A DNA stretch of 64,000 nt from a bacterium (lineage in GTDB: Bacteria > Myxococcota_A > Polyangia > HGW-17 > JAJRWW01): assembly GCA_043825095.1 (NCBI GenBank), contig JBDRSE010000102.1, forward strand, positions 4,655 to 68,654, in the 5' to 3' direction. The notes beneath the pieces are model-generated. The model ran no database searches, had not been told where the DNA came from, and was given only the letters and a program-made list of their open reading frames with translations. Position 1 is the stretch's first letter, and each line of letters starts with the position of its first letter. A program made the translations under genes and the position numbers. This document shows positions 1 to 64,000 of this stretch, one piece after another.

Positions 1-101
1 CTCCCAGCCAAATCCAGCCCCGTGATCCCTGACCAAACGGCGAGAGACTCCCAGCCAACACAACGAAATCAAGCCACCAAATCAAACCAAAGTCCGAAGG
101 G

Positions 102-129
102 CAGTCCCACCACAGATATTATGTCAGCT
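102..129 (+). other. second, degenerate dif-like site inverted relative to 151-178
   Basis: CAGTCCCACCA-CAGATA-TTATGTCAGCT; XerD-like arm matches the other site at 10/11, XerC-like arm at 6/11. Confidence 0.6.
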
Positions 130-164
130 CCAGGACGCGATGCGTCCTGGAGTTGACATAATAT
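116..164. repeat. 23-bp inverted repeat (hairpin) with 3-nt loop
   Basis: ATATTATGTCAGCTCCAGGACGC-GAT-GCGTCCTGGAGTTGACATAATAT; one G.T mismatch. Confidence 0.95.
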
Positions 165-178
165 ATATTATCGGACGT
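151..178 (-). other. dif: dif site (XerC/XerD chromosome dimer resolution site)
   Basis: Minus strand reads ACGTCCGATAA-TATATA-TTATGTCAACT: 11-6-11 layout matching E. coli dif GGTGCGCATAA-TGTATA-TTATGTTAAAT. Intergenic and AT-rich; nearby ribosomal and tRNA genes point toward it. Confidence 0.85.
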
Positions 179-185
179 CAGACAT

Positions 186-216
186 GGGGTTGGTTTTTCG
201 CAAACAACCCAACCCC
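186..216. terminator. possible terminator hairpin downstream of the 254-859 gene
   Basis: GGGGTTGG...CCAACCCC stem about 40 bp after the stop codon; no clean U tract. Confidence 0.3.
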
Positions 217-253
217 CCCCAGCTATATGCCTTGTTTCACAGTGAATAAAGCT

Positions 254-859
254 CTAGTCCTGACCATTGTGAAAGTTCTTGAGGAGTTTTTGATACCGAC
301 TGCGAAGGTTGTTCAAGTATCGCTTGGAACGCAGCTTCAGCTGATGTTGCTTGAAGATATCGTCCAGCTTCTCAGTCACGTCATCTTCGGTCAAAGGCTT
401 CAGGAGAAAACCAGAAGCTCCGACCCTCAGCGCCTGGACAGCGATATCGGCGCTCGAGAAGCCGACGATGATGAGCTGCTCAGCGTCCGTCGCGGCCTCC
501 CGGAGCTTGGCCAGTAGCTCGAGGCCGCTGCCGTCGCCGAGCTCACTCTCCACGATGATCAACCCGAACTCCTTTTCGCCGCAGAGCCGCAAGGCCTCGG
601 CCGAAGAAGACGCATGTGTCGTCTGGCAGCCCTTTTTTTCGAGCATCCCTGACAGTGATTTCGCCTGTCCAACGTCGGGATCCACTACCAGGACCGCCGT
701 CGCCTCTTCTACCGGCACGATTTCCTGGCTGGCGGACGATGAAAGGCGCTCACGCAGATCCTGATTCTCCGCCTCCAACGCAGCCATATGCTGGAGGAAT
801 TCATCAACCATACCAAGGAGTTCCTTGACAACGGCCGAGCTGTTCGGGTCTTCGCTCAC
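254..859 (-). CDS. atypical response regulator receiver protein with N-terminal coiled coil
   Basis: Receiver-fold motifs VLVVDPD, IIVESELGDGSG, GASGFLLKP; the phosphoacceptor Asp appears replaced by Glu. Confidence 0.8.
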   Translation of the reverse strand: MSEDPNSSAVVKELLGMVDEFLQHMAALEAENQDLRERLSSSASQEIVPVEEATAVLVVDPDVGQAKSLSGMLEKKGCQTTHASSSAEALRLCGEKEFGLIIVESELGDGSGLELLAKLREAATDAEQLIIVGFSSADIAVQALRVGASGFLLKPLTEDDVTEKLDDIFKQHQLKLRSKRYLNNLRSRYQKLLKNFHNGQD

Positions 860-907
860 GATGGCTCTCCGCGTTCTGTTCTTTCCATTGACACTGAACG
901 GTCGTTG

Positions 908-981
908 CGCCCCCGGGGTGACTCGAACACCCGACCAACGGTTTAGGAAACCGCTGCTCTATCCGCCTGAGCTACGGGGGC
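908..981 (-). tRNA. tRNA-Arg(CCT)
   Basis: GCCCCCGTAGCTCAGGCGGATAGAGCAGCGGTTTCCTAAACCGTTGGTCGGGTGTTCGAGTCACCCCGGGGGCG folds as a cloverleaf; anticodon CCT; CCA not encoded. Confidence 0.95.
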
Positions 982-1082
982 TCCACACCACTCGCCCGGG
1001 TTTGCAAACCGCCCGAGCATAGCCAAATCAATACTGTGAAGCAATTCAATTCGAGACACCGGACTGTCTGGAATGCCAATCA

Positions 1083-1616
1083 TTAGTACGTCACCAGGGA
1101 GTAGAGCTCGTGCCCCGGGAGCTTTTCCCGGCCATTCAGGAAGCCGAGCTCCACGACGAAGGCGCAGCCCGCAACCACACCACCGATTTTCTGCACCAGC
1201 TCCACTGCCGCCGCGGCCGTTCCCCCCGTCGCCAGCAGGTCGTCCACGATCAGAACCCGCTGGCCGGGCTCCAAGGCGTCTCGGTGAATCTCGAGGGTGT
1301 CGGTTCCGTACTCAAGCGCATAGGAGACCGACTCCACCTCGCAGGGCAGCTTGCCTGGTTTCCGGACGGGTGAAAAGCCGACTCCCAGCCGGTCGGCCAT
1401 GGGGGTTCCGAAGAGGAATCCCCGGGACTCCATACCGACGATGCGGTCCAGATTGGCGTCGCCATACTGTTCGCACAGGAGATCGATGATCGCCCGGAAC
1501 GCGTCGGGTGACGCGAGTAGCGGCGTGATGTCGTAAAACAGGATCCCCGGCTTTGGATAGTCGGGCACCTCGCGGATCGTGCTCCTGATGAGCTTGAGCT
1601 TCTGGGACAGTGTCAT
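1083..1616 (-). CDS. apt: adenine phosphoribosyltransferase
   Basis: PDYPKPGILFYDITPLL, ESRGF, RKPGKLP, YALEYG, PRPP motif VDDLLATGGT. Confidence 0.97.
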   Translation of the reverse strand: MTLSQKLKLIRSTIREVPDYPKPGILFYDITPLLASPDAFRAIIDLLCEQYGDANLDRIVGMESRGFLFGTPMADRLGVGFSPVRKPGKLPCEVESVSYALEYGTDTLEIHRDALEPGQRVLIVDDLLATGGTAAAAVELVQKIGGVVAGCAFVVELGFLNGREKLPGHELYSLVTY

Positions 1617-2270
1617 CTAGTCAGCCTCCTTCCAGCCGTGGCGGCCAATCAGGTTCACGAAACGGCACGCGACGTCGCGCTCGACCTTCAACCGGCCCTC
1701 CTCCCGGGAGATCACCTGGAGCTCCTGGAAATGCCGCTTTCCCACCGGAATCACAAGGCGTCCACCCCCGGCGAGCTGGCGCACGTACGGCGCTGGAACG
1801 TCCGGGGCGCCGGCGGCCACGAGCACGCCGTCAAAGAGGCCCTCTTCGGGCCACCCCAGCGTGCCGTCTCCTGTGATTAGTGTCACGTTCTCGATTTCGA
1901 GATCGGCCAGCAGCCGCCTGGCTCGGTCGGTGAGCTCTTCAATCCGCTCGACCGCATAGACGTGCCGGCACAGCCTGGCCAGGATTGCGGTTTGATATCC
2001 CGAGCCGGCGCCCACTTCGAGGATGCGGTGGGTCTGTTGTGGCCTCACGAGCTCGGTCATTCGCGCCACCATGTACGGCTGAGAGATGGTCTGGCCTCGG
2101 CCGATGGGCAGCGGATGGTCCGCGTAGGCATCCCGGAGTCGGTCGCTCGGAACGAAACGGTGCCTCGGCACGACCCGCATCGCCTCAAGCACGCGCTCGT
2201 CGCGAATGCCTCGTCGCTCCAGCTGCTCCGACACCATGCGGGCACGGAGCTCGGCGTCAGTCACTGCCAT
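1617..2270 (-). CDS. pcm: protein-L-isoaspartate O-methyltransferase
   Basis: VPRHRFVP, GQTISQPYMVARM, LEVGAGSGYQTA, GDGTLGW. Confidence 0.97.
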   Translation of the reverse strand: MAVTDAELRARMVSEQLERRGIRDERVLEAMRVVPRHRFVPSDRLRDAYADHPLPIGRGQTISQPYMVARMTELVRPQQTHRILEVGAGSGYQTAILARLCRHVYAVERIEELTDRARRLLADLEIENVTLITGDGTLGWPEEGLFDGVLVAAGAPDVPAPYVRQLAGGGRLVIPVGKRHFQELQVISREEGRLKVERDVACRFVNLIGRHGWKEAD

Positions 2271-3102
2271 CTCGCCTCCCCTGCCCTTCCCCTGCGGCCG
2301 AGCCTGCGGAGTCGGATTCGAATCCGTCTAGGCTCATTCGTTGCGCGAGATCAAGCTGATCTATGGCCGTCCAGTCCAGGCGAAGTGGCGAAACGGCAAT
2401 CATTTTCTGTCGTAGGATGTCGGAGTCCTCCCCCTGGGCACCGTGGGTACCAGCGGCGAAGGGCCGGTACAGGGAGATGACCCGCTCTTCCAGCTCGTTT
2501 CGAAGACTCAGATCCTGCCGCTCCGCGCGCTGGTAACGTCGGGTTCCCATGGCGCCCACTCCGAACCGGTCGCCATCGGTGTCGGCCGGAACGTTGACGT
2601 TCAGGAACGTCCAGGGGGGCGCCCAGCGCTGGTCGATGATCCAGCCCGCAAGTGCAGTGGCGAACCGAGCGGCCTGCTCGAAGGTCGGGGTCCTGGACCC
2701 GGCCTCCGCCGAGATGGCGACGCTCGGAATACCTAGCACAGCCGCCTCGGCCGCCGCGGCAACGGTGCCGCTGTAGATTACGTCCGTGCCGAGGTTGTAG
2801 CCGTTGTTGACGCCGGACACGACCAGGCTCGGCGTACGCGCGGCGAGCTGACACACGCCCAGGTAGACGCAGTCTGCGGGGGTTCCATCCACGGAGAAGG
2901 TGTCCGGCGCCAGCCTTTGGACGCGCCAGCTCCCGGCCATGGTGACCCAATGGCTCACCGCGCTACGCTCCCGATCCGGCGCGACGACGAGCACCTCGAA
3001 ACGTGCTCGCAGCTCCGCCGTAAGGATGCGAAGGCCTTGGGCCTCTACGCCGTCGTCATTGGCCACCAGCACCAACGGCCGCTGTTTCGATTGGTCTTCC
3101 AT
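2257..3102 (-). CDS. surE: 5'/3'-nucleotidase SurE
   Basis: NDDG, SAVSH, GTPADCV, SGVNNGYNLG, YSGTVAAA. Start moved to ATG 3102 because the longer ORF overlaps tRNA-Pro and a terminator. Confidence 0.95.
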   Translation of the reverse strand: MEDQSKQRPLVLVANDDGVEAQGLRILTAELRARFEVLVVAPDRERSAVSHWVTMAGSWRVQRLAPDTFSVDGTPADCVYLGVCQLAARTPSLVVSGVNNGYNLGTDVIYSGTVAAAAEAAVLGIPSVAISAEAGSRTPTFEQAARFATALAGWIIDQRWAPPWTFLNVNVPADTDGDRFGVGAMGTRRYQRAERQDLSLRNELEERVISLYRPFAAGTHGAQGEDSDILRQKMIAVSPLRLDWTAIDQLDLAQRMSLDGFESDSAGSAAGEGQGRRDGSD

Positions 3103-3112
3103 CCGCAGCCCC

Positions 3113-3148
3113 AAAAAAAAGGCGCCGTGGCTTTTCGGCCGCGGCGCC
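3113..3148 (-). terminator. intrinsic terminator after tRNA-Pro
   Basis: GGCGCCGCGGCC-GAAA-AGCCACGGCGCC followed by T8 on the minus strand. Confidence 0.85.
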
Positions 3149-3150
3149 CG

Positions 3151-3203
<53 letters not shown>

Positions 3204-3227
<24 letters not shown>

Positions 3228-3623
3228 ACTATCGGTCTCATCCAACAGCTTGAGGAGGTGGTCCAGCTCGTGCTGTATCTGACTCGCTATTTCTTTCAGA
3301 TGATGTACTTCTTCTTGCAGCTTCTGACCCTGTTTGGCATCTGCCTGCAACCGATCGATCTTGTCCTGCTCGGCGGCCACGGAGCGCTTTAGCTGCTGCT
3401 TCGCTCCCGCAATCTTGAATTTCTTCTCCCAGAGCAGGTCCTTGACCTGGAGGAGCAAATCGATGTCACGGCGGCGGTAGAGTCGCTGGCCCGATCTGGT
3501 TTTTTCAGGCCGTATTTGGCCGAATTCTTCTTCCCAGTACCGCAGCGTGTGCTCCGGAACGCCAATGATCCGGCTCACCTCGCCGATCTTGAAAAATACC
3601 TTGTCCGGAATATCCAGGGTCAC
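3204..3623 (-). CDS. MerR family transcriptional regulator
   Basis: IPDKVFFKIGEVS...HTLRYWEEEF...GQRLYRRRD; typical ihfA-merR-tRNA-Pro synteny. Confidence 0.93.
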
Positions 3624-3644
3624 AACAGCGACCGCTCGTCCGAG

Positions 3645-3923
3645 CTAGGAATTCAGCGCGTTCTTGAGAACCTGGCTCGGTTTGAACGTCAGAACCCGGC
3701 GTGCGCTAATGGTGATTTCCTGCCCTGTCTGCGGGTTGCGGCCTACGCGCGCCTTCTTGTCGCGGACCACGAAGTTGCCAAATCCCGAGATCTTGATCTT
3801 TTCACCCTTTTCCAGGGTTTCTTTGATCGTGTCGAAAACCGTCTCGACGATTTCGGCAGCCTCCTTCTTCGAAAACCCACCGACCTTCTCATATACGCTC
3901 TCGATGATGTCGGCTTTCGTCAT
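3645..3923 (-). CDS. ihfA: integration host factor subunit alpha
   Basis: MTKADIIE...KIKISGFGNF...GRNPQTG...RRVLTFKPSQVLK; start at ATG 3923. Confidence 0.95.
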   Translation of the reverse strand: MTKADIIESVYEKVGGFSKKEAAEIVETVFDTIKETLEKGEKIKISGFGNFVVRDKKARVGRNPQTGQEITISARRVLTFKPSQVLKNALNS

Positions 3924-3954
3924 GCGATCTTCCCCTCGGTGATTAGGTATTTCT

Positions 3955-3983
3955 TTTTTATCTGTGGAACTTACGCCTGTCAA
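3955..3983 (-). promoter_or_regulatory. putative sigma70 promoter of ihfA
   Basis: TTGACA-17 nt-TAAAAA on the minus strand. Confidence 0.5.
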
Positions 3984-4027
3984 ATAGAAAATCCGACCCG
4001 CGAGAGGTTGCGGACGAACGTCCCGGC

Positions 4028-4378
4028 CTACGCTTCTCTGGCGATCTCCACGATTTTCTCGAAGGAGCGAGGCTCGCTGACGGCCAGCTCCGACAGCATC
4101 TTCCGGTCGAGCTGCACCCCGGCGCGGTTGAGGCCGGCGATGAACATGCTGTATTTGAGCCCATACTGACGGGATGCGGCGTTGATGCGCGTAATCCATA
4201 GGCGACGGAAATCCCGTTTGCGAACGCGGCGGTGCTTGTAGGCATAAACCCACGCTCGCCGAACCGCTTCCACGGCACTCCGCCAGAGCTTGGAGCGACC
4301 ACCGCGGAAGCCCCGGGCGACCTTGAGGATTCTATTTCTGCGCCGTCTGGCCTTGAAACCCTTTTTCACGCGAGGCAT
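4028..4378 (-). CDS. rplT: 50S ribosomal protein L20
   Basis: MPRVKKG...KRDFRRLWITRINAA...LDRKMLSELA. Confidence 0.98.
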   Translation of the reverse strand: MPRVKKGFKARRRRNRILKVARGFRGGRSKLWRSAVEAVRRAWVYAYKHRRVRKRDFRRLWITRINAASRQYGLKYSMFIAGLNRAGVQLDRKMLSELAVSEPRSFEKIVEIAREA

Positions 4379-4396
4379 CTGCTGAAATCTCCGTGC

Positions 4397-4594
4397 TTAT
4401 GCGTAAGGCAACATCTTGGAAAGCGCGCGAACATTGGTCTTGTCCGCAATCAGGCCTTTTCTCAGCCGCCGCTTCCGCTTGGTCGTTTTCTTCGTCAGGA
4501 TGTGGCTCTTCCCGGCCTTGAATCGCTTGAAGGCTCCGGAACCTGTTTTCCGGAAGCGCTTTTTCGCGCCGCTGATAGATTTCATCTTCGGCAT
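4397..4594 (-). CDS. rpmI: 50S ribosomal protein L35
   Basis: [18 protein letters not shown]...HILTKK...RRLR...MLPYA; start at ATG 4594. Confidence 0.97.
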
Positions 4595-4631
4595 CGTACA
4601 TCTCCGCTCGCTCTCAGCAGCGAGGTGCGAC

Positions 4632-4660
4632 CGGTTACCATGCGCGGCACCGGCTGTCAA
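4632..4660 (-). promoter_or_regulatory. putative sigma70 promoter of rpmI-rplT
   Basis: TTGACA-17 nt-TAACCG, with TG at the extended -10 position. Confidence 0.45.
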
Positions 4661-4740
4661 GTCATTACAACAGAAAAAACATGATGGTAGGCCCTACTGA
4701 GCCGCCCCTGCGCCCCCCGGCCTGATACACCTGACAATGT

Positions 4741-5361
4741 TCAGGTCGGCTGCGGAGCCTTGGGCTTGTCCTCTACTGCGGCAGCCTGGGCCTGGCTTCG
4801 GGCTTGCTTCACCACTCCGACCTTCGGGCCCAGCAGCATGATCATCCGCCGTCCCTCCATCGCCGGCATTTGCTCGACGTTGACGACCTCGGTCAGCGAG
4901 TCCAGGACCCGCTGCAGCATCGACTGCCCGGTTTCCGGATGCACGATCTCCCGGCCCCGGAACTGAACCACGAGCTTGACCTTGTTCCCCTCGGAAAGGA
5001 ACTCGTTGATCTTCTTGACCTTGAAGTTGAGGTCGTGCTCATCGGTCTTCGGGCGGAACTTGACCTCTTTGACGATGACCTGGGACTGGTGCTTGCGTGC
5101 CTCTTTCGCCTGCTTGCTCTTCTCGTACTTAAAACGGCCGAAGTCCATGATTTTGCAGACCGGCGGGACAGCCTTCGGGCTCACCTCCACCAGGTCCAAT
5201 CCGGCCGCTTCCGCGATCCGCAGTGCCTCGTGCGTGGGCATCACGCCGAGCTGTTGTCCGTCCTGATTGATGACACGAACCTCGGGTGTGCGGATGCGCC
5301 GATTCACCCGGAATAGTTCTTCGGGCGGTGGCCTTTGTGCGCCTTTTCTAGGTCGTATAAT
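4741..5361 (-). CDS. infC: translation initiation factor IF-3 (non-canonical ATT/ATA start)
   Basis: NRRIRTPEVRVI, LDLVEVSP, PPVCKIMDFG, KEVKFRP, FRGRE. The frame stays open upstream to ATT (5361)/ATA (5358), directly after the SD AGGAGG. Confidence 0.95.
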   Translation of the reverse strand: MIRPRKGAQRPPPEELFRVNRRIRTPEVRVINQDGQQLGVMPTHEALRIAEAAGLDLVEVSPKAVPPVCKIMDFGRFKYEKSKQAKEARKHQSQVIVKEVKFRPKTDEHDLNFKVKKINEFLSEGNKVKLVVQFRGREIVHPETGQSMLQRVLDSLTEVVNVEQMPAMEGRRMIMLLGPKVGVVKQARSQAQAAAVEDKPKAPQPT

Positions 5362-5413
5362 ACACCTCCTTTATCTTCGTTCACTGAAGAGTAGTTGGGT
5401 CTTTACCGGTTTG

Positions 5414-7207
5414 TCAACGCTGTGAATCTGCGTCGTCGGCTGAGGGGGGCCTTGCTTCGGCGACGATGCGCGTGAGGAAATCGTTCAGCGGGATCGCTCC
5501 CTCGGATTTCTGGTCCAGCGGGCGGGGGGAGACGGCCTCGTTCTCGAGCTCACGGTCGCCGATGACAAGCATGTAGGGGTGCTTCTCGAGCTGCGCCTCG
5601 CGTATCTTGAATCCGAGCTTCTCATTGCGGAGATCGAGCTCGCAACGAATGTCGTGGGCCGTCAGACGCGCGGCAACCTCTTTCGCGAAGGTGTCGTGGC
5701 GGTCCCCCACCGTGAGGATTTTTACCTGCACCGGGGACAGCCAGAGCGGGAACTTGCCGGCGTAGTGCTCGATGAGGATTCCGAAGAACCGCTCCAGGGA
5801 GCCGAGCAGCGCCCGATGGACCATGATGGGCCGGTGCCGGCTATTGTCAGCGCCGACGTAGGTGAGGTCGAAATTCTCAGGCTGGATGAAGTCCAGCTGG
5901 ATCGTCGAGAGCTGCCACTGTCGCCCGATGCTGTCGTTGACCTTGATGTCGATCTTCGGCCCGTAGAAGGCACCTCCGCCCTCGTCGGTGACAAAGCGCG
6001 TTCCGCACCGTTCGAGCGCTCGGAGCAACTCGGCCTGGGCATCGTCCCAAACGTCGCTCGCGCCGGCGTACTTGTTTGGCGGTCGGGTGGCGAAATTCAG
6101 CTCAACGTCCTCGAATCCGAAGGAACGGAGCATGAACAACGAGAACTCGAGCACGCGGTCCAGCTCGGAGGCCATCTGCTCGCGCGTGAAGAACAGGTGC
6201 GCATCGTCTTGCGTGAACCCGCGGACGCGGAAGAGCCCGTGGAGAGTTCCGCCGCGCTCGTAGCGATACACCGTGCCCATCTCGGCCCAGCGCAGGGGCA
6301 GCTCGCGGTAGGATCGCAGCCGCTTGTTGTAGATGACGATGTGAAACGGGCAGTTCATCGGCTTGACCAGATACTGCTGTCCGTCGACCTCCATGCCGGA
6401 GTACATCGCCTCCTTGTAGAACGACAGGTGACCGGACTGGTGCCACAGGGTGTCGCGCGCCAGGTGCGGCGAGTACACCATCTCGTAGCCGTTCAGGTAG
6501 TGCTGCCGCCTCCAGAAGTCCTCCACAACGGTGCGAATCCGACCGCCGCGCGGGTGCCACAGAATCAAACCGCCGCCGATGTCGTCGGGGCTGGTCGAGA
6601 AGAGGTCGAGCTCCTTGCCGAGCTTGCGATGGTCTCGCTTCTTCGCCTCCTCCAGCTGTTTGAGATAGACGCGGAGCGCCTTGTCGGTCGGGAACGCAGT
6701 GCCGTAGATGCGTTGGAGCATCGGGTTGCGCTCGTTTCCGCGCCAGTAGGCGCCAGCGACGCTCGTGAGCTTGAAGGCCTTGATCTGTCCCGTTCGCTCG
6801 AGGTGCGGGCCGCGGCAGAGATCCGTGAAGTCGCCGTGCCGATAGAGCGTGATCGTCTCGCCCTCCGGGATCGACTCAGCGAGCTCGACTTTGAACCGTT
6901 CCCCTCGATTGCCGAACAGCGCGACGGCAGCGTCGCGGTCGATTTCAGCGCGCTCGAACTCGAGGTCTTCGGCGATGATCTCGCGCATCTTCTCCTCGAT
7001 GCGCTCGAGGTCGTCGTCGCTGAATGGCGCGGGAACGTCGAAGTCGTAGTAGAAGCCATTGGCCGTGGACGGACCGATGGCGACTCGCGCCTCCGGAAAC
7101 AGGCGGGTCACGGCGTCGGCCATCACATGGGAAGTGGAGTGGCGAAGGGTCGCCAGCTGGCTCAGCTTGTCGTCGGGCGATGCCGACGCTCCTTGTTCGG
7201 ACGGCAC
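5414..7207 (-). CDS. thrS: threonyl-tRNA synthetase (short form, apparently lacking the TGS domain)
   Basis: LRHSTSH, GFYYDFD, DLCRGPH, AGAYWRG, RDHRKLG, KPMNCPFH, RVRGFTQDDAH, GAFYGPKID; GTG 7207 preceded by GGAGG. Confidence 0.97.
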   Translation of the reverse strand: MPSEQGASASPDDKLSQLATLRHSTSHVMADAVTRLFPEARVAIGPSTANGFYYDFDVPAPFSDDDLERIEEKMREIIAEDLEFERAEIDRDAAVALFGNRGERFKVELAESIPEGETITLYRHGDFTDLCRGPHLERTGQIKAFKLTSVAGAYWRGNERNPMLQRIYGTAFPTDKALRVYLKQLEEAKKRDHRKLGKELDLFSTSPDDIGGGLILWHPRGGRIRTVVEDFWRRQHYLNGYEMVYSPHLARDTLWHQSGHLSFYKEAMYSGMEVDGQQYLVKPMNCPFHIVIYNKRLRSYRELPLRWAEMGTVYRYERGGTLHGLFRVRGFTQDDAHLFFTREQMASELDRVLEFSLFMLRSFGFEDVELNFATRPPNKYAGASDVWDDAQAELLRALERCGTRFVTDEGGGAFYGPKIDIKVNDSIGRQWQLSTIQLDFIQPENFDLTYVGADNSRHRPIMVHRALLGSLERFFGILIEHYAGKFPLWLSPVQVKILTVGDRHDTFAKEVAARLTAHDIRCELDLRNEKLGFKIREAQLEKHPYMLVIGDRELENEAVSPRPLDQKSEGAIPLNDFLTRIVAEARPPSADDADSQR

Positions 7208-7265
7208 TGGACCTCCCAAGATCAAAGTGTCCCCTTCTGCGACGCGTCGAAACAGAAGGGGACAA

Positions 7266-7337
<72 letters not shown>

Positions 7338-7374
7338 AGACTAGGGTGTTGATATGTCGCCGCGTGCGGTGCTG

Positions 7375-7800
7375 TCAAGGGGCATGTGGGGCGTCGGCGG
7401 AACCGTTGACGGGACCTCCCGGGTTCGGCTTCGGCGCCAGCGCGCCCTGCACCGCCTGTTGGAATCTCTCGATGGAGAAAGGCTTCAGAATGTAGTCCCT
7501 GGCGCCCAGGTCCAAGGCCTTTTTCTTGGAGGTCTCCGAGGGAACAGCCGAGACGATGAGCACCGGAATCCGCTCCGTCAGGTTGGCCTGCTTCATGGCT
7601 TCCAGAACCTGCCAGCCGTCCACCCGCGGCATCAGGAGGTCCAGAATCACCAAACGAATGGGTTCCGCCTGAAGCAGCTCCATCACTCGTAGGCCGGAGC
7701 TCATTCTCCGGCACTGATATCCATCCCCTTCCAGCACCTCGGAGATGAAATCCAGAACGTGCGGATCGTCGTCCACCAGGAGTATTGTAGGAGCAATCAT
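7375..7800 (-). CDS. single-domain response regulator (CheY-like)
   Basis: ILLVDDD, LVILDLLMPRVDG, IVSA, DYILKPF; start at ATG 7800. Confidence 0.92.
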   Translation of the reverse strand: MIAPTILLVDDDPHVLDFISEVLEGDGYQCRRMSSGLRVMELLQAEPIRLVILDLLMPRVDGWQVLEAMKQANLTERIPVLIVSAVPSETSKKKALDLGARDYILKPFSIERFQQAVQGALAPKPNPGGPVNGSADAPHAP

Positions 7801-8052
7801 TATTCTTACCCCATCACCACGTACCGCCCGCCGTCGCGGCGCGCCTCTTCCGGTCTTTCGTCGGCCGTACACCCGGCGCGGTGCCGACGGATGTGATTTT
7901 GTCACACACCTTAAATACGATGCCTTCGAAACTCCCCGTAGGCAAGCCGTGGGGACGGCAACGGGTCTCCCACCAGATATTCTGGTACCACACAACTCGG
8001 ATGGTGTCACTCCCCAACGAATTGAGATCGTTCCGTGAAACCGACCCGGCTA

Positions 8053-9867
8053 TCACTTGGGCTTGTCGCGCAACAAGCGGCCACGGCCGACGAATTTCTG
8101 TGTCTGTCCAAGCTCGTCTTCGGGCCCCCCGCCCCGGTTCGAGTGGTGTGAGGCGTCGGCGCCCTCAGTCGACCCGCCGGCCAGGTCGGCGATTGAACCC
8201 GTGATCTGATCCTCGTCACCGAGGTCGGGAGGCAGCTCGATCCGGTGGTCGTCGTCGGCTTCGATCTTGCCGGTGATCGCGGTTTCGGCAAGCTCCTGCT
8301 GCCGGACCTCCGGGCTCGGGAGATTCACGACGAACCGCGAACCTTGCCCGACCTCGCTGTCGACCGCGATGTGCCCGCCGTGCAGCTCGACGATTTCACG
8401 GACGATGGCCAGTCCGATGCCCAGTCCGGGGTACGGACGTGTGGAGGAGCCGTCCACCTGGTAGAAGGTGTCGAAGATTTTACTCCTCTCCTCGGGTGGA
8501 ATTCCGATCCCGCTGTCGGCAATGGCAACGGTGACGCGGTCCTCGGATCGACGCAGCTCGAGTCGTATGGTGGACGACGGCTCCGAGAACTTCTCGGCGT
8601 TGTCGATCAGGTTCCGCAGGGCCTGCTTCAGTCGGGTTCGATCCCCGAGGACCAGGACCGGCTGCGGCTCCAAGTCTAGGGCCACGGTCAACGCTTTCTG
8701 GCGCAAGGTGTCGGCCGAGTCAGCGACGATCTCGGACAGCAGCGCGCCGAGGTCGACAAGGTCCCGGGACATCCGGTAGCGGTCTTTTTCGAGGCGCGCG
8801 AAGTCGATCAGATTTTCGATCAGGGCCAGGAGTCGCTGAATGGACTTCGCCGAGATCTCGAGCCCCTTGCGCTGACGATCGTTCAGTGCTCCCATCTCCT
8901 CCTGCAGCATCAGCTCGTTGTAGCCGCGGATGGTGACGAGGGGGGTGCGCAGCTCGTGGGAGACGTTTGCCAGCACCTGCGACTTCAGGTTGTCCAGAGA
9001 CTGCAGCTCCTCGTGCTGCGCCTGCAGACGGTCGTAGGCCGACTGGAGCTCATCCAGGGAGTGTGCGAGCTGTTGCTCGGCCTCTTTCCGGGCGGTGATG
9101 TCGCGTCCGATGGCCTCCACGGACACGACATTGTCCTCTCGATCTCGGCCGGGATAGAGCATCAGGGCCAGGATCATCAGCTCGTTGTCACGCCGCGCGA
9201 AACCCACCTCGATGGAGCGAGCTACACCGCGCCGGGCGTCGAGGAGCGAGGCCTCGAACGCTTCGTGGTACTCCGGCATGACGCGGGCCGACAGCAGCTT
9301 CGGATCCGCCAAGAAGTCGTTCGGATAGTAGCCCAGCAGATACGCGGACGCCTGATTCATCTTGGCGATGCGCCCCGAGGCCACGTCGATGCTGAAGACC
9401 AGCGACGAGATGTTCTCGTCTTGGTCCCTGAGGGAGGGGGCGCCGGTGGCGTCGCGCTCGACCGCGCGCGAGCGGCTTCCCGCCCGCTGACCGATGTACA
9501 GCGCGCCGATGCTGCCCCCGGTGGAGTCCCGCAGCACGATCGTCGTGAACGGGATCGTCCGTTCGCCGCCCTCCTTGGTGCGGAAGGTCCACTCCACCGG
9601 CTCGGACTCCGGCGCCTGCCCATCGAGCACCCGGCGCACGTGGAGGAGCAGCGCCCCCTGTTGCTCCACGGGCATGGCGGACTCGAGGAACTTGCTTTGC
9701 AGCTCTCGCCCGGGGGACACGCCGGTGATGGCCTGCATGCGCCAGTTTAGCAGCAGCAGGTCACCGCTCTTCGACAGCGCCAGGAGCGGTACATCCGTGG
9801 CCTCGATCACGCTCCTGAGCGCGGCCTCGATGTCTACGAGAGGATGGAGATAGGACGCTTTCGGCAT
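8053..9867 (-). CDS. PAS-domain sensor histidine kinase (cytoplasmic)
   Basis: Two PAS-like regions ending in RDITARK; H-box NVSHELRTPL; N-box NLIDNAEKF; DSGIGI; GLGIGL. Confidence 0.95.
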   Translation of the reverse strand: MPKASYLHPLVDIEAALRSVIEATDVPLLALSKSGDLLLLNWRMQAITGVSPGRELQSKFLESAMPVEQQGALLLHVRRVLDGQAPESEPVEWTFRTKEGGERTIPFTTIVLRDSTGGSIGALYIGQRAGSRSRAVERDATGAPSLRDQDENISSLVFSIDVASGRIAKMNQASAYLLGYYPNDFLADPKLLSARVMPEYHEAFEASLLDARRGVARSIEVGFARRDNELMILALMLYPGRDREDNVVSVEAIGRDITARKEAEQQLAHSLDELQSAYDRLQAQHEELQSLDNLKSQVLANVSHELRTPLVTIRGYNELMLQEEMGALNDRQRKGLEISAKSIQRLLALIENLIDFARLEKDRYRMSRDLVDLGALLSEIVADSADTLRQKALTVALDLEPQPVLVLGDRTRLKQALRNLIDNAEKFSEPSSTIRLELRRSEDRVTVAIADSGIGIPPEERSKIFDTFYQVDGSSTRPYPGLGIGLAIVREIVELHGGHIAVDSEVGQGSRFVVNLPSPEVRQQELAETAITGKIEADDDHRIELPPDLGDEDQITGSIADLAGGSTEGADASHHSNRGGGPEDELGQTQKFVGRGRLLRDKPK

Positions 9868-9876
9868 GCTTGGTGC

Positions 9877-11685
9877 TCAACCGTCGCTGTACAGCGCTTC
9901 GATCCGGTCTCGGTACCGCCGGTAGATGACCGACCGGATGGGCTCTCCGCTGGCCGACAGCTCGCCGGTCTCTACCGACAGCCGTCCCGGCATCACCTGG
10001 AACGCCCGAACCAGCTCGTGCCGCTCCAGGCCTTGATTCGTCGCGTCGATCAACCGCTGCAGTGACTTGCGCTGCTCTTCTTCCGGGTCTCCTGCCGGCT
10101 CACCGTCGCCCTGCCCGGCCGGCCAAATCAAAGCCGTGGCGTGTGACCGGCCTTCGCCACATACGACGGCGAAGGCGACCCTTTCGGAAGCGGCCAGCGT
10201 GCCCTCGATGAGGCCCGGCGCGATGGTCCGGCCGCCCGACAGCCTGATGATATCCTCCTTGCGCCCGGTGAGGAACAGGAAGTCGTCCTCGATGAGTCCG
10301 AGGTCTCCGGTGTGGTACCAGCCGTCGGCGTCCACGATGGGCTCGACGTGAAGCGCACGCCGGCTCGCGTGCCCCTCCCCTGGCTGCGGCCTGAGATACC
10401 CGGCCGACATCCCCGCGCCGCGCAGGAGCACCTCTCCGTCGGGGGAGAGGCGGAGCTCGACGCCCGAGAGCGGCAACCCGACACTCCCCAGCCGGAAGTT
10501 GTCCGGTCGATTGGCGGTGGCGACGGCGACGGTTTCACTCGCGCCGTATCCGGTCAACACCGGGAGTCCGGCAAAGTCGAACAGCTCGGCCAAGGAGTCG
10601 TCCAACATCCCTCCGCCGCACACCAGATGCTGCACCCTCCCCCCGAGCAGATGCCGCACACGGGTGCGGAATGCCTTTCGCGCCACCGCTCGATCCAGGC
10701 CCAGGAGCAGCTTCCGCGGGCGTTTGGCGCTGTTTCCGACGAACCGATTCACCAGGGAGAGCGTGGTGCGGCCCGGCATCCCGACGGGGCCTTCACGCCG
10801 CGTGAGAATGTACTCCCGCAGCTGCTCGAAGGTGGACGGTGCACCGGCGATGAAGTGGGGCCGGGCGGCGATCAGCTCGCTTTGCAGTCCGCGCGTCCGA
10901 TTCCACAGGTAGGTCGTGGCTCCCTGGTCAATGGCCGCCCAGGCCATCAGTCGACCGAAGATGCCGGCCAGCGGGAGCACCAGCAGCTGCGTCGCGCTGC
11001 GCGGCAGCACGGTGATTTCCCGAAGCGCCATGAGCTTCGACAACAGGGCCCGGTGCGTCAGGACGGCGCCCCGGGCCGGGCCGCTCCGTCCGGCGGAATA
11101 CACGATGGTCGCCGGAGCGTCGGGGTCCACTCCGCTGTGCTCCGGGCGCAGGCCGTCACCCCGTTCCAGGATGGCTCTCCCCCGGACGAGCAGATCGTCG
11201 AACCGGGCTGGTTTGCCCACGGCGCCCCAGTCCTCGTGGACGTCGAGCTCCTGGGCAGGGGGATGAAACAGCACGATCTGGGTGTTGGCCGCGATGCCGG
11301 CGAAGTTCACCCGAAGGCGGTGCAGGTCCTTCATGGTGCCCACGAAGACGACTTGGGGCTGGAGCTCGACCAGCATCCGGGCCCGGGCGGCCGCGGGCGC
11401 CGTGCGGCTGATGGGTGCGCAGACGGCCCCGCACATGAGCACCCCAAGGTCGGCGAGGAGCCACTCCGGGCAGTTCCGGGCGAAGATGGCGACTCGATGC
11501 CCAGAGCGGACACCATGGGCGCGGAGGGCATTGGCCAGGGCGCGAGCGTGTTCCAGCCAATCGGCCCAGCTCAGCTCAATTTCATCGCCTCCATCGGGAT
11601 GAAACCGAATCGCGGGCCACCGCCCGAACCGGTTGGCGCGCCTGACGAGCAGCTCGACGATGTCTCGGGCCCCGCCCTGGGTCAT
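9877..11685 (-). CDS. AMP-binding (long-chain acyl-CoA synthetase-like) protein with degenerate motifs
   Basis: VAIFARNCPEW, YSAGRSGPARG, GYGASET, GSVG, HTGDLG, TGRKEDII. Confidence 0.85.
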   Translation of the reverse strand: MTQGGARDIVELLVRRANRFGRWPAIRFHPDGGDEIELSWADWLEHARALANALRAHGVRSGHRVAIFARNCPEWLLADLGVLMCGAVCAPISRTAPAAARARMLVELQPQVVFVGTMKDLHRLRVNFAGIAANTQIVLFHPPAQELDVHEDWGAVGKPARFDDLLVRGRAILERGDGLRPEHSGVDPDAPATIVYSAGRSGPARGAVLTHRALLSKLMALREITVLPRSATQLLVLPLAGIFGRLMAWAAIDQGATTYLWNRTRGLQSELIAARPHFIAGAPSTFEQLREYILTRREGPVGMPGRTTLSLVNRFVGNSAKRPRKLLLGLDRAVARKAFRTRVRHLLGGRVQHLVCGGGMLDDSLAELFDFAGLPVLTGYGASETVAVATANRPDNFRLGSVGLPLSGVELRLSPDGEVLLRGAGMSAGYLRPQPGEGHASRRALHVEPIVDADGWYHTGDLGLIEDDFLFLTGRKEDIIRLSGGRTIAPGLIEGTLAASERVAFAVVCGEGRSHATALIWPAGQGDGEPAGDPEEEQRKSLQRLIDATNQGLERHELVRAFQVMPGRLSVETGELSASGEPIRSVIYRRYRDRIEALYSDG

Positions 11686-11837
11686 GGTTTCCTGTGCCTC
11701 ATCAAGAGGAACCTCTACAGCGCAGACCTCGTTTTTTCAAGTCATCTTTTCGCTTGCTTACACCGAACCCCACCCCCTATGATTGCGCGCTGGCGCGGCG
11801 CAGCGCCACAATAATGCCTTGAGGTCTCCGTCCAAGC

Positions 11838-13712
<1,875 letters not shown>

Positions 13713-13833
13713 CAGCAGTAGCCTCTGCGCGCAAAATAGAGTATATCTTCGTGGTTACGAGTCAAAGACCTCCATGATGGCATGGTCAGTGCCACTGGGG
13801 TGCTGACTGCTGAGTAGAGCTGCCTAGGCTTGG

Positions 13834-14802
13834 ATGACTGAAGTAGCCCGAAGCTCGCTCGGCCGGGGCCTGCTGGCTCTGGCCGTTGCGTTGGCGTTCC
13901 TCTGGGGTGCGGCGGCGAAACTGGCCGCTCAGCCCGCCGGAGGTGCACTCACACAGGCGCGCGCCGCCTACGATAGCCGGAGCTATCAACAGGTCGTGGA
14001 CCTGCTGGGCAAGAGCCTCTACCCGCGCAGCAAGTTCACCACGGAAGCCGAGGAGGTGGAGGCGTACAAGCTGCTGGGCATCTCCTACTACTGGCTGTCG
14101 GTGCTTGCCAAGTCGGCACCGGCACGGGTGCGGCTCGAAAAACAGGCGGAACGGCAGTACGGCGCTCTGCTGGGGCTGCGTCCGAGGTTTCGTCTGAAGA
14201 AGCTCCAGCACCCGGACCACGTGCTCAAGTTCTTCGCCGCGGTGGTCACGAAGCTCAAGGCGGCCTCGTCGCCGCTGAAGGCGCTCGAGGCGGAGCTCGA
14301 GCACTGCCGGAAGAAGAACGGGCTGGTCATGACGCAATTCAGCGCGTATCGCTCCAAATGCACGACCAAGCTCGTCGTGACGGAGAAGGTCGTTAAGCGG
14401 TACTTCTTCTGGAACTTCGTCCCCTTTGGCGCGGGGCAGTTCCAGAACGGACAGCCGCTCAAGGGAACGCTGTTCGCGGTGGGTCAGGGCGCAATGCTGC
14501 TCATGAACATCACCGCGCTGATCATCGGGGAGACGTCCTACGTCCGGAACGGACCTGACCGGACCGTGCGCCGGGACTCGGACTCCCAATCCCGGGCGGC
14601 CGATATCCAGAAGCTCACCATCGCCTCGGGAGCGCTCTTCTGGTCCCTCGTGGTATGGGGGGTCATCGACGCCATCGCCAACTACAAGAAGTCGTCGGTG
14701 GTAAAGCAGCGCCAACTGATCCCCATTGGCGGGTCCAACGTGGGTCTGAGCCCATCGGTGAGCAAGGACGCGCTGACATTGGGCGTAACGGGGCGGTTTT
14801 GA
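13834..14802 (+). CDS. exported TPR-like protein with hydrophobic C-terminus ending LGVTGRF
   Basis: Signal peptide, helical TPR-like region, PFGAGQFQNG motif, hydrophobic helices. Confidence 0.75.
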   Translation: MTEVARSSLGRGLLALAVALAFLWGAAAKLAAQPAGGALTQARAAYDSRSYQQVVDLLGKSLYPRSKFTTEAEEVEAYKLLGISYYWLSVLAKSAPARVRLEKQAERQYGALLGLRPRFRLKKLQHPDHVLKFFAAVVTKLKAASSPLKALEAELEHCRKKNGLVMTQFSAYRSKCTTKLVVTEKVVKRYFFWNFVPFGAGQFQNGQPLKGTLFAVGQGAMLLMNITALIIGETSYVRNGPDRTVRRDSDSQSRAADIQKLTIASGALFWSLVVWGVIDAIANYKKSSVVKQRQLIPIGGSNVGLSPSVSKDALTLGVTGRF

Positions 14803-14862
14803 CGATGGGGAAGAAGAAATGAGAGGATCGAGCACGCGCTCGAGCACCAGAGAGGGAGCTGA

Positions 14863-16662
14863 ATGCCTTCGTTGAGAATTGAGGCACCTGGGCAGAAGCC
14901 GAAGGTGTACCACCTGTTCAAGAAGATCACGACGATCGGCAAGGCCGACGAGAACGACGTGGTGCTCGAGGATCCCCTCATCGGGGAAACCCACGCGCAC
15001 ATGCACTTCGACGGCAAGGCCTACGTGGTTCAAGCCACTACCAGGCAGAATCCGTTGCACATCAATGGTCGCAAGAAAAAGAAGGCCCGGCTGGAGCATG
15101 GCGACAAGGTGCGAGTCGGCGCCTACGAGCTGGTGTTCAGTCTCTTCGACGAGGCGGCCGTGGTCGAGGAAGAGGCGGCCGCCACCGTGGCGGACGTGTC
15201 GGGTTACAAGAAGCTGCACGAGTTCAGCGAGCGGCTTCTGCGGGACTACAAGCTGGAGAACCTGCTCGAAACCCTCATGGACACGGTGATCGAGATTACG
15301 AGCGCCGACAAGGGATTCCTGATCCTCACCGAGGGCGAGAATCTAAGCGTCAAAGTGGCCCGGAACCTCAAGAAGGAGAACATCTTGAACGCGGTGGATC
15401 AGTTCTCAGACTCCATCGTGGCCAAAGTGATCGAGGCGCGGAAGCCACTCATCGTCTCGGACGCCTTCAACGACGACGAATTTTCCAGCTCCAAGAGCGT
15501 GATGAACCTGAAGCTGAGCTCGGTAATGTGCGTGCCCCTGCTCGAGCGCGGCAACCTGCTCGGCCTGATCTACGTGGGCAACGACAACGTGATCGATCTG
15601 TTCGACGACGGGAACCTGAACGTACTCACCGTGTTCTCGGCCCAGGCCAGCCTGCTCATTCGGAACGCGCTGCTGGTGAGCGAGCTGCGCATGGACAACG
15701 AGAGCCTCACAGAGCGGATCGAAAAGATCACCTTCGGCGACATCATCGGCTCCTGCGAGGCAATGCAGGACATCTACCGGCGCATTCGGAAGATCGCGGG
15801 CACTGACGTGTCGGTGCTCATCACGGGCGAAACCGGCACGGGCAAGGAGCTCATCGCCCGGGAGATCCACCGGCGCTCCAACCGTGCCAGCGGCCCCTTC
15901 ATCACCATCAACTGCGGCGCCATCCCGGAGAACCTGCTGGAGTCGGAGCTGTTCGGCCACGTCAAGGGGTCCTTCACCGGCGCCGTGGCCACCAAGGAAG
16001 GGCGGTTCCAGTCGGCCGGAGGCGGCACCCTGTTCCTCGACGAGATCGGGGAGATGCCGCTGCAGCTGCAGGTCAAGATTCTCCGCGCGCTGCAGGAGCG
16101 TACGGTGATCAAAGTGGGTGGAAACAAGCCGGAGCAGGTGGACATCCGCATCATCACGGCCACCAACCGCGTGCTCGAAGAGGAGATCAAGGGCGGACGC
16201 TTCCGCGAGGACCTGTACTACCGCCTCAACGTGGTGAACATCCACCTGCCGCCGCTGCGGGATCGCGGCGAGGACGTGGTGCTCATCGCCAAGTACCTGC
16301 TGGGCAAGTACGTCCAGGAATACGATTCATCCCCCCGAGGGTTTTCCCCCAACGCGGCCATCGCCATGAAGAAGTTCGACTGGCAGGGGAACATTCGGCA
16401 GATGGAGAACCACATCAAGAAGGCGGTGATCCTGAGCGACAAGGTGCTGCTCGGACCCGAGGACCTCGGCCTCACGGCGGACGCGATCGATTCCGTGCTC
16501 CCTCTGTCCCTGGCGAAGGAGGATTTCCAGCGCCGCTACATCAACGAGGTGCTCGCGCGGAACAACGGCAACCGGACCAAGACCGCACGGGATCTGGGTG
16601 TTGATCCACGAACGATATTCCGTCACCTGGAGAAGGAGGAGGAGCTGGCGACCAAGGATTGA
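14863..16662 (+). CDS. FHA-GAF-sigma54-dependent transcriptional activator (Fis-type HTH)
   Basis: N-terminal FHA-like domain (TIGK..ENDVVL..HA), GAF (SVMCVPL), GETGTGKE, GSFTGA, FLDEIG, FREDLYYRL, GNRTKTARDLG. Confidence 0.95.
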   Translation: MPSLRIEAPGQKPKVYHLFKKITTIGKADENDVVLEDPLIGETHAHMHFDGKAYVVQATTRQNPLHINGRKKKKARLEHGDKVRVGAYELVFSLFDEAAVVEEEAAATVADVSGYKKLHEFSERLLRDYKLENLLETLMDTVIEITSADKGFLILTEGENLSVKVARNLKKENILNAVDQFSDSIVAKVIEARKPLIVSDAFNDDEFSSSKSVMNLKLSSVMCVPLLERGNLLGLIYVGNDNVIDLFDDGNLNVLTVFSAQASLLIRNALLVSELRMDNESLTERIEKITFGDIIGSCEAMQDIYRRIRKIAGTDVSVLITGETGTGKELIAREIHRRSNRASGPFITINCGAIPENLLESELFGHVKGSFTGAVATKEGRFQSAGGGTLFLDEIGEMPLQLQVKILRALQERTVIKVGGNKPEQVDIRIITATNRVLEEEIKGGRFREDLYYRLNVVNIHLPPLRDRGEDVVLIAKYLLGKYVQEYDSSPRGFSPNAAIAMKKFDWQGNIRQMENHIKKAVILSDKVLLGPEDLGLTADAIDSVLPLSLAKEDFQRRYINEVLARNNGNRTKTARDLGVDPRTIFRHLEKEEELATKD

Positions 16663-16823
16663 GCTGCCCCTGTCCGTGAGCGCGGTTCGGGCACGCCGGC
16701 CTCAGAAAACTATGAAAACTTTTCAGCCCAGTGGACAAACGTGTCAGGGCTTACGATGACGCATCGGGTCGCGTCGAAACGGCAAACTGGATTTTCCGAA
16801 TGATTGCGTCATAATTAATCATC

Positions 16824-17450
16824 ATGGATCACATCTTGCTTACAGATGACCCAGCAGTCTCCGCAACGAGGAAGCGCCTGGTTGTGAGAAGCCTGATGAC
16901 ATTGGTAGGAGCACTGATGCTCGCTGTCGCCACCGTTGGATGCCCTGTGCCCGTGCAGTACCCGCTGGAGCCTGAGGAAACCCCCATGCCTCCGACCGTG
17001 CTGCCGGACTGGACGCACCCCTACGTGGGGCAGCTGCAGGTGACGGAGGACGAGAAGCCGACATTCACAGTGGTCGTGGACGAACCGAACTTGTCCGACG
17101 TGCTCGAGGTCAAAGCGGTCATGGGTCTCGACCGCGCCTGGTCACCTGACCTGGGGGGCGAGTATCGGGTAATGGCCGAGGACATCTTCGTCCGCCCCAG
17201 CGACACGCTGCCCCCGGCGGACGCCTCAGACATGGGGGTCGGTCCCACGGTCCGCAAGAAGGACTTCACGCTGACCTGGACGCCTTGCCAACTGGGCTCG
17301 GCCGGCGAAGAGCCGTTCATCCTGGTCTGCGTGACGGATGGCAGCGGTTTTCAGGCGCCGCCCGCCGGCCATCCGAACAACAATCCCTGTATTCCTCGCG
17401 AAAGCGCGTTCGTGGATAGCTACGCGGTGATGATTCTATGTACGCTCTAG
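16824..17450 (+). CDS. putative lipoprotein
   Basis: Lipobox-like ATVGC; good codon usage; start may be ATG 16896. Confidence 0.7.
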   Translation: MDHILLTDDPAVSATRKRLVVRSLMTLVGALMLAVATVGCPVPVQYPLEPEETPMPPTVLPDWTHPYVGQLQVTEDEKPTFTVVVDEPNLSDVLEVKAVMGLDRAWSPDLGGEYRVMAEDIFVRPSDTLPPADASDMGVGPTVRKKDFTLTWTPCQLGSAGEEPFILVCVTDGSGFQAPPAGHPNNNPCIPRESAFVDSYAVMILCTL

Positions 17451-17503
17451 GTGGTTCATTTGACCGTTTTTAGCAATAGTTTGCAATAGATTGAGCCTGA
17501 GTT

Positions 17504-19297
17504 ATGAATGATGGAAAGCTGAAACGATTCGCGGTCAGACTGCTCTATGCGCTGGCGTTCGCCGGCTGTGTCGGGCTCATCGTGGCCTCCCAAACGGGCT
17601 GCGGTGGGCCTTCCACGGGCGCCCAGAACCAGAACCCCGTCCTGAAGAGCTGCCAGGTGGATGAGGACTGTGAGAGCTCGGAAGAGCTCTGCTCGGCCTA
17701 CCTGGTCTGTATGCCCCGGGCCACCGGCGGAGTGGCCCTCGGCTTCGAGCTGACCCCTCCGGTACAGGGAACCCAGGGCGGCATGAAGCTCACGCAGACA
17801 GAGGTCCCCCCGTGGGAGGTCGATTACGGCTCCGACGGCGTGGTGTCCATCGGGTACCAGGAGGCCGTCCGCCTGACCGGTTCGGTGATGGTCATGGTCA
17901 CGGACAATCCCGACATTCCCCTGCAGGCCACGATCACGGCGACCCGGGATTCGAGACTGCCGGGCCGGCCCAAGGTCGTGCTGAGCAAGAGCGTCGACGC
18001 CCTGGGGATCATGTACCGGCCGGAGCCCACCGAGGAGGCCACCTCGTTCACCATGATGCTGCCCAAGGGCGTCAGGCACACACTCCGTGCCACTCCTCTG
18101 TCGCCTTTTGACCAGGTGTACCATCCGACCACCATGGACTTCGAGATCGAGGCGGATACCCCCATGACGTTCGTGTTCGGCGAGGCCGACAACACCGACT
18201 ACCTCACCGGGGTCGTCGTGGACGCGGTCGGTGCGCCCGTGTTCGGGGTCAAGGTCCGCGCCGTGGACGAGGGGAACGGGATCTTCGTCTCCACCGTGGA
18301 CGAAACCGACGAAACGGGTTCCTTCCGGCTCGCGGTTCCGCGCGGGCTCCGGACCTACAAGCTCACCTTCAGTCCCAGCGAGACCAACCAGAACGTGCCG
18401 CAGGTGACCCACAACCAGGTGGAGTGCTGCAACCACGACGGCAACAGCGTCGACACGCCCGAAGACCTCGGCGAGTTCATGCTGCCCGCCTTTCCCATGC
18501 CGCAGACGTACCAATTCAAGATCACCGGGCTCGAGTCGTCGGGGCACCTGGCCGAGGGCATCGAGGGCACGCTCACCTTCGAAACCGAGGTGGGGCAGCC
18601 CGGAGGTGTGACCGGCGTGTTCACGGCCACGGCTTCGGTTGACGCCTCGGGCAAAGTCACAGTGGACCTCATCCCCGGGGACACCAGCGAGAATCGCGTG
18701 TACAAGGTGACCGTCATCACTCCGCCGAGCTGCGAGTTCGCGTCCGAGGTCCGGGAGGAGTTCGAGGTCGGCCCCCTCGGCGGTGTGGGCGAGAGCATCG
18801 AGCTCACCCGGCGGGTGCCCTTCGTGGGCTCTGTGCAGGGCAACAGCCCTACGCTGGAGGCCATCCGGGTCCAGGCCCGGCGCGCGGGCGACGTGGAGGC
18901 CTTTGTCGGACAGCTCTTGGGCACCGATACCGCACAGGACGGTCGATTCAACCTGCTGCTCGACCCGGGCTTCTACGCCATCGAGCTCCTGCCGCCGACC
19001 GGAGTTCCCTTGCCTCGATGGGCCATTAACGTGGGCCGCAAGGTGGAGCTGCTGGACGACGAAACCGTGTGGAATGCAGGTGTCATCGCCATTCCGGACG
19101 CCGCCGTGCTGGAGGCCCGGATCCGCTCCACCAACACCAGCGGCACGCTGCTCGAGGGCGTCAAGGTGTCGGTCTACATGTTTGACGACGACTGCTCCTT
19201 CCCGGACGCGGGGCCGTGCGGCTTCCCCCCCATCCTGCTCGGCGAGGCGACCACCAACTCGGGCGGCCTGGTGCGCCTGATCGTTCCCCGTTCCTGA
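17504..19297 (+). CDS. putative lipoprotein with Cys-rich module and carboxypeptidase-regulatory-like beta repeats
   Basis: QTGC lipobox-like, CQVDEDC motif, TDETGSFRL/AQDGRFNL repeats. Confidence 0.75.
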   Translation: MNDGKLKRFAVRLLYALAFAGCVGLIVASQTGCGGPSTGAQNQNPVLKSCQVDEDCESSEELCSAYLVCMPRATGGVALGFELTPPVQGTQGGMKLTQTEVPPWEVDYGSDGVVSIGYQEAVRLTGSVMVMVTDNPDIPLQATITATRDSRLPGRPKVVLSKSVDALGIMYRPEPTEEATSFTMMLPKGVRHTLRATPLSPFDQVYHPTTMDFEIEADTPMTFVFGEADNTDYLTGVVVDAVGAPVFGVKVRAVDEGNGIFVSTVDETDETGSFRLAVPRGLRTYKLTFSPSETNQNVPQVTHNQVECCNHDGNSVDTPEDLGEFMLPAFPMPQTYQFKITGLESSGHLAEGIEGTLTFETEVGQPGGVTGVFTATASVDASGKVTVDLIPGDTSENRVYKVTVITPPSCEFASEVREEFEVGPLGGVGESIELTRRVPFVGSVQGNSPTLEAIRVQARRAGDVEAFVGQLLGTDTAQDGRFNLLLDPGFYAIELLPPTGVPLPRWAINVGRKVELLDDETVWNAGVIAIPDAAVLEARIRSTNTSGTLLEGVKVSVYMFDDDCSFPDAGPCGFPPILLGEATTNSGGLVRLIVPRS

Positions 19298-19473
19298 GGT
19301 CTCGGCCCAGCGGTCCTGTCCTTCGGCGAGCCAAGAAAATTAGACCCGGCGGCAGTCTCGGCCGTACTCCAGGAGTCTGTCCTGTGTACAGGCGCTGGAC
19401 CTATGCTACGATGTTCAGATTCTCGTCAGTGCAGGCAGTCGTGTCCGGGAGCGTCGCTCCCAGGAGGTGGAGT

Positions 19474-21021
19474 ATGAGTCGCCCGAGGTGCCTGTGGCTG
19501 CCGTGTGTCCTGGCGGTGGCCTTCCTGTCGTGTAAACCCGTTCCGCACAGCGTAGCCGTCACCGAATCTTCGCCACCGGCCGTGCCCGGCCCGGTGCTGA
19601 CGTCCGAGCCGGCGCTGCGCCTACCGACGCCTTGCGCACAGACTCCGGCGACCACGAAGCCCGGCGCGGTCGTGGGCCCCAAGGCGGCCTCGCCCTGCCC
19701 CGCCGGGAAGTCTTCGGCGGCGGCTGCGACATCAGGCGCCCGCCCTGATTCCGGCTCCGTCAGGATGACCCTGATGCCCGAAACCGAGCTCGTGCTCCGT
19801 CGATCAGCGGACGTGCTCAACATGATCCTGAGGCTGGAAGGGGTGAGCGCCGCGGCGACCCAGAAACGACCGCCCGTGGATTTGGCGCTGGTCATCGACC
19901 GCTCCGGCTCCATGGCTGGACAGAAGATCCTGAAGGTGAAGCAGTCCGCGCTGGCGATGCTCAAGACCATGCGTCCCGAGGACCATGTCACGCTCATCAG
20001 CTACGCGGGAGCGGTGAAGACCCATCTTGTGCGGCGCGCCGTGGACGACGACGGACGGGCGCTGCTGAGGCAGGAGATTCTGCGAATGGAGGCCTCCGGG
20101 TCCACGGCCCTTGGCCCCGCCCTGTCGCGTGCCCTTCGGCTCCTCGAACGCGCCGAGCGCAGGGAGAACGTGCTCGCGCACGTCCTGCTGCTGTCCGACG
20201 GCCGCGCCAACGTCGGAGAGACTCGGCCGAGTGTGCTGTCCGATGGGGCCGCCCGCTCGTTCCACAAGGGAATTAGCCTCTCCACCCTGGGCGTGGGCGT
20301 CGACTTCAACGACATCCTCATGATCGCCCTGGCGACTCAAGGGGGCGGCCGCTACCACTTTGTCGAGCGAGACGACCAGATCCCCGCGGTGCTGCAGCAG
20401 GAGCTCGCGGGCCTCTCCACGGCGGTGGCCAGGCACATCACCGTGCGGCTCGAGCTGGCCCAAGGCGTCACGGTTCGGCAGGTCTACGGCTACGCCACAA
20501 CCGCGGTGGCGGGTGGGACGTCCATCCGGGTGGGCGCACTCCGGGCAGGTCAGACCCGCAACATCGTCGTGAGCCTGAACATCCCCTCCACGGCCCATGA
20601 GAAGCTGCAGGTGGGGAGCTTCCAGCTGCAGTTCCGGGACGTGAATCAGGGCGGTGCCGTCACGTCCCTCACCAAGTCGTTGGTCATGGACACGTCGGAC
20701 TCCGCGAATGCGGTGGCCCGCTCGGTGCGCGCCGAGGTGGCGGCGCGGGTGGCCGAGGTGGAGGGCGCCTCCCATCTCAGCCGCGCGACGACCATGTTCA
20801 GTCGCGGCTCCTACGACCGGGCCCAGGGCACCCTCGACAAGGCCGTCCGAAGGCTCGAAACCCAGTACCGCCGCTTTCCCAGCAATCGCGTGCGACGCAT
20901 GATCGACTCGCTGAAGAAGGCCCGCTCCAGGCTGCACTTCGCGCGCACCGCCCCGGCTCCGGCCCGCAGACGCTACATCAAGCGTGGTCGCGCCGACCCC
21001 TACGACGCGTTCATGAATTGA
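19474..21021 (+). CDS. VWA-domain lipoprotein
   Basis: AFLSC lipobox; MIDAS VIDRSGSM, GSTALG, LLSDGRAN; ATG 19474 follows an SD-like sequence. Confidence 0.9.
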   Translation: MSRPRCLWLPCVLAVAFLSCKPVPHSVAVTESSPPAVPGPVLTSEPALRLPTPCAQTPATTKPGAVVGPKAASPCPAGKSSAAAATSGARPDSGSVRMTLMPETELVLRRSADVLNMILRLEGVSAAATQKRPPVDLALVIDRSGSMAGQKILKVKQSALAMLKTMRPEDHVTLISYAGAVKTHLVRRAVDDDGRALLRQEILRMEASGSTALGPALSRALRLLERAERRENVLAHVLLLSDGRANVGETRPSVLSDGAARSFHKGISLSTLGVGVDFNDILMIALATQGGGRYHFVERDDQIPAVLQQELAGLSTAVARHITVRLELAQGVTVRQVYGYATTAVAGGTSIRVGALRAGQTRNIVVSLNIPSTAHEKLQVGSFQLQFRDVNQGGAVTSLTKSLVMDTSDSANAVARSVRAEVAARVAEVEGASHLSRATTMFSRGSYDRAQGTLDKAVRRLETQYRRFPSNRVRRMIDSLKKARSRLHFARTAPAPARRRYIKRGRADPYDAFMN

Positions 21022-21055
21022 TTCGAATCCCGGATATATGTTTAAATATAGATGG

Positions 21056-21466
21056 TTAGATGCCTGAGGACGGCGGCACACAGACCTTGTCATCAGTGTC
21101 GACGGAGCTGACGTTGGAGGAGCAATTGGACTCGTTAATCGCGTCCCGGTTGGCATTGCAGTCCGGCTTGTCTATGCACACGCGAAAACAGTAAAAACCG
21201 CCTGCGTATCCCACACAGACCGAGCCCTCGGGACAGTCGGAAGAGGCAGTGCAGCCTTCCCGACCGCAGTATCCTCCGCCGAATTCGGTGAGGCACTCGA
21301 GGGGATCGGTGGAGTCATCGTCGTCGTCGCAGTCCGCGACCGCCGTGCACTGCGCGCCGATGAGCTGCGCGTCGGCCTCGTTTCCGTCGTCGCCGCACCC
21401 ATTCATCGCAACCGCGGCGAGAATGGCCGCGACACAAAAAGAAGAGAGAACGCAATGTTTCCGCAT
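21056..21466 (-). CDS. small Cys-rich lipoprotein
   Basis: MNGC lipobox; GGYC, SDCPEGSVC, C..DC motifs typical of myxobacterial Cys-rich proteins. Confidence 0.8.
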   Translation of the reverse strand: MRKHCVLSSFCVAAILAAVAMNGCGDDGNEADAQLIGAQCTAVADCDDDDDSTDPLECLTEFGGGYCGREGCTASSDCPEGSVCVGYAGGFYCFRVCIDKPDCNANRDAINESNCSSNVSSVDTDDKVCVPPSSGI

Positions 21467-21707
21467 GGTAGCTCCTTACAGGGTCAGTGTTCACCGCGGT
21501 CCAGCATAGGGCTCACCGCACCGCCGCGCAACCGGTAAACAGGGTCTTCGCGGGATGACCGATTTCTCTTCGGGCCCCTGCCACTCCCTGGCCTCCTCCT
21601 TTCCTTACACCGGGTCCTTGCCTCATGGACAACCCCTACCCCGAACCTATCCCGGTTGACTCCCGGTTCGTTCCGCGGTAAAGGGGATCGTTTTTGATCT
21701 GACCAGG

Positions 21708-22424
21708 TTGCCTGTGGATTCCGCTTCAGATAGCACACCCATCGCAAAACGCGAGCGAAGCCGACGGCTGCTCGTAGTAAGTATTGTGTTTTATGGCGGA
21801 GTAGTGGTGTTTGGACTGTGGTTGCTGTCATCGGTGGCGCTGCACCTGCTCTGGGAGCGGGGGCCGCTCCTCGGCAAGGAGCGAATCTCCCGAAAGGCGG
21901 ACAACCCGGTCGAAATTTTCCACTGCTACCTCGATACGTTGACGCTGTTCAACGTCATGGTGAAGGACTACGGCAGCCTCCCGGCGCGGACGCGATGTGA
22001 GCAATCCTCTCTCAAGGCAGAGTGGAGCTCCATCTACGGCTGGGACACGAACCCCTGGAGCGTCGTCTACACGGGCGGCAATGTCCGCTCGGAGGAAGTT
22101 GGGGTCTGGCGATACCGACGATACGAGGTATGGTCGCGCTGCCGCCTGAGCGACAGCCGTGTCGTTGCCCGAAGCGAAGCGTTGCGCAACCTCCGCAAGA
22201 TTCATCTCGAGATGGATGAGCTGCGTCGGATGCTGACGCGGCAGCTTCACCGACACACCAGCGGCCCCGCGCCCCTGGTCGACAAAATCCGAAGACGACT
22301 GACCAAGACATTTGGAACGCTGAAGAACCGCCGCCGGCTGATGAACAAGTGGAAGAACGTGATTCCGGCGCGCCTGCGCAAGTGGGGAATTCGCAGAAAA
22401 CCCAAGCCCACCTGCCCCATCTGA
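21708..22424 (+). CDS. hypothetical membrane-anchored protein
   Basis: One N-terminal TM helix; ends just before the helicase SD; start uncertain. Confidence 0.6.
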   Translation: MPVDSASDSTPIAKRERSRRLLVVSIVFYGGVVVFGLWLLSSVALHLLWERGPLLGKERISRKADNPVEIFHCYLDTLTLFNVMVKDYGSLPARTRCEQSSLKAEWSSIYGWDTNPWSVVYTGGNVRSEEVGVWRYRRYEVWSRCRLSDSRVVARSEALRNLRKIHLEMDELRRMLTRQLHRHTSGPAPLVDKIRRRLTKTFGTLKNRRRLMNKWKNVIPARLRKWGIRRKPKPTCPI

Positions 22425-22435
22425 AAGGAGCCCCA

Positions 22436-24457
22436 ATGCTGTCCGACAACGACAATCCCTCCAATGGCGAGGGTCGGGACGAGCACGACGACAACGACGA
22501 TCGAACCGGCGACGAGCTGGCGAACCTCGATTCCGAGGAGCCGTCGAAGGATGACTGCGACGACGATACCGTCGTCTACCCGGACGCCACGGCCGAGCAG
22601 GAAGAGCCGCCGGCTGGAACCGGGGACGAGCCCGGGGATCGAGACACCGAGGAGCCAGAGCCGGAACCCACGACCTGGGAGGATCTCGGCCTTCCCGAGG
22701 AACGCATCGCCCTCCTGCGAAAGCACGGGTACGAGCAGCCCATGGAGGTTCAGACTGAGTGCTACCACCACGTTCTGAACGGGATCGACATGACGGTGCA
22801 GTCTCGCACGGGGAGCGGAAAGACCGCCGCCTTCGGGATCCCCATCGTGCAGCTGGTGACCGAACGGGGCGCGAAGCCGGTGCCGCAGATGCTGGCGCTC
22901 TGTCCGACCCGCGAGCTCGCCCTGCAGGTGGCCAACGAGCTGGAACGGATCGCCCAGGGCACCGGGATCCAGGTGTGCGCCCTCTACGGCGGCGCCGCGC
23001 TGGGACCCCAGATCAGCAAGCTGGAGGCGGGCGCTCAGCTCGTGTGCGGTACGCCGGGTCGTGTGCTCGATCACATCCGGCGCCGGACCATGAAGGTGGA
23101 CGACATCTCGGTGCTGGTTCTCGACGAGTGCGATGAGATGCTGTCCATGGGATTCTACGAGGAGCTGTCTTCGATCATTGAACGGCTGCCGGCCCGGGAT
23201 CAGACGCTGCTGTTCTCCGCCACGATCCCGGACGACGTGCAGCGACTGTCCAACAAGTACCTGGACGAGCCGGTTCGCCTCATGCTGAGCGCGGACTTCG
23301 TCGGGGTGAAAGAGATCACACACGCCTACTACATGGTGTCCGGTTTGGCGCGTCCGCGGGATCTGATGCGGGTCCTCGAGGCGGAGTCCCCCGAGTCGGC
23401 CCTCGTGTTCTGCAACACCCGCGAGGACACCGCGAATGTCGCGAACTACCTGAAGCAGAACGGTTTGAGTGCGGAAGCCATCTCCTCCGACTTCTCCCAG
23501 GCGGATCGAGAGCGGTCCATGAACCGGATGAAGGAAAAGAAGGTGCAGTACCTCGTGGCCACGGATGTGGCCGCCCGCGGCATCGACATCACCGCGCTGT
23601 CCCATGTCATCAACTACAAGTTCCCGGACAATGCTGACATCTACATCCATCGCACCGGACGCACCGGGCGCGCCGGGAAGTCGGGAATCGCGCTGTCCCT
23701 GATCTCGCCGCAGGAGCTGGGAGATTTCTACTACATGAAGCTCACGCACGACATCGTACCCGAGGAGCGTCACCTTCCCACCACGGCCGAGCTGGCGGCC
23801 CGAAAGGAAGGCGAGCGCCTCACCGCTCTGGAAACCAATATTCGGGAGCTGGACGAGGTGCTGGATCCGGAGTACCTGTCGCTGGCAAAACGCGTCTGGA
23901 GCAGCCTACGGGCCGAAGAGATCGTGGCGCACCTGCTCCAGGAGCGGTTCGGCAAACCGATGCGGAAACCGTTGCCGCGGTCGGAATCGCCCCGGGAGGA
24001 CTACCCGCGAAGGGAGAGCAGCCCTCGGCGGGACGACGATCGCGGCCCCCGGCGCGACACCGGTCGCGGAGGTCCGCGGCGGGGCGATTCCGGCGGTCGG
24101 GATCGCGGCCCCCGGCGCGACACCGGTCGCGGAGGCCCGCGGAGAGACGGGGATGGTGGACGGGATCGCGGCCCCCGGCGCGACTCGGGCGCTCCCAGTC
24201 AAGAGGATCGCAGCCCCCGCGACGAGATCAAGATCTACATGAATGTCGGTCGCGAAGACGGCGTTTCTCCCGCCGCGGTCATCCAGTTCCTGACGTCCAA
24301 CGGCGAAATCGAAGGACGTGACGTCAACAAGATCCAAATCCGCGACAAGTTCACCTTCGTGGGCATCAACAAGGCGGCCTCCGAGGGTCTCGTGGACCGC
24401 ACCAACGGCAAGAGCTTCGGCGACAAAGAGGTCAAGGTCGAACTCGCGAGGAGCTGA
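22436..24457 (+). CDS. DEAD/DEAH-box RNA helicase with DbpA-type C-terminal RNA-binding domain
   Basis: TGSGKT, PTRELA, TPGR, DECD, SAT, ARGID, HRTGRTGRAG; acidic N-terminus; RG-rich linker; ATG 22436 after AAGGAG. Confidence 0.95.
   Translation: MLSDNDNPSNGEGRDEHDDNDDRTGDELANLDSEEPSKDDCDDDTVVYPDATAEQEEPPAGTGDEPGDRDTEEPEPEPTTWEDLGLPEERIALLRKHGYEQPMEVQTECYHHVLNGIDMTVQSRTGSGKTAAFGIPIVQLVTERGAKPVPQMLALCPTRELALQVANELERIAQGTGIQVCALYGGAALGPQISKLEAGAQLVCGTPGRVLDHIRRRTMKVDDISVLVLDECDEMLSMGFYEELSSIIERLPARDQTLLFSATIPDDVQRLSNKYLDEPVRLMLSADFVGVKEITHAYYMVSGLARPRDLMRVLEAESPESALVFCNTREDTANVANYLKQNGLSAEAISSDFSQADRERSMNRMKEKKVQYLVATDVAARGIDITALSHVINYKFPDNADIYIHRTGRTGRAGKSGIALSLISPQELGDFYYMKLTHDIVPEERHLPTTAELAARKEGERLTALETNIRELDEVLDPEYLSLAKRVWSSLRAEEIVAHLLQERFGKPMRKPLPRSESPREDYPRRESSPRRDDDRGPRRDTGRGGPRRGDSGGRDRGPRRDTGRGGPRRDGDGGRDRGPRRDSGAPSQEDRSPRDEIKIYMNVGREDGVSPAAVIQFLTSNGEIEGRDVNKIQIRDKFTFVGINKAASEGLVDRTNGKSFGDKEVKVELARS
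24038..24184 (+). repeat. 63-bp tandem coding repeat (about 2.3 copies, DRGPRRDTGRGGPRR)
   Basis: GATCGCGGCCCCCGGCGCGAC at 24038, 24101 and 24164. Confidence 0.9.
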
Positions 24458-24462
24458 GAGCC

Positions 24463-26523
24463 CTACTTCATCGTCGCGAAGGGGTCCTTCAGATCCATGT
24501 GCACCATGGGGGTCATCACGGGCTTCATCACCGCCATGATGACGATGCGCCGCATGGGGGGTTCCATCACCGGCTTCATCGCTTGAACATGCGTCGTGCC
24601 CTTGCCGCGGCTGAGGGTGCGTTCCCAAGATTGGTTTGCGGTAGGGACGAACTTGATCTCGACGGTCATGTAGCGCTTCCTCTTGATCTGCAGCACGCGC
24701 TCCTTGGTGCCGTAGGGGATTGCGTAGTTCTCGAGGTTGCTGAACCCGATGAACTTGCCGTCCAGGTAGAGCTTTGCCTTCTCGGGTTCGGTGGCAATGG
24801 TCAGCAGGACCTTTGCGGGAGGCACGAAGGGGGGGGGCGCCGACATGGTAGCCCTGGGAGCGGAGGCATCCGGGGCGGCCATCACCGGGGGCGCAGTCTG
24901 CATCCCCGCTTCGGCGGTTGTTTTCTTGGCCACGCTCGATTTGCCACCCTTCTTCAGCATGAAGAACGCCCCGACGCCGAGTCCGAGGGCGACTGCGAGG
25001 GTGACCAGGATCATGACCGCGGGGCTTTTCTTGGGCGCGGGGGGGGGCGCCAAGGGTGAGGAGGTCAGCTCTACGGCGGACTGGTTCGTAGGGAGCGACA
25101 GCTCATCGCTGAGGGCTGCGACCTTGCTCGTGACAACGTTGGACTGAGATTTCAGCGGCGGAATGGACGCCACCTTGGGGTCGGGCGCCGCGCCGCCGGT
25201 CGCGGGCTGGACTGCGGCGGATTTCAGCGCGCTCACGGCGGCCTCGGTGGAGCCGGAGCACGCCCCGAGCGCTTCGGCGAACTCATTCATGGACTGGAAT
25301 CGATTCGCCGGATCCTTGGCCATGGCACGCAGGATGATCGCTTCGAAGTCCGGCGGGATGGATGGCTCCAGCGAAGACGGCGGCTCGGGATCCTTGGCCA
25401 TATGCTGGTGCAGCACCCCCATGAATGTTTCCGCGATGAAGGGCAGCCGGCCGGTCACGAGCTGGTACAGGATGATGCCCAGCGCATAGATGTCGACGCG
25501 ATGATCGGCCTTGCGGCCCTCGGCCTGCTCAGGCGACATGTAGTCGGGCGTGCCGAAGATCATGCCGGTCTTGGTCTTCTTCGGCTCTCCGCCGTCGAGA
25601 CCCGTGAACTTGGCGATGCCGAAGTCGAGGATCTTCACGAAGTCCGCGCGCCCCGCGTGGTTGATCAGAAATACGTTCTCTGGCTTGAGATCCCGGTGAA
25701 TGATTCCCTTGGCGTGGGCCGCCGCCAGCCCGCGACAGATCTGGATCCCCGCGTCGCGACAGTCTGTCCAGTGAAACCTCCCGACCGACTCCAGCCTGTC
25801 ACCGAGGTCGCCGCCGTCCAGGTGCTCCATCACGAAGAACACCCCGCCTTGGGCGGTCGTGCCGAAGTCCGTGATGTCGATGATGTTCTCGTGTCCGATG
25901 CGGCTCGCGGCCTTGGCCTCGCCGATGAATCGCTGGATCACGTCGCGGCTGTGGGAGAGCTCCTCGTTGAGCACCTTCAGCGCGACCTTTTTCTCGATGA
26001 CGACGTGCTCCGCGAGGTAGACGACGCCCATCCCGCCCTGCCCCAGCAGCTTGAGGATGCGGTAGCGATCGGCGAGCACCTCTCCGATGAGCTTTTCCGG
26101 GTTGGATTCGGGCAGGTCGGGCAGTCCGCCGAATCCCCCTCCACCGCGCTCGGCGCCGATCTCCGGCGCAGTCTGCGGCGGTCGCGCCGTGGGTGGTACG
26201 GACCCCATGGCCGGCAGCACGGTCCCGGGGGGCGGTGCGGCTGGCGGCGGACTCGTTACCGGCGCCGCGACTGGCGGACGCGCTATCGGTGGCGTTGAGG
26301 GCGGCCGTGCCTCGGGCGGCACCGAGGGCGGCCTGGCTTGGGGTGGTCCGGTCACCGAGGGCGGCCGCGCCTCCGGAGGCCCGGTCGCCGGCTTCCCGGT
26401 GGAGACGAAGGTGTCCGCGACACCCGTGCCGAGGGACGGAGGTTTTCCAGAACCCAACGCACCCGACGCACCCAGCACGGTGTGCTGCGGCTTTGCCGAC
26501 CCTTTGTCACGCTCATTCGCCAT
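24463..26523 (-). CDS. Ser/Thr protein kinase with Pro-rich N-terminus, TM helix and PEGA-like domain
   Basis: GQGGMGVVY, HRDLKPEN, DFG, GTPDYMSPE; TM; TEPEKAKLYLDG. Confidence 0.95.
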   Translation of the reverse strand: MANERDKGSAKPQHTVLGASGALGSGKPPSLGTGVADTFVSTGKPATGPPEARPPSVTGPPQARPPSVPPEARPPSTPPIARPPVAAPVTSPPPAAPPPGTVLPAMGSVPPTARPPQTAPEIGAERGGGGFGGLPDLPESNPEKLIGEVLADRYRILKLLGQGGMGVVYLAEHVVIEKKVALKVLNEELSHSRDVIQRFIGEAKAASRIGHENIIDITDFGTTAQGGVFFVMEHLDGGDLGDRLESVGRFHWTDCRDAGIQICRGLAAAHAKGIIHRDLKPENVFLINHAGRADFVKILDFGIAKFTGLDGGEPKKTKTGMIFGTPDYMSPEQAEGRKADHRVDIYALGIILYQLVTGRLPFIAETFMGVLHQHMAKDPEPPSSLEPSIPPDFEAIILRAMAKDPANRFQSMNEFAEALGACSGSTEAAVSALKSAAVQPATGGAAPDPKVASIPPLKSQSNVVTSKVAALSDELSLPTNQSAVELTSSPLAPPPAPKKSPAVMILVTLAVALGLGVGAFFMLKKGGKSSVAKKTTAEAGMQTAPPVMAAPDASAPRATMSAPPPFVPPAKVLLTIATEPEKAKLYLDGKFIGFSNLENYAIPYGTKERVLQIKRKRYMTVEIKFVPTANQSWERTLSRGKGTTHVQAMKPVMEPPMRRIVIMAVMKPVMTPMVHMDLKDPFATMK

Positions 26524-26576
26524 AATCAAACTCGAACATTTTGAACAATATGCGGATCTGTCCTCTCAGTCAAAAC

Positions 26577-28505
26577 CTACCGTGTCATTGGGGCGAAGGG
26601 ATCCTTCAAATCTCCGAGCGAATTCCGAGGTCGCGGGCGCATCACGACCCTGCGCATGGGCGGGGGTTGCCTCTGACGAGCGGACACGATGATGACCCTC
26701 CTGGGCGGAGGGGCTCGTCGGAGCGGCGTCAGGCGCACCGTTGTCGTGGTGTCCCGTCGTTGATCCACCGCACGGACTTCCGCGCGGAAGCCCTGCTTGA
26801 AAATGCGGAATTTGCGCTCTGCCCGCGCCATGGGCCGACGCAGGGTCAACGGCGTGTACCCGATTACCCGATTTTCGTCGATGATGGCAGCGCCCGGCGG
26901 GACCGACAGCAAGGTGATCGCGACGGTGTCGACGGCCGGCTTGGTCATCACCGGCGCGGCGGACTGCCGCGACTTTACCTGCATCGTGTGTTCCGTGGTC
27001 ATCGTCGGCGTCATGGAGATGCCCGGGGTGGGCACGCCAGCGCCTGAGCCGCTCTCTGGCGCCTGTGACTGATACCACACGGCCGCGAACACACCCGCCG
27101 AGATCCCTAGCACCGCCAAGCTCAGCGCCAAGGCTATGGAGCGACGCCGGGAGCGCACTGCTGCGGAGCGCCGAATCACGCGCTGGGCCGTGTGCTCCTC
27201 GACCCAGAGGTCCCCGACGCTGTCGGCCAGCTCTGCGCCGGCACGCCGCACCCTCTCGGCGGTGGGAGGATCGGGCTCTTGCCAGACGCCGAGACTGGAG
27301 GGTGGCTCCACCGCCGAGGGCGGAGGTGCCGGCCTTGGCGGGTCGTCCCCGGAAGCGACCACCGTCGGCATCAGGGTCGGGTCCTGCTGCGGATCTTCGG
27401 GACTGGGCTCCGCGCCCATCGACTGAGGTACGGGCGCTGCCGCGCTCGCGCCGCCGTCCACAACATCGTGGTGAGCGGTCGGTGCAATGGCCAGCTCGTC
27501 CGTCGAGGCCAGACGCAGCGCCTCGAGCATCGCGTCCATGGTCGGGAATCGATCCTCGGGACTGCGGGCGAGCGCCCGGAGAATGGCTCGATCCAGGGCC
27601 GGAGAGACGGCATTGTCCCCCCGTACCTTCCGGGGGCTTTCCGGCGACTCCGAGAGCAGTCGGGTGATGACCGCCATGAAGCTCTCACCCGCGAAGGGGA
27701 CCACACCGCTGACCAATCGGTAGAGCAGTATCCCCAGGGAAAAGATGTCGGTCCTGTGGTCAATCTCGACCGACCCCGAGGCCTGCTCCGGAGACATGTA
27801 TTCCGGCGTTCCAAGCACCTGCCCCGCCCGGGTGAGTTTCCTGTTTTCCTGAGTTATCTTCGCCAGTCCGAAGTCCAGGATTTTGACGTGCTCCTTTCCC
27901 TCTTCGTCCCTGACGAGGCCGATGTTCTCCGGTTTCAGGTCCCGGTGGACGACTCCTGACTGATGCGCGACCGCCACCCCACGCCCAATCTCCAGCGCGA
28001 TGTTCACGGCGCGGTCGACGGCCAGCGGTCGTCCCGGTTCGAGCAGGTCGTGCAGGGTCCGACCGTCCAGCAGCTCCATCACGAAAAACGGAGCGCCCGT
28101 CGACACCTTCCCAAAGTCGCTGATGCCGATGATGTTGGGATGGCTCAACCGCGAGGCGGCCTTGGCCTCACGCAGGAACCGCTCGACAATCTCGGGATCG
28201 GCCACGAACTCCTGCTTGAGCACTTTCACGGCCACCCGCTTTTCGATCAGTAGATGCGTGGACGCGTACACCGTGGAGAGGGCGCCTTCCCCGAGGCGGG
28301 TTTCGATCTTGTACCGCTTGTCGAGCAGCTCGCCGACGAGCGGATCGTAGAGCATCTTCGTGCCCGTGCCGCTCCCGACGCCGATGCCAACCCCGACGGT
28401 CACCGGGCTCCGTTCTTCGGAATCGAGGGGGATGATCGTACCGTCGCGGGGACACATGACCGCCGACGGTGGGACCTCGAGTTTGCAGGAGGGGCAGATT
28501 TTCAT
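26577..28505 (-). CDS. Ser/Thr protein kinase with N-terminal zinc-ribbon, TM helix and PEGA-like domain
   Basis: CPSC..CPRDG, HRDLKPEN, DFG, GTPEYMSPE, SVPPGA...IGYTP. Confidence 0.95.
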   Translation of the reverse strand: MKICPSCKLEVPPSAVMCPRDGTIIPLDSEERSPVTVGVGIGVGSGTGTKMLYDPLVGELLDKRYKIETRLGEGALSTVYASTHLLIEKRVAVKVLKQEFVADPEIVERFLREAKAASRLSHPNIIGISDFGKVSTGAPFFVMELLDGRTLHDLLEPGRPLAVDRAVNIALEIGRGVAVAHQSGVVHRDLKPENIGLVRDEEGKEHVKILDFGLAKITQENRKLTRAGQVLGTPEYMSPEQASGSVEIDHRTDIFSLGILLYRLVSGVVPFAGESFMAVITRLLSESPESPRKVRGDNAVSPALDRAILRALARSPEDRFPTMDAMLEALRLASTDELAIAPTAHHDVVDGGASAAAPVPQSMGAEPSPEDPQQDPTLMPTVVASGDDPPRPAPPPSAVEPPSSLGVWQEPDPPTAERVRRAGAELADSVGDLWVEEHTAQRVIRRSAAVRSRRRSIALALSLAVLGISAGVFAAVWYQSQAPESGSGAGVPTPGISMTPTMTTEHTMQVKSRQSAAPVMTKPAVDTVAITLLSVPPGAAIIDENRVIGYTPLTLRRPMARAERKFRIFKQGFRAEVRAVDQRRDTTTTVRLTPLRRAPPPRRVIIVSARQRQPPPMRRVVMRPRPRNSLGDLKDPFAPMTR

Positions 28506-28832
28506 GATATTACGCCGTCAATGGGCGTCGCAGGGCACCTGAGAAAAGGTATCACCGCCCGGATATCATGTCCAACGGATCAGCGACAATGGTTGCAATC
28601 GCGACCCTTCGGTCAATTGCCCGGATCCGACAACATCGGCCGTCTCCGACCAGTCACGACACCATTCGTCGATCGATCTTCCTGGCTCCCCCGTTCACCC
28701 CTCTCAGGGGGAACTCGCGCATTGCGCACCGTTCTGCACAAGGCGCTTTGATCCCGGTCCGGGGTGCGATAAAACTGCTCCCTGGCGGGACCGCTCGTTC
28801 CGAGGCGGTCGTGGTCGCTGAGAAGGACTGAT

Positions 28833-29549
28833 TTGAGGCAATTCTGGAGCAGCCTCACCGCGGGCAACCGGACACAATGGGTCGTTCTCATCGGCGGCTG
28901 CGCTGTGATGGTGATCTACCTGGTTCAAGGCCATCACAGCTTCTACACCAAACACCTGGCCGCGCCGCTATTCGGTGCGGAGCCGTACAATGACTGGTAT
29001 CGGCATCTCTACCAGTTTCTGGCGGCCTTCGTGCTCCTGGCGATCCTCCCGGCCCTGGCCGCTCGATTCGCGCTGGGCGTGCGATTGGCCGATCAGGGCG
29101 TTACGCTCGGGGACTGGCGATTCGGGTTCCCCGCCGTGGCGGTCGGCATCCTGGTGCTCACCCCGGTCATGTACTTCGGCTCCTTAAACCCGGCGATTCA
29201 AAAAGAGTACCCGTTGACCCGGCTGGCGGGCTGTGGGACCGACCTGTTCGTTCTCTGGGAGCTTTGCTACCTGGTCTACTACATCGCCTGGGAGTACTTC
29301 TTTCGTGGGTTCAACCTCTTCCTGTTGAAGGAGCACTGGGGGGTGACGGCCGCCATTCTGTATCAGACCGTGCCCTCCACGGTGCTCCACATTGGCAAAC
29401 CCCAGTCGGAGATGATGGCCGCGATCCTCGGCGGGGTGCTCTTCGGAGCGCTCGCGATCCGCACCCGTTCGATGCTCTATCCCTTGCTTCTCCACTGGTA
29501 CGTCGGTGCCTGCACGGACTTCTTTTCACTGCTCAACATGGTGCGCTGA
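28833..29549 (+). CDS. CPBP (CAAX/Abi) family intramembrane glutamic endopeptidase
   Basis: Multi-TM; WEYFFRG, LHIGKPQSE, LLHW motifs. Confidence 0.9.
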   Translation: MRQFWSSLTAGNRTQWVVLIGGCAVMVIYLVQGHHSFYTKHLAAPLFGAEPYNDWYRHLYQFLAAFVLLAILPALAARFALGVRLADQGVTLGDWRFGFPAVAVGILVLTPVMYFGSLNPAIQKEYPLTRLAGCGTDLFVLWELCYLVYYIAWEYFFRGFNLFLLKEHWGVTAAILYQTVPSTVLHIGKPQSEMMAAILGGVLFGALAIRTRSMLYPLLLHWYVGACTDFFSLLNMVR

Positions 29550-29686
29550 GCGGCGAGCCCCCGTGGCGATCCGCTCACCTCGCCGGTAGCCGATTTCCCG
29601 TTCGTTCTTGACAATAGCTGACTGCTGGCCGACATTTTGGCGGCCGGTTTCGTCGCTGCCACCTCCGATGTGCGCGGAGTCAGAGT

Positions 29687-31240
29687 TTGATCAGTCGCCT
29701 CGGTTCAATGCTGGTTCGGGAAGGTCTGCTCACGCCGGCTCAGCACCTCACCGCAATCGAGCACGCCGAGGAGTCCGGACGCCACTTCGTCACCACAGTG
29801 ATCCAGCTGGGGTTCGTCTCCGAGGACCGGCTGGTGGAGCTCATGCGGACGCGGCTGGTGGTGCCACTCGCCGCGAGATCCATGATCCTGGCCGTGCCCG
29901 TAGAGGTCCTCGCGCTCGTCCCGGCCGACCTTGCCCGCCAGTTCCTGGTCTGCCCCATCGGCGAGGAGGAAGACGGAGGCCTGCTGTTGCTCATGGCCGA
30001 TGCGAGCGACCGGCACGCTATGGACGAAGTGGCCTATCACACGGGCAAGCGAGTGGTGCGCGTGATCACGACCGAGTCGGCGACGCGCTGGGCGATTCAG
30101 CACTATTACCGAGTGGACATGGGCCAGCCGCAGGCGCCTTGGGCGGAGCGGGACAGCCAGGAGATCATGCTGCTCACGAAGGTGAAGGTGCAGTCCTCGG
30201 AGCTCCATTCCGTGGACCCGGAGCCAGAACCGGAGGTTCTGCTGCTGACCCCCGGCATGCGGCGCGCTTCGGACCTGCTTCCCGCGCCCTCACCACCGCC
30301 CGCCGGGCCGAAGCCCCCTCCTACGGCCCCGGCCGCCTCTGCAGCGTCCGCGGTTCCGCCGCTGCCCGCCGGACCACCGCAGGGTCCGAAACCGCCGCCG
30401 ACCGCGCCGCAGCCGGCTCCACTGCGCGACACCGAACCCCTGGCCGGATTGGGTGCTTTGCCCTCGCTTCCGGACGAAGCACCCGGCGGGGCGACCGCGT
30501 CGGAGCAGCAGCCCCGTCGGAAGCGGCGCGGGACCATACTCGGTGTCCCGCGGGTCGACATTCGGAAGCTGCGGAAACCGGAGGCCTACACCGCCGACAC
30601 GAGTGCGACGGAGCCATCGAATGTCTCCACAAAGCTGCAGTCCCGACGGGTGACCCAGGCGCTGGAACCCAGGCCGGTGCCCCCGCTGGCGCCTCCGGGT
30701 CGGCCCAGCATGGGATTGTGGAGCTCCTCGTCAGACGCGTCCACCCCGACCGAGCTGGCGTCTCGCAGCGAGGCTTACGCGAGCGCGTCCTTGGCACTGA
30801 AGCGAGCGCGCGACCGCGACGACGTGGGCCGGATCCTCTGCCGCTATTTTCAGGAGTATTATTTCAATGTTGCGTTCCTGATCCTGAAACAGGGCGCGAT
30901 CGTCGGTTGGGACGCTGCGGGCACGCGGCTCACCCCGGAGCTCATCCGCGGAGTTTCCATCCCTTCGAACGGCCCATCGACATTTCGGGAGGTGCTTGCG
31001 TCGCGTCTGCCTCGGAGTGGACGGCTCGACGAGACTCCCGTGGATGAGCTCTTCCAGGCTGCCATCGGTTATCGGCCGGTTTACGTGGCGATCATGCCCG
31101 TGCAGATTCGGGAAAAAGTCGTCGGCATTGTCTACTGCGACGGACCGCACACCGGGATGAACGAAGACGAGGTAAACGCGGTACTCGCGGACTCAGAGAC
31201 AGCCTACGAGCGAATAATTGTCGACCGCCGTGGTGAGTAA
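29687..31240 (+). CDS. GspE-N/MshEN-domain protein with Pro-rich linker and C-terminal GAF-like domain
   Basis: RLGSMLVREGLLT..Q motif, T2SSE_N-like region (LARQFLVCP...LMADASD), C-terminal MPVQIREKVVGIVYCD; no ATPase domain. Confidence 0.8.
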   Translation: MISRLGSMLVREGLLTPAQHLTAIEHAEESGRHFVTTVIQLGFVSEDRLVELMRTRLVVPLAARSMILAVPVEVLALVPADLARQFLVCPIGEEEDGGLLLLMADASDRHAMDEVAYHTGKRVVRVITTESATRWAIQHYYRVDMGQPQAPWAERDSQEIMLLTKVKVQSSELHSVDPEPEPEVLLLTPGMRRASDLLPAPSPPPAGPKPPPTAPAASAASAVPPLPAGPPQGPKPPPTAPQPAPLRDTEPLAGLGALPSLPDEAPGGATASEQQPRRKRRGTILGVPRVDIRKLRKPEAYTADTSATEPSNVSTKLQSRRVTQALEPRPVPPLAPPGRPSMGLWSSSSDASTPTELASRSEAYASASLALKRARDRDDVGRILCRYFQEYYFNVAFLILKQGAIVGWDAAGTRLTPELIRGVSIPSNGPSTFREVLASRLPRSGRLDETPVDELFQAAIGYRPVYVAIMPVQIREKVVGIVYCDGPHTGMNEDEVNAVLADSETAYERIIVDRRGE

Positions 31241-31592
31241 TATCCGACCACTGTGCCGTGTTAAAACTCGCCACTCAGCCACGGCTGCTCGCAACGGCTT
31301 TCGATGGAATTGTGACAGATGTCTGCCATTTGGATCCTGGTGTGTTAATTTTTTTACTACCCAATGGCTAATGACGTAGGTACCGCCTGTTCGGCAGCAT
31401 ATTCAGTATTGCGTATATTTACGGGCGGTTGAATATTGCCGGAAGAAATATGGGCCTCGATGTATCGGGATTGTGACACCAGATCACGGAGGAATATTTC
31501 TTGCATGTGAACCAGTGCTGATCTCAATGTTAACGACATGGTGCTCTTCAACATCGAAATAGTCTCCCTGCCCTACAGCTCGTGGGGTATCC

Positions 31593-34500
31593 ATGGCTGA
31601 GCTTGGCAGCAAGTACATCGCTGATCCGAGCCTAGGCGCGCTGTGCGTCGGCCGCGAGGCCGAGCTGGCCAAGCTGGGGGCCCTGTATCGCCGTACCTCG
31701 GCGGAGGGCGGTCACGCGATTCTGATCACCGGGCAGTCGGGTGTGGGCAAGTCGCGTCTGTTGCTCGAGTTCAAGCGTCGCATGCGCCTGGAGGGCGTGT
31801 GCGTGCTCGAGGGGCGATGCCTGCAAGAGCAGCGCGCCTACGCGCCGTTTCTGGAGATTGTCCGGGATGCCACCGGCTACCTGGCGGATCTTGCTCCGTC
31901 CCTGTTTCACGCCTCTCGCTCCATGGAGATCATGGACGGGTTGTCCGGGAGCGGCGAGCCCGAATCCGAGCTGCGGTTCGATCGCTGGCAGGATCGTCGC
32001 ATTGCGCTGTACGAGTCCGTGGGGGATCTCCTCTCGACCGTGGCGCAGGTCCGGCCTCCGGTGGTCATTCTCCACGACATCCAATTCGGTGATGACGCGA
32101 CTCTGAGTTTGCTGAGCTATCTCCTCAACACACTTTCTGAGTCCCATGAGCTGCGCCAGCCCGACCCGGTGACTCCCTTCAAGGGACTGTTCGTTTTGTC
32201 GGAGCGGCGGAGCGCTATAGCCACGGTGGGTCGTCAGTATCTTTCTGGCGTCTCGCACACGCATCTCACGCTGCAGGGCCTCGACCGCGCCGGTGTCGAA
32301 GCTTTCTTGACCGCGCCCCAGGTCGTGAATCGTTTCGTCGAGGTGACCGGTGGGAATCCTCGCCAGATCGAGGCGCTGCTCGAGCAGGAGGCCTCTGACG
32401 CCGACGAGCTGCTGCTCAGTCGGATCAAGGCCCTGCCCGCTTCCGCGAACAGGATCGCGGCGGTCCTGGCCGTGCTGGGCAGGCCGGCCAGTCCTCGCAC
32501 CCTGGGCAAGCTGGCAAATCTCAACGGCAGCAGTCTGGGGCAGGCAATGGAGCGGCTCCTGCGCGCCGAAGTGCTGCTCTCCTCCATCCAGGACGGGGAT
32601 CTCCAGCTCAGTTTCCGATCGACCTCGGACCGGGAGGCGGTGATACGGCAGCTGGGAGACGACGAGCGGCAGCAGATCCATCGCGCTATCGGCCACGAAA
32701 TGCTGGAGCTGGGTGAAGAGGTGTGCGCCGCCGAGCACTTGCTCAACGTGGAGGGTGAGGCGCAGGCGGCGGAAGTGGCGCTGCGCGCGGGTGAACGGCT
32801 GGAGATTGCGTTTGCGTACGATCGCGCCATTGACCTCTACGAGCGCGCCATCGCCCGGTCGCTGGATCGAGCGCTCCGTCACGAGCTCGAGGAGCGCCTC
32901 TGCGACCTCCTCGAGCTGACCGGAGAGTACGAGCGGGCAGTGTCGTTGACGGAACGGCTCGAGGAGCGTTCTCCGGAGTCCGCCACGCTGCAACGACGCA
33001 TCGGGCACCTTCACCTGCAGCAGGGAGACTTCACCCGGGCGAAAGCCAAGCTGCAAAAAGCAATGGCGCTCGTGGACGGCGAAGGGTCGCCGCAGCTCGA
33101 GCGGGCGCTCATCTTGTCCGACCTCGCGGAGGTGTCGTATCTGCAGGGGCAGCACCAGCAGGCGCAGGATACAGTGGCCCGCGTGCTCGCGTCGGACCTG
33201 ACCGAAACCCCCGTTCCGGGCCTCAAAGCCAGGAACACCTTGGGGAAGGTGCTCCTCGAGCAGGGGGACTTCGCAGAGGCGGCCCGCATCTTCGAAAAGA
33301 ATCTGGAAGAAAGCCGGGCGGCGAACGTCATCCCCGAGGAGATTCGAGCACAGATCAATCTCGGGATCTCTCACCTCCGGCGGGGCCGCTACGACGAGGC
33401 GGCCGAATGCTACCGCGCGGGACTCTCCGCGGCGGAGTCCTCCCAAGACTACCGTCACCGAGCGTTCTGCTTGCAGAACCTCGGCGTGTTGGCGCATTGG
33501 CGTCGCGACTATACCTCGGCGCTGCAGCTCTTCCACGACGCCATTCAGACGTTCTTGAAGCTCGGTCATCAGAGCTGGCTCTCGTGGTTGGCGCTGGACC
33601 TCGGGGATCTCTACCTGGAGCTGGGCGATGTGGTTCGGGCCGAGTCCATGCTCGAGTTGTCCACCAACCTCGTGGACGCCAAGGGGGACTCCCAAACGCC
33701 GTTGTTCGCGCACATGCTGCAGGGCAAGCTGGCCGCGTTCTTCGGCCGACTCGGGGACGCCGAGCGGCACTTCCAAACCGCCTATCGTGAGGCGCAGAAG
33801 GCGGGCAAGAGTGACGAGACGGCATCGGCTGCGCTGGAGCTTTCGCGGCTAAAGCTGGCCACCGGTGACGACGCCGCCGCCGAGAAGCTCGCAGACCACC
33901 TGACCGAAGCCCCGACCCTGAAGACGCGTGCCCAAGCCCGGGCGCTGCTCGGAGAGGCCCTGCTGCAGCGGGGGGACCTGGACGGCGCGCTTCGCTCGCT
34001 CAATACGGCGCGAACGCTGTACGAGCGCGCGGGTGACCCGTTCGGTCTGTGGTCCGTGCTGGCCGTGCTCGGGGAAGTGCATTCCCTCGCCGGCAATGTG
34101 CATGAGGCGACGCGAGTGACGGAGCAGGCGCGCCTGATCGAGTCGCGCGTTCGCAAGAGCGTGCCCCGGGAGTTCGTAGACACGTACCTGACGCATCCGC
34201 GACGGCGACCGTTGCTTGAGCGCATCGGAGTGACCGTGGCGGATCCGGTCGAGGCGCCGACACCGATTTCCGCCACCGGAGGCATCCTGGCGCCTGCTCC
34301 CGGGCAGGTCGCTCGAGGTCCTCTGCGGAGATCCGTGCGCCGGTCGGCTCGACACGTCGAGCGGTATCCCCGCATCGTCGGGGAAAGCGAAGAGATCCTC
34401 CGGGTGCTCGATCTGATCGACAAGATCGCGCCGCTCGAGTCCACGGTTCTCATCCGAGGCGAGAGCGGAACGGGCAAAGAACTGGTGGCCGAGGCCATCC

Positions 34501-35417
34501 ACACCAACAGCCCGCGCAAGAGCAAACCCTTCATCAAGGTGAACTGCGGCGCTCTGGTGGAGAGCCTGCTGCTCAGTGAGCTGTTCGGCCACGAGCGGGG
34601 CGCGTTCACCGGCGCCTCCCGGCTGAAGAAGGGGCGGTTCGAGGTCGCCAACGGCGGCACGATTTTCCTGGACGAGATCGGTGACATCACTCCGAGGACG
34701 CAGGTCGCGCTGCTGCGCGTGCTGCAGGAGAAGGAGTTCGAGCGGGTGGGCGGAAACAGCCCAATCCACGTCGACGTCCGGATCGTCTGCGCCACGAACC
34801 GAAACCTCGAGAGTATGGTGCAGGACGGCTCCTTCCGCGAGGATCTGTACTATCGGCTCAAGGCGTTCCAGATCGAGGCTCCCCCGCTGCGTTCCCGCAG
34901 CTCCGACATCGCAATGCTGGCGCATCATTGCATCGATCGGATGTCCGAGGATGGAGAGTGTCCGCGCAAGGCGCTGAGTCAGGAAGCCATCGACGTGCTC
35001 ACGCAGTGGCGCTGGCCCGGCAATGTTCGAGAGTTACAGAACGTTCTACGCTCCGTTTCGCTGCTGAGCGACGGGCAGACGATTCGTCGGCCGGATTTTC
35101 GGGACTTCATCTCGCTGGACGAGATTGGTGTGACCGCGACGACGACGGTGCGATTGGTTTCAGACTCGGAGCCGACTCCTGAGTCCGCGCCCGCGCCCGC
35201 CGAGGACGGAGACGACGGAGCCCAGGCGGAGGAACCGTTCGACTTCCTGATCAACGAGGGGCTGTCCCTCCACGAATACAAGAAGAAGATCGAGGAGGAG
35301 TGCATCGCCAGAGCGCTCCGCCAGACCAATGGGAACATCACCCGTGCCGCTGCGTTGCTGAAGATGAAGCGACCGCGGCTCAGCCAGCTGGTGAAAGAGT
35401 ACGGCCTCTCCGGCTGA
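31593..35417 (+). CDS. sigma54-dependent activator with N-terminal STAND-like NTPase and TPR array
   Basis: VGREAEL, GQSGVGKS, TGGNP; many TPR-like repeats (NTLG, NLG, QNLG); GESGTGKE, GAFTGA, FLDEIG, WPGNVRELQN, HTH GNITRAAALL. Confidence 0.93.
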   Translation: MAELGSKYIADPSLGALCVGREAELAKLGALYRRTSAEGGHAILITGQSGVGKSRLLLEFKRRMRLEGVCVLEGRCLQEQRAYAPFLEIVRDATGYLADLAPSLFHASRSMEIMDGLSGSGEPESELRFDRWQDRRIALYESVGDLLSTVAQVRPPVVILHDIQFGDDATLSLLSYLLNTLSESHELRQPDPVTPFKGLFVLSERRSAIATVGRQYLSGVSHTHLTLQGLDRAGVEAFLTAPQVVNRFVEVTGGNPRQIEALLEQEASDADELLLSRIKALPASANRIAAVLAVLGRPASPRTLGKLANLNGSSLGQAMERLLRAEVLLSSIQDGDLQLSFRSTSDREAVIRQLGDDERQQIHRAIGHEMLELGEEVCAAEHLLNVEGEAQAAEVALRAGERLEIAFAYDRAIDLYERAIARSLDRALRHELEERLCDLLELTGEYERAVSLTERLEERSPESATLQRRIGHLHLQQGDFTRAKAKLQKAMALVDGEGSPQLERALILSDLAEVSYLQGQHQQAQDTVARVLASDLTETPVPGLKARNTLGKVLLEQGDFAEAARIFEKNLEESRAANVIPEEIRAQINLGISHLRRGRYDEAAECYRAGLSAAESSQDYRHRAFCLQNLGVLAHWRRDYTSALQLFHDAIQTFLKLGHQSWLSWLALDLGDLYLELGDVVRAESMLELSTNLVDAKGDSQTPLFAHMLQGKLAAFFGRLGDAERHFQTAYREAQKAGKSDETASAALELSRLKLATGDDAAAEKLADHLTEAPTLKTRAQARALLGEALLQRGDLDGALRSLNTARTLYERAGDPFGLWSVLAVLGEVHSLAGNVHEATRVTEQARLIESRVRKSVPREFVDTYLTHPRRRPLLERIGVTVADPVEAPTPISATGGILAPAPGQVARGPLRRSVRRSARHVERYPRIVGESEEILRVLDLIDKIAPLESTVLIRGESGTGKELVAEAIHTNSPRKSKPFIKVNCGALVESLLLSELFGHERGAFTGASRLKKGRFEVANGGTIFLDEIGDITPRTQVALLRVLQEKEFERVGGNSPIHVDVRIVCATNRNLESMVQDGSFREDLYYRLKAFQIEAPPLRSRSSDIAMLAHHCIDRMSEDGECPRKALSQEAIDVLTQWRWPGNVRELQNVLRSVSLLSDGQTIRRPDFRDFISLDEIGVTATTTVRLVSDSEPTPESAPAPAEDGDDGAQAEEPFDFLINEGLSLHEYKKKIEEECIARALRQTNGNITRAAALLKMKRPRLSQLVKEYGLSG

Positions 35418-35433
35418 ACGGGAAAGGGTCAAG

Positions 35434-36087
35434 ATGATGAGAACACTGGCATACTATATGGTCGTTGGCGCCCTGGCAGCGGTGCTGTCGGGGTGCATGG
35501 GGGGCTGGGGACCGGAGGTCGAACGCACCGGGAAATCCCTTGTCACCTTGGAAGCCGATGAGCTCCCTGCCGACCTGGATGAGTGCCAAACCTACTTTGG
35601 ACCGGACGGCCAGTGGGACACTCCGGAGGCGGTGTATCGCGTAGGCGGTCGCCCCGGCACCGTGGTCTTCGTGCAGGATGGGGCTCCCGTCTGCCAAACG
35701 CCGGTGGAGCTGGTCCGAGTCATGCTACCGGGGTTCGAAATCGGCCCGGTGGTGCGGACCAACGGCATGGGTGGCGAGTCTGCCGAGGACCCGGTCGATG
35801 ACTCGAACCCGTTGCCCGCGACTCCGAAAGCCGGAGGGAGCGTTTCTACCAAAGGGCCTGCCGACGACTCGAATCCCCTGCCTGCCACGCCCGTGGGCGG
35901 TGAGAGCGCGGACTCCAGCGGTGGTGCCGACGATTCGAACCCCCTGCCCGCGCTCCCCATTGGAACCGGAACGGCTTCGTCCGGTGGCGTCGCCGGGGAC
36001 TCGAATCCCCTGCCCGCACGGACCAACGGCAAGGCGGACCGTGTCGAGTTCGGCCCCGAGCACTCGGACCCCTTCTCAGAGCTCTAG
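35434..36087 (+). CDS. exported lipoprotein with four DSNPLPA repeats
   Basis: LSGC lipobox; begins 16 bp after the activator stop; repeated C-terminal motif. Confidence 0.85.
   Translation: MMRTLAYYMVVGALAAVLSGCMGGWGPEVERTGKSLVTLEADELPADLDECQTYFGPDGQWDTPEAVYRVGGRPGTVVFVQDGAPVCQTPVELVRVMLPGFEIGPVVRTNGMGGESAEDPVDDSNPLPATPKAGGSVSTKGPADDSNPLPATPVGGESADSSGGADDSNPLPALPIGTGTASSGGVAGDSNPLPARTNGKADRVEFGPEHSDPFSEL
35797..36018 (+). repeat. four (D/G)DSNPLPA coding repeats with exact 66-bp period
   Basis: Copies at 35797, 35863, 35929, 35995; within DSNPLPA all nucleotide differences are synonymous. Confidence 0.95.
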
Positions 36088-36141
36088 CCCGCACACTCCC
36101 CAGAATACCGCGGACATCCCCTGATTCGAGAAACTACCGGT

Positions 36142-38754
36142 CTATAATACGACACTGCCGTTGCCGTGTTTGGCGGATGGGGAGCGCCCGGAAAGGATTT
36201 GGAGGTTGGCGAGCTCACGGCGTTTCGCCACCCGATTGACCTCTTCCCAAATCTGGGGGTACTTGCTCAGGATACGGTAGAACTCAGCAGCGGCGAGCTG
36301 AACGATTTCGGTCGGTGTGACCGTGGTGACAGAGGCAACGGCGTTGCCCCCCTTCAGCAGTGACATCTCGCCGAAGTATGTGCCGTCTGTCAGGCTCGAC
36401 AGGACCCTTTCGCTCCCATCGGGTTGCGTTTTTGTGACCTTCACTTCGCCAATGAGAATCAGGAAGAATCCGCCCCCGGGCTCACCTTCCGTGATTATTT
36501 TGGAGTTTTCGGGAATTCTGCGGAAACGCAGTCGGCCCATGAGGGACTCACGCTCCTCCTCTGAGAGCGGTTCGAAAAACGGGGCGGATTGCACCAGCGT
36601 GCCGAGCAAACGACGTCGGTAGAACTGTCGTAATGTGTTTCCAAAAGCAGGGTCGCTTTTCGTCAGGTTGGCGATCACTTTCCTGGAGATCTCGAAGAAC
36701 ACACCGTCCTCCGACACGGTGACGGTCGCGTGCCTCTTCCGATCCGACAGCAGCGCAAACTCTCCGAAAAAAGCTCCCGGGCCCAGGGTCGCCAGATCGA
36801 TCTTCCCGCCTTGGCGGTCCTCCTTGCTGACGGTCACCTTGCCAGAGCTCACGACGAACAGAGCGTTTCCGGGGTCTCCCTCACGAACGATGATCGCCCC
36901 GGTCTTTTCCGTTCGGCGAATCAGCCGGGACTTCAACATCTCCCGAGAGGTTTCGCTGAGATCTCGGAAAAGCTGGATTTCCTCGAGGCGCACCTCATCT
37001 ACGGGGCTGGTCGGCGTGGCGGAGATCGCGTCCGTGGCCTGCAGCGCGGCGGCTCCCATGGGGATTGTCATCTTCGAAGACTTGCGTCGCCCTCCCTGCG
37101 TGGATGGGCGTCCGTGCGGTTCCGCCGTGGAAGTGGGCGGCGCTGATCCTTCCGCCGCAGGGATTGGAGTCGCCATGGATTGCCGCGCTTGTGCGGCCGC
37201 TGCGGAGCCTGGGAACGGAACCGATGTGACCGGAGTAGGAGGGGGCTGCGACAGCGCGTCGGGTCCCCTGCCCGCATCTTCGTTCCCGAACTCAGCCCAG
37301 AACGCCGCCTCGTCCTCGTCGAAAACACTCTCAATCTCCACGTCTCCCTGCTCCTCCAGATTCGCGGTGAAAGGCTCTGGAGCGGAGGCGCAGGCCATGG
37401 AGGGCGGGAGGTCGGGTTTCTGCGGTCGGGACTGCGGGGGAGGCGTCATCGAGGGCGGCAGATCGGCTCTCCTGGTCGCGTCTGCCCGTTCGCGATCCGA
37501 CGTCGCTTCCTGCGAGGTCTGCGGCGGTCGGTTGGGGGCGCCAGTGACCGCCGGCAACGGGGAACGCCCCTGGGCGGTCGGCCGTTCGGCCGGGGGAGGC
37601 ACGTCGACATCGGGCGCCTCCGGCAGATCCGGGTGTTCGGGCATCGGCATGCCGACGAGCGTCCGTCGTGGGACCGCCTTCTTCGATTCAGCCGGATTGG
37701 GCATGATCGCGCTGACGTCGATGCTCATGGCGGACTTCCGGATGGTTTCGTCATAGCTCGACGGGCCGGGAGAGGTGGTTTCCTCCTGCTCGCCATCGAG
37801 GAAGGAGTCGTCACCGGCGGGCGATGATGGGACATCCACCGTCAGCTCCAGGTCGCTCTCACGGAATGCCGCCGATCCTGCCGCTGCCAGCGGATCGGCG
37901 TGCTCAGCGGTCGTTTCTTCATGCAGCTCGCTCGGGGCTGCGACGTCCTTACCGACGCTTAGAACCTCGACCTCGTTGCCGACGGCAACAACAGGGGGCG
38001 GCGGCCCCCTCGCGGGCAGCGGTGGTGGGGCTAAGCGCGTCTCCGGTGGAAGCACAACACGTTCCGGGGGAATGTGTTTGTCGGGCCTCGAAGGGGCGGG
38101 CTCTCCGGCCGATTCGTGGTGTCGCATACTGGGTAGCGACGGCTGAAACCCGTCACCTCGCGAAGGGACACCAGCCCCGTCGACTGCCTCCACCGTCTCA
38201 TCCAGGTCCAGATCCGACGACATCTCCGGAAGCACATCGACCGGGAGCATGGGGCGCGAGCGTCGCCGGCGACTCCGTGGGCCATCCGCCTTTTCCGGCG
38301 CGGGCAGTCTCAGCACCGATTGCGACGTCGGCGTGGCCTTCCCGGCCACGTCTCCCGGGTCGGTGCCCTCCTCCTCGGACACCTCGTCCTCGGCCGGCAT
38401 GACCCAGCGCCCGTTCTCCTGCTGATGCAGCTGCGGCATGCTCTTGGATTTGATGTCGACTGCACGCTGCGCCGAAAGCTCCGTCAACGCGGACTCAGTG
38501 GTTTCGTCCCCGGGCTGGATCTCAAGTATGCCTTTGTAGACGGAGATTGCCTGAACGAGCTTACCCGTGTTGGCGTAGGCCTCGGCCACCTCCTGGTAGT
38601 GAGCAACGGCGTCTTTGGCCTTACCGAGATCCTTCAACGCGCCGGCTAGTTTCAGGCGTGCAACGAGGTTGTTTGGGTCCTTCTTGACGATGCCGGCTTG
38701 CTCTTTTGCGAGCTTCTTCAGCTGACGTTTGGTAAGTCGCGATTCGGAGGCCAT
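36142..38754 (-). CDS. TPR plus tandem cyclic-nucleotide-binding domain protein
   Basis: N-terminal TPR; long acidic/Pro linker; two CNB domains (REGDPG..FFGEFALL..RHATV; EGEPG..YFGEMSLL..ASV). Confidence 0.9.
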   Translation of the reverse strand: MASESRLTKRQLKKLAKEQAGIVKKDPNNLVARLKLAGALKDLGKAKDAVAHYQEVAEAYANTGKLVQAISVYKGILEIQPGDETTESALTELSAQRAVDIKSKSMPQLHQQENGRWVMPAEDEVSEEEGTDPGDVAGKATPTSQSVLRLPAPEKADGPRSRRRRSRPMLPVDVLPEMSSDLDLDETVEAVDGAGVPSRGDGFQPSLPSMRHHESAGEPAPSRPDKHIPPERVVLPPETRLAPPPLPARGPPPPVVAVGNEVEVLSVGKDVAAPSELHEETTAEHADPLAAAGSAAFRESDLELTVDVPSSPAGDDSFLDGEQEETTSPGPSSYDETIRKSAMSIDVSAIMPNPAESKKAVPRRTLVGMPMPEHPDLPEAPDVDVPPPAERPTAQGRSPLPAVTGAPNRPPQTSQEATSDRERADATRRADLPPSMTPPPQSRPQKPDLPPSMACASAPEPFTANLEEQGDVEIESVFDEDEAAFWAEFGNEDAGRGPDALSQPPPTPVTSVPFPGSAAAAQARQSMATPIPAAEGSAPPTSTAEPHGRPSTQGGRRKSSKMTIPMGAAALQATDAISATPTSPVDEVRLEEIQLFRDLSETSREMLKSRLIRRTEKTGAIIVREGDPGNALFVVSSGKVTVSKEDRQGGKIDLATLGPGAFFGEFALLSDRKRHATVTVSEDGVFFEISRKVIANLTKSDPAFGNTLRQFYRRRLLGTLVQSAPFFEPLSEEERESLMGRLRFRRIPENSKIITEGEPGGGFFLILIGEVKVTKTQPDGSERVLSSLTDGTYFGEMSLLKGGNAVASVTTVTPTEIVQLAAAEFYRILSKYPQIWEEVNRVAKRRELANLQILSGRSPSAKHGNGSVVL

Positions 38755-38766
38755 GTCCGATGCTTC

Positions 38767-39444
38767 CTACTGTGGGCGCAGGTTCACCGCAACGCTGAAT
38801 TTTCTCGCCGATCCCTTGAACTTGTTGAAGCGCCACTGCCGGAGGAGCCCTCGAACACACCCCTCGAACCCGGAACCGATCGGCGGCACGACCATGATTC
38901 TACCCATGCGGCCGGAGGTCAGAACGGTGAACTTGAGCTTGACGCGTCGGCTCCCCATTTGCAGCGAAGCGTTCTTCTTCAGCGCGTTCTGATAGCAACC
39001 CTTGATGCCGCGTCGTGCTGCCCTCGCCTTGCTCGGAAGGTCTTTCAGGGCCGCCGGGGTGCCATCCTCTGGGGTGGGGCGCATGTCCGGCCTCATGCCG
39101 GACGCCATGGACCCACTGTGCATCACCGGGGCCATGGTCGCCTCCATGGGTCTCTTCTGGAGCGTGTATTCGATGGGATCCAGCTCGAAATCGCAAGGTT
39201 TTTGGCTATAGATCTTGAAGTCGTTCTGTAGATTCGTTACCCGCTGATTCAGCTGCGCCAGCTCGCCCTGGAGGGTAGATTCATGCTCCTTGGATTGCCG
39301 TAGCTGCTGCTCCAGCGACCCGATCTTCTTGTCTTTGCTACCGTCGTCTTTCTTTGCGCACGCGAAGAACGCAGTGGCCAGGATCGCAACGGCGCAGACC
39401 ATGGAAATGGCTCTCAAGAGTCGCTCCTCAATTTGGTAATTCAC
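38767..39444 (-). CDS. lipoprotein with coiled coil and AgmX/PglI-like (TonB-C-like) C-terminal domain
   Basis: AFFAC lipobox; IKGCYQNALKKNASL...VKLKFTVLTSG...GCV...WRF. Confidence 0.75.
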   Translation of the reverse strand: MNYQIEERLLRAISMVCAVAILATAFFACAKKDDGSKDKKIGSLEQQLRQSKEHESTLQGELAQLNQRVTNLQNDFKIYSQKPCDFELDPIEYTLQKRPMEATMAPVMHSGSMASGMRPDMRPTPEDGTPAALKDLPSKARAARRGIKGCYQNALKKNASLQMGSRRVKLKFTVLTSGRMGRIMVVPPIGSGFEGCVRGLLRQWRFNKFKGSARKFSVAVNLRPQ

Positions 39445-39643
39445 GAAACCATACGCCCGGACAACGCTCCCACCGCAAGGTGAACTAGGATATCATAAAA
39501 CCGTGGTATTTTCAGCCGAATCTACCGAAGCGCCGATCCTTTTCCAGACGACAAAACAGGTATTGACCCGAACGTTTTCACATTCACCCGCCGGTCCGAG
39601 CATTCGGTCGCGGAACCTGTCTGAATGCGCAGCGTCCGGTGTG

Positions 39644-41527
39644 TTACTTGCTCGATTTTCGGAGCTCGCGTCGCAGATACCGCCGAAGCTGCGGCAGTGT
39701 GTGGTGATCCTCTGCCACGAATGTCAGCATCTGCCGCTCGCTTCGCCCCCCCAGCCTGATCAACGCCTTGGCCATGCTCGTCAGGATGTTGATCTGCGGC
39801 CCGAATTCAGGCTCTGCGCGGTAGGTCAGTAGAAACTGGCTGAAGGGCCACACGATGCGCTTGTCACCGATCTTGACCAGAGATTGAACGAGGTCCTCCA
39901 GGGCGGAGAATGGTGTCAAAGGCTCCTGGAGGTGGTCGAGAAGGGCCTTCACGGCTCGCTTCGAGCCAATGCGGCCCAGGGCGCGCGCCACGATCCCCAC
40001 GCCTTTGGGAGCGGTTCCCTTGAGGAAGTCGTATCGACCCTCAAGCGCCTTCAGGAAGATGGGCAGAGACTCTGAGCTTGCTCGCTCCACCAGCACGCTA
40101 CCCGCCACCCGGCGTACGTTCACAGGCGTCTTCGGGCTGTTCACGATTTTGAGGAGGATCTTGGAGATCCCTGCGCCCTTCACCTTGACGAGCTGAGTCA
40201 CCGCGAAAATCTTGGCGTCCTGGAACTGCAGATCCGGCTCGCGGATGACGTCCTTCAGGACGGTGAGCAACGGCGGGTTCTTGGCAAAGCTCTTCTGGGG
40301 CGGGGCGAAGGAGAATGCGTCGAACGTCGCACCGTGGGTCCGGATTTTTGTGTCCAGCTCCCAGACCCGGTCGCCATTGGTCGCGTCCAGCATCACGATC
40401 CGTCCGCCGCGTGAGATGTAGATGATCCGATCGCCGAGGTGGGCGGAGCTGATCACCTGCGTGGCCGGGTGCATGTAGGCCCACTTCAGCAGCCCCGTGG
40501 ACGCCTGGAAACCGAAAAAGTAGCGGTAATACTGCAGCGTCGCAACGTCGTTGGCAAACCCTTTCTGGTCCTTGGCGAATCGCCACAAGAGCCGGTTCCG
40601 GTCGATGGCTGTATAGGCGACCATACTGGGCTTGTAGCCGTCCCACCAATAGCGCGCCTTCACCGAGCGCTGCCGCTTGAGTGACACGGCGACAAAATCG
40701 CTGTTGAGCTTCCGGCCCGAGATGAGCGCCGGTGTGAACCGGATGGCTCCCACGCTGTCGTTGCCGAAGATGATTCCTTCAGGACCCGCGAGCGCATAAT
40801 TGATCAGAATCGGGGAGAGCCGGGTGCCGCGTTTGCGATAGGTCACGTTGTGGCGAACGTACACCCGCGCAATTTCGTTGCCCATTCGGCCGCTGAGCAC
40901 GGTGAGGTACTGGAACCGGTACGGCAGGAACACCAGGCCGTTACGCGCAGCAGGAGCACCCAGCGGACCGTTGGCCCGTTTGCGCCAGCGCACCCGACCC
41001 GTTCGACCTTCCACTGCCACAACATCCGCAAAGCGCGCGTATGCGCGCCCTCCGGACATGCTCGTCGCCGTGTAGTACAGGTCGTCCCCATCCGCGTCCA
41101 TGCCGAAGAACTCGGTGGCGTTGCCGTACTTGAACCGGTACTGCCAGGCAATCTCCCCGGTCTGCATGTGCCGAGCCATGAGGATGGTGCTGCCCTTGCG
41201 ATGGAAAATGAAGTTGCGTCCCACCACGATCTTGGACGAGCAGTCGCTGATGTTCTTGCGCCACACAACGCTGCCGGAAGTGAGGTCTACCGCGACGATG
41301 CCGCGTGGCCGGGTGGCCACGATGAAAGCCATGGGCTTGCCGAAACTGTTGCGAATGGCCGGTGTGGGTTGCGCGAGCCGGCGCGCGACGCTCCGGATGG
41401 CGCCCGGTGCGTTGCGGGGGTAGTTGATCTCAAAGGGGCGTTGCTCGCATCCCAGCAGCGCGGCGGACGTGGAGACAGTCCAGAGCGCAAGGACCAGCCG
41501 GTGGAACGTTGGATGGGTACGTCGCAT
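39644..41527 (-). CDS. PQQ-like beta-propeller plus HEAT-repeat lipoprotein
   Basis: LLGC lipobox; repeated D..TG..W blades; C-terminal ARALGRIG HEAT repeats. Confidence 0.8.
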   Translation of the reverse strand: MRRTHPTFHRLVLALWTVSTSAALLGCEQRPFEINYPRNAPGAIRSVARRLAQPTPAIRNSFGKPMAFIVATRPRGIVAVDLTSGSVVWRKNISDCSSKIVVGRNFIFHRKGSTILMARHMQTGEIAWQYRFKYGNATEFFGMDADGDDLYYTATSMSGGRAYARFADVVAVEGRTGRVRWRKRANGPLGAPAARNGLVFLPYRFQYLTVLSGRMGNEIARVYVRHNVTYRKRGTRLSPILINYALAGPEGIIFGNDSVGAIRFTPALISGRKLNSDFVAVSLKRQRSVKARYWWDGYKPSMVAYTAIDRNRLLWRFAKDQKGFANDVATLQYYRYFFGFQASTGLLKWAYMHPATQVISSAHLGDRIIYISRGGRIVMLDATNGDRVWELDTKIRTHGATFDAFSFAPPQKSFAKNPPLLTVLKDVIREPDLQFQDAKIFAVTQLVKVKGAGISKILLKIVNSPKTPVNVRRVAGSVLVERASSESLPIFLKALEGRYDFLKGTAPKGVGIVARALGRIGSKRAVKALLDHLQEPLTPFSALEDLVQSLVKIGDKRIVWPFSQFLLTYRAEPEFGPQINILTSMAKALIRLGGRSERQMLTFVAEDHHTLPQLRRYLRRELRKSSK

Positions 41528-41530
41528 CGT

Positions 41531-42370
41531 CTACTTCTCCATGAACTGGTTGGCCATGGCCACGGACTTAAGACCGGGCATCGGTGGATTCGCCGCGTAG
41601 TTTGCCAGCGCTTCCGTCGCATGCTGCCCCTTGATCTCGGCCAAGGCGCGGACGATCCATTGGCGGATGGGGTCCGGGCCGAAGCTCTTTCTGACCAGCA
41701 GTGAACGGTAGATCTTGGCGATGGTGATCTCCGGGATCTTCTTGAGGTTCATGGCCAAGTGTCGCGCGGTGGTGTAGCCGCCGATGGAGGCCAATCCAAT
41801 CCCGGGTGCGGCGGTATCGCCCCGGTCCAATAGCCGGATGAGGAGCGCCTCGAGTCGTTCGCGACGGGGAAGCACGAGCTTGCGTTTGGTACGATGGGCG
41901 ATGACCCAGGCGGCGGCCATTCGCACCTGCACGTCCCGGTCGGACAGGGCGCGAATCATGGCGCGAACGATCTTTTTGGCGAGCGTCGGTTCCGCCAGGA
42001 TGCCGAGGCCCCGAACCGCCTCACTGCGCACTTTGGCATCGCGATTTCGGGCGTAGATGACCAGCAGGTTCACGGCTCGCGAGCTCTGGTGAGTGCTTAT
42101 GGCTCTTACCAGCTCTACCGCCAGGTTCGGAGTGCAATTCGCCCGGGTCTTGCAATACTCCGTGGGCGCACCAAGCTGCAGTGTTTCCATGAGTAGATCC
42201 AGCGCCTTTGGGGTCTTGCTTCGGCCGAGTTTCTGCGCTGCCTTCACGGCGTCCTGCAGATTCCTTCCCCAGAGCGCCTTGCGCTCCCCGGCGAGTGGAT
42301 CTGCGTTCACATGGGCCGTCGAAAGCAGGGACAGAACCCCCAAACTCACTGAAAAAAGAGCGCTTTTCAT
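41531..42370 (-). CDS. exported HEAT-repeat protein
   Basis: Signal peptide; VRSEAVRGLG, ALSDRDVQVRMAAA. Confidence 0.75.
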   Translation of the reverse strand: MKSALFSVSLGVLSLLSTAHVNADPLAGERKALWGRNLQDAVKAAQKLGRSKTPKALDLLMETLQLGAPTEYCKTRANCTPNLAVELVRAISTHQSSRAVNLLVIYARNRDAKVRSEAVRGLGILAEPTLAKKIVRAMIRALSDRDVQVRMAAAWVIAHRTKRKLVLPRRERLEALLIRLLDRGDTAAPGIGLASIGGYTTARHLAMNLKKIPEITIAKIYRSLLVRKSFGPDPIRQWIVRALAEIKGQHATEALANYAANPPMPGLKSVAMANQFMEK

Positions 42371-42510
42371 AGCTGTCGCCTCCGGGCTATGCCATACAGT
42401 AGATCACGCCTAAAGTCAAGGCTGTAGACATGCGTCCCCGGTACTGTCCGAAGGCTTTAGCTGTATGTGTTCACGGGGGTGGCATTTGAATCACCTTCCG
42501 AGCGCAGCGA

Positions 42511-42666
42511 GGGTTCCCCCGGAGGGGCGGAGGGGGCGATGGAGCCGCGAAGCGGCGGATCGATCTCCGTGGGGGACGCCCGAGCATGCACCTCGCCGAA
42601 ACCAGACCGACAGATCCGCCGCTCCGCGGCTCAAGTCACCCCTCCCGTCCCCTCAAGGGGTAGCCC
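42511..42666. repeat. long imperfect palindrome (structured RNA or REP/MITE-like element)
   Basis: GAGCCGCG/CGCGGCTC and AGCGGCGGATC/GATCCGCCGCT pair perfectly; outer G-rich and C-rich arms pair with bulges. Confidence 0.75.
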
Positions 42667-42687
42667 GCCAGCGCGAGGGCGCTGTGT

Positions 42688-43281
42688 CTACCATTGCCTA
42701 TAACCGAGGTATAGGCCGTGTTCGTGGATGTATTCGAGCACCGGCGCGGGCACCAGCTTGCTGACGTCCTTTCCTTGGGCAAGTTGGGCTCGGATCTCGG
42801 TCGAGGAGACGTCCAGGGTCGGGTGGTGCGATTCCCCTGCCCCGGTGCGGTCGACGACGAAGAGCTCGGCCAGCTCCCGGATGCGATCCCAGGCATACCA
42901 GCGGCCGGTCTCAGCGAGGATGTCGGATCCGATGATGAGCGACCAGCGTGCCCCCGGTTCTCGGGAGACGAGGTGCTCCAGGGTCACCACGGTGCGGCTC
43001 AGTCCGCCGAGCTCGCGCTCCACTTCGCTGACGCGGACCCGTTTCCCGAATGGGCGAGCTGCACGTCGACACATGGCGAGGCGATCCTCGTAAGGCGCCA
43101 GCGGCTTCTCGAACGGGTGGTGCAGGCAGGGAACGAGAAGCACCTCGTCCATGCCGCCCCGGTCGAGCGCTTCAGCGCAGACGTGCTGATGCGCTACGTG
43201 GGGAGGATTGAACGAACCGCCGAACAGGCCGACGTGACGGTCGGCGTGGAGTGTCTGCGGTCCCGACAGCGGCTCAGTCAT
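42688..43281 (-). CDS. nadD: nicotinate-nucleotide adenylyltransferase
   Basis: GLFGGSFNPPHVAH, IIGSD, W..W, VSSTEIR, VLEYIHEHGLY. Confidence 0.93.
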   Translation of the reverse strand: MTEPLSGPQTLHADRHVGLFGGSFNPPHVAHQHVCAEALDRGGMDEVLLVPCLHHPFEKPLAPYEDRLAMCRRAARPFGKRVRVSEVERELGGLSRTVVTLEHLVSREPGARWSLIIGSDILAETGRWYAWDRIRELAELFVVDRTGAGESHHPTLDVSSTEIRAQLAQGKDVSKLVPAPVLEYIHEHGLYLGYRQW

Positions 43282-43379
43282 TGAATCAGGATATCCCCAT
43301 TCGCGCCGAATTCCATCCGCTATGTGCCCGCGATTGGTTGCGAACCCCATCGAAGACTCGACCAACCCCTAAGGACGGT

Positions 43380-44570
43380 TCAATCGTAGAGCAGGTGCGC
43401 TGTGCGCGCGGCGCGGAAGGCGTCCTCTTCCGCCTGCCATGTGGATTGGAGCGCGTCCAGGGGGGCTCCGGCCTCGATACGTTGTCGCAGCTCAGCGTTC
43501 CCTGCGAGCAGGTCGAAGGCGGGGACGTCGTCCACGAACTCGTACGCCCGAGTCCGCCACTCGAGCTTGTCGGGGTAGAGCCGCCTCACCGTCGCCACGA
43601 TCGCCACGCCGGTGAGATAGGGGCGGAACGTCTCGCGGTGAGTCACATGGACCTGCACACCGCCGCAGTCGCGCCCAGCGTGTTTCTGAAACTGCGGGCG
43701 AAACCACGCCGGGCGAAACCGCACGCCAGGGAGCGCGAGCTCGTCCAGGGTGGAGGCAAGTCGATACGGGTCGATGTAGGGCGCTCCGACAAGCTCGAAG
43801 GGGCGCGTCGTGCCTCGGCCTTCGCTCAGCTCGGTCCCCTCGATGAGGCACAGCCCTGGGTACACGAATGCGGTGTCCAACGTCGGCATGTTTGGAGAGG
43901 GCATCACCCAAGGTAGACCGCACTGCTCAAACGTAAATCGCCGCTTCCACCCGCGGAGCTCGACGATCTCGAGGGGGCAGTCCAGGTTTCGCTCTTTATG
44001 TGCGAATCGTGCGAGCTCGCCAAGCGTCATCCCGTGACGGTTGGGTACGCTGTAGAGCCCGACGAAGGATTCGAATCCGGGCCGGACGTCGCCCCCCTCC
44101 ACCGCCAGGCCGCCCAGGGGGTTCGGACGGTCGCACACCACCACGGGGAGTCCGATTTCCGAAGCCGTTTCCAGGCAGTACAGGACGGTCCACACATACG
44201 TATAGTACCGACTGCCGATGTCCTGGAGATCGCACACGAGCACGTCGAGCCCCTGCAGGTGAGACCTTTTCGGCCGCAGGGTGTCCGGTGCCGACCCGTA
44301 GAGACTCACCACCTCCACGCCGGTGTGGGGATCCCGGGACTTGTCCACTGCAATCATGTCCTGCGCGACCCCGCGAACGCCGTGCTCCGGTCCCAACAGT
44401 CGCACCAGGTCGCAGCCTCTGTCCGTGTGCAGCAGATCCGCGGCATGGCGCAGCGCTCGATCCACGGAGACGGGATTGCACAGCAGACCGACGCGGCGGC
44501 CCCGGATCAGGTGGTGGGCATCGTCGAGCAGTCGCTCGAGGCCGGTGCGGACGACGGGATTCACTGTCAT
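43380..44570 (-). CDS. DUF1343 / exo-beta-N-acetylmuramidase NamZ family protein
   Basis: GPEHG, SLYG, DLQDIGSRYYTY, DRPNPLGG, HGMTLGELA, PSPNMP, SEGRGTTRPFE. Confidence 0.93.
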   Translation of the reverse strand: MTVNPVVRTGLERLLDDAHHLIRGRRVGLLCNPVSVDRALRHAADLLHTDRGCDLVRLLGPEHGVRGVAQDMIAVDKSRDPHTGVEVVSLYGSAPDTLRPKRSHLQGLDVLVCDLQDIGSRYYTYVWTVLYCLETASEIGLPVVVCDRPNPLGGLAVEGGDVRPGFESFVGLYSVPNRHGMTLGELARFAHKERNLDCPLEIVELRGWKRRFTFEQCGLPWVMPSPNMPTLDTAFVYPGLCLIEGTELSEGRGTTRPFELVGAPYIDPYRLASTLDELALPGVRFRPAWFRPQFQKHAGRDCGGVQVHVTHRETFRPYLTGVAIVATVRRLYPDKLEWRTRAYEFVDDVPAFDLLAGNAELRQRIEAGAPLDALQSTWQAEEDAFRAARTAHLLYD

Positions 44571-44604
44571 TGGGAGCCTGGGATCCGGACTCGGGAGGGG
44601 GGCG

Positions 44605-46500
44605 CTACGCGATAGGATAGGGTTGAAGGACGACCCCCTCCTCACCGGGAACCACGGAGAAGCGAACTTCCCCGCACTTGAGACGCGCACAGATCATACG
44701 CTCGTTGACTTCGAGCTTCTTCTGGAGCGCTTCGACGTTCATGCCGGTGGTGTCCTCGCCCAACCCCTTCATGGCGTCGAGGTACTCTTGGAAGATCCGC
44801 TTGAAATAGGTCGGGCGGTCCTCGTCCAGTCGGGGGATGAGCTGCGAATCACCAGGGCGATAGGCGCGGTCAGGGAGTGGCCCCAGGCTGAAGAGCATCC
44901 GCGGTCCGCCACTGCCGCCTTCGCCCTGTTCCTCGTCCTCCTCACCGGGCTCCGGGCGGCCCAACAGCTGCGCCATGAGCACGTTGAGAGAGTATGCGAG
45001 TCCTTCTGTCTCCGCCGAAGGTACGCCGAAGGTGTGCTCCATGTTCCCGGCGACGATGTCCGCGACACCCTTCTCGAGCTCGTCGATGGGCAGGATGAAG
45101 TACCGCCTGATCAACAAGCCCACCACGATGAATCCCAGCGCCACGATCGCGCCGAAGATGATGATCATCATCATCCCGAAGCCGAAGGGCTGTTTGGCCT
45201 TTTCGATGGAGGCAAGCACGACAAAGGAGTAGGAGTCCTGGTTGCCGGACCGCGGGAACTTGGCGGCGGCCGCCAGGTAGGTTTCTTCGCCGATCATTAG
45301 GGATTTGATCTTCGGCTTATCCCACTGCAGCGGGCCGAAGTTGGTCTGCGGGACGGACGAGAGCAGCTTGCCGGACACCCGCTTCAAGGAGGTCGTGCTG
45401 AGCTGGTTTCCGCTCAGGAACGCGACCTCGGCGCCCGAGAGCTCACCCATGTGGTTCTGCTGCACGTTGCAAAACCAGGCCACGATCACGACGCCCACGA
45501 GCTTGTTCTCCTGGTTCAGCACGGGGCCGAAACCGACGCGGAGGATCTCCGGTCCCTGGGCCGCCGCGCCGGACTTTGCCGAAGGGGCAGAGCTCTCCAA
45601 AATCTTCGACTTCGGCCACACCTCGGTAGTGGCCTGCAGCTGCGCGCGCGCCTCGTACAGCGCCTTCGACTGGGGCGCGAGCTGCTGTCCCACGAACAGC
45701 TTGTTGGTGCTCCAGTCGCTCCGCATCATGAGCACGCCTCGCATGTCCAGCAGCCCGACGAAGGCCCCCTTGATGCCTTGCTTGGACTTGAGCTCCTCGG
45801 GCAGACGTTGGGTGAAGAGCGCTTCGATGTTCTGTTTCAGGGGCATGAGGTCTTTGATGATCGGGACGATGTTCACCCTGTCCCGGAAGGCGATGGCCTT
45901 GGACTTGAGCTCCTCGGCGTCGGACCTGCCTTTCCACGCGAGCAGCACGACCATGAGGACGCGCTTCTTGGAGCCCAGCAGGGGAACGGCGACGGTGGTC
46001 AGCGGCGCGTTCAGAACTCCGTTCAGCTTGAGCTTCCCAAAGGCCACCGGAGCCTCGCCGCGCTTGACGCTGTCCACGTAGGGCTCCGACACGCGCAGGT
46101 TCGTCGCGTAGTCCGTGGGTGTGCCGGCCTTTGTGACCGTGCTGTTGAGCTGGGACCAGATGATGATGTTCGACCGGTCGAGCACCGCCATGAAGTCGGG
46201 CGACCATCCCTCGCCCAAGGTGGCTGCGTTTTGCGCGAGCTCCCCGGCCACGGTGGTCTGGTACTTTTCGAGTCGGTCGAAAATGCTGGACGCTAGATTG
46301 GCGTAGTGAGCGGCGTGCGCCTTGGCCGCCTGCGCATCGAGATCCATCACGGTCCGCACGGCGTAAAACGCGCTGGTTACCCGGGCGCGAGAGGCGCTGT
46401 CCGCCTTTTTCGATCCGTCGCCGGATACGAGGGCGTACACGCCGAACGTGAGGCCGAGAACTACGACTGCTGCGGCAATTCCGAGTCTTCCTTTGAGCAT
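44605..46500 (-). CDS. MXAN_5187-like membrane protein (periplasmic domain, HAMP, conserved C-terminal domain)
   Basis: Two TM helices, HAMP-like PIDELEKGV, C-terminal IFQEYLDA..LGE...VRFSV. Confidence 0.7.
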   Translation of the reverse strand: MLKGRLGIAAAVVVLGLTFGVYALVSGDGSKKADSASRARVTSAFYAVRTVMDLDAQAAKAHAAHYANLASSIFDRLEKYQTTVAGELAQNAATLGEGWSPDFMAVLDRSNIIIWSQLNSTVTKAGTPTDYATNLRVSEPYVDSVKRGEAPVAFGKLKLNGVLNAPLTTVAVPLLGSKKRVLMVVLLAWKGRSDAEELKSKAIAFRDRVNIVPIIKDLMPLKQNIEALFTQRLPEELKSKQGIKGAFVGLLDMRGVLMMRSDWSTNKLFVGQQLAPQSKALYEARAQLQATTEVWPKSKILESSAPSAKSGAAAQGPEILRVGFGPVLNQENKLVGVVIVAWFCNVQQNHMGELSGAEVAFLSGNQLSTTSLKRVSGKLLSSVPQTNFGPLQWDKPKIKSLMIGEETYLAAAAKFPRSGNQDSYSFVVLASIEKAKQPFGFGMMMIIIFGAIVALGFIVVGLLIRRYFILPIDELEKGVADIVAGNMEHTFGVPSAETEGLAYSLNVLMAQLLGRPEPGEEDEEQGEGGSGGPRMLFSLGPLPDRAYRPGDSQLIPRLDEDRPTYFKRIFQEYLDAMKGLGEDTTGMNVEALQKKLEVNERMICARLKCGEVRFSVVPGEEGVVLQPYPIA

Positions 46501-46564
46501 GTGCTTGGCTCCCCAGTGAGGGTATGAATCGTCGGCGACGATTATCCATCGAAAAGCAGGATAG

Positions 46565-49500
46565 TCAAGGAAAATAGCGATCTTGCTGAGATCGACTCCC
46601 TGCCGTGAGAATCCCCAAACCGGACCGGAACGCCAGCTCGTGCAGGGACAACAATCTGAGCAGCTTCACCCTCACCGCTCCGACGTCTAGGTCCTCAGCC
46701 CCTGGTAGCAGCTTTGCCGCCGACAGAAACAGGAATGAAAGGCCGCGATGGGGAGTGGACGCCAGAAGCAGTCCCATCAAGCGGAACGTCGACGCGCTCC
46801 GTGGGCCGGTCGCGGCGATGCGCAGACGCGCGAGCAAACGCTGCTGCGGGTGGGAAAGCGGCAGCTCCGTCGACGCGCGCAGTCTGTCGTGGGCTGCCAG
46901 GGCGCGCCGAAGGGGCGCGGCGACCCGGAGCGGATCCCGCAGAAGCCGGACCAGGCGTCGCCTGGCGATCCCGCCAGAGTGGGAGGTGGGGAGGCGCCTC
47001 AGCTCCCGCTCCGCGGCGCTCAGATCACCGAGCTTCAGGAAGGCGTCGACGAGCTGGAGCGACAGGGAGGCCTCGTCCCCGGCCCGCACATTCTTGACGA
47101 GCCGGGACACTGGAGTCGCCCCTCGGCCGAGCCAATCGACGATTTTCTTGTGCGAATGCTTGCGGTAGTTGATGAGATCCTTGGGCGCGGAGAACTCAAC
47201 GCGGGCGTTGTCGTCAGTGTTGAGCGGGACGCCACGCGTTCGTTTTCGGACCTGCGCGTCGTTCGCCAGGTGTCGGGCGAGCAGATCTCCGGGATTTTCG
47301 ACTCGGATCCGAGCCAGCTCCGACCGCATGGAGGGGGGCGCCATCCGTCGGGCAATACGGCGAACGTCCAGCGACACGGGGTTGTTGGTCGCGACGAGCA
47401 GCAGGTCCACCTTGGCGTGCCGGGGCCGGAAGATGGTGACGTTCGGAAATACTGAGCGCAGCGTGCCGACGAGGCACGCAACGTTTTCGCGAGAAATCTC
47501 GTAGAGCTGGAGCCACTGGATGAAAACGCCGTCCGGCCGGAGACGTGACCGGATGAGCTGGAAGAACTCGCGCGTGAACAGGCTCGCCGCTCCCGTCATC
47601 CAGGGGTTGGACGGCTCCGAGACGATGATGTCGTAGGGCTGCTTCACCGCGATTAAGTAGTTGCGACCGTCGGCCTCGACGAGCCTCACCTCGGCGCGCC
47701 GGGAGGCGCGGTGGTTGTACCGAGAGAACACCCGCGCGGCGCGCAGCACCTCCGGCTCGAGCTCCACGGCGTCGATGTGGCGCAGGCCGGTCACTGCCAT
47801 GCTGCCCACCGTGACACCGGACCCCCAGCCGATGACCAGCGCCCGCTGGGGCGCGCCCTGCCCGCCAAAGAGCAGCTGGCCGAGCAGCCCGCTGAGCACC
47901 TGGGTCTCCATGTCGCTTCGGGGAGACACCCGGGCGGGGACGATCCGTTCCGGATGACCCAGCAAGTCCTGGCAACGGCCCTGCTTCGGGCGCCGAAACG
48001 CCGCCGAAGCCGAGGCGTCGGACTTCCCGTTGACCTGCAGCGCGAGCACCTCCCAGCAGGTCTGCGGCTCAAATCCCTCCAAGATGACCTGCCAGGTGGA
48101 AACCGTGGCGACAACGCCCTCTCGGAAGCTGAGCAGGCGCCGGCCGACCACCTGATCGCAAGCGGTTTCGATGTCGGGGCGGAACCCAACCAACCGCTGC
48201 GCTCGAATCACATGCGCGCGCCCCGGCCCGGTCTCGAACAGCCGTGACAGCGGATCCTGGGGCCCGGGACAGGCGGCGATCGCCCGACTGGGATCGAAGA
48301 GTGACAGCCGGAACACGCCCGCGGTCATGCGGTGGGGCTGCCAGCGTCGGAGGCCGATGGCGGCCACGGCGCCCAGTACGAGTCCGATGGCGACGACGCG
48401 CAGGAGCCGGTCGCGGCGACCGATTCGCGCCACGGCGGTGAACACTCCGGCGAGGGCGAGGTTCACGAGGATCATCGCAACCATGGTCCGCTGCACACCC
48501 AGCGCGGGGATCAGCGCGAAGCCACCCAGGAACGAGCCGACGATTGCCCCAAGGGTGTTGACGGAGTAGACCCGGCCCACCGTGCGCCCCACACCAGTCA
48601 TGGATTCCGCGCACACGGCGATCGTGGCCGGAAAAATCATCCCCAGGAAGAATGTCGGCAGGAGCACAACCAGGGCGCACACCGCGAACTTGAGCCCGAA
48701 GACGTTCGATGGGGTGATGGCCGTCTGACGCGTGAGCGCAACGAACAGCGCGGGGAGGCGGTCCATGAAGGCCGTACCCACAAGCACCGTAAGCGCGATG
48801 ATGACGTGGATGACCGCAAGATTCGCAAGCTGCCCCGGAAGGTGGGCGGTGCGCCGGGCGTAGACGGCGCCGCCGAGGGCGAGCCCCAGCAGAAACGCCA
48901 TGAGGATCAGCGCGAAGGCGTAGACCGACGAGCCCACCACCAGGGCGAGCACCCTCGTCCAGGCCTGCTGGTAGACCATGGATGCCACGCCCGATACAGC
49001 CACGGCGACGAGGGCGACCCAGACGGTGCGACTCCAGGGACCTGTCCGTTCCCCGTCCGCGTCCGGGGGCGGCCCCACGGTCGGCTGCTCCTCGCGGAGG
49101 TAGACCAGCCTCGCCAGCCCAATGGCGGCGATCCCGAGCAGGAGGTTGAGGGAGCAGGCGGTGCGATTCGTTGCGGTCAAACCCAGTGACGGCATGAGCA
49201 CGAACCCCGCCAGGAAGGTCCCGCTCACCGCGCCGAACACATTGACGGCGTAGAGCGTGCCCACTTCCTTACCGAGCCCTTCCCGTTGGGCGTAGTAGCG
49301 ACTGAGGATGGGGAGCGTGGCGCCCATGGCCGTGGTCGGGACGATGAGCACTGCCGAGACGATCACGAATCGGATGAGGGCGAAGGCGTAGGGCCCCGGC
49401 TCCCAGTGCGCCCAGATCGCACCGTGGAGCTCGTGCAGGCTGCCCAGCAGGGACGGGAAGAACAGCGCATAGCCGGCGACGACGAGCTCCAGCAGTCCGT

Positions 49501-49738
49501 ACAGGAGCAGTGACGTGGACGGCCGCCGGAGTCGGTCAGCGATCCTCCCCGACAGGTACCCACCCAGGGCGAGCCCGCCCATGAACGCTGTCAACACCGT
49601 CGAGAGCGCGAACGTGGTCGCCCCGAAGGTGGTGGTCAGGAGCCGCATCCACAGCGTCTCGAAGATCAGGCCGGACGCCCCTGACAGCAGAAACAGCACC
49701 ACGACGGTGGGACGAACCAGCCGCATTTGAAGGCTCAC
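46565..49738 (-). CDS. fused MFS-like membrane domain / spermidine synthase-like methyltransferase
   Basis: SGASGLIFETLW, MGATLP, YAVNVFGA, LQVNGK, VIGWGSGVT, DGRNYL, YDIIVSEPSNPW; start GTG 49738 (or ATG 49726). Confidence 0.9.
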   Translation of the reverse strand: MSLQMRLVRPTVVVLFLLSGASGLIFETLWMRLLTTTFGATTFALSTVLTAFMGGLALGGYLSGRIADRLRRPSTSLLLYGLLELVVAGYALFFPSLLGSLHELHGAIWAHWEPGPYAFALIRFVIVSAVLIVPTTAMGATLPILSRYYAQREGLGKEVGTLYAVNVFGAVSGTFLAGFVLMPSLGLTATNRTACSLNLLLGIAAIGLARLVYLREEQPTVGPPPDADGERTGPWSRTVWVALVAVAVSGVASMVYQQAWTRVLALVVGSSVYAFALILMAFLLGLALGGAVYARRTAHLPGQLANLAVIHVIIALTVLVGTAFMDRLPALFVALTRQTAITPSNVFGLKFAVCALVVLLPTFFLGMIFPATIAVCAESMTGVGRTVGRVYSVNTLGAIVGSFLGGFALIPALGVQRTMVAMILVNLALAGVFTAVARIGRRDRLLRVVAIGLVLGAVAAIGLRRWQPHRMTAGVFRLSLFDPSRAIAACPGPQDPLSRLFETGPGRAHVIRAQRLVGFRPDIETACDQVVGRRLLSFREGVVATVSTWQVILEGFEPQTCWEVLALQVNGKSDASASAAFRRPKQGRCQDLLGHPERIVPARVSPRSDMETQVLSGLLGQLLFGGQGAPQRALVIGWGSGVTVGSMAVTGLRHIDAVELEPEVLRAARVFSRYNHRASRRAEVRLVEADGRNYLIAVKQPYDIIVSEPSNPWMTGAASLFTREFFQLIRSRLRPDGVFIQWLQLYEISRENVACLVGTLRSVFPNVTIFRPRHAKVDLLLVATNNPVSLDVRRIARRMAPPSMRSELARIRVENPGDLLARHLANDAQVRKRTRGVPLNTDDNARVEFSAPKDLINYRKHSHKKIVDWLGRGATPVSRLVKNVRAGDEASLSLQLVDAFLKLGDLSAAERELRRLPTSHSGGIARRRLVRLLRDPLRVAAPLRRALAAHDRLRASTELPLSHPQQRLLARLRIAATGPRSASTFRLMGLLLASTPHRGLSFLFLSAAKLLPGAEDLDVGAVRVKLLRLLSLHELAFRSGLGILTAGSRSQQDRYFP

Positions 49739-49751
49739 GTGTGCATCCTGC

Positions 49752-51380
49752 CTACAGGAGATCGACCTTCGCGTTGGTTTCGAAGGACCGGGCAAGCTCG
49801 GCGCAGCGGGCGTTGTCGATCTGCAGGGGGCAGAAGTGGATGGCCAGCGTGTAGCGGAGCTTCGTCTCGGCGAAGGGCTTGTCCGAAACCGAGAACAGGA
49901 GCCCTTTTTGCGCGTCGTAGAAGTACGTGCGCTCGAAGCTCGGCGTGTCGACGGTCCAGAGCCGCCTGTCATTCAGCCGCGTGTGGCTCACGAGCGCGAT
50001 GGTCAGCGGACGCACCTTCACCTCGTACGTGATCGCCTTGTCCGTCAGCAGCCGCTTGTACTCCGAGCGCGCGGTGGTCAAGTAGGTCTGGGCGAGACGA
50101 TCTACGTCCACAGATCGGTCCGCGAACACATAAAGCTCGTGCGGCGCGCCGAACCGTCGCTTGACGGGCCACTGCCCCACGTCGTGCCCAATGGCCGTCA
50201 GGGCGGAGTGGTCCGCCGGAAGCGCCGGGGAAACCTTGACGTGCATCGCAGCCGGCCGCGACCTCTTGGGCGATTGAGGTGGCCTCTTGCCACGTCTCAG
50301 GACGAAGTAGAGCGTCGCCGCACCGGCCAGGAGCACCACCAGACCGAGCACCACCGCGATCAGTGTGACCCTGGATTTCGGCGCCTCCGCGGTGGCGGGC
50401 TCGATCGCCGCGGCGGTAGACGCCAGGGCGATGGACTCCCGGGTGACCCGCCTGCGGACAGCCTTGCCTTCGGGGGTCGCAAACAGCGCCTGGCGCATCT
50501 CCCGGGCGCTCTGAAAGCGCTGATCCTGCCCTTTGGCGAGGGACTTGAGGATGACCGCCTCCAGCTGGGGGGAGATGTCGGCCCCCGCCTCCCGGGGAGG
50601 GCGCGGCTCCGTGGAGAGATGCATCTGCATGACCTCGAACTGGCTCTCCCCGTCGAAGGGGGGCTCCCCGACGACGGCCTCGTAGAGAGAAACTCCCAAG
50701 GAGTACAGGTCGGTCCGCGCATCGATGTCCTTGCCGCGCACCTGCTCCGGCGCCATGTAGCGCACCGTGCCCATGGTTTGTCCGGTCTGGGTCAGCTTGT
50801 TGTCCCGGGTGATCTTGGCGATTCCGAAATCCGTCACCTTCACAGAGCCGTCGGCGCGCACGATGATGTTGGAGGGCTTGATGTCCCGGTGCACGACGTT
50901 TTCGGAATGGGCGTGCGCCAAGCCGTCCAGCACCTGGTAGGCCACCCGGACCGCCTCGTCCGGGGGCACTTTTTCCAGGCGCTCGATCAACTCCTCGAAG
51001 GTTTCGCCTTCGGCGTACTGCATCACGAGGCACAGTCGTCCGACGTCCTCGGCGAAGTTGATGAGGTGAACGATGTTCGGGTGCTCGAGTTTGGCGAGGG
51101 TTCGCGCTTCCTCCAGAAATCGTGACTTGACTTCGGCATAGGCGGCGAGCTCCGGAGGCAGCATTTTAATCGCCACCTCCTGCTCGGTGAGCTGGTTCAC
51201 ACCGAGATAGACCACTGCCATGCCGCCCTGCCCGAGCACCCTGGTGAGCTTGAAGGAGTCGAACATGATGGTCCCGATCAGCTCTTCGGGGCCGCGTCCT
51301 GCGATGGGCTCGCCGCAGGAGTAGCAGAGCTGCGCGGTCTCCAGGTTTTCAGCGCCACACGCCGTGCAGTGCAATGCCAT
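49752..51380 (-). CDS. Ser/Thr protein kinase with N-terminal zinc ribbon and TM helix
   Basis: CTAC..CYSC, GQGGMAVVY, HRDIKPSN, DFG, GTVRYMAPE. Confidence 0.95.
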   Translation of the reverse strand: MALHCTACGAENLETAQLCYSCGEPIAGRGPEELIGTIMFDSFKLTRVLGQGGMAVVYLGVNQLTEQEVAIKMLPPELAAYAEVKSRFLEEARTLAKLEHPNIVHLINFAEDVGRLCLVMQYAEGETFEELIERLEKVPPDEAVRVAYQVLDGLAHAHSENVVHRDIKPSNIIVRADGSVKVTDFGIAKITRDNKLTQTGQTMGTVRYMAPEQVRGKDIDARTDLYSLGVSLYEAVVGEPPFDGESQFEVMQMHLSTEPRPPREAGADISPQLEAVILKSLAKGQDQRFQSAREMRQALFATPEGKAVRRRVTRESIALASTAAAIEPATAEAPKSRVTLIAVVLGLVVLLAGAATLYFVLRRGKRPPQSPKRSRPAAMHVKVSPALPADHSALTAIGHDVGQWPVKRRFGAPHELYVFADRSVDVDRLAQTYLTTARSEYKRLLTDKAITYEVKVRPLTIALVSHTRLNDRRLWTVDTPSFERTYFYDAQKGLLFSVSDKPFAETKLRYTLAIHFCPLQIDNARCAELARSFETNAKVDLL

Positions 51381-51388
51381 TCGTCACC

Positions 51389-52261
51389 TCAATAGTCGGC
51401 GCGTCGGAGGAACTCCTCGATGGCCTGGATGACCTGGTCCGGGAACTCCACCGCCGCGTAGTGCGTGGCGCCTTTGATGACTTTCAGGTCGCAGTCGGGG
51501 ATACGGCCCCGGATGTGCTCGGCGGTCTTGACCGGCGTCATGATGTCCCTGTCACCCGTGATGATCAGGCTCGGACAGGTCACCCGATCCACCACGTCGC
51601 AGGCATCGTGCTCCCCCAGCGCTTTCAGCGTTTCGGCATAGGTTTCGAAATCCAGGCGCACGAAGTCCCCCGCGAGCTCGGTGAACACCTCCATGTCGAG
51701 CGTCTTGCCGACCAGGCCGAGCTGTTGCAGCACCGGTATCAGCTTGGGCCAGCTCGTCGCGAGGGTGCTTCCCTTCGAGATGATGCTGGGGTAGCGACGC
51801 ATCAGCTCCAGGCCGGCCAGGATGATCTGTTTGGAGCCGGGAATGCCAAGGGCCGTGTCGAAGGGCGTGCCGCAGGTGCCGTTGAGCAGGACGAGCCCCT
51901 TGAACATCTCCGGATGTAGCCGATAGAACTCGAAGTTGACCTGCGTTCCCATGGACCAGCCGATGAAGACCGCCTCGGAGATGGACTCCCGCTGCAAGAG
52001 CAGCTCGAGGTCGCGGCAGTGATTCGGCACGGTCACCGAGCTCAGGTCATTCGGCTTGGCCGAGCCGTAGAGCCCGCGGTAGTCCCAGCAGACGAAGCGG
52101 TAGCGGTCCCCGATCGCGCGGTACACGTGACGCCAGGCCGCGAAGGTGCCCCCCAGGCCGTTCGCCATGACGATCGGTTTGCCTGCGCCGTAGCTTTGGT
52201 ATCGGATTCGGGTGGAGTCGAAGCTCTCGAAATCGGATTCAGAATAGGTAGATGGCTCCAT
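51389..52261 (-). CDS. alpha/beta hydrolase
   Basis: NGLGG, WDYRGLYGS, nucleophile elbow GWSMG, GDRD, ATH. Confidence 0.92.
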   Translation of the reverse strand: MEPSTYSESDFESFDSTRIRYQSYGAGKPIVMANGLGGTFAAWRHVYRAIGDRYRFVCWDYRGLYGSAKPNDLSSVTVPNHCRDLELLLQRESISEAVFIGWSMGTQVNFEFYRLHPEMFKGLVLLNGTCGTPFDTALGIPGSKQIILAGLELMRRYPSIISKGSTLATSWPKLIPVLQQLGLVGKTLDMEVFTELAGDFVRLDFETYAETLKALGEHDACDVVDRVTCPSLIITGDRDIMTPVKTAEHIRGRIPDCDLKVIKGATHYAAVEFPDQVIQAIEEFLRRADY

Positions 52262-52434
52262 AGGGCGTCCTTGGCGATGTCTCGGTCCTGTATATACGAT
52301 GGTACCTTGCGGGCCAGTATATACGCAAAGGTCGCCCAGTGCGCGAATTTGGATCGGTTTGAGCCACCGCGGGAAGCACTCCCGGGGTTCGTCAAAGGTT
52401 ACGACATGTTCTGGATTTCGTGAGAGGAAGCGGG

Positions 52435-53283
52435 CTAGAAGCGAATGGCGATCCCGAAGCGAACCACGGCGCCGTGGTCGGACTTGTTCACGGCCGGTAC
52501 ACCCCTGGGCGCGTTGGCCGGTACAGAGTCTCCTTGAATGGCGTCATCGTCGTTCTTGATCCGGGTCAGCCCGATGTAGGCGATGTCGCCGCTGAAGATA
52601 AGCCACGGAATCGGCCGCCACTCCAAGCCGAAGGCGAACTCGCCACCAATCTGATCGGCCTTGGCCCTGGGCCGGTCCCCTTCGCTCACATCGTCCCGGA
52701 AAGTCACGTTCTGATAGACGAAGGAGCCGCGAACGAACGGGGTGAAGCGGTACCGCTGGGGCACGAAGTAGTACTGCAGGCCCAGGGTGGTCTTCACGTC
52801 CGTCCGCTTGAGGCCGTCATCCTGGCAGGAAGTACAGGAAACATTGCCGCCCAGGCTGCCGTAAAGATGGAGTTTTCTGGCCAGGCGGATCTGGGCGTAG
52901 AAACCACCTCCTCCGAGGCCGCCATCCTTGAACATCGTACCCTCGCCATACAGACCCAGCGTGACGGCGCGGACGCGCCGATAGCGCCGATAGGGCCGAT
53001 AGGGGGGCGGGCTCACACACGGCTGCTGCTGCATCGCGACCGGCGGGGGTGGCGGCGGGGCCGCGGCCGGTGGGGGCGGAGGAGCCGCTTCGGGCGGAGG
53101 CGGAGGCGGCGGAACCGGCTGTACGTAGACCGGCGGGGGCGGGATAGAGGGCGCGCACGGTCCGATGACCGTGATTTGCGGCCCGATAATGACACCCCTT
53201 CTGCACTGCGCGCTCACTTCTGAGGGCACGATGGTGGCAGCGGTGAGGAATCCTAGAATGGCTGCGTATTTGATCAGGCGCAT
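52435..53283 (-). CDS. outer-membrane beta-barrel protein with Pro-rich N-terminus
   Basis: Signal peptide, poly-Pro tract, alternating beta strands, C-terminal VRFGIAIRF; ATG 53283 after AAGGAG. Confidence 0.8.
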   Translation of the reverse strand: MRLIKYAAILGFLTAATIVPSEVSAQCRRGVIIGPQITVIGPCAPSIPPPPVYVQPVPPPPPPPEAAPPPPPAAAPPPPPPVAMQQQPCVSPPPYRPYRRYRRVRAVTLGLYGEGTMFKDGGLGGGGFYAQIRLARKLHLYGSLGGNVSCTSCQDDGLKRTDVKTTLGLQYYFVPQRYRFTPFVRGSFVYQNVTFRDDVSEGDRPRAKADQIGGEFAFGLEWRPIPWLIFSGDIAYIGLTRIKNDDDAIQGDSVPANAPRGVPAVNKSDHGAVVRFGIAIRF

Positions 53284-53334
53284 GTCGATTGCTCCTTGGA
53301 ACGTCGCTGGTTCCCTGTGTCCAGCAAATTGAAA

Positions 53335-53351
53335 AGCAATTATCGTGCCGG
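53335..53351 (-). promoter_or_regulatory. sigma54 (-24/-12) promoter of the beta-barrel gene
   Basis: CCGGCACGATAATTGCT matches TGGCACG-N4-TTGCW with GG-N10-GC spacing, about 50 bp upstream of the ATG. Confidence 0.8.
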
Positions 53352-53467
53352 TTTCTTGCATTGTTTCCAGATCTGACTCCGGTGCAAAACAAGGGTTAAA
53401 TAATGCTATGTTAACAGGTAAGGCAGCCACAGCGCAAGGGCGCTCGTTCAGAGGCTGAATCGCTGTA

Positions 53468-53483
53468 GTAAACATCTGTTTAC
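53468..53483. promoter_or_regulatory. putative upstream activator site (palindrome)
   Basis: GTAAACA-TC-TGTTTAC, about 117 bp upstream of the -24 element with an AT-rich tract between. Confidence 0.55.
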
Positions 53484-53583
53484 ACGTCCGAGGGAGAAAG
53501 TGAGAACGCTCGTTTGCGCCGTGGTCCGGGAATTCGTATTCGAATCCACTGGATTGGAGAAGGGAGTCTGATCGGCATTGAGA

Positions 53584-55422
53584 CTAGGGCTGGCCTGCCC
53601 GGCATGGGTCTGCGAGGCGCTGGGCACACAGCAGCGTGGTGACCAGGGCCGGAGGGCGCAGGCGCCGAATCATCGACCGGAGCTTTGACTGAGCCTGCTT
53701 GCGGCCGGCGTCGTGCTGTCGACGCTCCCTGAATTGAGGTTCAACCAGTACGGTTCCATACTCGGGAAAGCGCGCGGTGAGCTGACGATCGGCGTCGTCC
53801 CGGTGCTTGCGACACTCCAGCACGACGGCCCGAAGGGCTTGAACCCATTCTCCTCCACCGGAGCTGTGGGCTGCCACGAGGCGGGATGCCGTGTGCGCCA
53901 GTCGGTGAAGCTCGAACACCGCAGACTCGGCGCGCTTCCGGTTTTCCAATCGGATCTGCTGCGGCACCATGCCGATCAGTTTTCGCGCCTCGCTCTGGTA
54001 CGCTTTGAGCGTCAGCCGCCCGACGCGATCCACCGCAGGTCCGGCGCCGTTCGGGAGCGTCTCCAGCCACAGGTAGTAGGGAACCACGTTCCAGGGACGA
54101 TACCAGGTGCGACTCGCCAACACGCCCAGGAGGCCCGGCCAATCCCCGAGGGTTCGACGCAGCACCGCCTCGGTCAGTCGCGCCACGGCGCTGCGGCGCG
54201 TCCGCAGCTCGGCGAGACGGTCCACCAGCAGCCGTCTGGCCGCCGGGACATTCCGCAGCCTCACCCAGCGGGCCAGCGCGTCCACGGCAATGGAAGAAAC
54301 CGCTGAGTCCGAGGAGCCCACGGCCTGCAGGAGCGTCGTCACGGCGCTGAGCGCCGAGTAGTGCGCCAACGTCCGGATGGCAAAAGCAGCCACCCGCGGC
54401 TCGCTGCCGACCGCGGCGGCCACCAGCGCGCGCAGTCGCGCGGACGGCCGCCAAGGGAGCGCCTGCCGCATGGCGGCTCGGAGCAGTGCCGCCTGCTTGC
54501 GTGCTCTGGGGATCCAACGCTGAAGCGCCAGGATCTGCTTTTTTCGAGGCCCCGCCAGCGGATCCGCGGCCAGGGATTGTAGGCGAGCGGGGTCCAGCTC
54601 CAGCACGGCTTTGGCGAGCCGGCGCTGGAAACTGGCGGCGCGGAGGCGGCCGGTGTGTCGTCCCGACGGGTAGCGCTGTAGGTAGTCCCCGATGTCCCGA
54701 GGCTCGCCGAAGTGAGCCAACCGCTCGGCCAGGCGCTCCTCGATGCGTCCCTGCACGCGGTCGAAGTGTTTCGATTTCGGGTATCGGATCAGGAAGGCTT
54801 CGAGGTCCAGAAGCGGGGCGTCCGGGTGGAGCCCCTTGAAATCGATCGTCTCCAGTCGCCTGACGAGGCGTGTCCTGTGATTGGTGCGGGGATGTCGCTT
54901 CAGAAACGCCAGGATCGCCGGTCGCCGACCCGACGTCAGCAGGTTTTGGGCGAGCTGGCCCGTGAGCAGGCGCCACGCCTTCACCGCCAGCGGATGATCG
55001 GCGTGCAGCAGGAGGAACTGGCGATAGGCCACAATGGTGTTCGTCTGCTGGGCGTGGTGGAAGCGCGCTGCGGCGAGCCGGGTGCGCGCGTGATCGGCGA
55101 ACACTCCCTGGCGATGCTGCCGGAGGAAACGCAGCCAGCCCACCACGGTGCGCTGCTGCCGGGCCCGATTGAAGCGGAAGCGCTCCAGCCGGCGTCGCGC
55201 GGCGTCTCTGGACGCCCGGGTCCCGCTGAGGGTGGCCCTGACAAGGCGATCCTCAGCGCTGATCGGGCTCGTGGGAAGAGACATTCCGCCCGGACTGCAC
55301 GCCGGGGCGAAACCGCTGACTGCCGACAGCTGCGCCAGAAGCATGGCCAGGGATTGTACCGGGAGCGCAGATCGCCGCAACGGCGGGCTGATGACTCGTC
55401 TATCAGACATGACGGCCTGCAT
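53584..55422 (-). CDS. hypothetical helical-repeat (HEAT-like) putative lipoprotein
   Basis: Repeated FLKRHP/FLIRYP/YLQRYPSG motifs, HEAT-like segments, APAC lipobox-like; start uncertain. Confidence 0.6.
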   Translation of the reverse strand: MQAVMSDRRVISPPLRRSALPVQSLAMLLAQLSAVSGFAPACSPGGMSLPTSPISAEDRLVRATLSGTRASRDAARRRLERFRFNRARQQRTVVGWLRFLRQHRQGVFADHARTRLAAARFHHAQQTNTIVAYRQFLLLHADHPLAVKAWRLLTGQLAQNLLTSGRRPAILAFLKRHPRTNHRTRLVRRLETIDFKGLHPDAPLLDLEAFLIRYPKSKHFDRVQGRIEERLAERLAHFGEPRDIGDYLQRYPSGRHTGRLRAASFQRRLAKAVLELDPARLQSLAADPLAGPRKKQILALQRWIPRARKQAALLRAAMRQALPWRPSARLRALVAAAVGSEPRVAAFAIRTLAHYSALSAVTTLLQAVGSSDSAVSSIAVDALARWVRLRNVPAARRLLVDRLAELRTRRSAVARLTEAVLRRTLGDWPGLLGVLASRTWYRPWNVVPYYLWLETLPNGAGPAVDRVGRLTLKAYQSEARKLIGMVPQQIRLENRKRAESAVFELHRLAHTASRLVAAHSSGGGEWVQALRAVVLECRKHRDDADRQLTARFPEYGTVLVEPQFRERRQHDAGRKQAQSKLRSMIRRLRPPALVTTLLCAQRLADPCRAGQP

Positions 55423-55549
55423 TTGCCCACAAGCTCCCCCTGGCTGTCAATAGCGCCCCAGCGTCGACAGAGTGAGCCGAGGTGAAAGGCTTCGGCGGTC
55501 ACCATTCGACACCTCGAAATCCCCAGCTTGGGCCCCTCCACCATTCTCC

Positions 55550-55580
55550 TTGACAGGTCCCATGCTCCTGCATATAGACT
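55550..55580 (+). promoter_or_regulatory. putative sigma70 promoter
   Basis: TTGACA followed by TATAGACT at 17-19 nt spacing, upstream of the 55696 gene. Confidence 0.4.
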
Positions 55581-55695
55581 TTCCCATCCCTTTTCCACGG
55601 GTTGCACGTCAACGTGCACCTCGGCCAGAGTGAAAACCTGGCTCGTAACCCGGGAACTAGCAAGGGTTTCTCCACACCCTACGAGGAGGACAGGA

Positions 55696-56952
55696 TTGAC
55701 CGACCAGGGAAAAAAGCCGGGACCCAAGAACATTTCCGACCTGAAGGCCAAGCTGGGATTGAAGAAGCCGGGCGCCGGCGCCGTTACGCCCCCACCGGGC
55801 TTGACCCCTCCGCCCGGCATGGCGCCTCCCGACGGTGACCTTGTCGCGCCTCCCGGTGTCATGGCTCCTCCGGGAGTGATGCCGCCCCCGGGGATGGCGC
55901 AGCCAGCAATGACCCCCCCTCCCGGGATGGCGGCGGCCCCTGGATCGTTCGGTGACGAGAGGGCGTCCTTGGTTGCCCCGCCCGGATTCCAGCCTCCTCC
56001 GAGGCCGCTTGCGGAGCAGCCCGTGCAGGCTGTGGACATCGACCTGGACGTCGTGCAGACCAGCAAGGGCAAGAAGGTGACGCTGATCCTCATCGCCGTC
56101 GGGGCCTCTCTGCTCACGATGTGCGGCGGTTTCTACATGGGTGACATCCGCCTCAAGCGGGATTGGATGAAGAAATCCAAGGCGTCCTGCATCCAGACCT
56201 CCCAGGTCATCAAGAAGCTCAACAAGGGTGCGCGCAAGTTCGATGGCGTGTACGAGGCCGAGGTGGAGAAGACCAAGAAGGGTCAGGCGGTGCTACAGGC
56301 ATACAACCCCAACCTGTTCCAAGAGCTCAACTCCGCCATCGACGAGATCGACGTGTCGAAGCCGAAGCTCAAAGGGTTTCTCAACAAGAATGTTTGGATG
56401 ACCCACTACCGGTTCGTGCGGGGAGCCCAGGATCTGCTGCCGCGGCTGCACAACTTCCTGGCGCTGCTCGCGCAGCTCAAGATGGCCGTACAGCTGGGGT
56501 TGGCTGCGGACGCGAAGTACGGCGCGGCGCTGGCCATGAAGAAGCCGGGCGTCAAACCCCCTGCGCTCAGGAAACTGCCGATGTTCGGCGTCTTCATTAA
56601 GGGCCCACGGGAGGTCGCCTTCGGCGAGCTCGGGGATCCGGTCAAGAAGGACGGCGCTGACTGCAAGAAGACGGACATGGCACAGGCCGAGGGCTACAAG
56701 GTCGGCGACAGCTGCTACTACTTCTCCACGCCGCCGAAGCCGCCCCAGAAGTGCTCCGAGTACTCCGGCACGATCAGGCTGTTCAGAAACACCGACAAAG
56801 AGCTCTTCAACCGGTTGAAGTGCGTCGGCACCGAGGACGTGGTCTTCGTCGGCTGGCGGTACAACGTCATGCAGGTCAAGATGATCCTCGATGAGATCAA
56901 GAGGGTCGACCCCAAGGACCTCTACATCAAGTTCCGCAAGTCCGCCCAGTAG
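55696..56952 (+). CDS. hypothetical bitopic membrane protein with PPG-repeat cytoplasmic region
   Basis: TTG start after GAGGAGG; ISDLKAKLG motif; about 7 PPG repeats; TM; Lys-rich C-terminal domain; strong GC3 bias. Confidence 0.75.
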   Translation: MTDQGKKPGPKNISDLKAKLGLKKPGAGAVTPPPGLTPPPGMAPPDGDLVAPPGVMAPPGVMPPPGMAQPAMTPPPGMAAAPGSFGDERASLVAPPGFQPPPRPLAEQPVQAVDIDLDVVQTSKGKKVTLILIAVGASLLTMCGGFYMGDIRLKRDWMKKSKASCIQTSQVIKKLNKGARKFDGVYEAEVEKTKKGQAVLQAYNPNLFQELNSAIDEIDVSKPKLKGFLNKNVWMTHYRFVRGAQDLLPRLHNFLALLAQLKMAVQLGLAADAKYGAALAMKKPGVKPPALRKLPMFGVFIKGPREVAFGELGDPVKKDGADCKKTDMAQAEGYKVGDSCYYFSTPPKPPQKCSEYSGTIRLFRNTDKELFNRLKCVGTEDVVFVGWRYNVMQVKMILDEIKRVDPKDLYIKFRKSAQ

Positions 56953-57047
56953 AAGCGCTTCCCTCAATCCACAGCAGTTCGCGACAGCCGCGCGTGGGGT
57001 TTCGTGCGCCCCCCCCCGGTGAGTTGTATTGATCCGCGAGAAGCAGT

Positions 57048-58586
57048 TTACGGCGTGGTGAGCTCCATCATGGGCAGCGGCTCGCCGTTGGCGCGGCGCA
57101 TGATGTAAGCCGTGGTGGAGATGTGGTCGAAGGCCAGGTACAGCGGGATCTGCGACGGCATCGTGTTGCCTCCCTCCAGGATGGGGATCGCCAGCCGCCA
57201 GGTGGTGGTGTAGCCGGAGAGTCCTGCGCCAGCGGGACGCTGCGGTGAAGGCTCCGCCGGGGAGAAGGTGTAGGGGCACGTCAGGGAGCCCCATTCGCCC
57301 GGATCGTCGCCCGTGGCGGTACCGGGACCGATGTTGTAGATGCCGTAGAAGATGACGCAGTCCACTCCGCCCAGACCCTGGTTGGCGATCCCGAACCCGA
57401 CCGGCTCGCTGAAGGTGACGACCACCCACGGATCGGCGGGATTCGTCGGATCTTCTTTGGCAGCGGTGGCCGTGACGTCGTCCGCGCTGAGAGACTGGTC
57501 GATCACGAAAAACGCCGCGTTGAAGCTGCCGAAGACGAGCCGGTCGCCGGTGTTCGCGACGGCCGAGATCAGAATGTTGTACTCCGCACCCGTGGGCACC
57601 GCCGGAAGGGCCGTGGGGAACTGGATTGTGAGGCTCCGACCGTCCAGTGAGAGGTTCGGCGTGTGGTACGTCGTCCCGTCCTCGTTCCAGACTTCGACGC
57701 TGAGCGAGGTTTCGTCCACCGGAAGGTTGAACAGCACGTGGATCGGCCCCACGCCGTTCACCGTATCGGGGACAAAGCTCGAGGTGCTCCAGCCCTCGAG
57801 CGCCTGAACGTTGGACGCGAGGATCGCGAGCGAGTTCGGATAGGTCCCGTCGGTCTGCAGGACGATGGTCGGCTGCGGGTTGGGCAGGTCCAAAACGTTG
57901 TAGAAGAAGAACCCCCCCGGATACTCATAGTACCCGTCGGCGTTGGAATCGAAGGGCGGAACGGTGATCGTCACGTCGGCGTCGACCTTCCCCCCGAGGG
58001 CCCAATAGTCGGGAATCCCGGTAAATGTGATCAGCCCGTTCGTGCCGACCAGACCCGATACGGTGTGCTCGCCCTGGTCCACCGGCTGCCCGTTGTCATA
58101 CATCAGGAACCGAGTGTTGGTGGTGAGGGAGATCTCGTGTCCCACAGCGGGCATTCCGTTTTCATCGAACACGTAGAGGCTGAAAAAACCGTTCGACGGC
58201 TCGAGCCCGATGGGGCCCACGGTCAGCGTCGCGTTGTTCACCGGGAAGTTGCCGGCGGCGTTGTTGAATGTCCCGATGACTTCAGCCGAGAGGAAGCTCG
58301 ATGCGGTGATGATAATCAGCACCGGGCCGCTGGCCGGGACCTCGGAGATCGAGAAGATGCCCGAGCCGTCCGTGGTGGTCGTCGTGGTGAAGTCCCCTGC
58401 GATGATTCGCACGGAGGCTCCCGCCAGTGGGCGGTCGTCAGTGGCGTTGAGCACCTGACCTCCGACAGAGCCCGTTGGGGCGACGTCGTTCACCGAGAGA
58501 TTCTCGTCGATGGCGTTGTCGCCACCGCAGCCGGTGGCGACCAGGGCGGCCATGGCCACCAGGGCCACTATGTTTCGTTTTAACAT
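57048..58586 (-). CDS. surface lipoprotein with carboxypeptidase-regulatory-like and Ig-like domains
   Basis: VATGC lipobox; GSVGGQVLNA..PLAGASV..TTDGSGIF; VLFNLPVD, VTFSEPV; ATG 58586 after GGAGG. Confidence 0.8.
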   Translation of the reverse strand: MLKRNIVALVAMAALVATGCGGDNAIDENLSVNDVAPTGSVGGQVLNATDDRPLAGASVRIIAGDFTTTTTTDGSGIFSISEVPASGPVLIIITASSFLSAEVIGTFNNAAGNFPVNNATLTVGPIGLEPSNGFFSLYVFDENGMPAVGHEISLTTNTRFLMYDNGQPVDQGEHTVSGLVGTNGLITFTGIPDYWALGGKVDADVTITVPPFDSNADGYYEYPGGFFFYNVLDLPNPQPTIVLQTDGTYPNSLAILASNVQALEGWSTSSFVPDTVNGVGPIHVLFNLPVDETSLSVEVWNEDGTTYHTPNLSLDGRSLTIQFPTALPAVPTGAEYNILISAVANTGDRLVFGSFNAAFFVIDQSLSADDVTATAAKEDPTNPADPWVVVTFSEPVGFGIANQGLGGVDCVIFYGIYNIGPGTATGDDPGEWGSLTCPYTFSPAEPSPQRPAGAGLSGYTTTWRLAIPILEGGNTMPSQIPLYLAFDHISTTAYIMRRANGEPLPMMELTTP

Positions 58587-58621
58587 TCGTACTTCCTCCT
58601 CCGGACCCTGACGGGTCGGTT

Positions 58622-59950
58622 TCAAAACCTGGCCAACGGATGCGCGAGAATCACGTGTCGTGAGCCGCTGGGGTTGTAGCCGCGCTGCTGCAAACCCACC
58701 GCCAGCCCGACCACGACGCCGACCACGACGGCGCCGACCACGGATCCGACGACAGGCCAAAAGCCCTTGGACTTCCGGAAATCTCGCCAGCCTTCCCGGC
58801 TGCGCATCCACAGCGACCTGGTCGGCTTCTTGAGTGGTTCCGGGACCTTGCCGTCCAAGCGAACACCGCTGAAGAGCAGACGAACCGCCGGGTTGACTTT
58901 CTCCTTGGGGAAATCTACCGAAGGCTTCACGGTGATGGGTCCCTTGAGCAGCTTCTTCAAGCGCGCGTCATACAGGTACAGCGTGAGGACCCCCTGGTCG
59001 TGCTCGGCGCGGGCACGCGCGAGCACCACCAGGTCAACCTTCAGCCGCGCCGCCAGCCCGAGGATGCCGGGGCCCGGCGTACGGCGCCCCATCTCCAACA
59101 GGGCGCGTTCCATGAGCGGCAACGGATCTTTCTTGAATCTCCTGAGGGTGATGGTCGCCCGCTGGAGCTTCGGTGGGTCGACCTCGACGCCCATCGTCGT
59201 TGTCCGATACCCGGGCATGCGCGCCGTGATGTAGTTAGTGCCCTTCTGGACACTCTTCAACGTGATGGGGCCGCGCCCCTGCCGGTGGGCGTTCAGATAT
59301 ACCCGCGCCCCCGGCGGATCGGTGGTCACCTCGACAGTCGACGTGCCGAACTCATCGAACATCATGCGCTCATCGTCGACGAGCTGCGCCATCTGGCGGG
59401 GAAAGGTCTTGGGCGAGTACGTCGTTTTAGGCGCGAGAACCAGCATGCGCCGGAGGGTCTCCTTGGCCTCCTTGACCTTCCCATCGAGGAAGTAGGCCGC
59501 GGCGAGGGCCCGCAGTGCGCGCGCCAGCGGCTCGGCCTTCTGCCGGATCCGAACCAACGCCACAAAGCTGTATTCCAGCAGGCGGACGGCCTTGTTGAAC
59601 TTCTCGATGGCCTTTCCGATTTCGAGGTTGGTCAGATCCCGCTGCCCGGCGGCGAGGAGCTTGTCTGCGCGGAGGAGCCGCCGAACGGAGCCCTTCGGCT
59701 TTTCGAGGATGGCCTGAATGGGGCGATACCGAATGGTCTTGTTTTTCCTCAGAGCCGCCCGGACTGCGGCGAGGGTCCGCTTGAGAACCTTGAGATCCGT
59801 GTTCTGGGCGTCGATGTGAAGTGTGACGCTGGGGCGCTCGGCAGCCTTGCGCACCTCAGGTGCAGGTTGGGCCCGAAGGTCCGTCCCTACAGTCACCCCT
59901 CCCAGGACGGCCGAGCAGCACGCCATGACCATGATCGAGCTTCGTTTCAT
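58622..59950 (-). CDS. PEGA-domain protein with TPR-like region and C-terminal TM
   Basis: Signal peptide; TTDPPGARVYLN...RMPGY; C-terminal hydrophobic helix; ends LARF. Confidence 0.85.
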   Translation of the reverse strand: MKRSSIMVMACCSAVLGGVTVGTDLRAQPAPEVRKAAERPSVTLHIDAQNTDLKVLKRTLAAVRAALRKNKTIRYRPIQAILEKPKGSVRRLLRADKLLAAGQRDLTNLEIGKAIEKFNKAVRLLEYSFVALVRIRQKAEPLARALRALAAAYFLDGKVKEAKETLRRMLVLAPKTTYSPKTFPRQMAQLVDDERMMFDEFGTSTVEVTTDPPGARVYLNAHRQGRGPITLKSVQKGTNYITARMPGYRTTTMGVEVDPPKLQRATITLRRFKKDPLPLMERALLEMGRRTPGPGILGLAARLKVDLVVLARARAEHDQGVLTLYLYDARLKKLLKGPITVKPSVDFPKEKVNPAVRLLFSGVRLDGKVPEPLKKPTRSLWMRSREGWRDFRKSKGFWPVVGSVVGAVVVGVVVGLAVGLQQRGYNPSGSRHVILAHPLARF

Positions 59951-60041
59951 ATCGCACCAAGAATCTGAAAGTTACGGACGGATGTCAAGGTTCCCCGTGG
60001 ATTGGGCTGCCCCGAGTCTTGCGGACGGGCCGACGAGCTTC

Positions 60042-61181
60042 TCACTGCGGGCAGACCCCCCTCGCCCACTTCACCAGGGAGCGATTTGCCGATACGACCT
60101 GCGATCGGGCCCGCTTCGTGAGTAACGACAGGACCTGCCTCACGTGGTAGCAGCGGCTGGCGTCGAGGGCCGCACCGGAGCGCTGATGTCGCCGGAGAAA
60201 CGCGACGGCGAACTCCTCGAAGCAGACGGTACGGAGCAACGAGGCGACCTTCATCGCGCGGGGTTTTCCCGCCGTGGAGAGTGTGTCGTAGGCGTGCCCT
60301 TTGTGCACACACTTGTAGTAGAGCGCGTCGCTGGATTTTCCCGAGTGGAGGGACAAGCGCACCTGCGTCGCGTCCCGGGACGCGTCTCGCATCGTGAACG
60401 CGAGCGGCCGCTGTCCATCGATTTGCTCGCACAGACGCTGCGTCTGCCCGACCAGCAGCAGCACGCCATCGTCAGCTGCCAGCCACGGGGGCAGCTTCTG
60501 TCGGACCGCGGAGCAGTCTGCCCCGTGATCGTCCGGATCGATCCGCTCGACCGCACCGTTCAGGCGGTTCCGCGCGGCGGTGAGCTGGACGCGCAGCGCC
60601 CGAGCGCACACGCGTGACAGCTCTTCGCGCACCGCGCGCGCCGGCGGCCGCTTCAGCTCACGCAATCCGCGAAAGGTTTCGGCTCGAAGGCATTTGCGCA
60701 CCCCGTCGTGGGCGTGGCCCGTTCGCAGATCCGCGCTGATCTGAAGGGCCGTTTTCCGGGCGAGAATTATCCGCTTCATCCATGGGTGCTGCGCCAAGGT
60801 GCCCAGCCGTAGCCGCACCGCGCACCCGTAGAAAGCGTCGCAGTCCCCCTTTTTGGCACAAGTCCGGATCACCTGCGCCAGCAAGGGGCCGACGACGGCG
60901 TCCCGGGCGGCGCTTCGGCACCCCCGCGCGCACTCGTCGGGGGGGGTGGAGGCGCTCCTCGACTCCGTCCCGACCGGCCCGAAAAAACCCTCGTCTCCCA
61001 GCCTCCGGAAGGTTGACAGACAGGACGCCTGTCGGGTGCAGAGCTGCTCACATGCCCCGGATTCCACCGCCCGCGCTGCGGTTTCCGGGCTCGTCCGGGT
61101 GGTTTCTTCCGGACGCTGCAGGTTCTCGCAACCGGTGGTTGCGACCAATACTGCCAGCAGCAGCGTCGCCCGAAGGGTCAT
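60042..61181 (-). CDS. hypothetical Cys-rich lipoprotein
   Basis: ATTGC lipobox after ATG 61181; CEQLC..C and ECARGC motifs. Confidence 0.65.
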   Translation of the reverse strand: MTLRATLLLAVLVATTGCENLQRPEETTRTSPETAARAVESGACEQLCTRQASCLSTFRRLGDEGFFGPVGTESRSASTPPDECARGCRSAARDAVVGPLLAQVIRTCAKKGDCDAFYGCAVRLRLGTLAQHPWMKRIILARKTALQISADLRTGHAHDGVRKCLRAETFRGLRELKRPPARAVREELSRVCARALRVQLTAARNRLNGAVERIDPDDHGADCSAVRQKLPPWLAADDGVLLLVGQTQRLCEQIDGQRPLAFTMRDASRDATQVRLSLHSGKSSDALYYKCVHKGHAYDTLSTAGKPRAMKVASLLRTVCFEEFAVAFLRRHQRSGAALDASRCYHVRQVLSLLTKRARSQVVSANRSLVKWARGVCPQ

Positions 61182-61468
61182 CGCCTCACTGGTTTCGCCC
61201 AAGACGACCGCTGGGAAGGCAGATTTCTTCCCGGCGCCGGCGGTTCGTGATCGTAGCGGTAGCACAGCACCATGCTGGGGGGAATCAGCACAAAGACCGC
61301 GGCGGAGCCGACGCTCGTGCCTGTGGAGCAGTTCGAGTGTGCGGGGCATGTGTGACCTTCATATTTGGCCGTGCCGCCGCGAGAGTCAAGGCGCTGAGTG
61401 CACAGTACCATCCTCGATGTTTCTGCCTTATAATTGCAAACGATTGGGGCGCCTGCACCTGACACGAT

Positions 61469-62848
61469 ATGAGTGACGACAATCCCAAAGAACTGTCGGA
61501 AGACTTGCCCGCGGGACAGGGACGTGAATCGCCCTTTTTCCAGCGACGACGCCTCGAGCGCGAGGACGGCTACAAGGAGGACTTCCACGACAGCATTGCC
61601 GAGGCGGCATTTCTGATTCAGCAGGGGCTCCTGGAGGATGGAATCAACGCTCTGGAGGAGCTGAGGGCGGTTCACGGTGACGACCCGCGTGTGATGGGCC
61701 GACTGCACGTGGCGAAGATGAAGCTACGCAAGGCCCAGGACGCAGCGGCCGGAGACGCACCTGTGGTGACTCCACCGGTGGCTGGGAAGAGGCCCTCGGC
61801 GCCGAAACCGAGACCCGCGCCTCCAAAGATGCCCGCGGTCGAGGCGAAGCCGCCCGACGTCGAGCCTGAGCCGCTTCCACCGATCCCCATTTTCTTGGAA
61901 GAGAGTAGTCCTCCCGGCGGCGAGGACGACTTCGAGCAGCGGAAGACCGACCCCCTGCCCTCGATGGTGTCAGGGCGGCCCGTGACTGCACCTGCCGTCG
62001 GCCGGGATCCCGTGCGCCCGGCGCCGGCAACGGACGTCGGCGCAGCGGAGGCCGAGTCACTCTTTGCAGAGCTCGACGCGGAGCTGTCCGAGGCCGAGCC
62101 GCCCCACGCCTCTGTTACGCCGGGTTCGACCGCGCCTCCATCGCCGGCGCAAACATCCCCAAGCCCAACCGCGCCCGCCTTGCCGCACCGGCCCTTCGAG
62201 CCCAAGCGGGCGGTGATGACACCGCCGCAGGCCGAGCGGCCCGCGGGGCTCGGCCGCGGCAGGCTGCTCCTGCTCGTGGTCGGCATGTTCGCCTTGGTCT
62301 TCATCGTCGTGCTCATCGTCGTGAGCGGCCGGAAGGGGGGCGCTCCCGCGAAGTCGCCGGACAAGCCGACCGTTGCCCGAGCTCCGGTGAAGTCCGCGCC
62401 CTCACGGCGCCCAGCGGCGCCTCCTCCTGTCCCGAGAACGATAGGCAGTGGGCCGCGCGTCGGCCGCTCCGCGGAGCCGCCGGCGATGACCGCTGAGGGC
62501 GGCGTCGCGCGAGTCGCGGCGGCCTCGGGGATGGAAGAGGACCCCAAAACGCCGCCGGCGTCGAAGCCCCACGTGCGGCTCCGGCTCGAGATCAAGCCCG
62601 AGAAGGCCGCCAGCGTCGTCATCTTCCGCGGCCGGGAGTACTGGGGCGCGACGTTCGAGAGCCCCGGACTGGAGCCCGCGGAAAAGCCCGAGGTGGTGAA
62701 GATCAAGGCCAAGGGGTACCGGGACCACGAGCTGATGATTCTGCTCAACCGCGACGTGGAACGCTTGATCAAGCTCAAGAAGCGTCCCAAGCGCATGAAG
62801 CTGTTCGACATCGGAAAAACGCGCCCGCGTCGAGCGCAGGGGGAGTGA
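61469..62848 (+). CDS. hypothetical bitopic protein (TPR-like N-terminus, Pro-rich, TM, PEGA-like C-terminus)
   Basis: IAEAAFLIQQGL helix, TM LLLLVVGMFALVFIVVLIVV, KAKGY motif. Confidence 0.7.
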   Translation: MSDDNPKELSEDLPAGQGRESPFFQRRRLEREDGYKEDFHDSIAEAAFLIQQGLLEDGINALEELRAVHGDDPRVMGRLHVAKMKLRKAQDAAAGDAPVVTPPVAGKRPSAPKPRPAPPKMPAVEAKPPDVEPEPLPPIPIFLEESSPPGGEDDFEQRKTDPLPSMVSGRPVTAPAVGRDPVRPAPATDVGAAEAESLFAELDAELSEAEPPHASVTPGSTAPPSPAQTSPSPTAPALPHRPFEPKRAVMTPPQAERPAGLGRGRLLLLVVGMFALVFIVVLIVVSGRKGGAPAKSPDKPTVARAPVKSAPSRRPAAPPPVPRTIGSGPRVGRSAEPPAMTAEGGVARVAAASGMEEDPKTPPASKPHVRLRLEIKPEKAASVVIFRGREYWGATFESPGLEPAEKPEVVKIKAKGYRDHELMILLNRDVERLIKLKKRPKRMKLFDIGKTRPRRAQGE

Positions 62849-62876
62849 TGAACATCGCCCAACACTGCTCGGAGGT

Positions 62877-63857
62877 TTGTCCCGCATGACCGCACACAGG
62901 TGCAGACCGGCTGTCTGGATTGTATTTCTCATCTCCGTTTGGATGGTGACGTCCGAGGCGGAAGGCAGGTCCCGTCGACGTCGTCATAGGCGACCGTCCG
63001 CAGCGCAGCTGGCGATGAAGCACTTCCAGCGCGGCAAGCGGCTCTACCGCAAAGAGAAGTTTCGCGAGGCCGTCGCGGAGTTCCGAAAAGCCTTCGAAAT
63101 CCTGCCCCATCGCAACATATTGCTGAACATCTCCATCTGTCACGCCGAGATGGGCGATCCCGTGGAGTCCGTGGTCCAGCTCCGGGCCGCGCTGAGGCTC
63201 GCGGGAAAGAACGCAGAGGAGCTGCTCGATCCCCGGGAGTACGCAAAGCTGCTCAAGATGAAGAAGCGGGTGGCAGTGCTCACCGTGGTGGCGCCGGACC
63301 TGGGTGCCGTGATCTTCGTCAATGGGGAATCCACCGGCGCGTCCAAAGTGGACAGGGTCGTGCTGCCCGGCTCCTACCGAGTCGATATCCAGCTCGACGG
63401 CAAGACCAAAGTGAATCGGCGCTTCGAGCTGAAACCAGGCGCGGAGGAGCGCTGGGTCATTCAGGACTGGGATCAGGTGGCGACCCAATATGTCGGCCCT
63501 CGAAAATCCAAGCGGCGACTGGGGCGACTCCACGTCGCCTACGTGTCGGCGGCGGCCGTCCTCACGCTGGCGGCCGGGCTGGCGCTGGTGGGCACGGGAG
63601 TGAAGACGAAATCGCTCGACGACGAGTACGCCGCCAGTGGCGGCGATCCGGACATCAAAGCCCTGGGTGAACGCTACAAAACCGCGACCAACGTGCTCAT
63701 CGGGGTCACCTCCATCGCCGCGGTCACCACCGTGCTGCTGGCCATTTTCACCGATTGGAGCCTGCTGAAGAAGAAGAAGAAATCCGCGTCAGAAACAACC
63801 TTTGCGCCGATTGTGGGCCCGGACGCGGCCGGCTTCGTGTGGTCGGGCCGTTTTTGA
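62877..63857 (+). CDS. exported TPR plus PEGA protein ending FVWSGRF
   Basis: HFQRGKRLY..EAVAEFRKAFEI..NILLNI TPR; AVIFVNGE..PGSYRV PEGA; hydrophobic helices; start may be ATG 62886. Confidence 0.85.
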   Translation: MSRMTAHRCRPAVWIVFLISVWMVTSEAEGRSRRRRHRRPSAAQLAMKHFQRGKRLYRKEKFREAVAEFRKAFEILPHRNILLNISICHAEMGDPVESVVQLRAALRLAGKNAEELLDPREYAKLLKMKKRVAVLTVVAPDLGAVIFVNGESTGASKVDRVVLPGSYRVDIQLDGKTKVNRRFELKPGAEERWVIQDWDQVATQYVGPRKSKRRLGRLHVAYVSAAAVLTLAAGLALVGTGVKTKSLDDEYAASGGDPDIKALGERYKTATNVLIGVTSIAAVTTVLLAIFTDWSLLKKKKKSASETTFAPIVGPDAAGFVWSGRF

Positions 63858-63863
63858 CGCGCC

Positions 63864-64000
63864 ATGGACCCCCGCCTCGAGTCCCATCATCGCCCGGATC
63901 GATGCCTCATTGTGTCCGGCATCTCCCGGAGCGGCACGAGCCTCCTGTCGGTGCTCATCAATCACATCGACAACGCCGTGTGCTTCAATGAGGTTCTCCC
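63864..64000 (+). CDS. sulfotransferase family protein (5' part, runs off the window)
   Basis: Manual translation MDPRLESHHRPDRCLIVSGISRSGTSLLSVLINH...FNE; contains the PAPS-binding GxxRSGTS motif. Confidence 0.75.
   Translation, partial: MDPRLESHHRPDRCLIVSGISRSGTSLLSVLINHIDNAVCFNEVL

What the first reader, a model, noticed from the sequence alone, without database searches (positions are those of the whole stretch)
31593..36087. Candidate peptide-signalling system: STAND/TPR sigma54 activator plus exported multi-copy DSNPLPA propeptide
Seen: a 1274-aa protein (NTPase, long TPR array, intact GAFTGA sigma54 domain, HTH) is followed after 16 bp by a 217-aa lipoprotein. Its C-half carries DDSNPLPA, DDSNPLPA, DDSNPLPA and GDSNPLPA at an exact 22-aa period, separated by diverged Gly/Ser/Ala-rich spacers. 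Core codons vary only synonymously (AAC/AAT, CCG/CCC, TTG/CTG, GCG/GCC/GCA), so the peptide is under selection. Established: RRNPP systems (Rap-Phr, NprR-NprX, AimR-AimP) pair a TPR receptor with a downstream exported propeptide, and some propeptides carry repeated cores; STAND NTPases use TPRs as ligand sensors. Inference: this could be a Gram-negative, sigma54-output analogue in which a released DSNPLPA-type peptide controls the activator, giving quorum or kin signalling. A multi-core RiPP precursor or a repeated docking motif are alternatives.
Basis: partly seen in the sequence, partly recalled or inferred. Interest (0 to 1): 0.85.

Follow-up and report, generated by a model that had tools for sequence, protein, structure and literature searches.

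The report
Sigma-54 activator paired with proline-motif lipoprotein
A large cytoplasmic sensor-regulator and the small exported lipoprotein encoded right after it form a gene pair kept throughout one bacterial phylum, and the lipoprotein's short proline motif, repeated four times here, looks like the part that matters, possibly as a signal read by the regulator.

Summary
The 1274-aa protein (31593-35417) carries AAA_16 NTPase, TPR, sigma-54 AAA+ with GAFTGA, and HTH_8 domains. After a 16-nt gap comes a 217-aa lipoprotein (35434-36087) with DSNPLPA four times at an exact 66-nt period. The cores differ only by synonymous changes; the spacers are diverged.

In 51 of 55 related loci with enough downstream DNA, across many families of the phylum, the next same-strand gene is a lipoprotein with 1 to about 10 copies of a lineage-specific acidic Pro-x-Pro motif. 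In the other 4 genomes the gene lies elsewhere. Outside the window's class no other neighbour is conserved.

The ancestral form appears to be a 270-330-aa beta-sandwich with one motif in a disordered loop. This lineage kept a small N-domain and amplified the motif in a disordered tail. A sigma-54-type promoter sits upstream in 15 of 22 loci of the class.

Best reading (about 0.4): the motif is the ligand of the activator's TPR sensor, within an autoregulated loop. No binding evidence exists. RRNPP membership fails on 2 of 5 criteria. The main rival (0.33) is an envelope docking motif. No Pfam or NCBIfam family and no paper was found for the pair.

The parts
31342..31357 (.). AT-rich block conserved upstream of the operon in the family (candidate IHF or activator-binding region; function inferred)
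   Evidence: Block of invariant columns in the alignment of five family loci; coordinates.
31491..31506 (+). Sigma-54-type promoter candidate (GG-N8-TTGCA), about 90-100 nt upstream of the activator start
   Evidence: Conserved in 4 of 5 family loci. The GG-N8-TTGC[AT] pattern is found near the activator start in 16 of 53 loci, 15 of 22 in the window's class, against 0.10 per 500 nt inside the genes. It has 3 mismatches to the recalled TGGCAC-N5-TTGCW consensus and was missed at <=2 mismatches.
31593..35417 (+). STAND/TPR sigma-54 enhancer-binding protein, 1274 aa, no predicted membrane segment
   Evidence: maximum Kyte-Doolittle 19-mer 1.34.
31644..32141 (+). AAA_16 (STAND NOD) NTPase domain, Walker A GQSGVGKS intact
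   Evidence: Pfam PF13191 residues 18-183; Walker A column.
32781..34232 (+). TPR sensor array (about residues 397-880)
   Evidence: TPR_12, TPR_2, TPR_19, TPR_MalT and other hits. Sequence matches to consensus TPR, LGN/Pins and bacterial kinesin-light-chain-like TPR structures.
34374..35108 (+). Sigma-54 interaction AAA+ domain with lid (GAFTGA at residue 1003)
   Evidence: PF00158 928-1095, PF25601 1100-1172; GAFTGA.
35286..35381 (+). Fis-type HTH_8 DNA-binding domain
   Evidence: PF02954 residues 1232-1263.
35434..36087 (+). Lipoprotein, 217 aa: signal peptide with lipobox (Cys21), small folded N-domain with a conserved Cys pair (C51, C87), disordered motif-bearing tail
   Evidence: invariant C21, C51, C87, W61; AF2: residues 34-100 pLDDT about 90, residues 105-217 about 50.
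35797..35820 (+). Motif copy 1, DDSNPLPA
35863..35886 (+). Motif copy 2, DDSNPLPA
35929..35952 (+). Motif copy 3, DDSNPLPA
35995..36018 (+). Motif copy 4, GDSNPLPA, followed by Arg as the last copy is in most relatives; probably the ancestral copy

Best explanation
This is a two-gene signalling module conserved across the phylum. Shown: the module consists of (1) a soluble cytoplasmic regulator that joins a STAND NTPase and a TPR sensor to a sigma-54 AAA+ activator and an HTH, and (2) a co-transcribed lipoprotein. The two genes often overlap by 4 nt. Beyond the lipobox, the lipoprotein's only universally conserved feature is an acidic Pro-x-Pro motif. The window's four DSNPLPA copies are a lineage-specific amplification, in a disordered tail, of what is a single loop motif in most other lineages. 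Inferred mechanism: the lipoprotein is exported and the motif-bearing segment is released, possibly by cleavage at the Arg or Arg-x-Lys that follows the last copy. The released peptide re-enters the cell and binds the TPR sensor. As in TPR-sensor STAND proteins such as MalT, ligand binding would relieve autoinhibition and allow oligomerisation, so the sigma-54 module activates transcription. Targets would include the operon's own sigma-54-type promoter at 31491-31506, giving positive feedback. More copies per precursor would mean more signal per translation, and lineage-specific cores would give specificity. I hold the module itself with about 0.85 confidence and the specific claim that the motif is the TPR ligand with about 0.4.
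For: Pair conservation: a lipoprotein lies immediately downstream on the same strand in 4 of 4 family loci, in 12 of 12 more distant loci of the class with >=450 bp downstream, and in 35 of 39 loci from other classes. In the remaining 4 genomes the lipoprotein is 1.7-6 kb downstream on the same strand (3) or on another contig (1). Outside the class none of the window's flanking genes is kept, and in 10 loci compared all-against-all only the pair recurs across families. Coupling: 21 of 43 called pairs overlap, 14 of them by 4 nt, with heuristic start calls. Co-occurrence in one sample of 301 genomes: 39 of the 48 genomes with the long-form lipoprotein also have the activator at E<=1e-60. The other 9 belong to the same families, and 1 of them was checked and does have the activator. 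Motif selection: DSNPLPA is invariant in 10 of 10 relatives that are 35-52% identical overall, and the copies here differ only synonymously. P-x-P are the only invariant non-structural columns of the long forms. Several lineages have lost the fold but kept the signal peptide and motif: L046, L052, L099, L108, L111-L113. Copy number expanded independently in several lineages, for example EPTPTPA, EPAPSPS, EPAPTAAR, DDPIPPTR and NDPMPA arrays. In one genome the whole pair is tandemly duplicated and the two motifs have diverged. The motif region is predicted to be disordered and accessible. Sigma-54-type promoter. From the literature: TPR-sensor STANDs are switched by inducer binding (PMC6468293, abstract read), and RRNPP receptors bind imported peptides through TPRs encoded next to the propeptide gene (PMC10075063, Introduction read).
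Against: The two proteins are predicted to sit in different compartments, and no importer or processing protease is conserved with the pair. Most lineages have a folded beta-sandwich lipoprotein of 270-330 aa with one internal motif, which is unlike known secreted propeptides. Back-to-back arrays such as (EPTPTPA)n resemble generic Pro-rich linkers. The NOD Walker A is degenerate in several families that still keep the pair, so the canonical STAND nucleotide switch is not universal. Motif type follows phylogeny, so co-variation with the TPR cannot be separated from shared descent. The TPR region is no more diverged than the NOD or arm regions (24-31% identity each). The sigma-54-type promoter was seen in only 1 of 31 loci outside the class. 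There is no experimental data.
Confidence: 0.4

Rival explanations
1. Envelope effector or docking motif. The lipoprotein is an output or accessory of the regulator, made in fixed ratio with it. Its acidic Pro-x-Pro motif docks onto a periplasmic or outer-membrane partner such as a protease, a TonB_C-like or beta-propeller protein, or peptidoglycan machinery. The activator's TPR sensor reads a different, cytoplasmic cue.
For: This reading resolves the compartment problem. The ancestral form is a folded beta-sandwich lipoprotein with weak fold likeness to the periplasmic protein MbnP (VIA Z 9.2, rmsd 4.0 over 185 residues; Atlas nearest named cluster 0.90). Short linear motifs in disordered loops typically act as docking sites. 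In the window's class several envelope-type genes are conserved nearby: an AgmX/PglI C-terminal-domain protein, a BamB-like PQQ/HEAT protein and a HEAT protein.
Against: Those neighbours are not kept outside the class, whereas the pair is. A regulator and one target staying adjacent, often overlapping, across a phylum is unusual unless they interact functionally. Lineages that lost the fold but kept signal peptide and motif show that the motif alone suffices. That is compatible with docking but needs an unidentified, equally conserved periplasmic receptor.
Confidence: 0.33
2. Export or lipoprotein-trafficking sentinel. The TPR sensor binds the motif of precursor that has not been exported. The module then reports Sec or lipoprotein-maturation failure and switches on a sigma-54 envelope-stress response.
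For: Both partners would be in the cytoplasm without any import step. Translational coupling puts nascent lipoprotein next to the activator.
Against: No precedent for a cytoplasmic STAND reading a pre-lipoprotein was found. Lineage-specific motif divergence and copy amplification are not obviously needed for such a role. There is no evidence on the regulon.
Confidence: 0.1
3. Generic Pro-rich spacer. The repeats are a low-complexity, extended linker with no specific recognition, and the linkage to the activator is only co-transcription.
For: Arrays such as (EPTPTPA)n and (EPAPSPS)n look like Pro/Thr or Pro/Ser linkers. Copy number is very variable.
Against: In the window's family all seven residues, including D, S and N, are invariant while the flanks diverge, and the copies differ only synonymously. 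Single-copy lineages conserve a defined motif such as G-N-P-L-P-L-P-F-E. The spacers, not the cores, carry the low-complexity Gly/Ser/Ala sequence.
Confidence: 0.07
4. Multi-core RiPP precursor.
For: The cores are repeated and separated by spacers.
Against: A lipoprotein signal peptide with lipobox is present in all relatives. Pfam on the flanking genes shows no modification enzyme, and none is conserved with the pair. Most relatives have a single motif inside a folded domain.
Confidence: 0.02

Closest known systems
RRNPP peptide quorum-sensing pairs (Rap-Phr, NprR-NprX, PlcR-PapR, AimR-AimP)
   Same: A cytoplasmic TPR-containing regulator is encoded directly next to, and upstream of, a Sec-exported protein. 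The functional part of that protein would be a short lineage-specific peptide. The genes are adjacent or overlapping. Possible autoregulation.
   Different: The receptor is 1274 aa with STAND NTPase and sigma-54 AAA+ modules rather than 250-500 aa. The partner is a 105-339-aa lipoprotein, mostly with a folded domain, rather than a 10-100-aa propeptide. The host is a diderm phylum, whereas RRNPP is described for Bacillota (PMC10075063 Introduction). Peptide release, import and binding are all unshown.
MalT-type STAND transcription factors with a TPR sensor (MalT, PH0952; LAL-family regulators)
   Same: AAA_16 NOD followed by a TPR/MalT-like sensor (PF17874 hit) and then a DNA-binding output. 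The expected logic is inducer binding, release of autoinhibition and multimerisation (PMC6468293 abstract).
   Different: The output is a sigma-54 AAA+ activator plus Fis-type HTH instead of a LuxR-type HTH, so the protein has two ATPase modules. There is no sequence-level match to MalT or PH0952 among solved structures. The candidate ligand is a gene-encoded peptide motif rather than a metabolite. The NOD P-loop is lost in some lineages.
Bacterial sigma-54 enhancer-binding proteins (NtrC, NifA, PspF and others)
   Same: Complete Sigma54_activat domain with GAFTGA, lid and HTH_8.
   Different: The regulatory N-terminus is a 900-aa STAND-TPR module rather than a receiver, GAF, PAS or V4R domain. 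No NCBIfam equivalog reaches its cut-off.
Polyprotein peptide precursors with tandem mature copies
   Same: Several identical cores at a fixed period, separated by diverged spacers, in an exported precursor.
   Different: No processing sites or protease have been demonstrated. The precursor is lipid-anchored.
MbnP periplasmic proteins
   Same: The long-form relatives are predicted beta-sandwiches with their best structural match to MbnP and with MbnP as the nearest named Atlas cluster.
   Different: The likeness is weak (Foldseek E about 8e-3, TM 0.33). There is no Pfam MbnP hit. The window's own protein lacks most of that fold.

Membership tests
Sigma-54 enhancer-binding protein (bEBP) | Sigma54_activat AAA+ domain with Walker A and GAFTGA loop | tested here: met
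   PF00158 at 1.1e-73, residues 928-1095; GESGTGKE at 956 and GAFTGA at 1003.
Sigma-54 enhancer-binding protein (bEBP) | C-terminal DNA-binding HTH | tested here: met
   HTH_8, residues 1232-1263.
Sigma-54 enhancer-binding protein (bEBP) | Activates a sigma-54 (-24/-12) promoter | tested here: inconclusive
   A GG-N8-TTGCA site at 31491-31506 is conserved in 4 of 5 family loci and enriched in the class. It has 3 mismatches to the recalled consensus, and there is no transcription data.
STAND NTPase with TPR sensor (MalT-like) | NOD (AAA_16) with intact Walker A | tested here: met
   PF13191, residues 18-183; GQSGVGKS. The P-loop is degenerate in relatives L100, L102-105, L107, L110 and L114-124.
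STAND NTPase with TPR sensor (MalT-like) | C-terminal TPR/SUPR sensor domain | tested here: met
   Multiple TPR families and TPR_MalT PF17874 at 3.3e-18.
STAND NTPase with TPR sensor (MalT-like) | Inducer-dependent multimerisation | not testable with these tools
   Needs biochemistry.
RRNPP quorum-sensing system (five criteria of PMC10075063) | 1) Propeptide is small (10-100 aa) | tested here: not met
   217 aa here; 105-339 aa in relatives.
RRNPP quorum-sensing system (five criteria of PMC10075063) | 2) Propeptide secreted via Sec | tested here: met
   Hydrophobic signal peptide, but of the lipoprotein (lipobox) type, in all called relatives. No SignalP was available, so this was judged from sequence.
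RRNPP quorum-sensing system (five criteria of PMC10075063) | 3) Receptor 250-500 aa | tested here: not met
   1274 aa.
RRNPP quorum-sensing system (five criteria of PMC10075063) | 4) Receptor harbours TPRs | tested here: met
RRNPP quorum-sensing system (five criteria of PMC10075063) | 5) Receptor and propeptide genes directly adjacent | tested here: met
   16-nt gap here; adjacent in 51 of 55 related loci.
RRNPP quorum-sensing system (five criteria of PMC10075063) | Mature peptide is imported and binds the receptor's TPRs | not testable with these tools
   Needs binding and uptake assays.
Bacterial lipoprotein | Signal peptide ending in a lipobox [LVI][ASTG][GA]C | tested here: met
   AAVLSGC with Cys21; maximum hydrophobic 15-mer 1.99 at residue 9. 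The Cys is invariant in alignments A1, A3 and A4.
MbnP family | MbnP domain (PF20243) or MbnP fold | tested here: inconclusive
   No Pfam hit in 10 long-form relatives. Foldseek E about 8e-3. VIA Z 9.2 as top hit. Atlas 0.90. The window's own short form was not searched by fold.
RiPP precursor | Leader/core peptide with adjacent modifying enzymes | tested here: not met
   The flanking genes encode a Rce1-like protease, an MshEN protein, a cNMP-binding protein, an AgmX-C-like protein, PQQ/HEAT proteins and kinases. None is conserved with the pair outside the class.

The most novel reading that the evidence does not exclude
A gene-encoded peptide signalling system in a diderm, socially behaving phylum (Myxococcota). 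A lipoprotein precursor releases lineage-specific acidic Pro-x-Pro peptides, four per molecule here. A cytoplasmic STAND-TPR receptor reads them and drives sigma-54 transcription directly, with positive feedback. This would be an RRNPP-like logic that arose independently, with an NLR-like receptor, and that could serve kin or quorum recognition.
Probability: 0.2. Interest if true: 0.92.

Novelty: new variant of a known kind. Interest (0 to 1): 0.72.

Why it matters
Peptide signalling read by cytoplasmic TPR receptors is described for Bacillota and their mobile elements. The RRNPP paper I read (PMC10075063, Introduction) names no diderm or Myxococcota example. Its supplementary tables, which could list other phyla, were not opened.

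A phylum-wide module that links an NLR-like STAND sensor to sigma-54 transcription and to a gene-encoded motif would give a directly testable case of three things: how STAND sensors in bacteria read protein or peptide ligands for regulation rather than defence, how a bEBP can be controlled by a second ATPase module, and whether myxobacterial relatives use encoded peptides for cell-cell or envelope-state signalling.

Even under the docking-motif rival, the pair defines two unannotated families and a compact short linear motif whose receptor can be searched for.

Tried and rejected
Complex prediction of the activator's TPR region (residues 375-900, alignment A2) with the lipoprotein tail (residues 108-217, alignment A1) returned 'no answer'. 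The score was 0.00 in both runs and the controls were not run.

Tandem Repeats Finder found no array because the repeat is conserved only at protein level.

A consensus sigma-54 promoter scan at <=2 mismatches gave 24 matches in the window against 24.5 expected, and none upstream of the operon. The promoter candidate emerged only from the family alignment.

I used the genome search at phylum level instead. As a result no organism names were obtained, and I did not try to infer them.

Foldseek against PDB gave nothing at E<=1e-3 for the long-form model.

Pfam and NCBIfam gave nothing for the lipoprotein or for 10 long-form relatives, apart from one chance-level hit.

Literature searches for the architecture or the motif found nothing relevant. 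PexR (PMC12754779, outline and abstract read) is a GAF-type bEBP and unrelated. PMC7159879 had no sigma-54 passage in its main text. Supplementary files were not opened, so RRNPP_detector supplementary tables that might list non-Bacillota candidates were not seen.

The Rce1-like CPBP protease at 28833-29549 was considered as a processing enzyme. It is kept only within the window's family.

Sequencing runs: two DNA runs hold the stretch and may be its source. In one RNA library (X5) short contigs of 151-206 nt with 1-4 differences lie on 32352-32557, 35130-35280, 35452-35602, 35869-36019 and 36091-36200. Contigs in an RNA library do not prove transcription, and no contig bridges the two genes, so this is at most a weak hint. 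The depth peak at 34373-34873 is the conserved AAA+ domain of other organisms. Parts without cover say nothing.


Full report
OBSERVATION

The two ORFs are as described. One is a 1274-aa protein at 31593-35417. A 217-aa protein at 35434-36087 follows it after 16 nt on the same strand.

Pfam places these domains on the large protein:
- AAA_16, residues 18-183
- a long TPR array, about residues 397-770, including a TPR_MalT hit
- Sigma54_activat, residues 928-1095
- an AAA+ lid
- HTH_8, residues 1232-1263

GAFTGA and both Walker A motifs are intact, and no membrane segment is predicted. NCBIfam matches only the sigma-54 part, and no equivalog reaches its cut-off.

The small protein begins with a hydrophobic signal peptide ending in the lipobox L-S-G-C (Cys21). 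It matches no Pfam or NCBIfam family.

DDSNPLPA (three times) and GDSNPLPA (once) start at nt 35797, 35863, 35929 and 35995, an exact 66-nt period. The 21-nt cores differ at 2-5 positions, all synonymous. The 14-aa spacers differ at 8-12 residues. A 6-mer seen four times is far beyond chance: only 82 of 20000 shuffles had any 6-mer even twice. The motif occurs nowhere else in the 8.1-Mb assembly, which is 87% complete.

THE PAIR IN RELATIVES

Within the window's own family, 4 other genomes carry the pair. There the whole region is collinear for more than 20 kb, so linkage says little. The family does show that DSNPLPA is invariant in 10 of 10 relatives that are otherwise only 35-52% identical. 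Copy number varies from 2 to 4. The lipid Cys, a Cys pair and a Trp in the N-domain are also conserved.

Full-length orthologues of the activator (36-42% identity over about 1270 residues) exist in other families of the class. Of the 16 loci fetched:
- 3 end before the downstream gene.
- 1 ends inside a truncated lipoprotein.
- All 12 others have, within -49 to +43 nt on the same strand, a 147-230-aa lipoprotein with 1-4 copies of a different acidic Pro-x-Pro core. Examples are NDPMPA x4, DDPIPI, GPEPEPA x3, DDPVPIR x2, DDPIPPTR x4, DDPVPPIHG x2, DDDPVPI(K/N)G x4, DPTPQPN x2, and single DDGNPLPPYP, DDSNPLPPYP and DDPIPIINEF.

A profile of the N-terminal 900 residues found the activator in 50 of 301 sampled genomes of the phylum. 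I fetched 40 of these loci:
- 1 has no downstream DNA.
- 35 of the other 39 have the lipoprotein immediately downstream.
- In the remaining 4 genomes a profile search finds it 1.7-6 kb downstream on the same strand (3 genomes) or on another contig (1 genome).

Overall, 51 of 55 loci with enough downstream DNA have the adjacent pair. Of 43 pairs with a called start, 21 overlap, 14 of them by 4 nt (start calls are heuristic).

Outside the class, none of the window's flanking genes is near the pair. In an all-against-all comparison of ten 20-kb loci, only the activator and the lipoprotein recur across families.

In the same 301-genome sample the long-form lipoprotein is found in 48 genomes:
- 39 of these are activator-positive at the strict threshold.
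- The other 9 lie in the same families. The one I checked (L132) has the activator next to it.
- It was not found in the other families of that sample.

WHAT THE LIPOPROTEIN IS

Outside the window's class the protein is mostly 266-339 aa. Its beta-rich N- and C-halves flank the motif region. Apart from the start Met, the lipid Cys, one Gly and one further Pro, the only invariant columns are P-x-P.

AlphaFold2 on one long form (mean pLDDT 84.3, pTM 0.76) gives a single beta-sandwich built from both halves. The motif sits in a low-confidence loop. Foldseek finds nothing at E<=1e-3. A wide structural scan puts MbnP first (Z 9.2, rmsd 4.0, 185 residues aligned), and the nearest named Atlas cluster is also MbnP (0.90). 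I treat this as a lead only.

Single-copy lineages carry defined motifs such as GNPLPLPFE, GDPIPLPFE, EPVPWRD and EPAPLPWRP. Other lineages have expanded arrays, such as EPTPTPA, DPTPSPA, EPAPSPS, EPAPIPA, EPAPTAAR and EPVPMPARN.

The last copy is usually followed by Arg or Arg-x-Lys. The window has ...PLPARTNGK.

The window's protein is a reduced form. It has a small N-domain (residues 34-100, pLDDT about 90) and a disordered tail (residues 105-217, pLDDT about 50). Some lineages keep only the signal peptide and motif (L046, L052, L099, L108, L111-L113).

The motif NPLP is shared between the window's family, a sister family of the same order (NPLPPYP) and a family of another class (GNPLPLPFE). 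So DSNPLPA is best read as an amplified version of an old loop motif.

REGULATION

An alignment of the five family loci shows a conserved GG-N8-TTGCA element (window 31491-31506) and a conserved AT-rich block (31342-31357) upstream of the activator. The relaxed pattern occurs near the activator start in 15 of 22 loci of the class and in 1 of 31 loci elsewhere. The background inside the genes is 0.10 per 500 nt.

Transcription of the operon from a sigma-54 promoter, and therefore autoregulation, is inferred and not shown.

MECHANISM

Shown: a tight, ancient, probably translationally coupled pair, and a short motif under strong purifying selection within lineages that differs between them.

Inferred: the motif is a recognition element. 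Because the activator is soluble and cytoplasmic and has no other sensory domain, its TPR sensor needs a ligand. TPR-sensor STANDs are switched by inducer binding (PMC6468293, abstract). The simplest partner for a sensor always encoded with a motif-bearing protein is that motif.

This requires one of two things:
- release and uptake of the peptide (RRNPP-like logic; PMC10075063, Introduction), or
- recognition before export (the sentinel variant).

Neither step has any evidence, and no transporter or protease is conserved with the pair.

The main rival is that the motif docks onto an envelope partner and the activator senses something else.

Further observations cut both ways:
- Independent amplification, loss of the fold with retention of the motif, and the tandemly duplicated pair with diverged motifs in L123 favour 'the motif is the function'.
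- The folded ancestral protein, the linker-like arrays and the degenerate NOD P-loops in several families argue against a simple propeptide and canonical STAND picture.
- Sensor regions (NOD, arm, TPR) are 24-31% identical to distant orthologues against 56-61% for the sigma-54 domain. This is expected under any model.

COMPARISON AND NOVELTY

The large protein is a bona fide bEBP and a STAND/TPR protein by domain content.

The pair meets 3 of the 5 RRNPP criteria (Sec export, TPRs, adjacency) and fails 2 (partner size, receptor size). It should not be filed as RRNPP, although it may work like one.

I found no curated family for the lipoprotein. I found no paper on a STAND-TPR sigma-54 activator with a linked lipoprotein, or on these motifs. 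Those searches cover only the open-access library, and supplements were not seen. All database relatives that carry a name are from metagenome-assembled genomes and are labelled only as sigma-54-interacting regulators or hypothetical proteins.

VERDICT

The mechanism is unresolved.

- Best explanation (motif is the TPR ligand in an autoregulated loop): about 0.4
- Envelope docking rival: about 0.33
- Interest: 0.72
- Novelty: new variant of a known kind

Noticed in passing
window 53335-53350 (- strand): The best consensus sigma-54 promoter-like site in the window (CGGCACGATAATTGCT, 1 mismatch), 18 kb from the operon. ORFs on the - strand overlap or abut it (52435-53475, 52817-53392).
   Followed up: partly
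L100, L102-L105, L107, L110, L114-L124 (activator orthologues of other families): The Walker A of the STAND NOD is degenerate (no GK[ST]) in these lineages, yet the activator-lipoprotein pair is retained. This suggests a pseudo-NTPase NOD there.
   Followed up: partly
L123 479-10194 (- strand): One genome carries two complete activator-lipoprotein pairs in tandem. Both activators are 1302 aa. The motifs have diverged (GNPIPDPFH against GDPIPHPMQ). This is a natural test case for cognate specificity.
   Followed up: partly
window 29687-31240 (+): A 517-aa protein with an MshEN (c-di-GMP-binding) N-terminal domain lies directly upstream. Relatives sit upstream of the activator in several distant loci of the class (L041, L044, L047, L049, L051, L053, L054). 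None was found within about 8 kb either side of the pair in the ten loci examined for this, nine of them from other classes.
   Followed up: partly
window 36142-42370 (- strand): A convergent gene string: an 870-aa protein with two cNMP-binding domains and a long Pro-rich region, a 225-aa AgmX/PglI C-terminal (TonB_C-like) domain protein, a 627-aa BamB-like PQQ plus HEAT protein, and a 279-aa HEAT protein. The string is conserved next to the pair in about half of the distant loci of the class. None of it was found near the pair in the ten loci examined for this, nine of them from other classes.
   Followed up: partly
window 28833-29549 (+): A Rce1-like (CPBP/CAAX) intramembrane protease gene lies two genes upstream. 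It is conserved only within the window's family, so it is unlikely to be a dedicated processing enzyme of the module.
   Followed up: partly
window 24463-28505 (- strand): Two adjacent Ser/Thr protein kinase genes (688 and 642 aa; one has a PEGA domain).
   Followed up: no
L124 4071-4895 (long-form lipoprotein model m5478026efbc6): The predicted beta-sandwich has its best, though weak, structural and language-model likeness to MbnP, a periplasmic partner protein of methanobactin operons.
   Followed up: partly
L128 12723-14138 (- strand): In one complete genome a second, shorter ORF clusters with the activators by BLAST and lies directly upstream of the activator. It is possibly another sigma-54 regulator. 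Its domains were not examined.
   Followed up: no
window 32352-36200: An estuary metatranscriptome library holds short contigs 97-99% identical to parts of both genes, including the repeat region (35869-36019). This hints at a close relative and possibly at expression. DNA carry-over cannot be excluded.
   Followed up: partly
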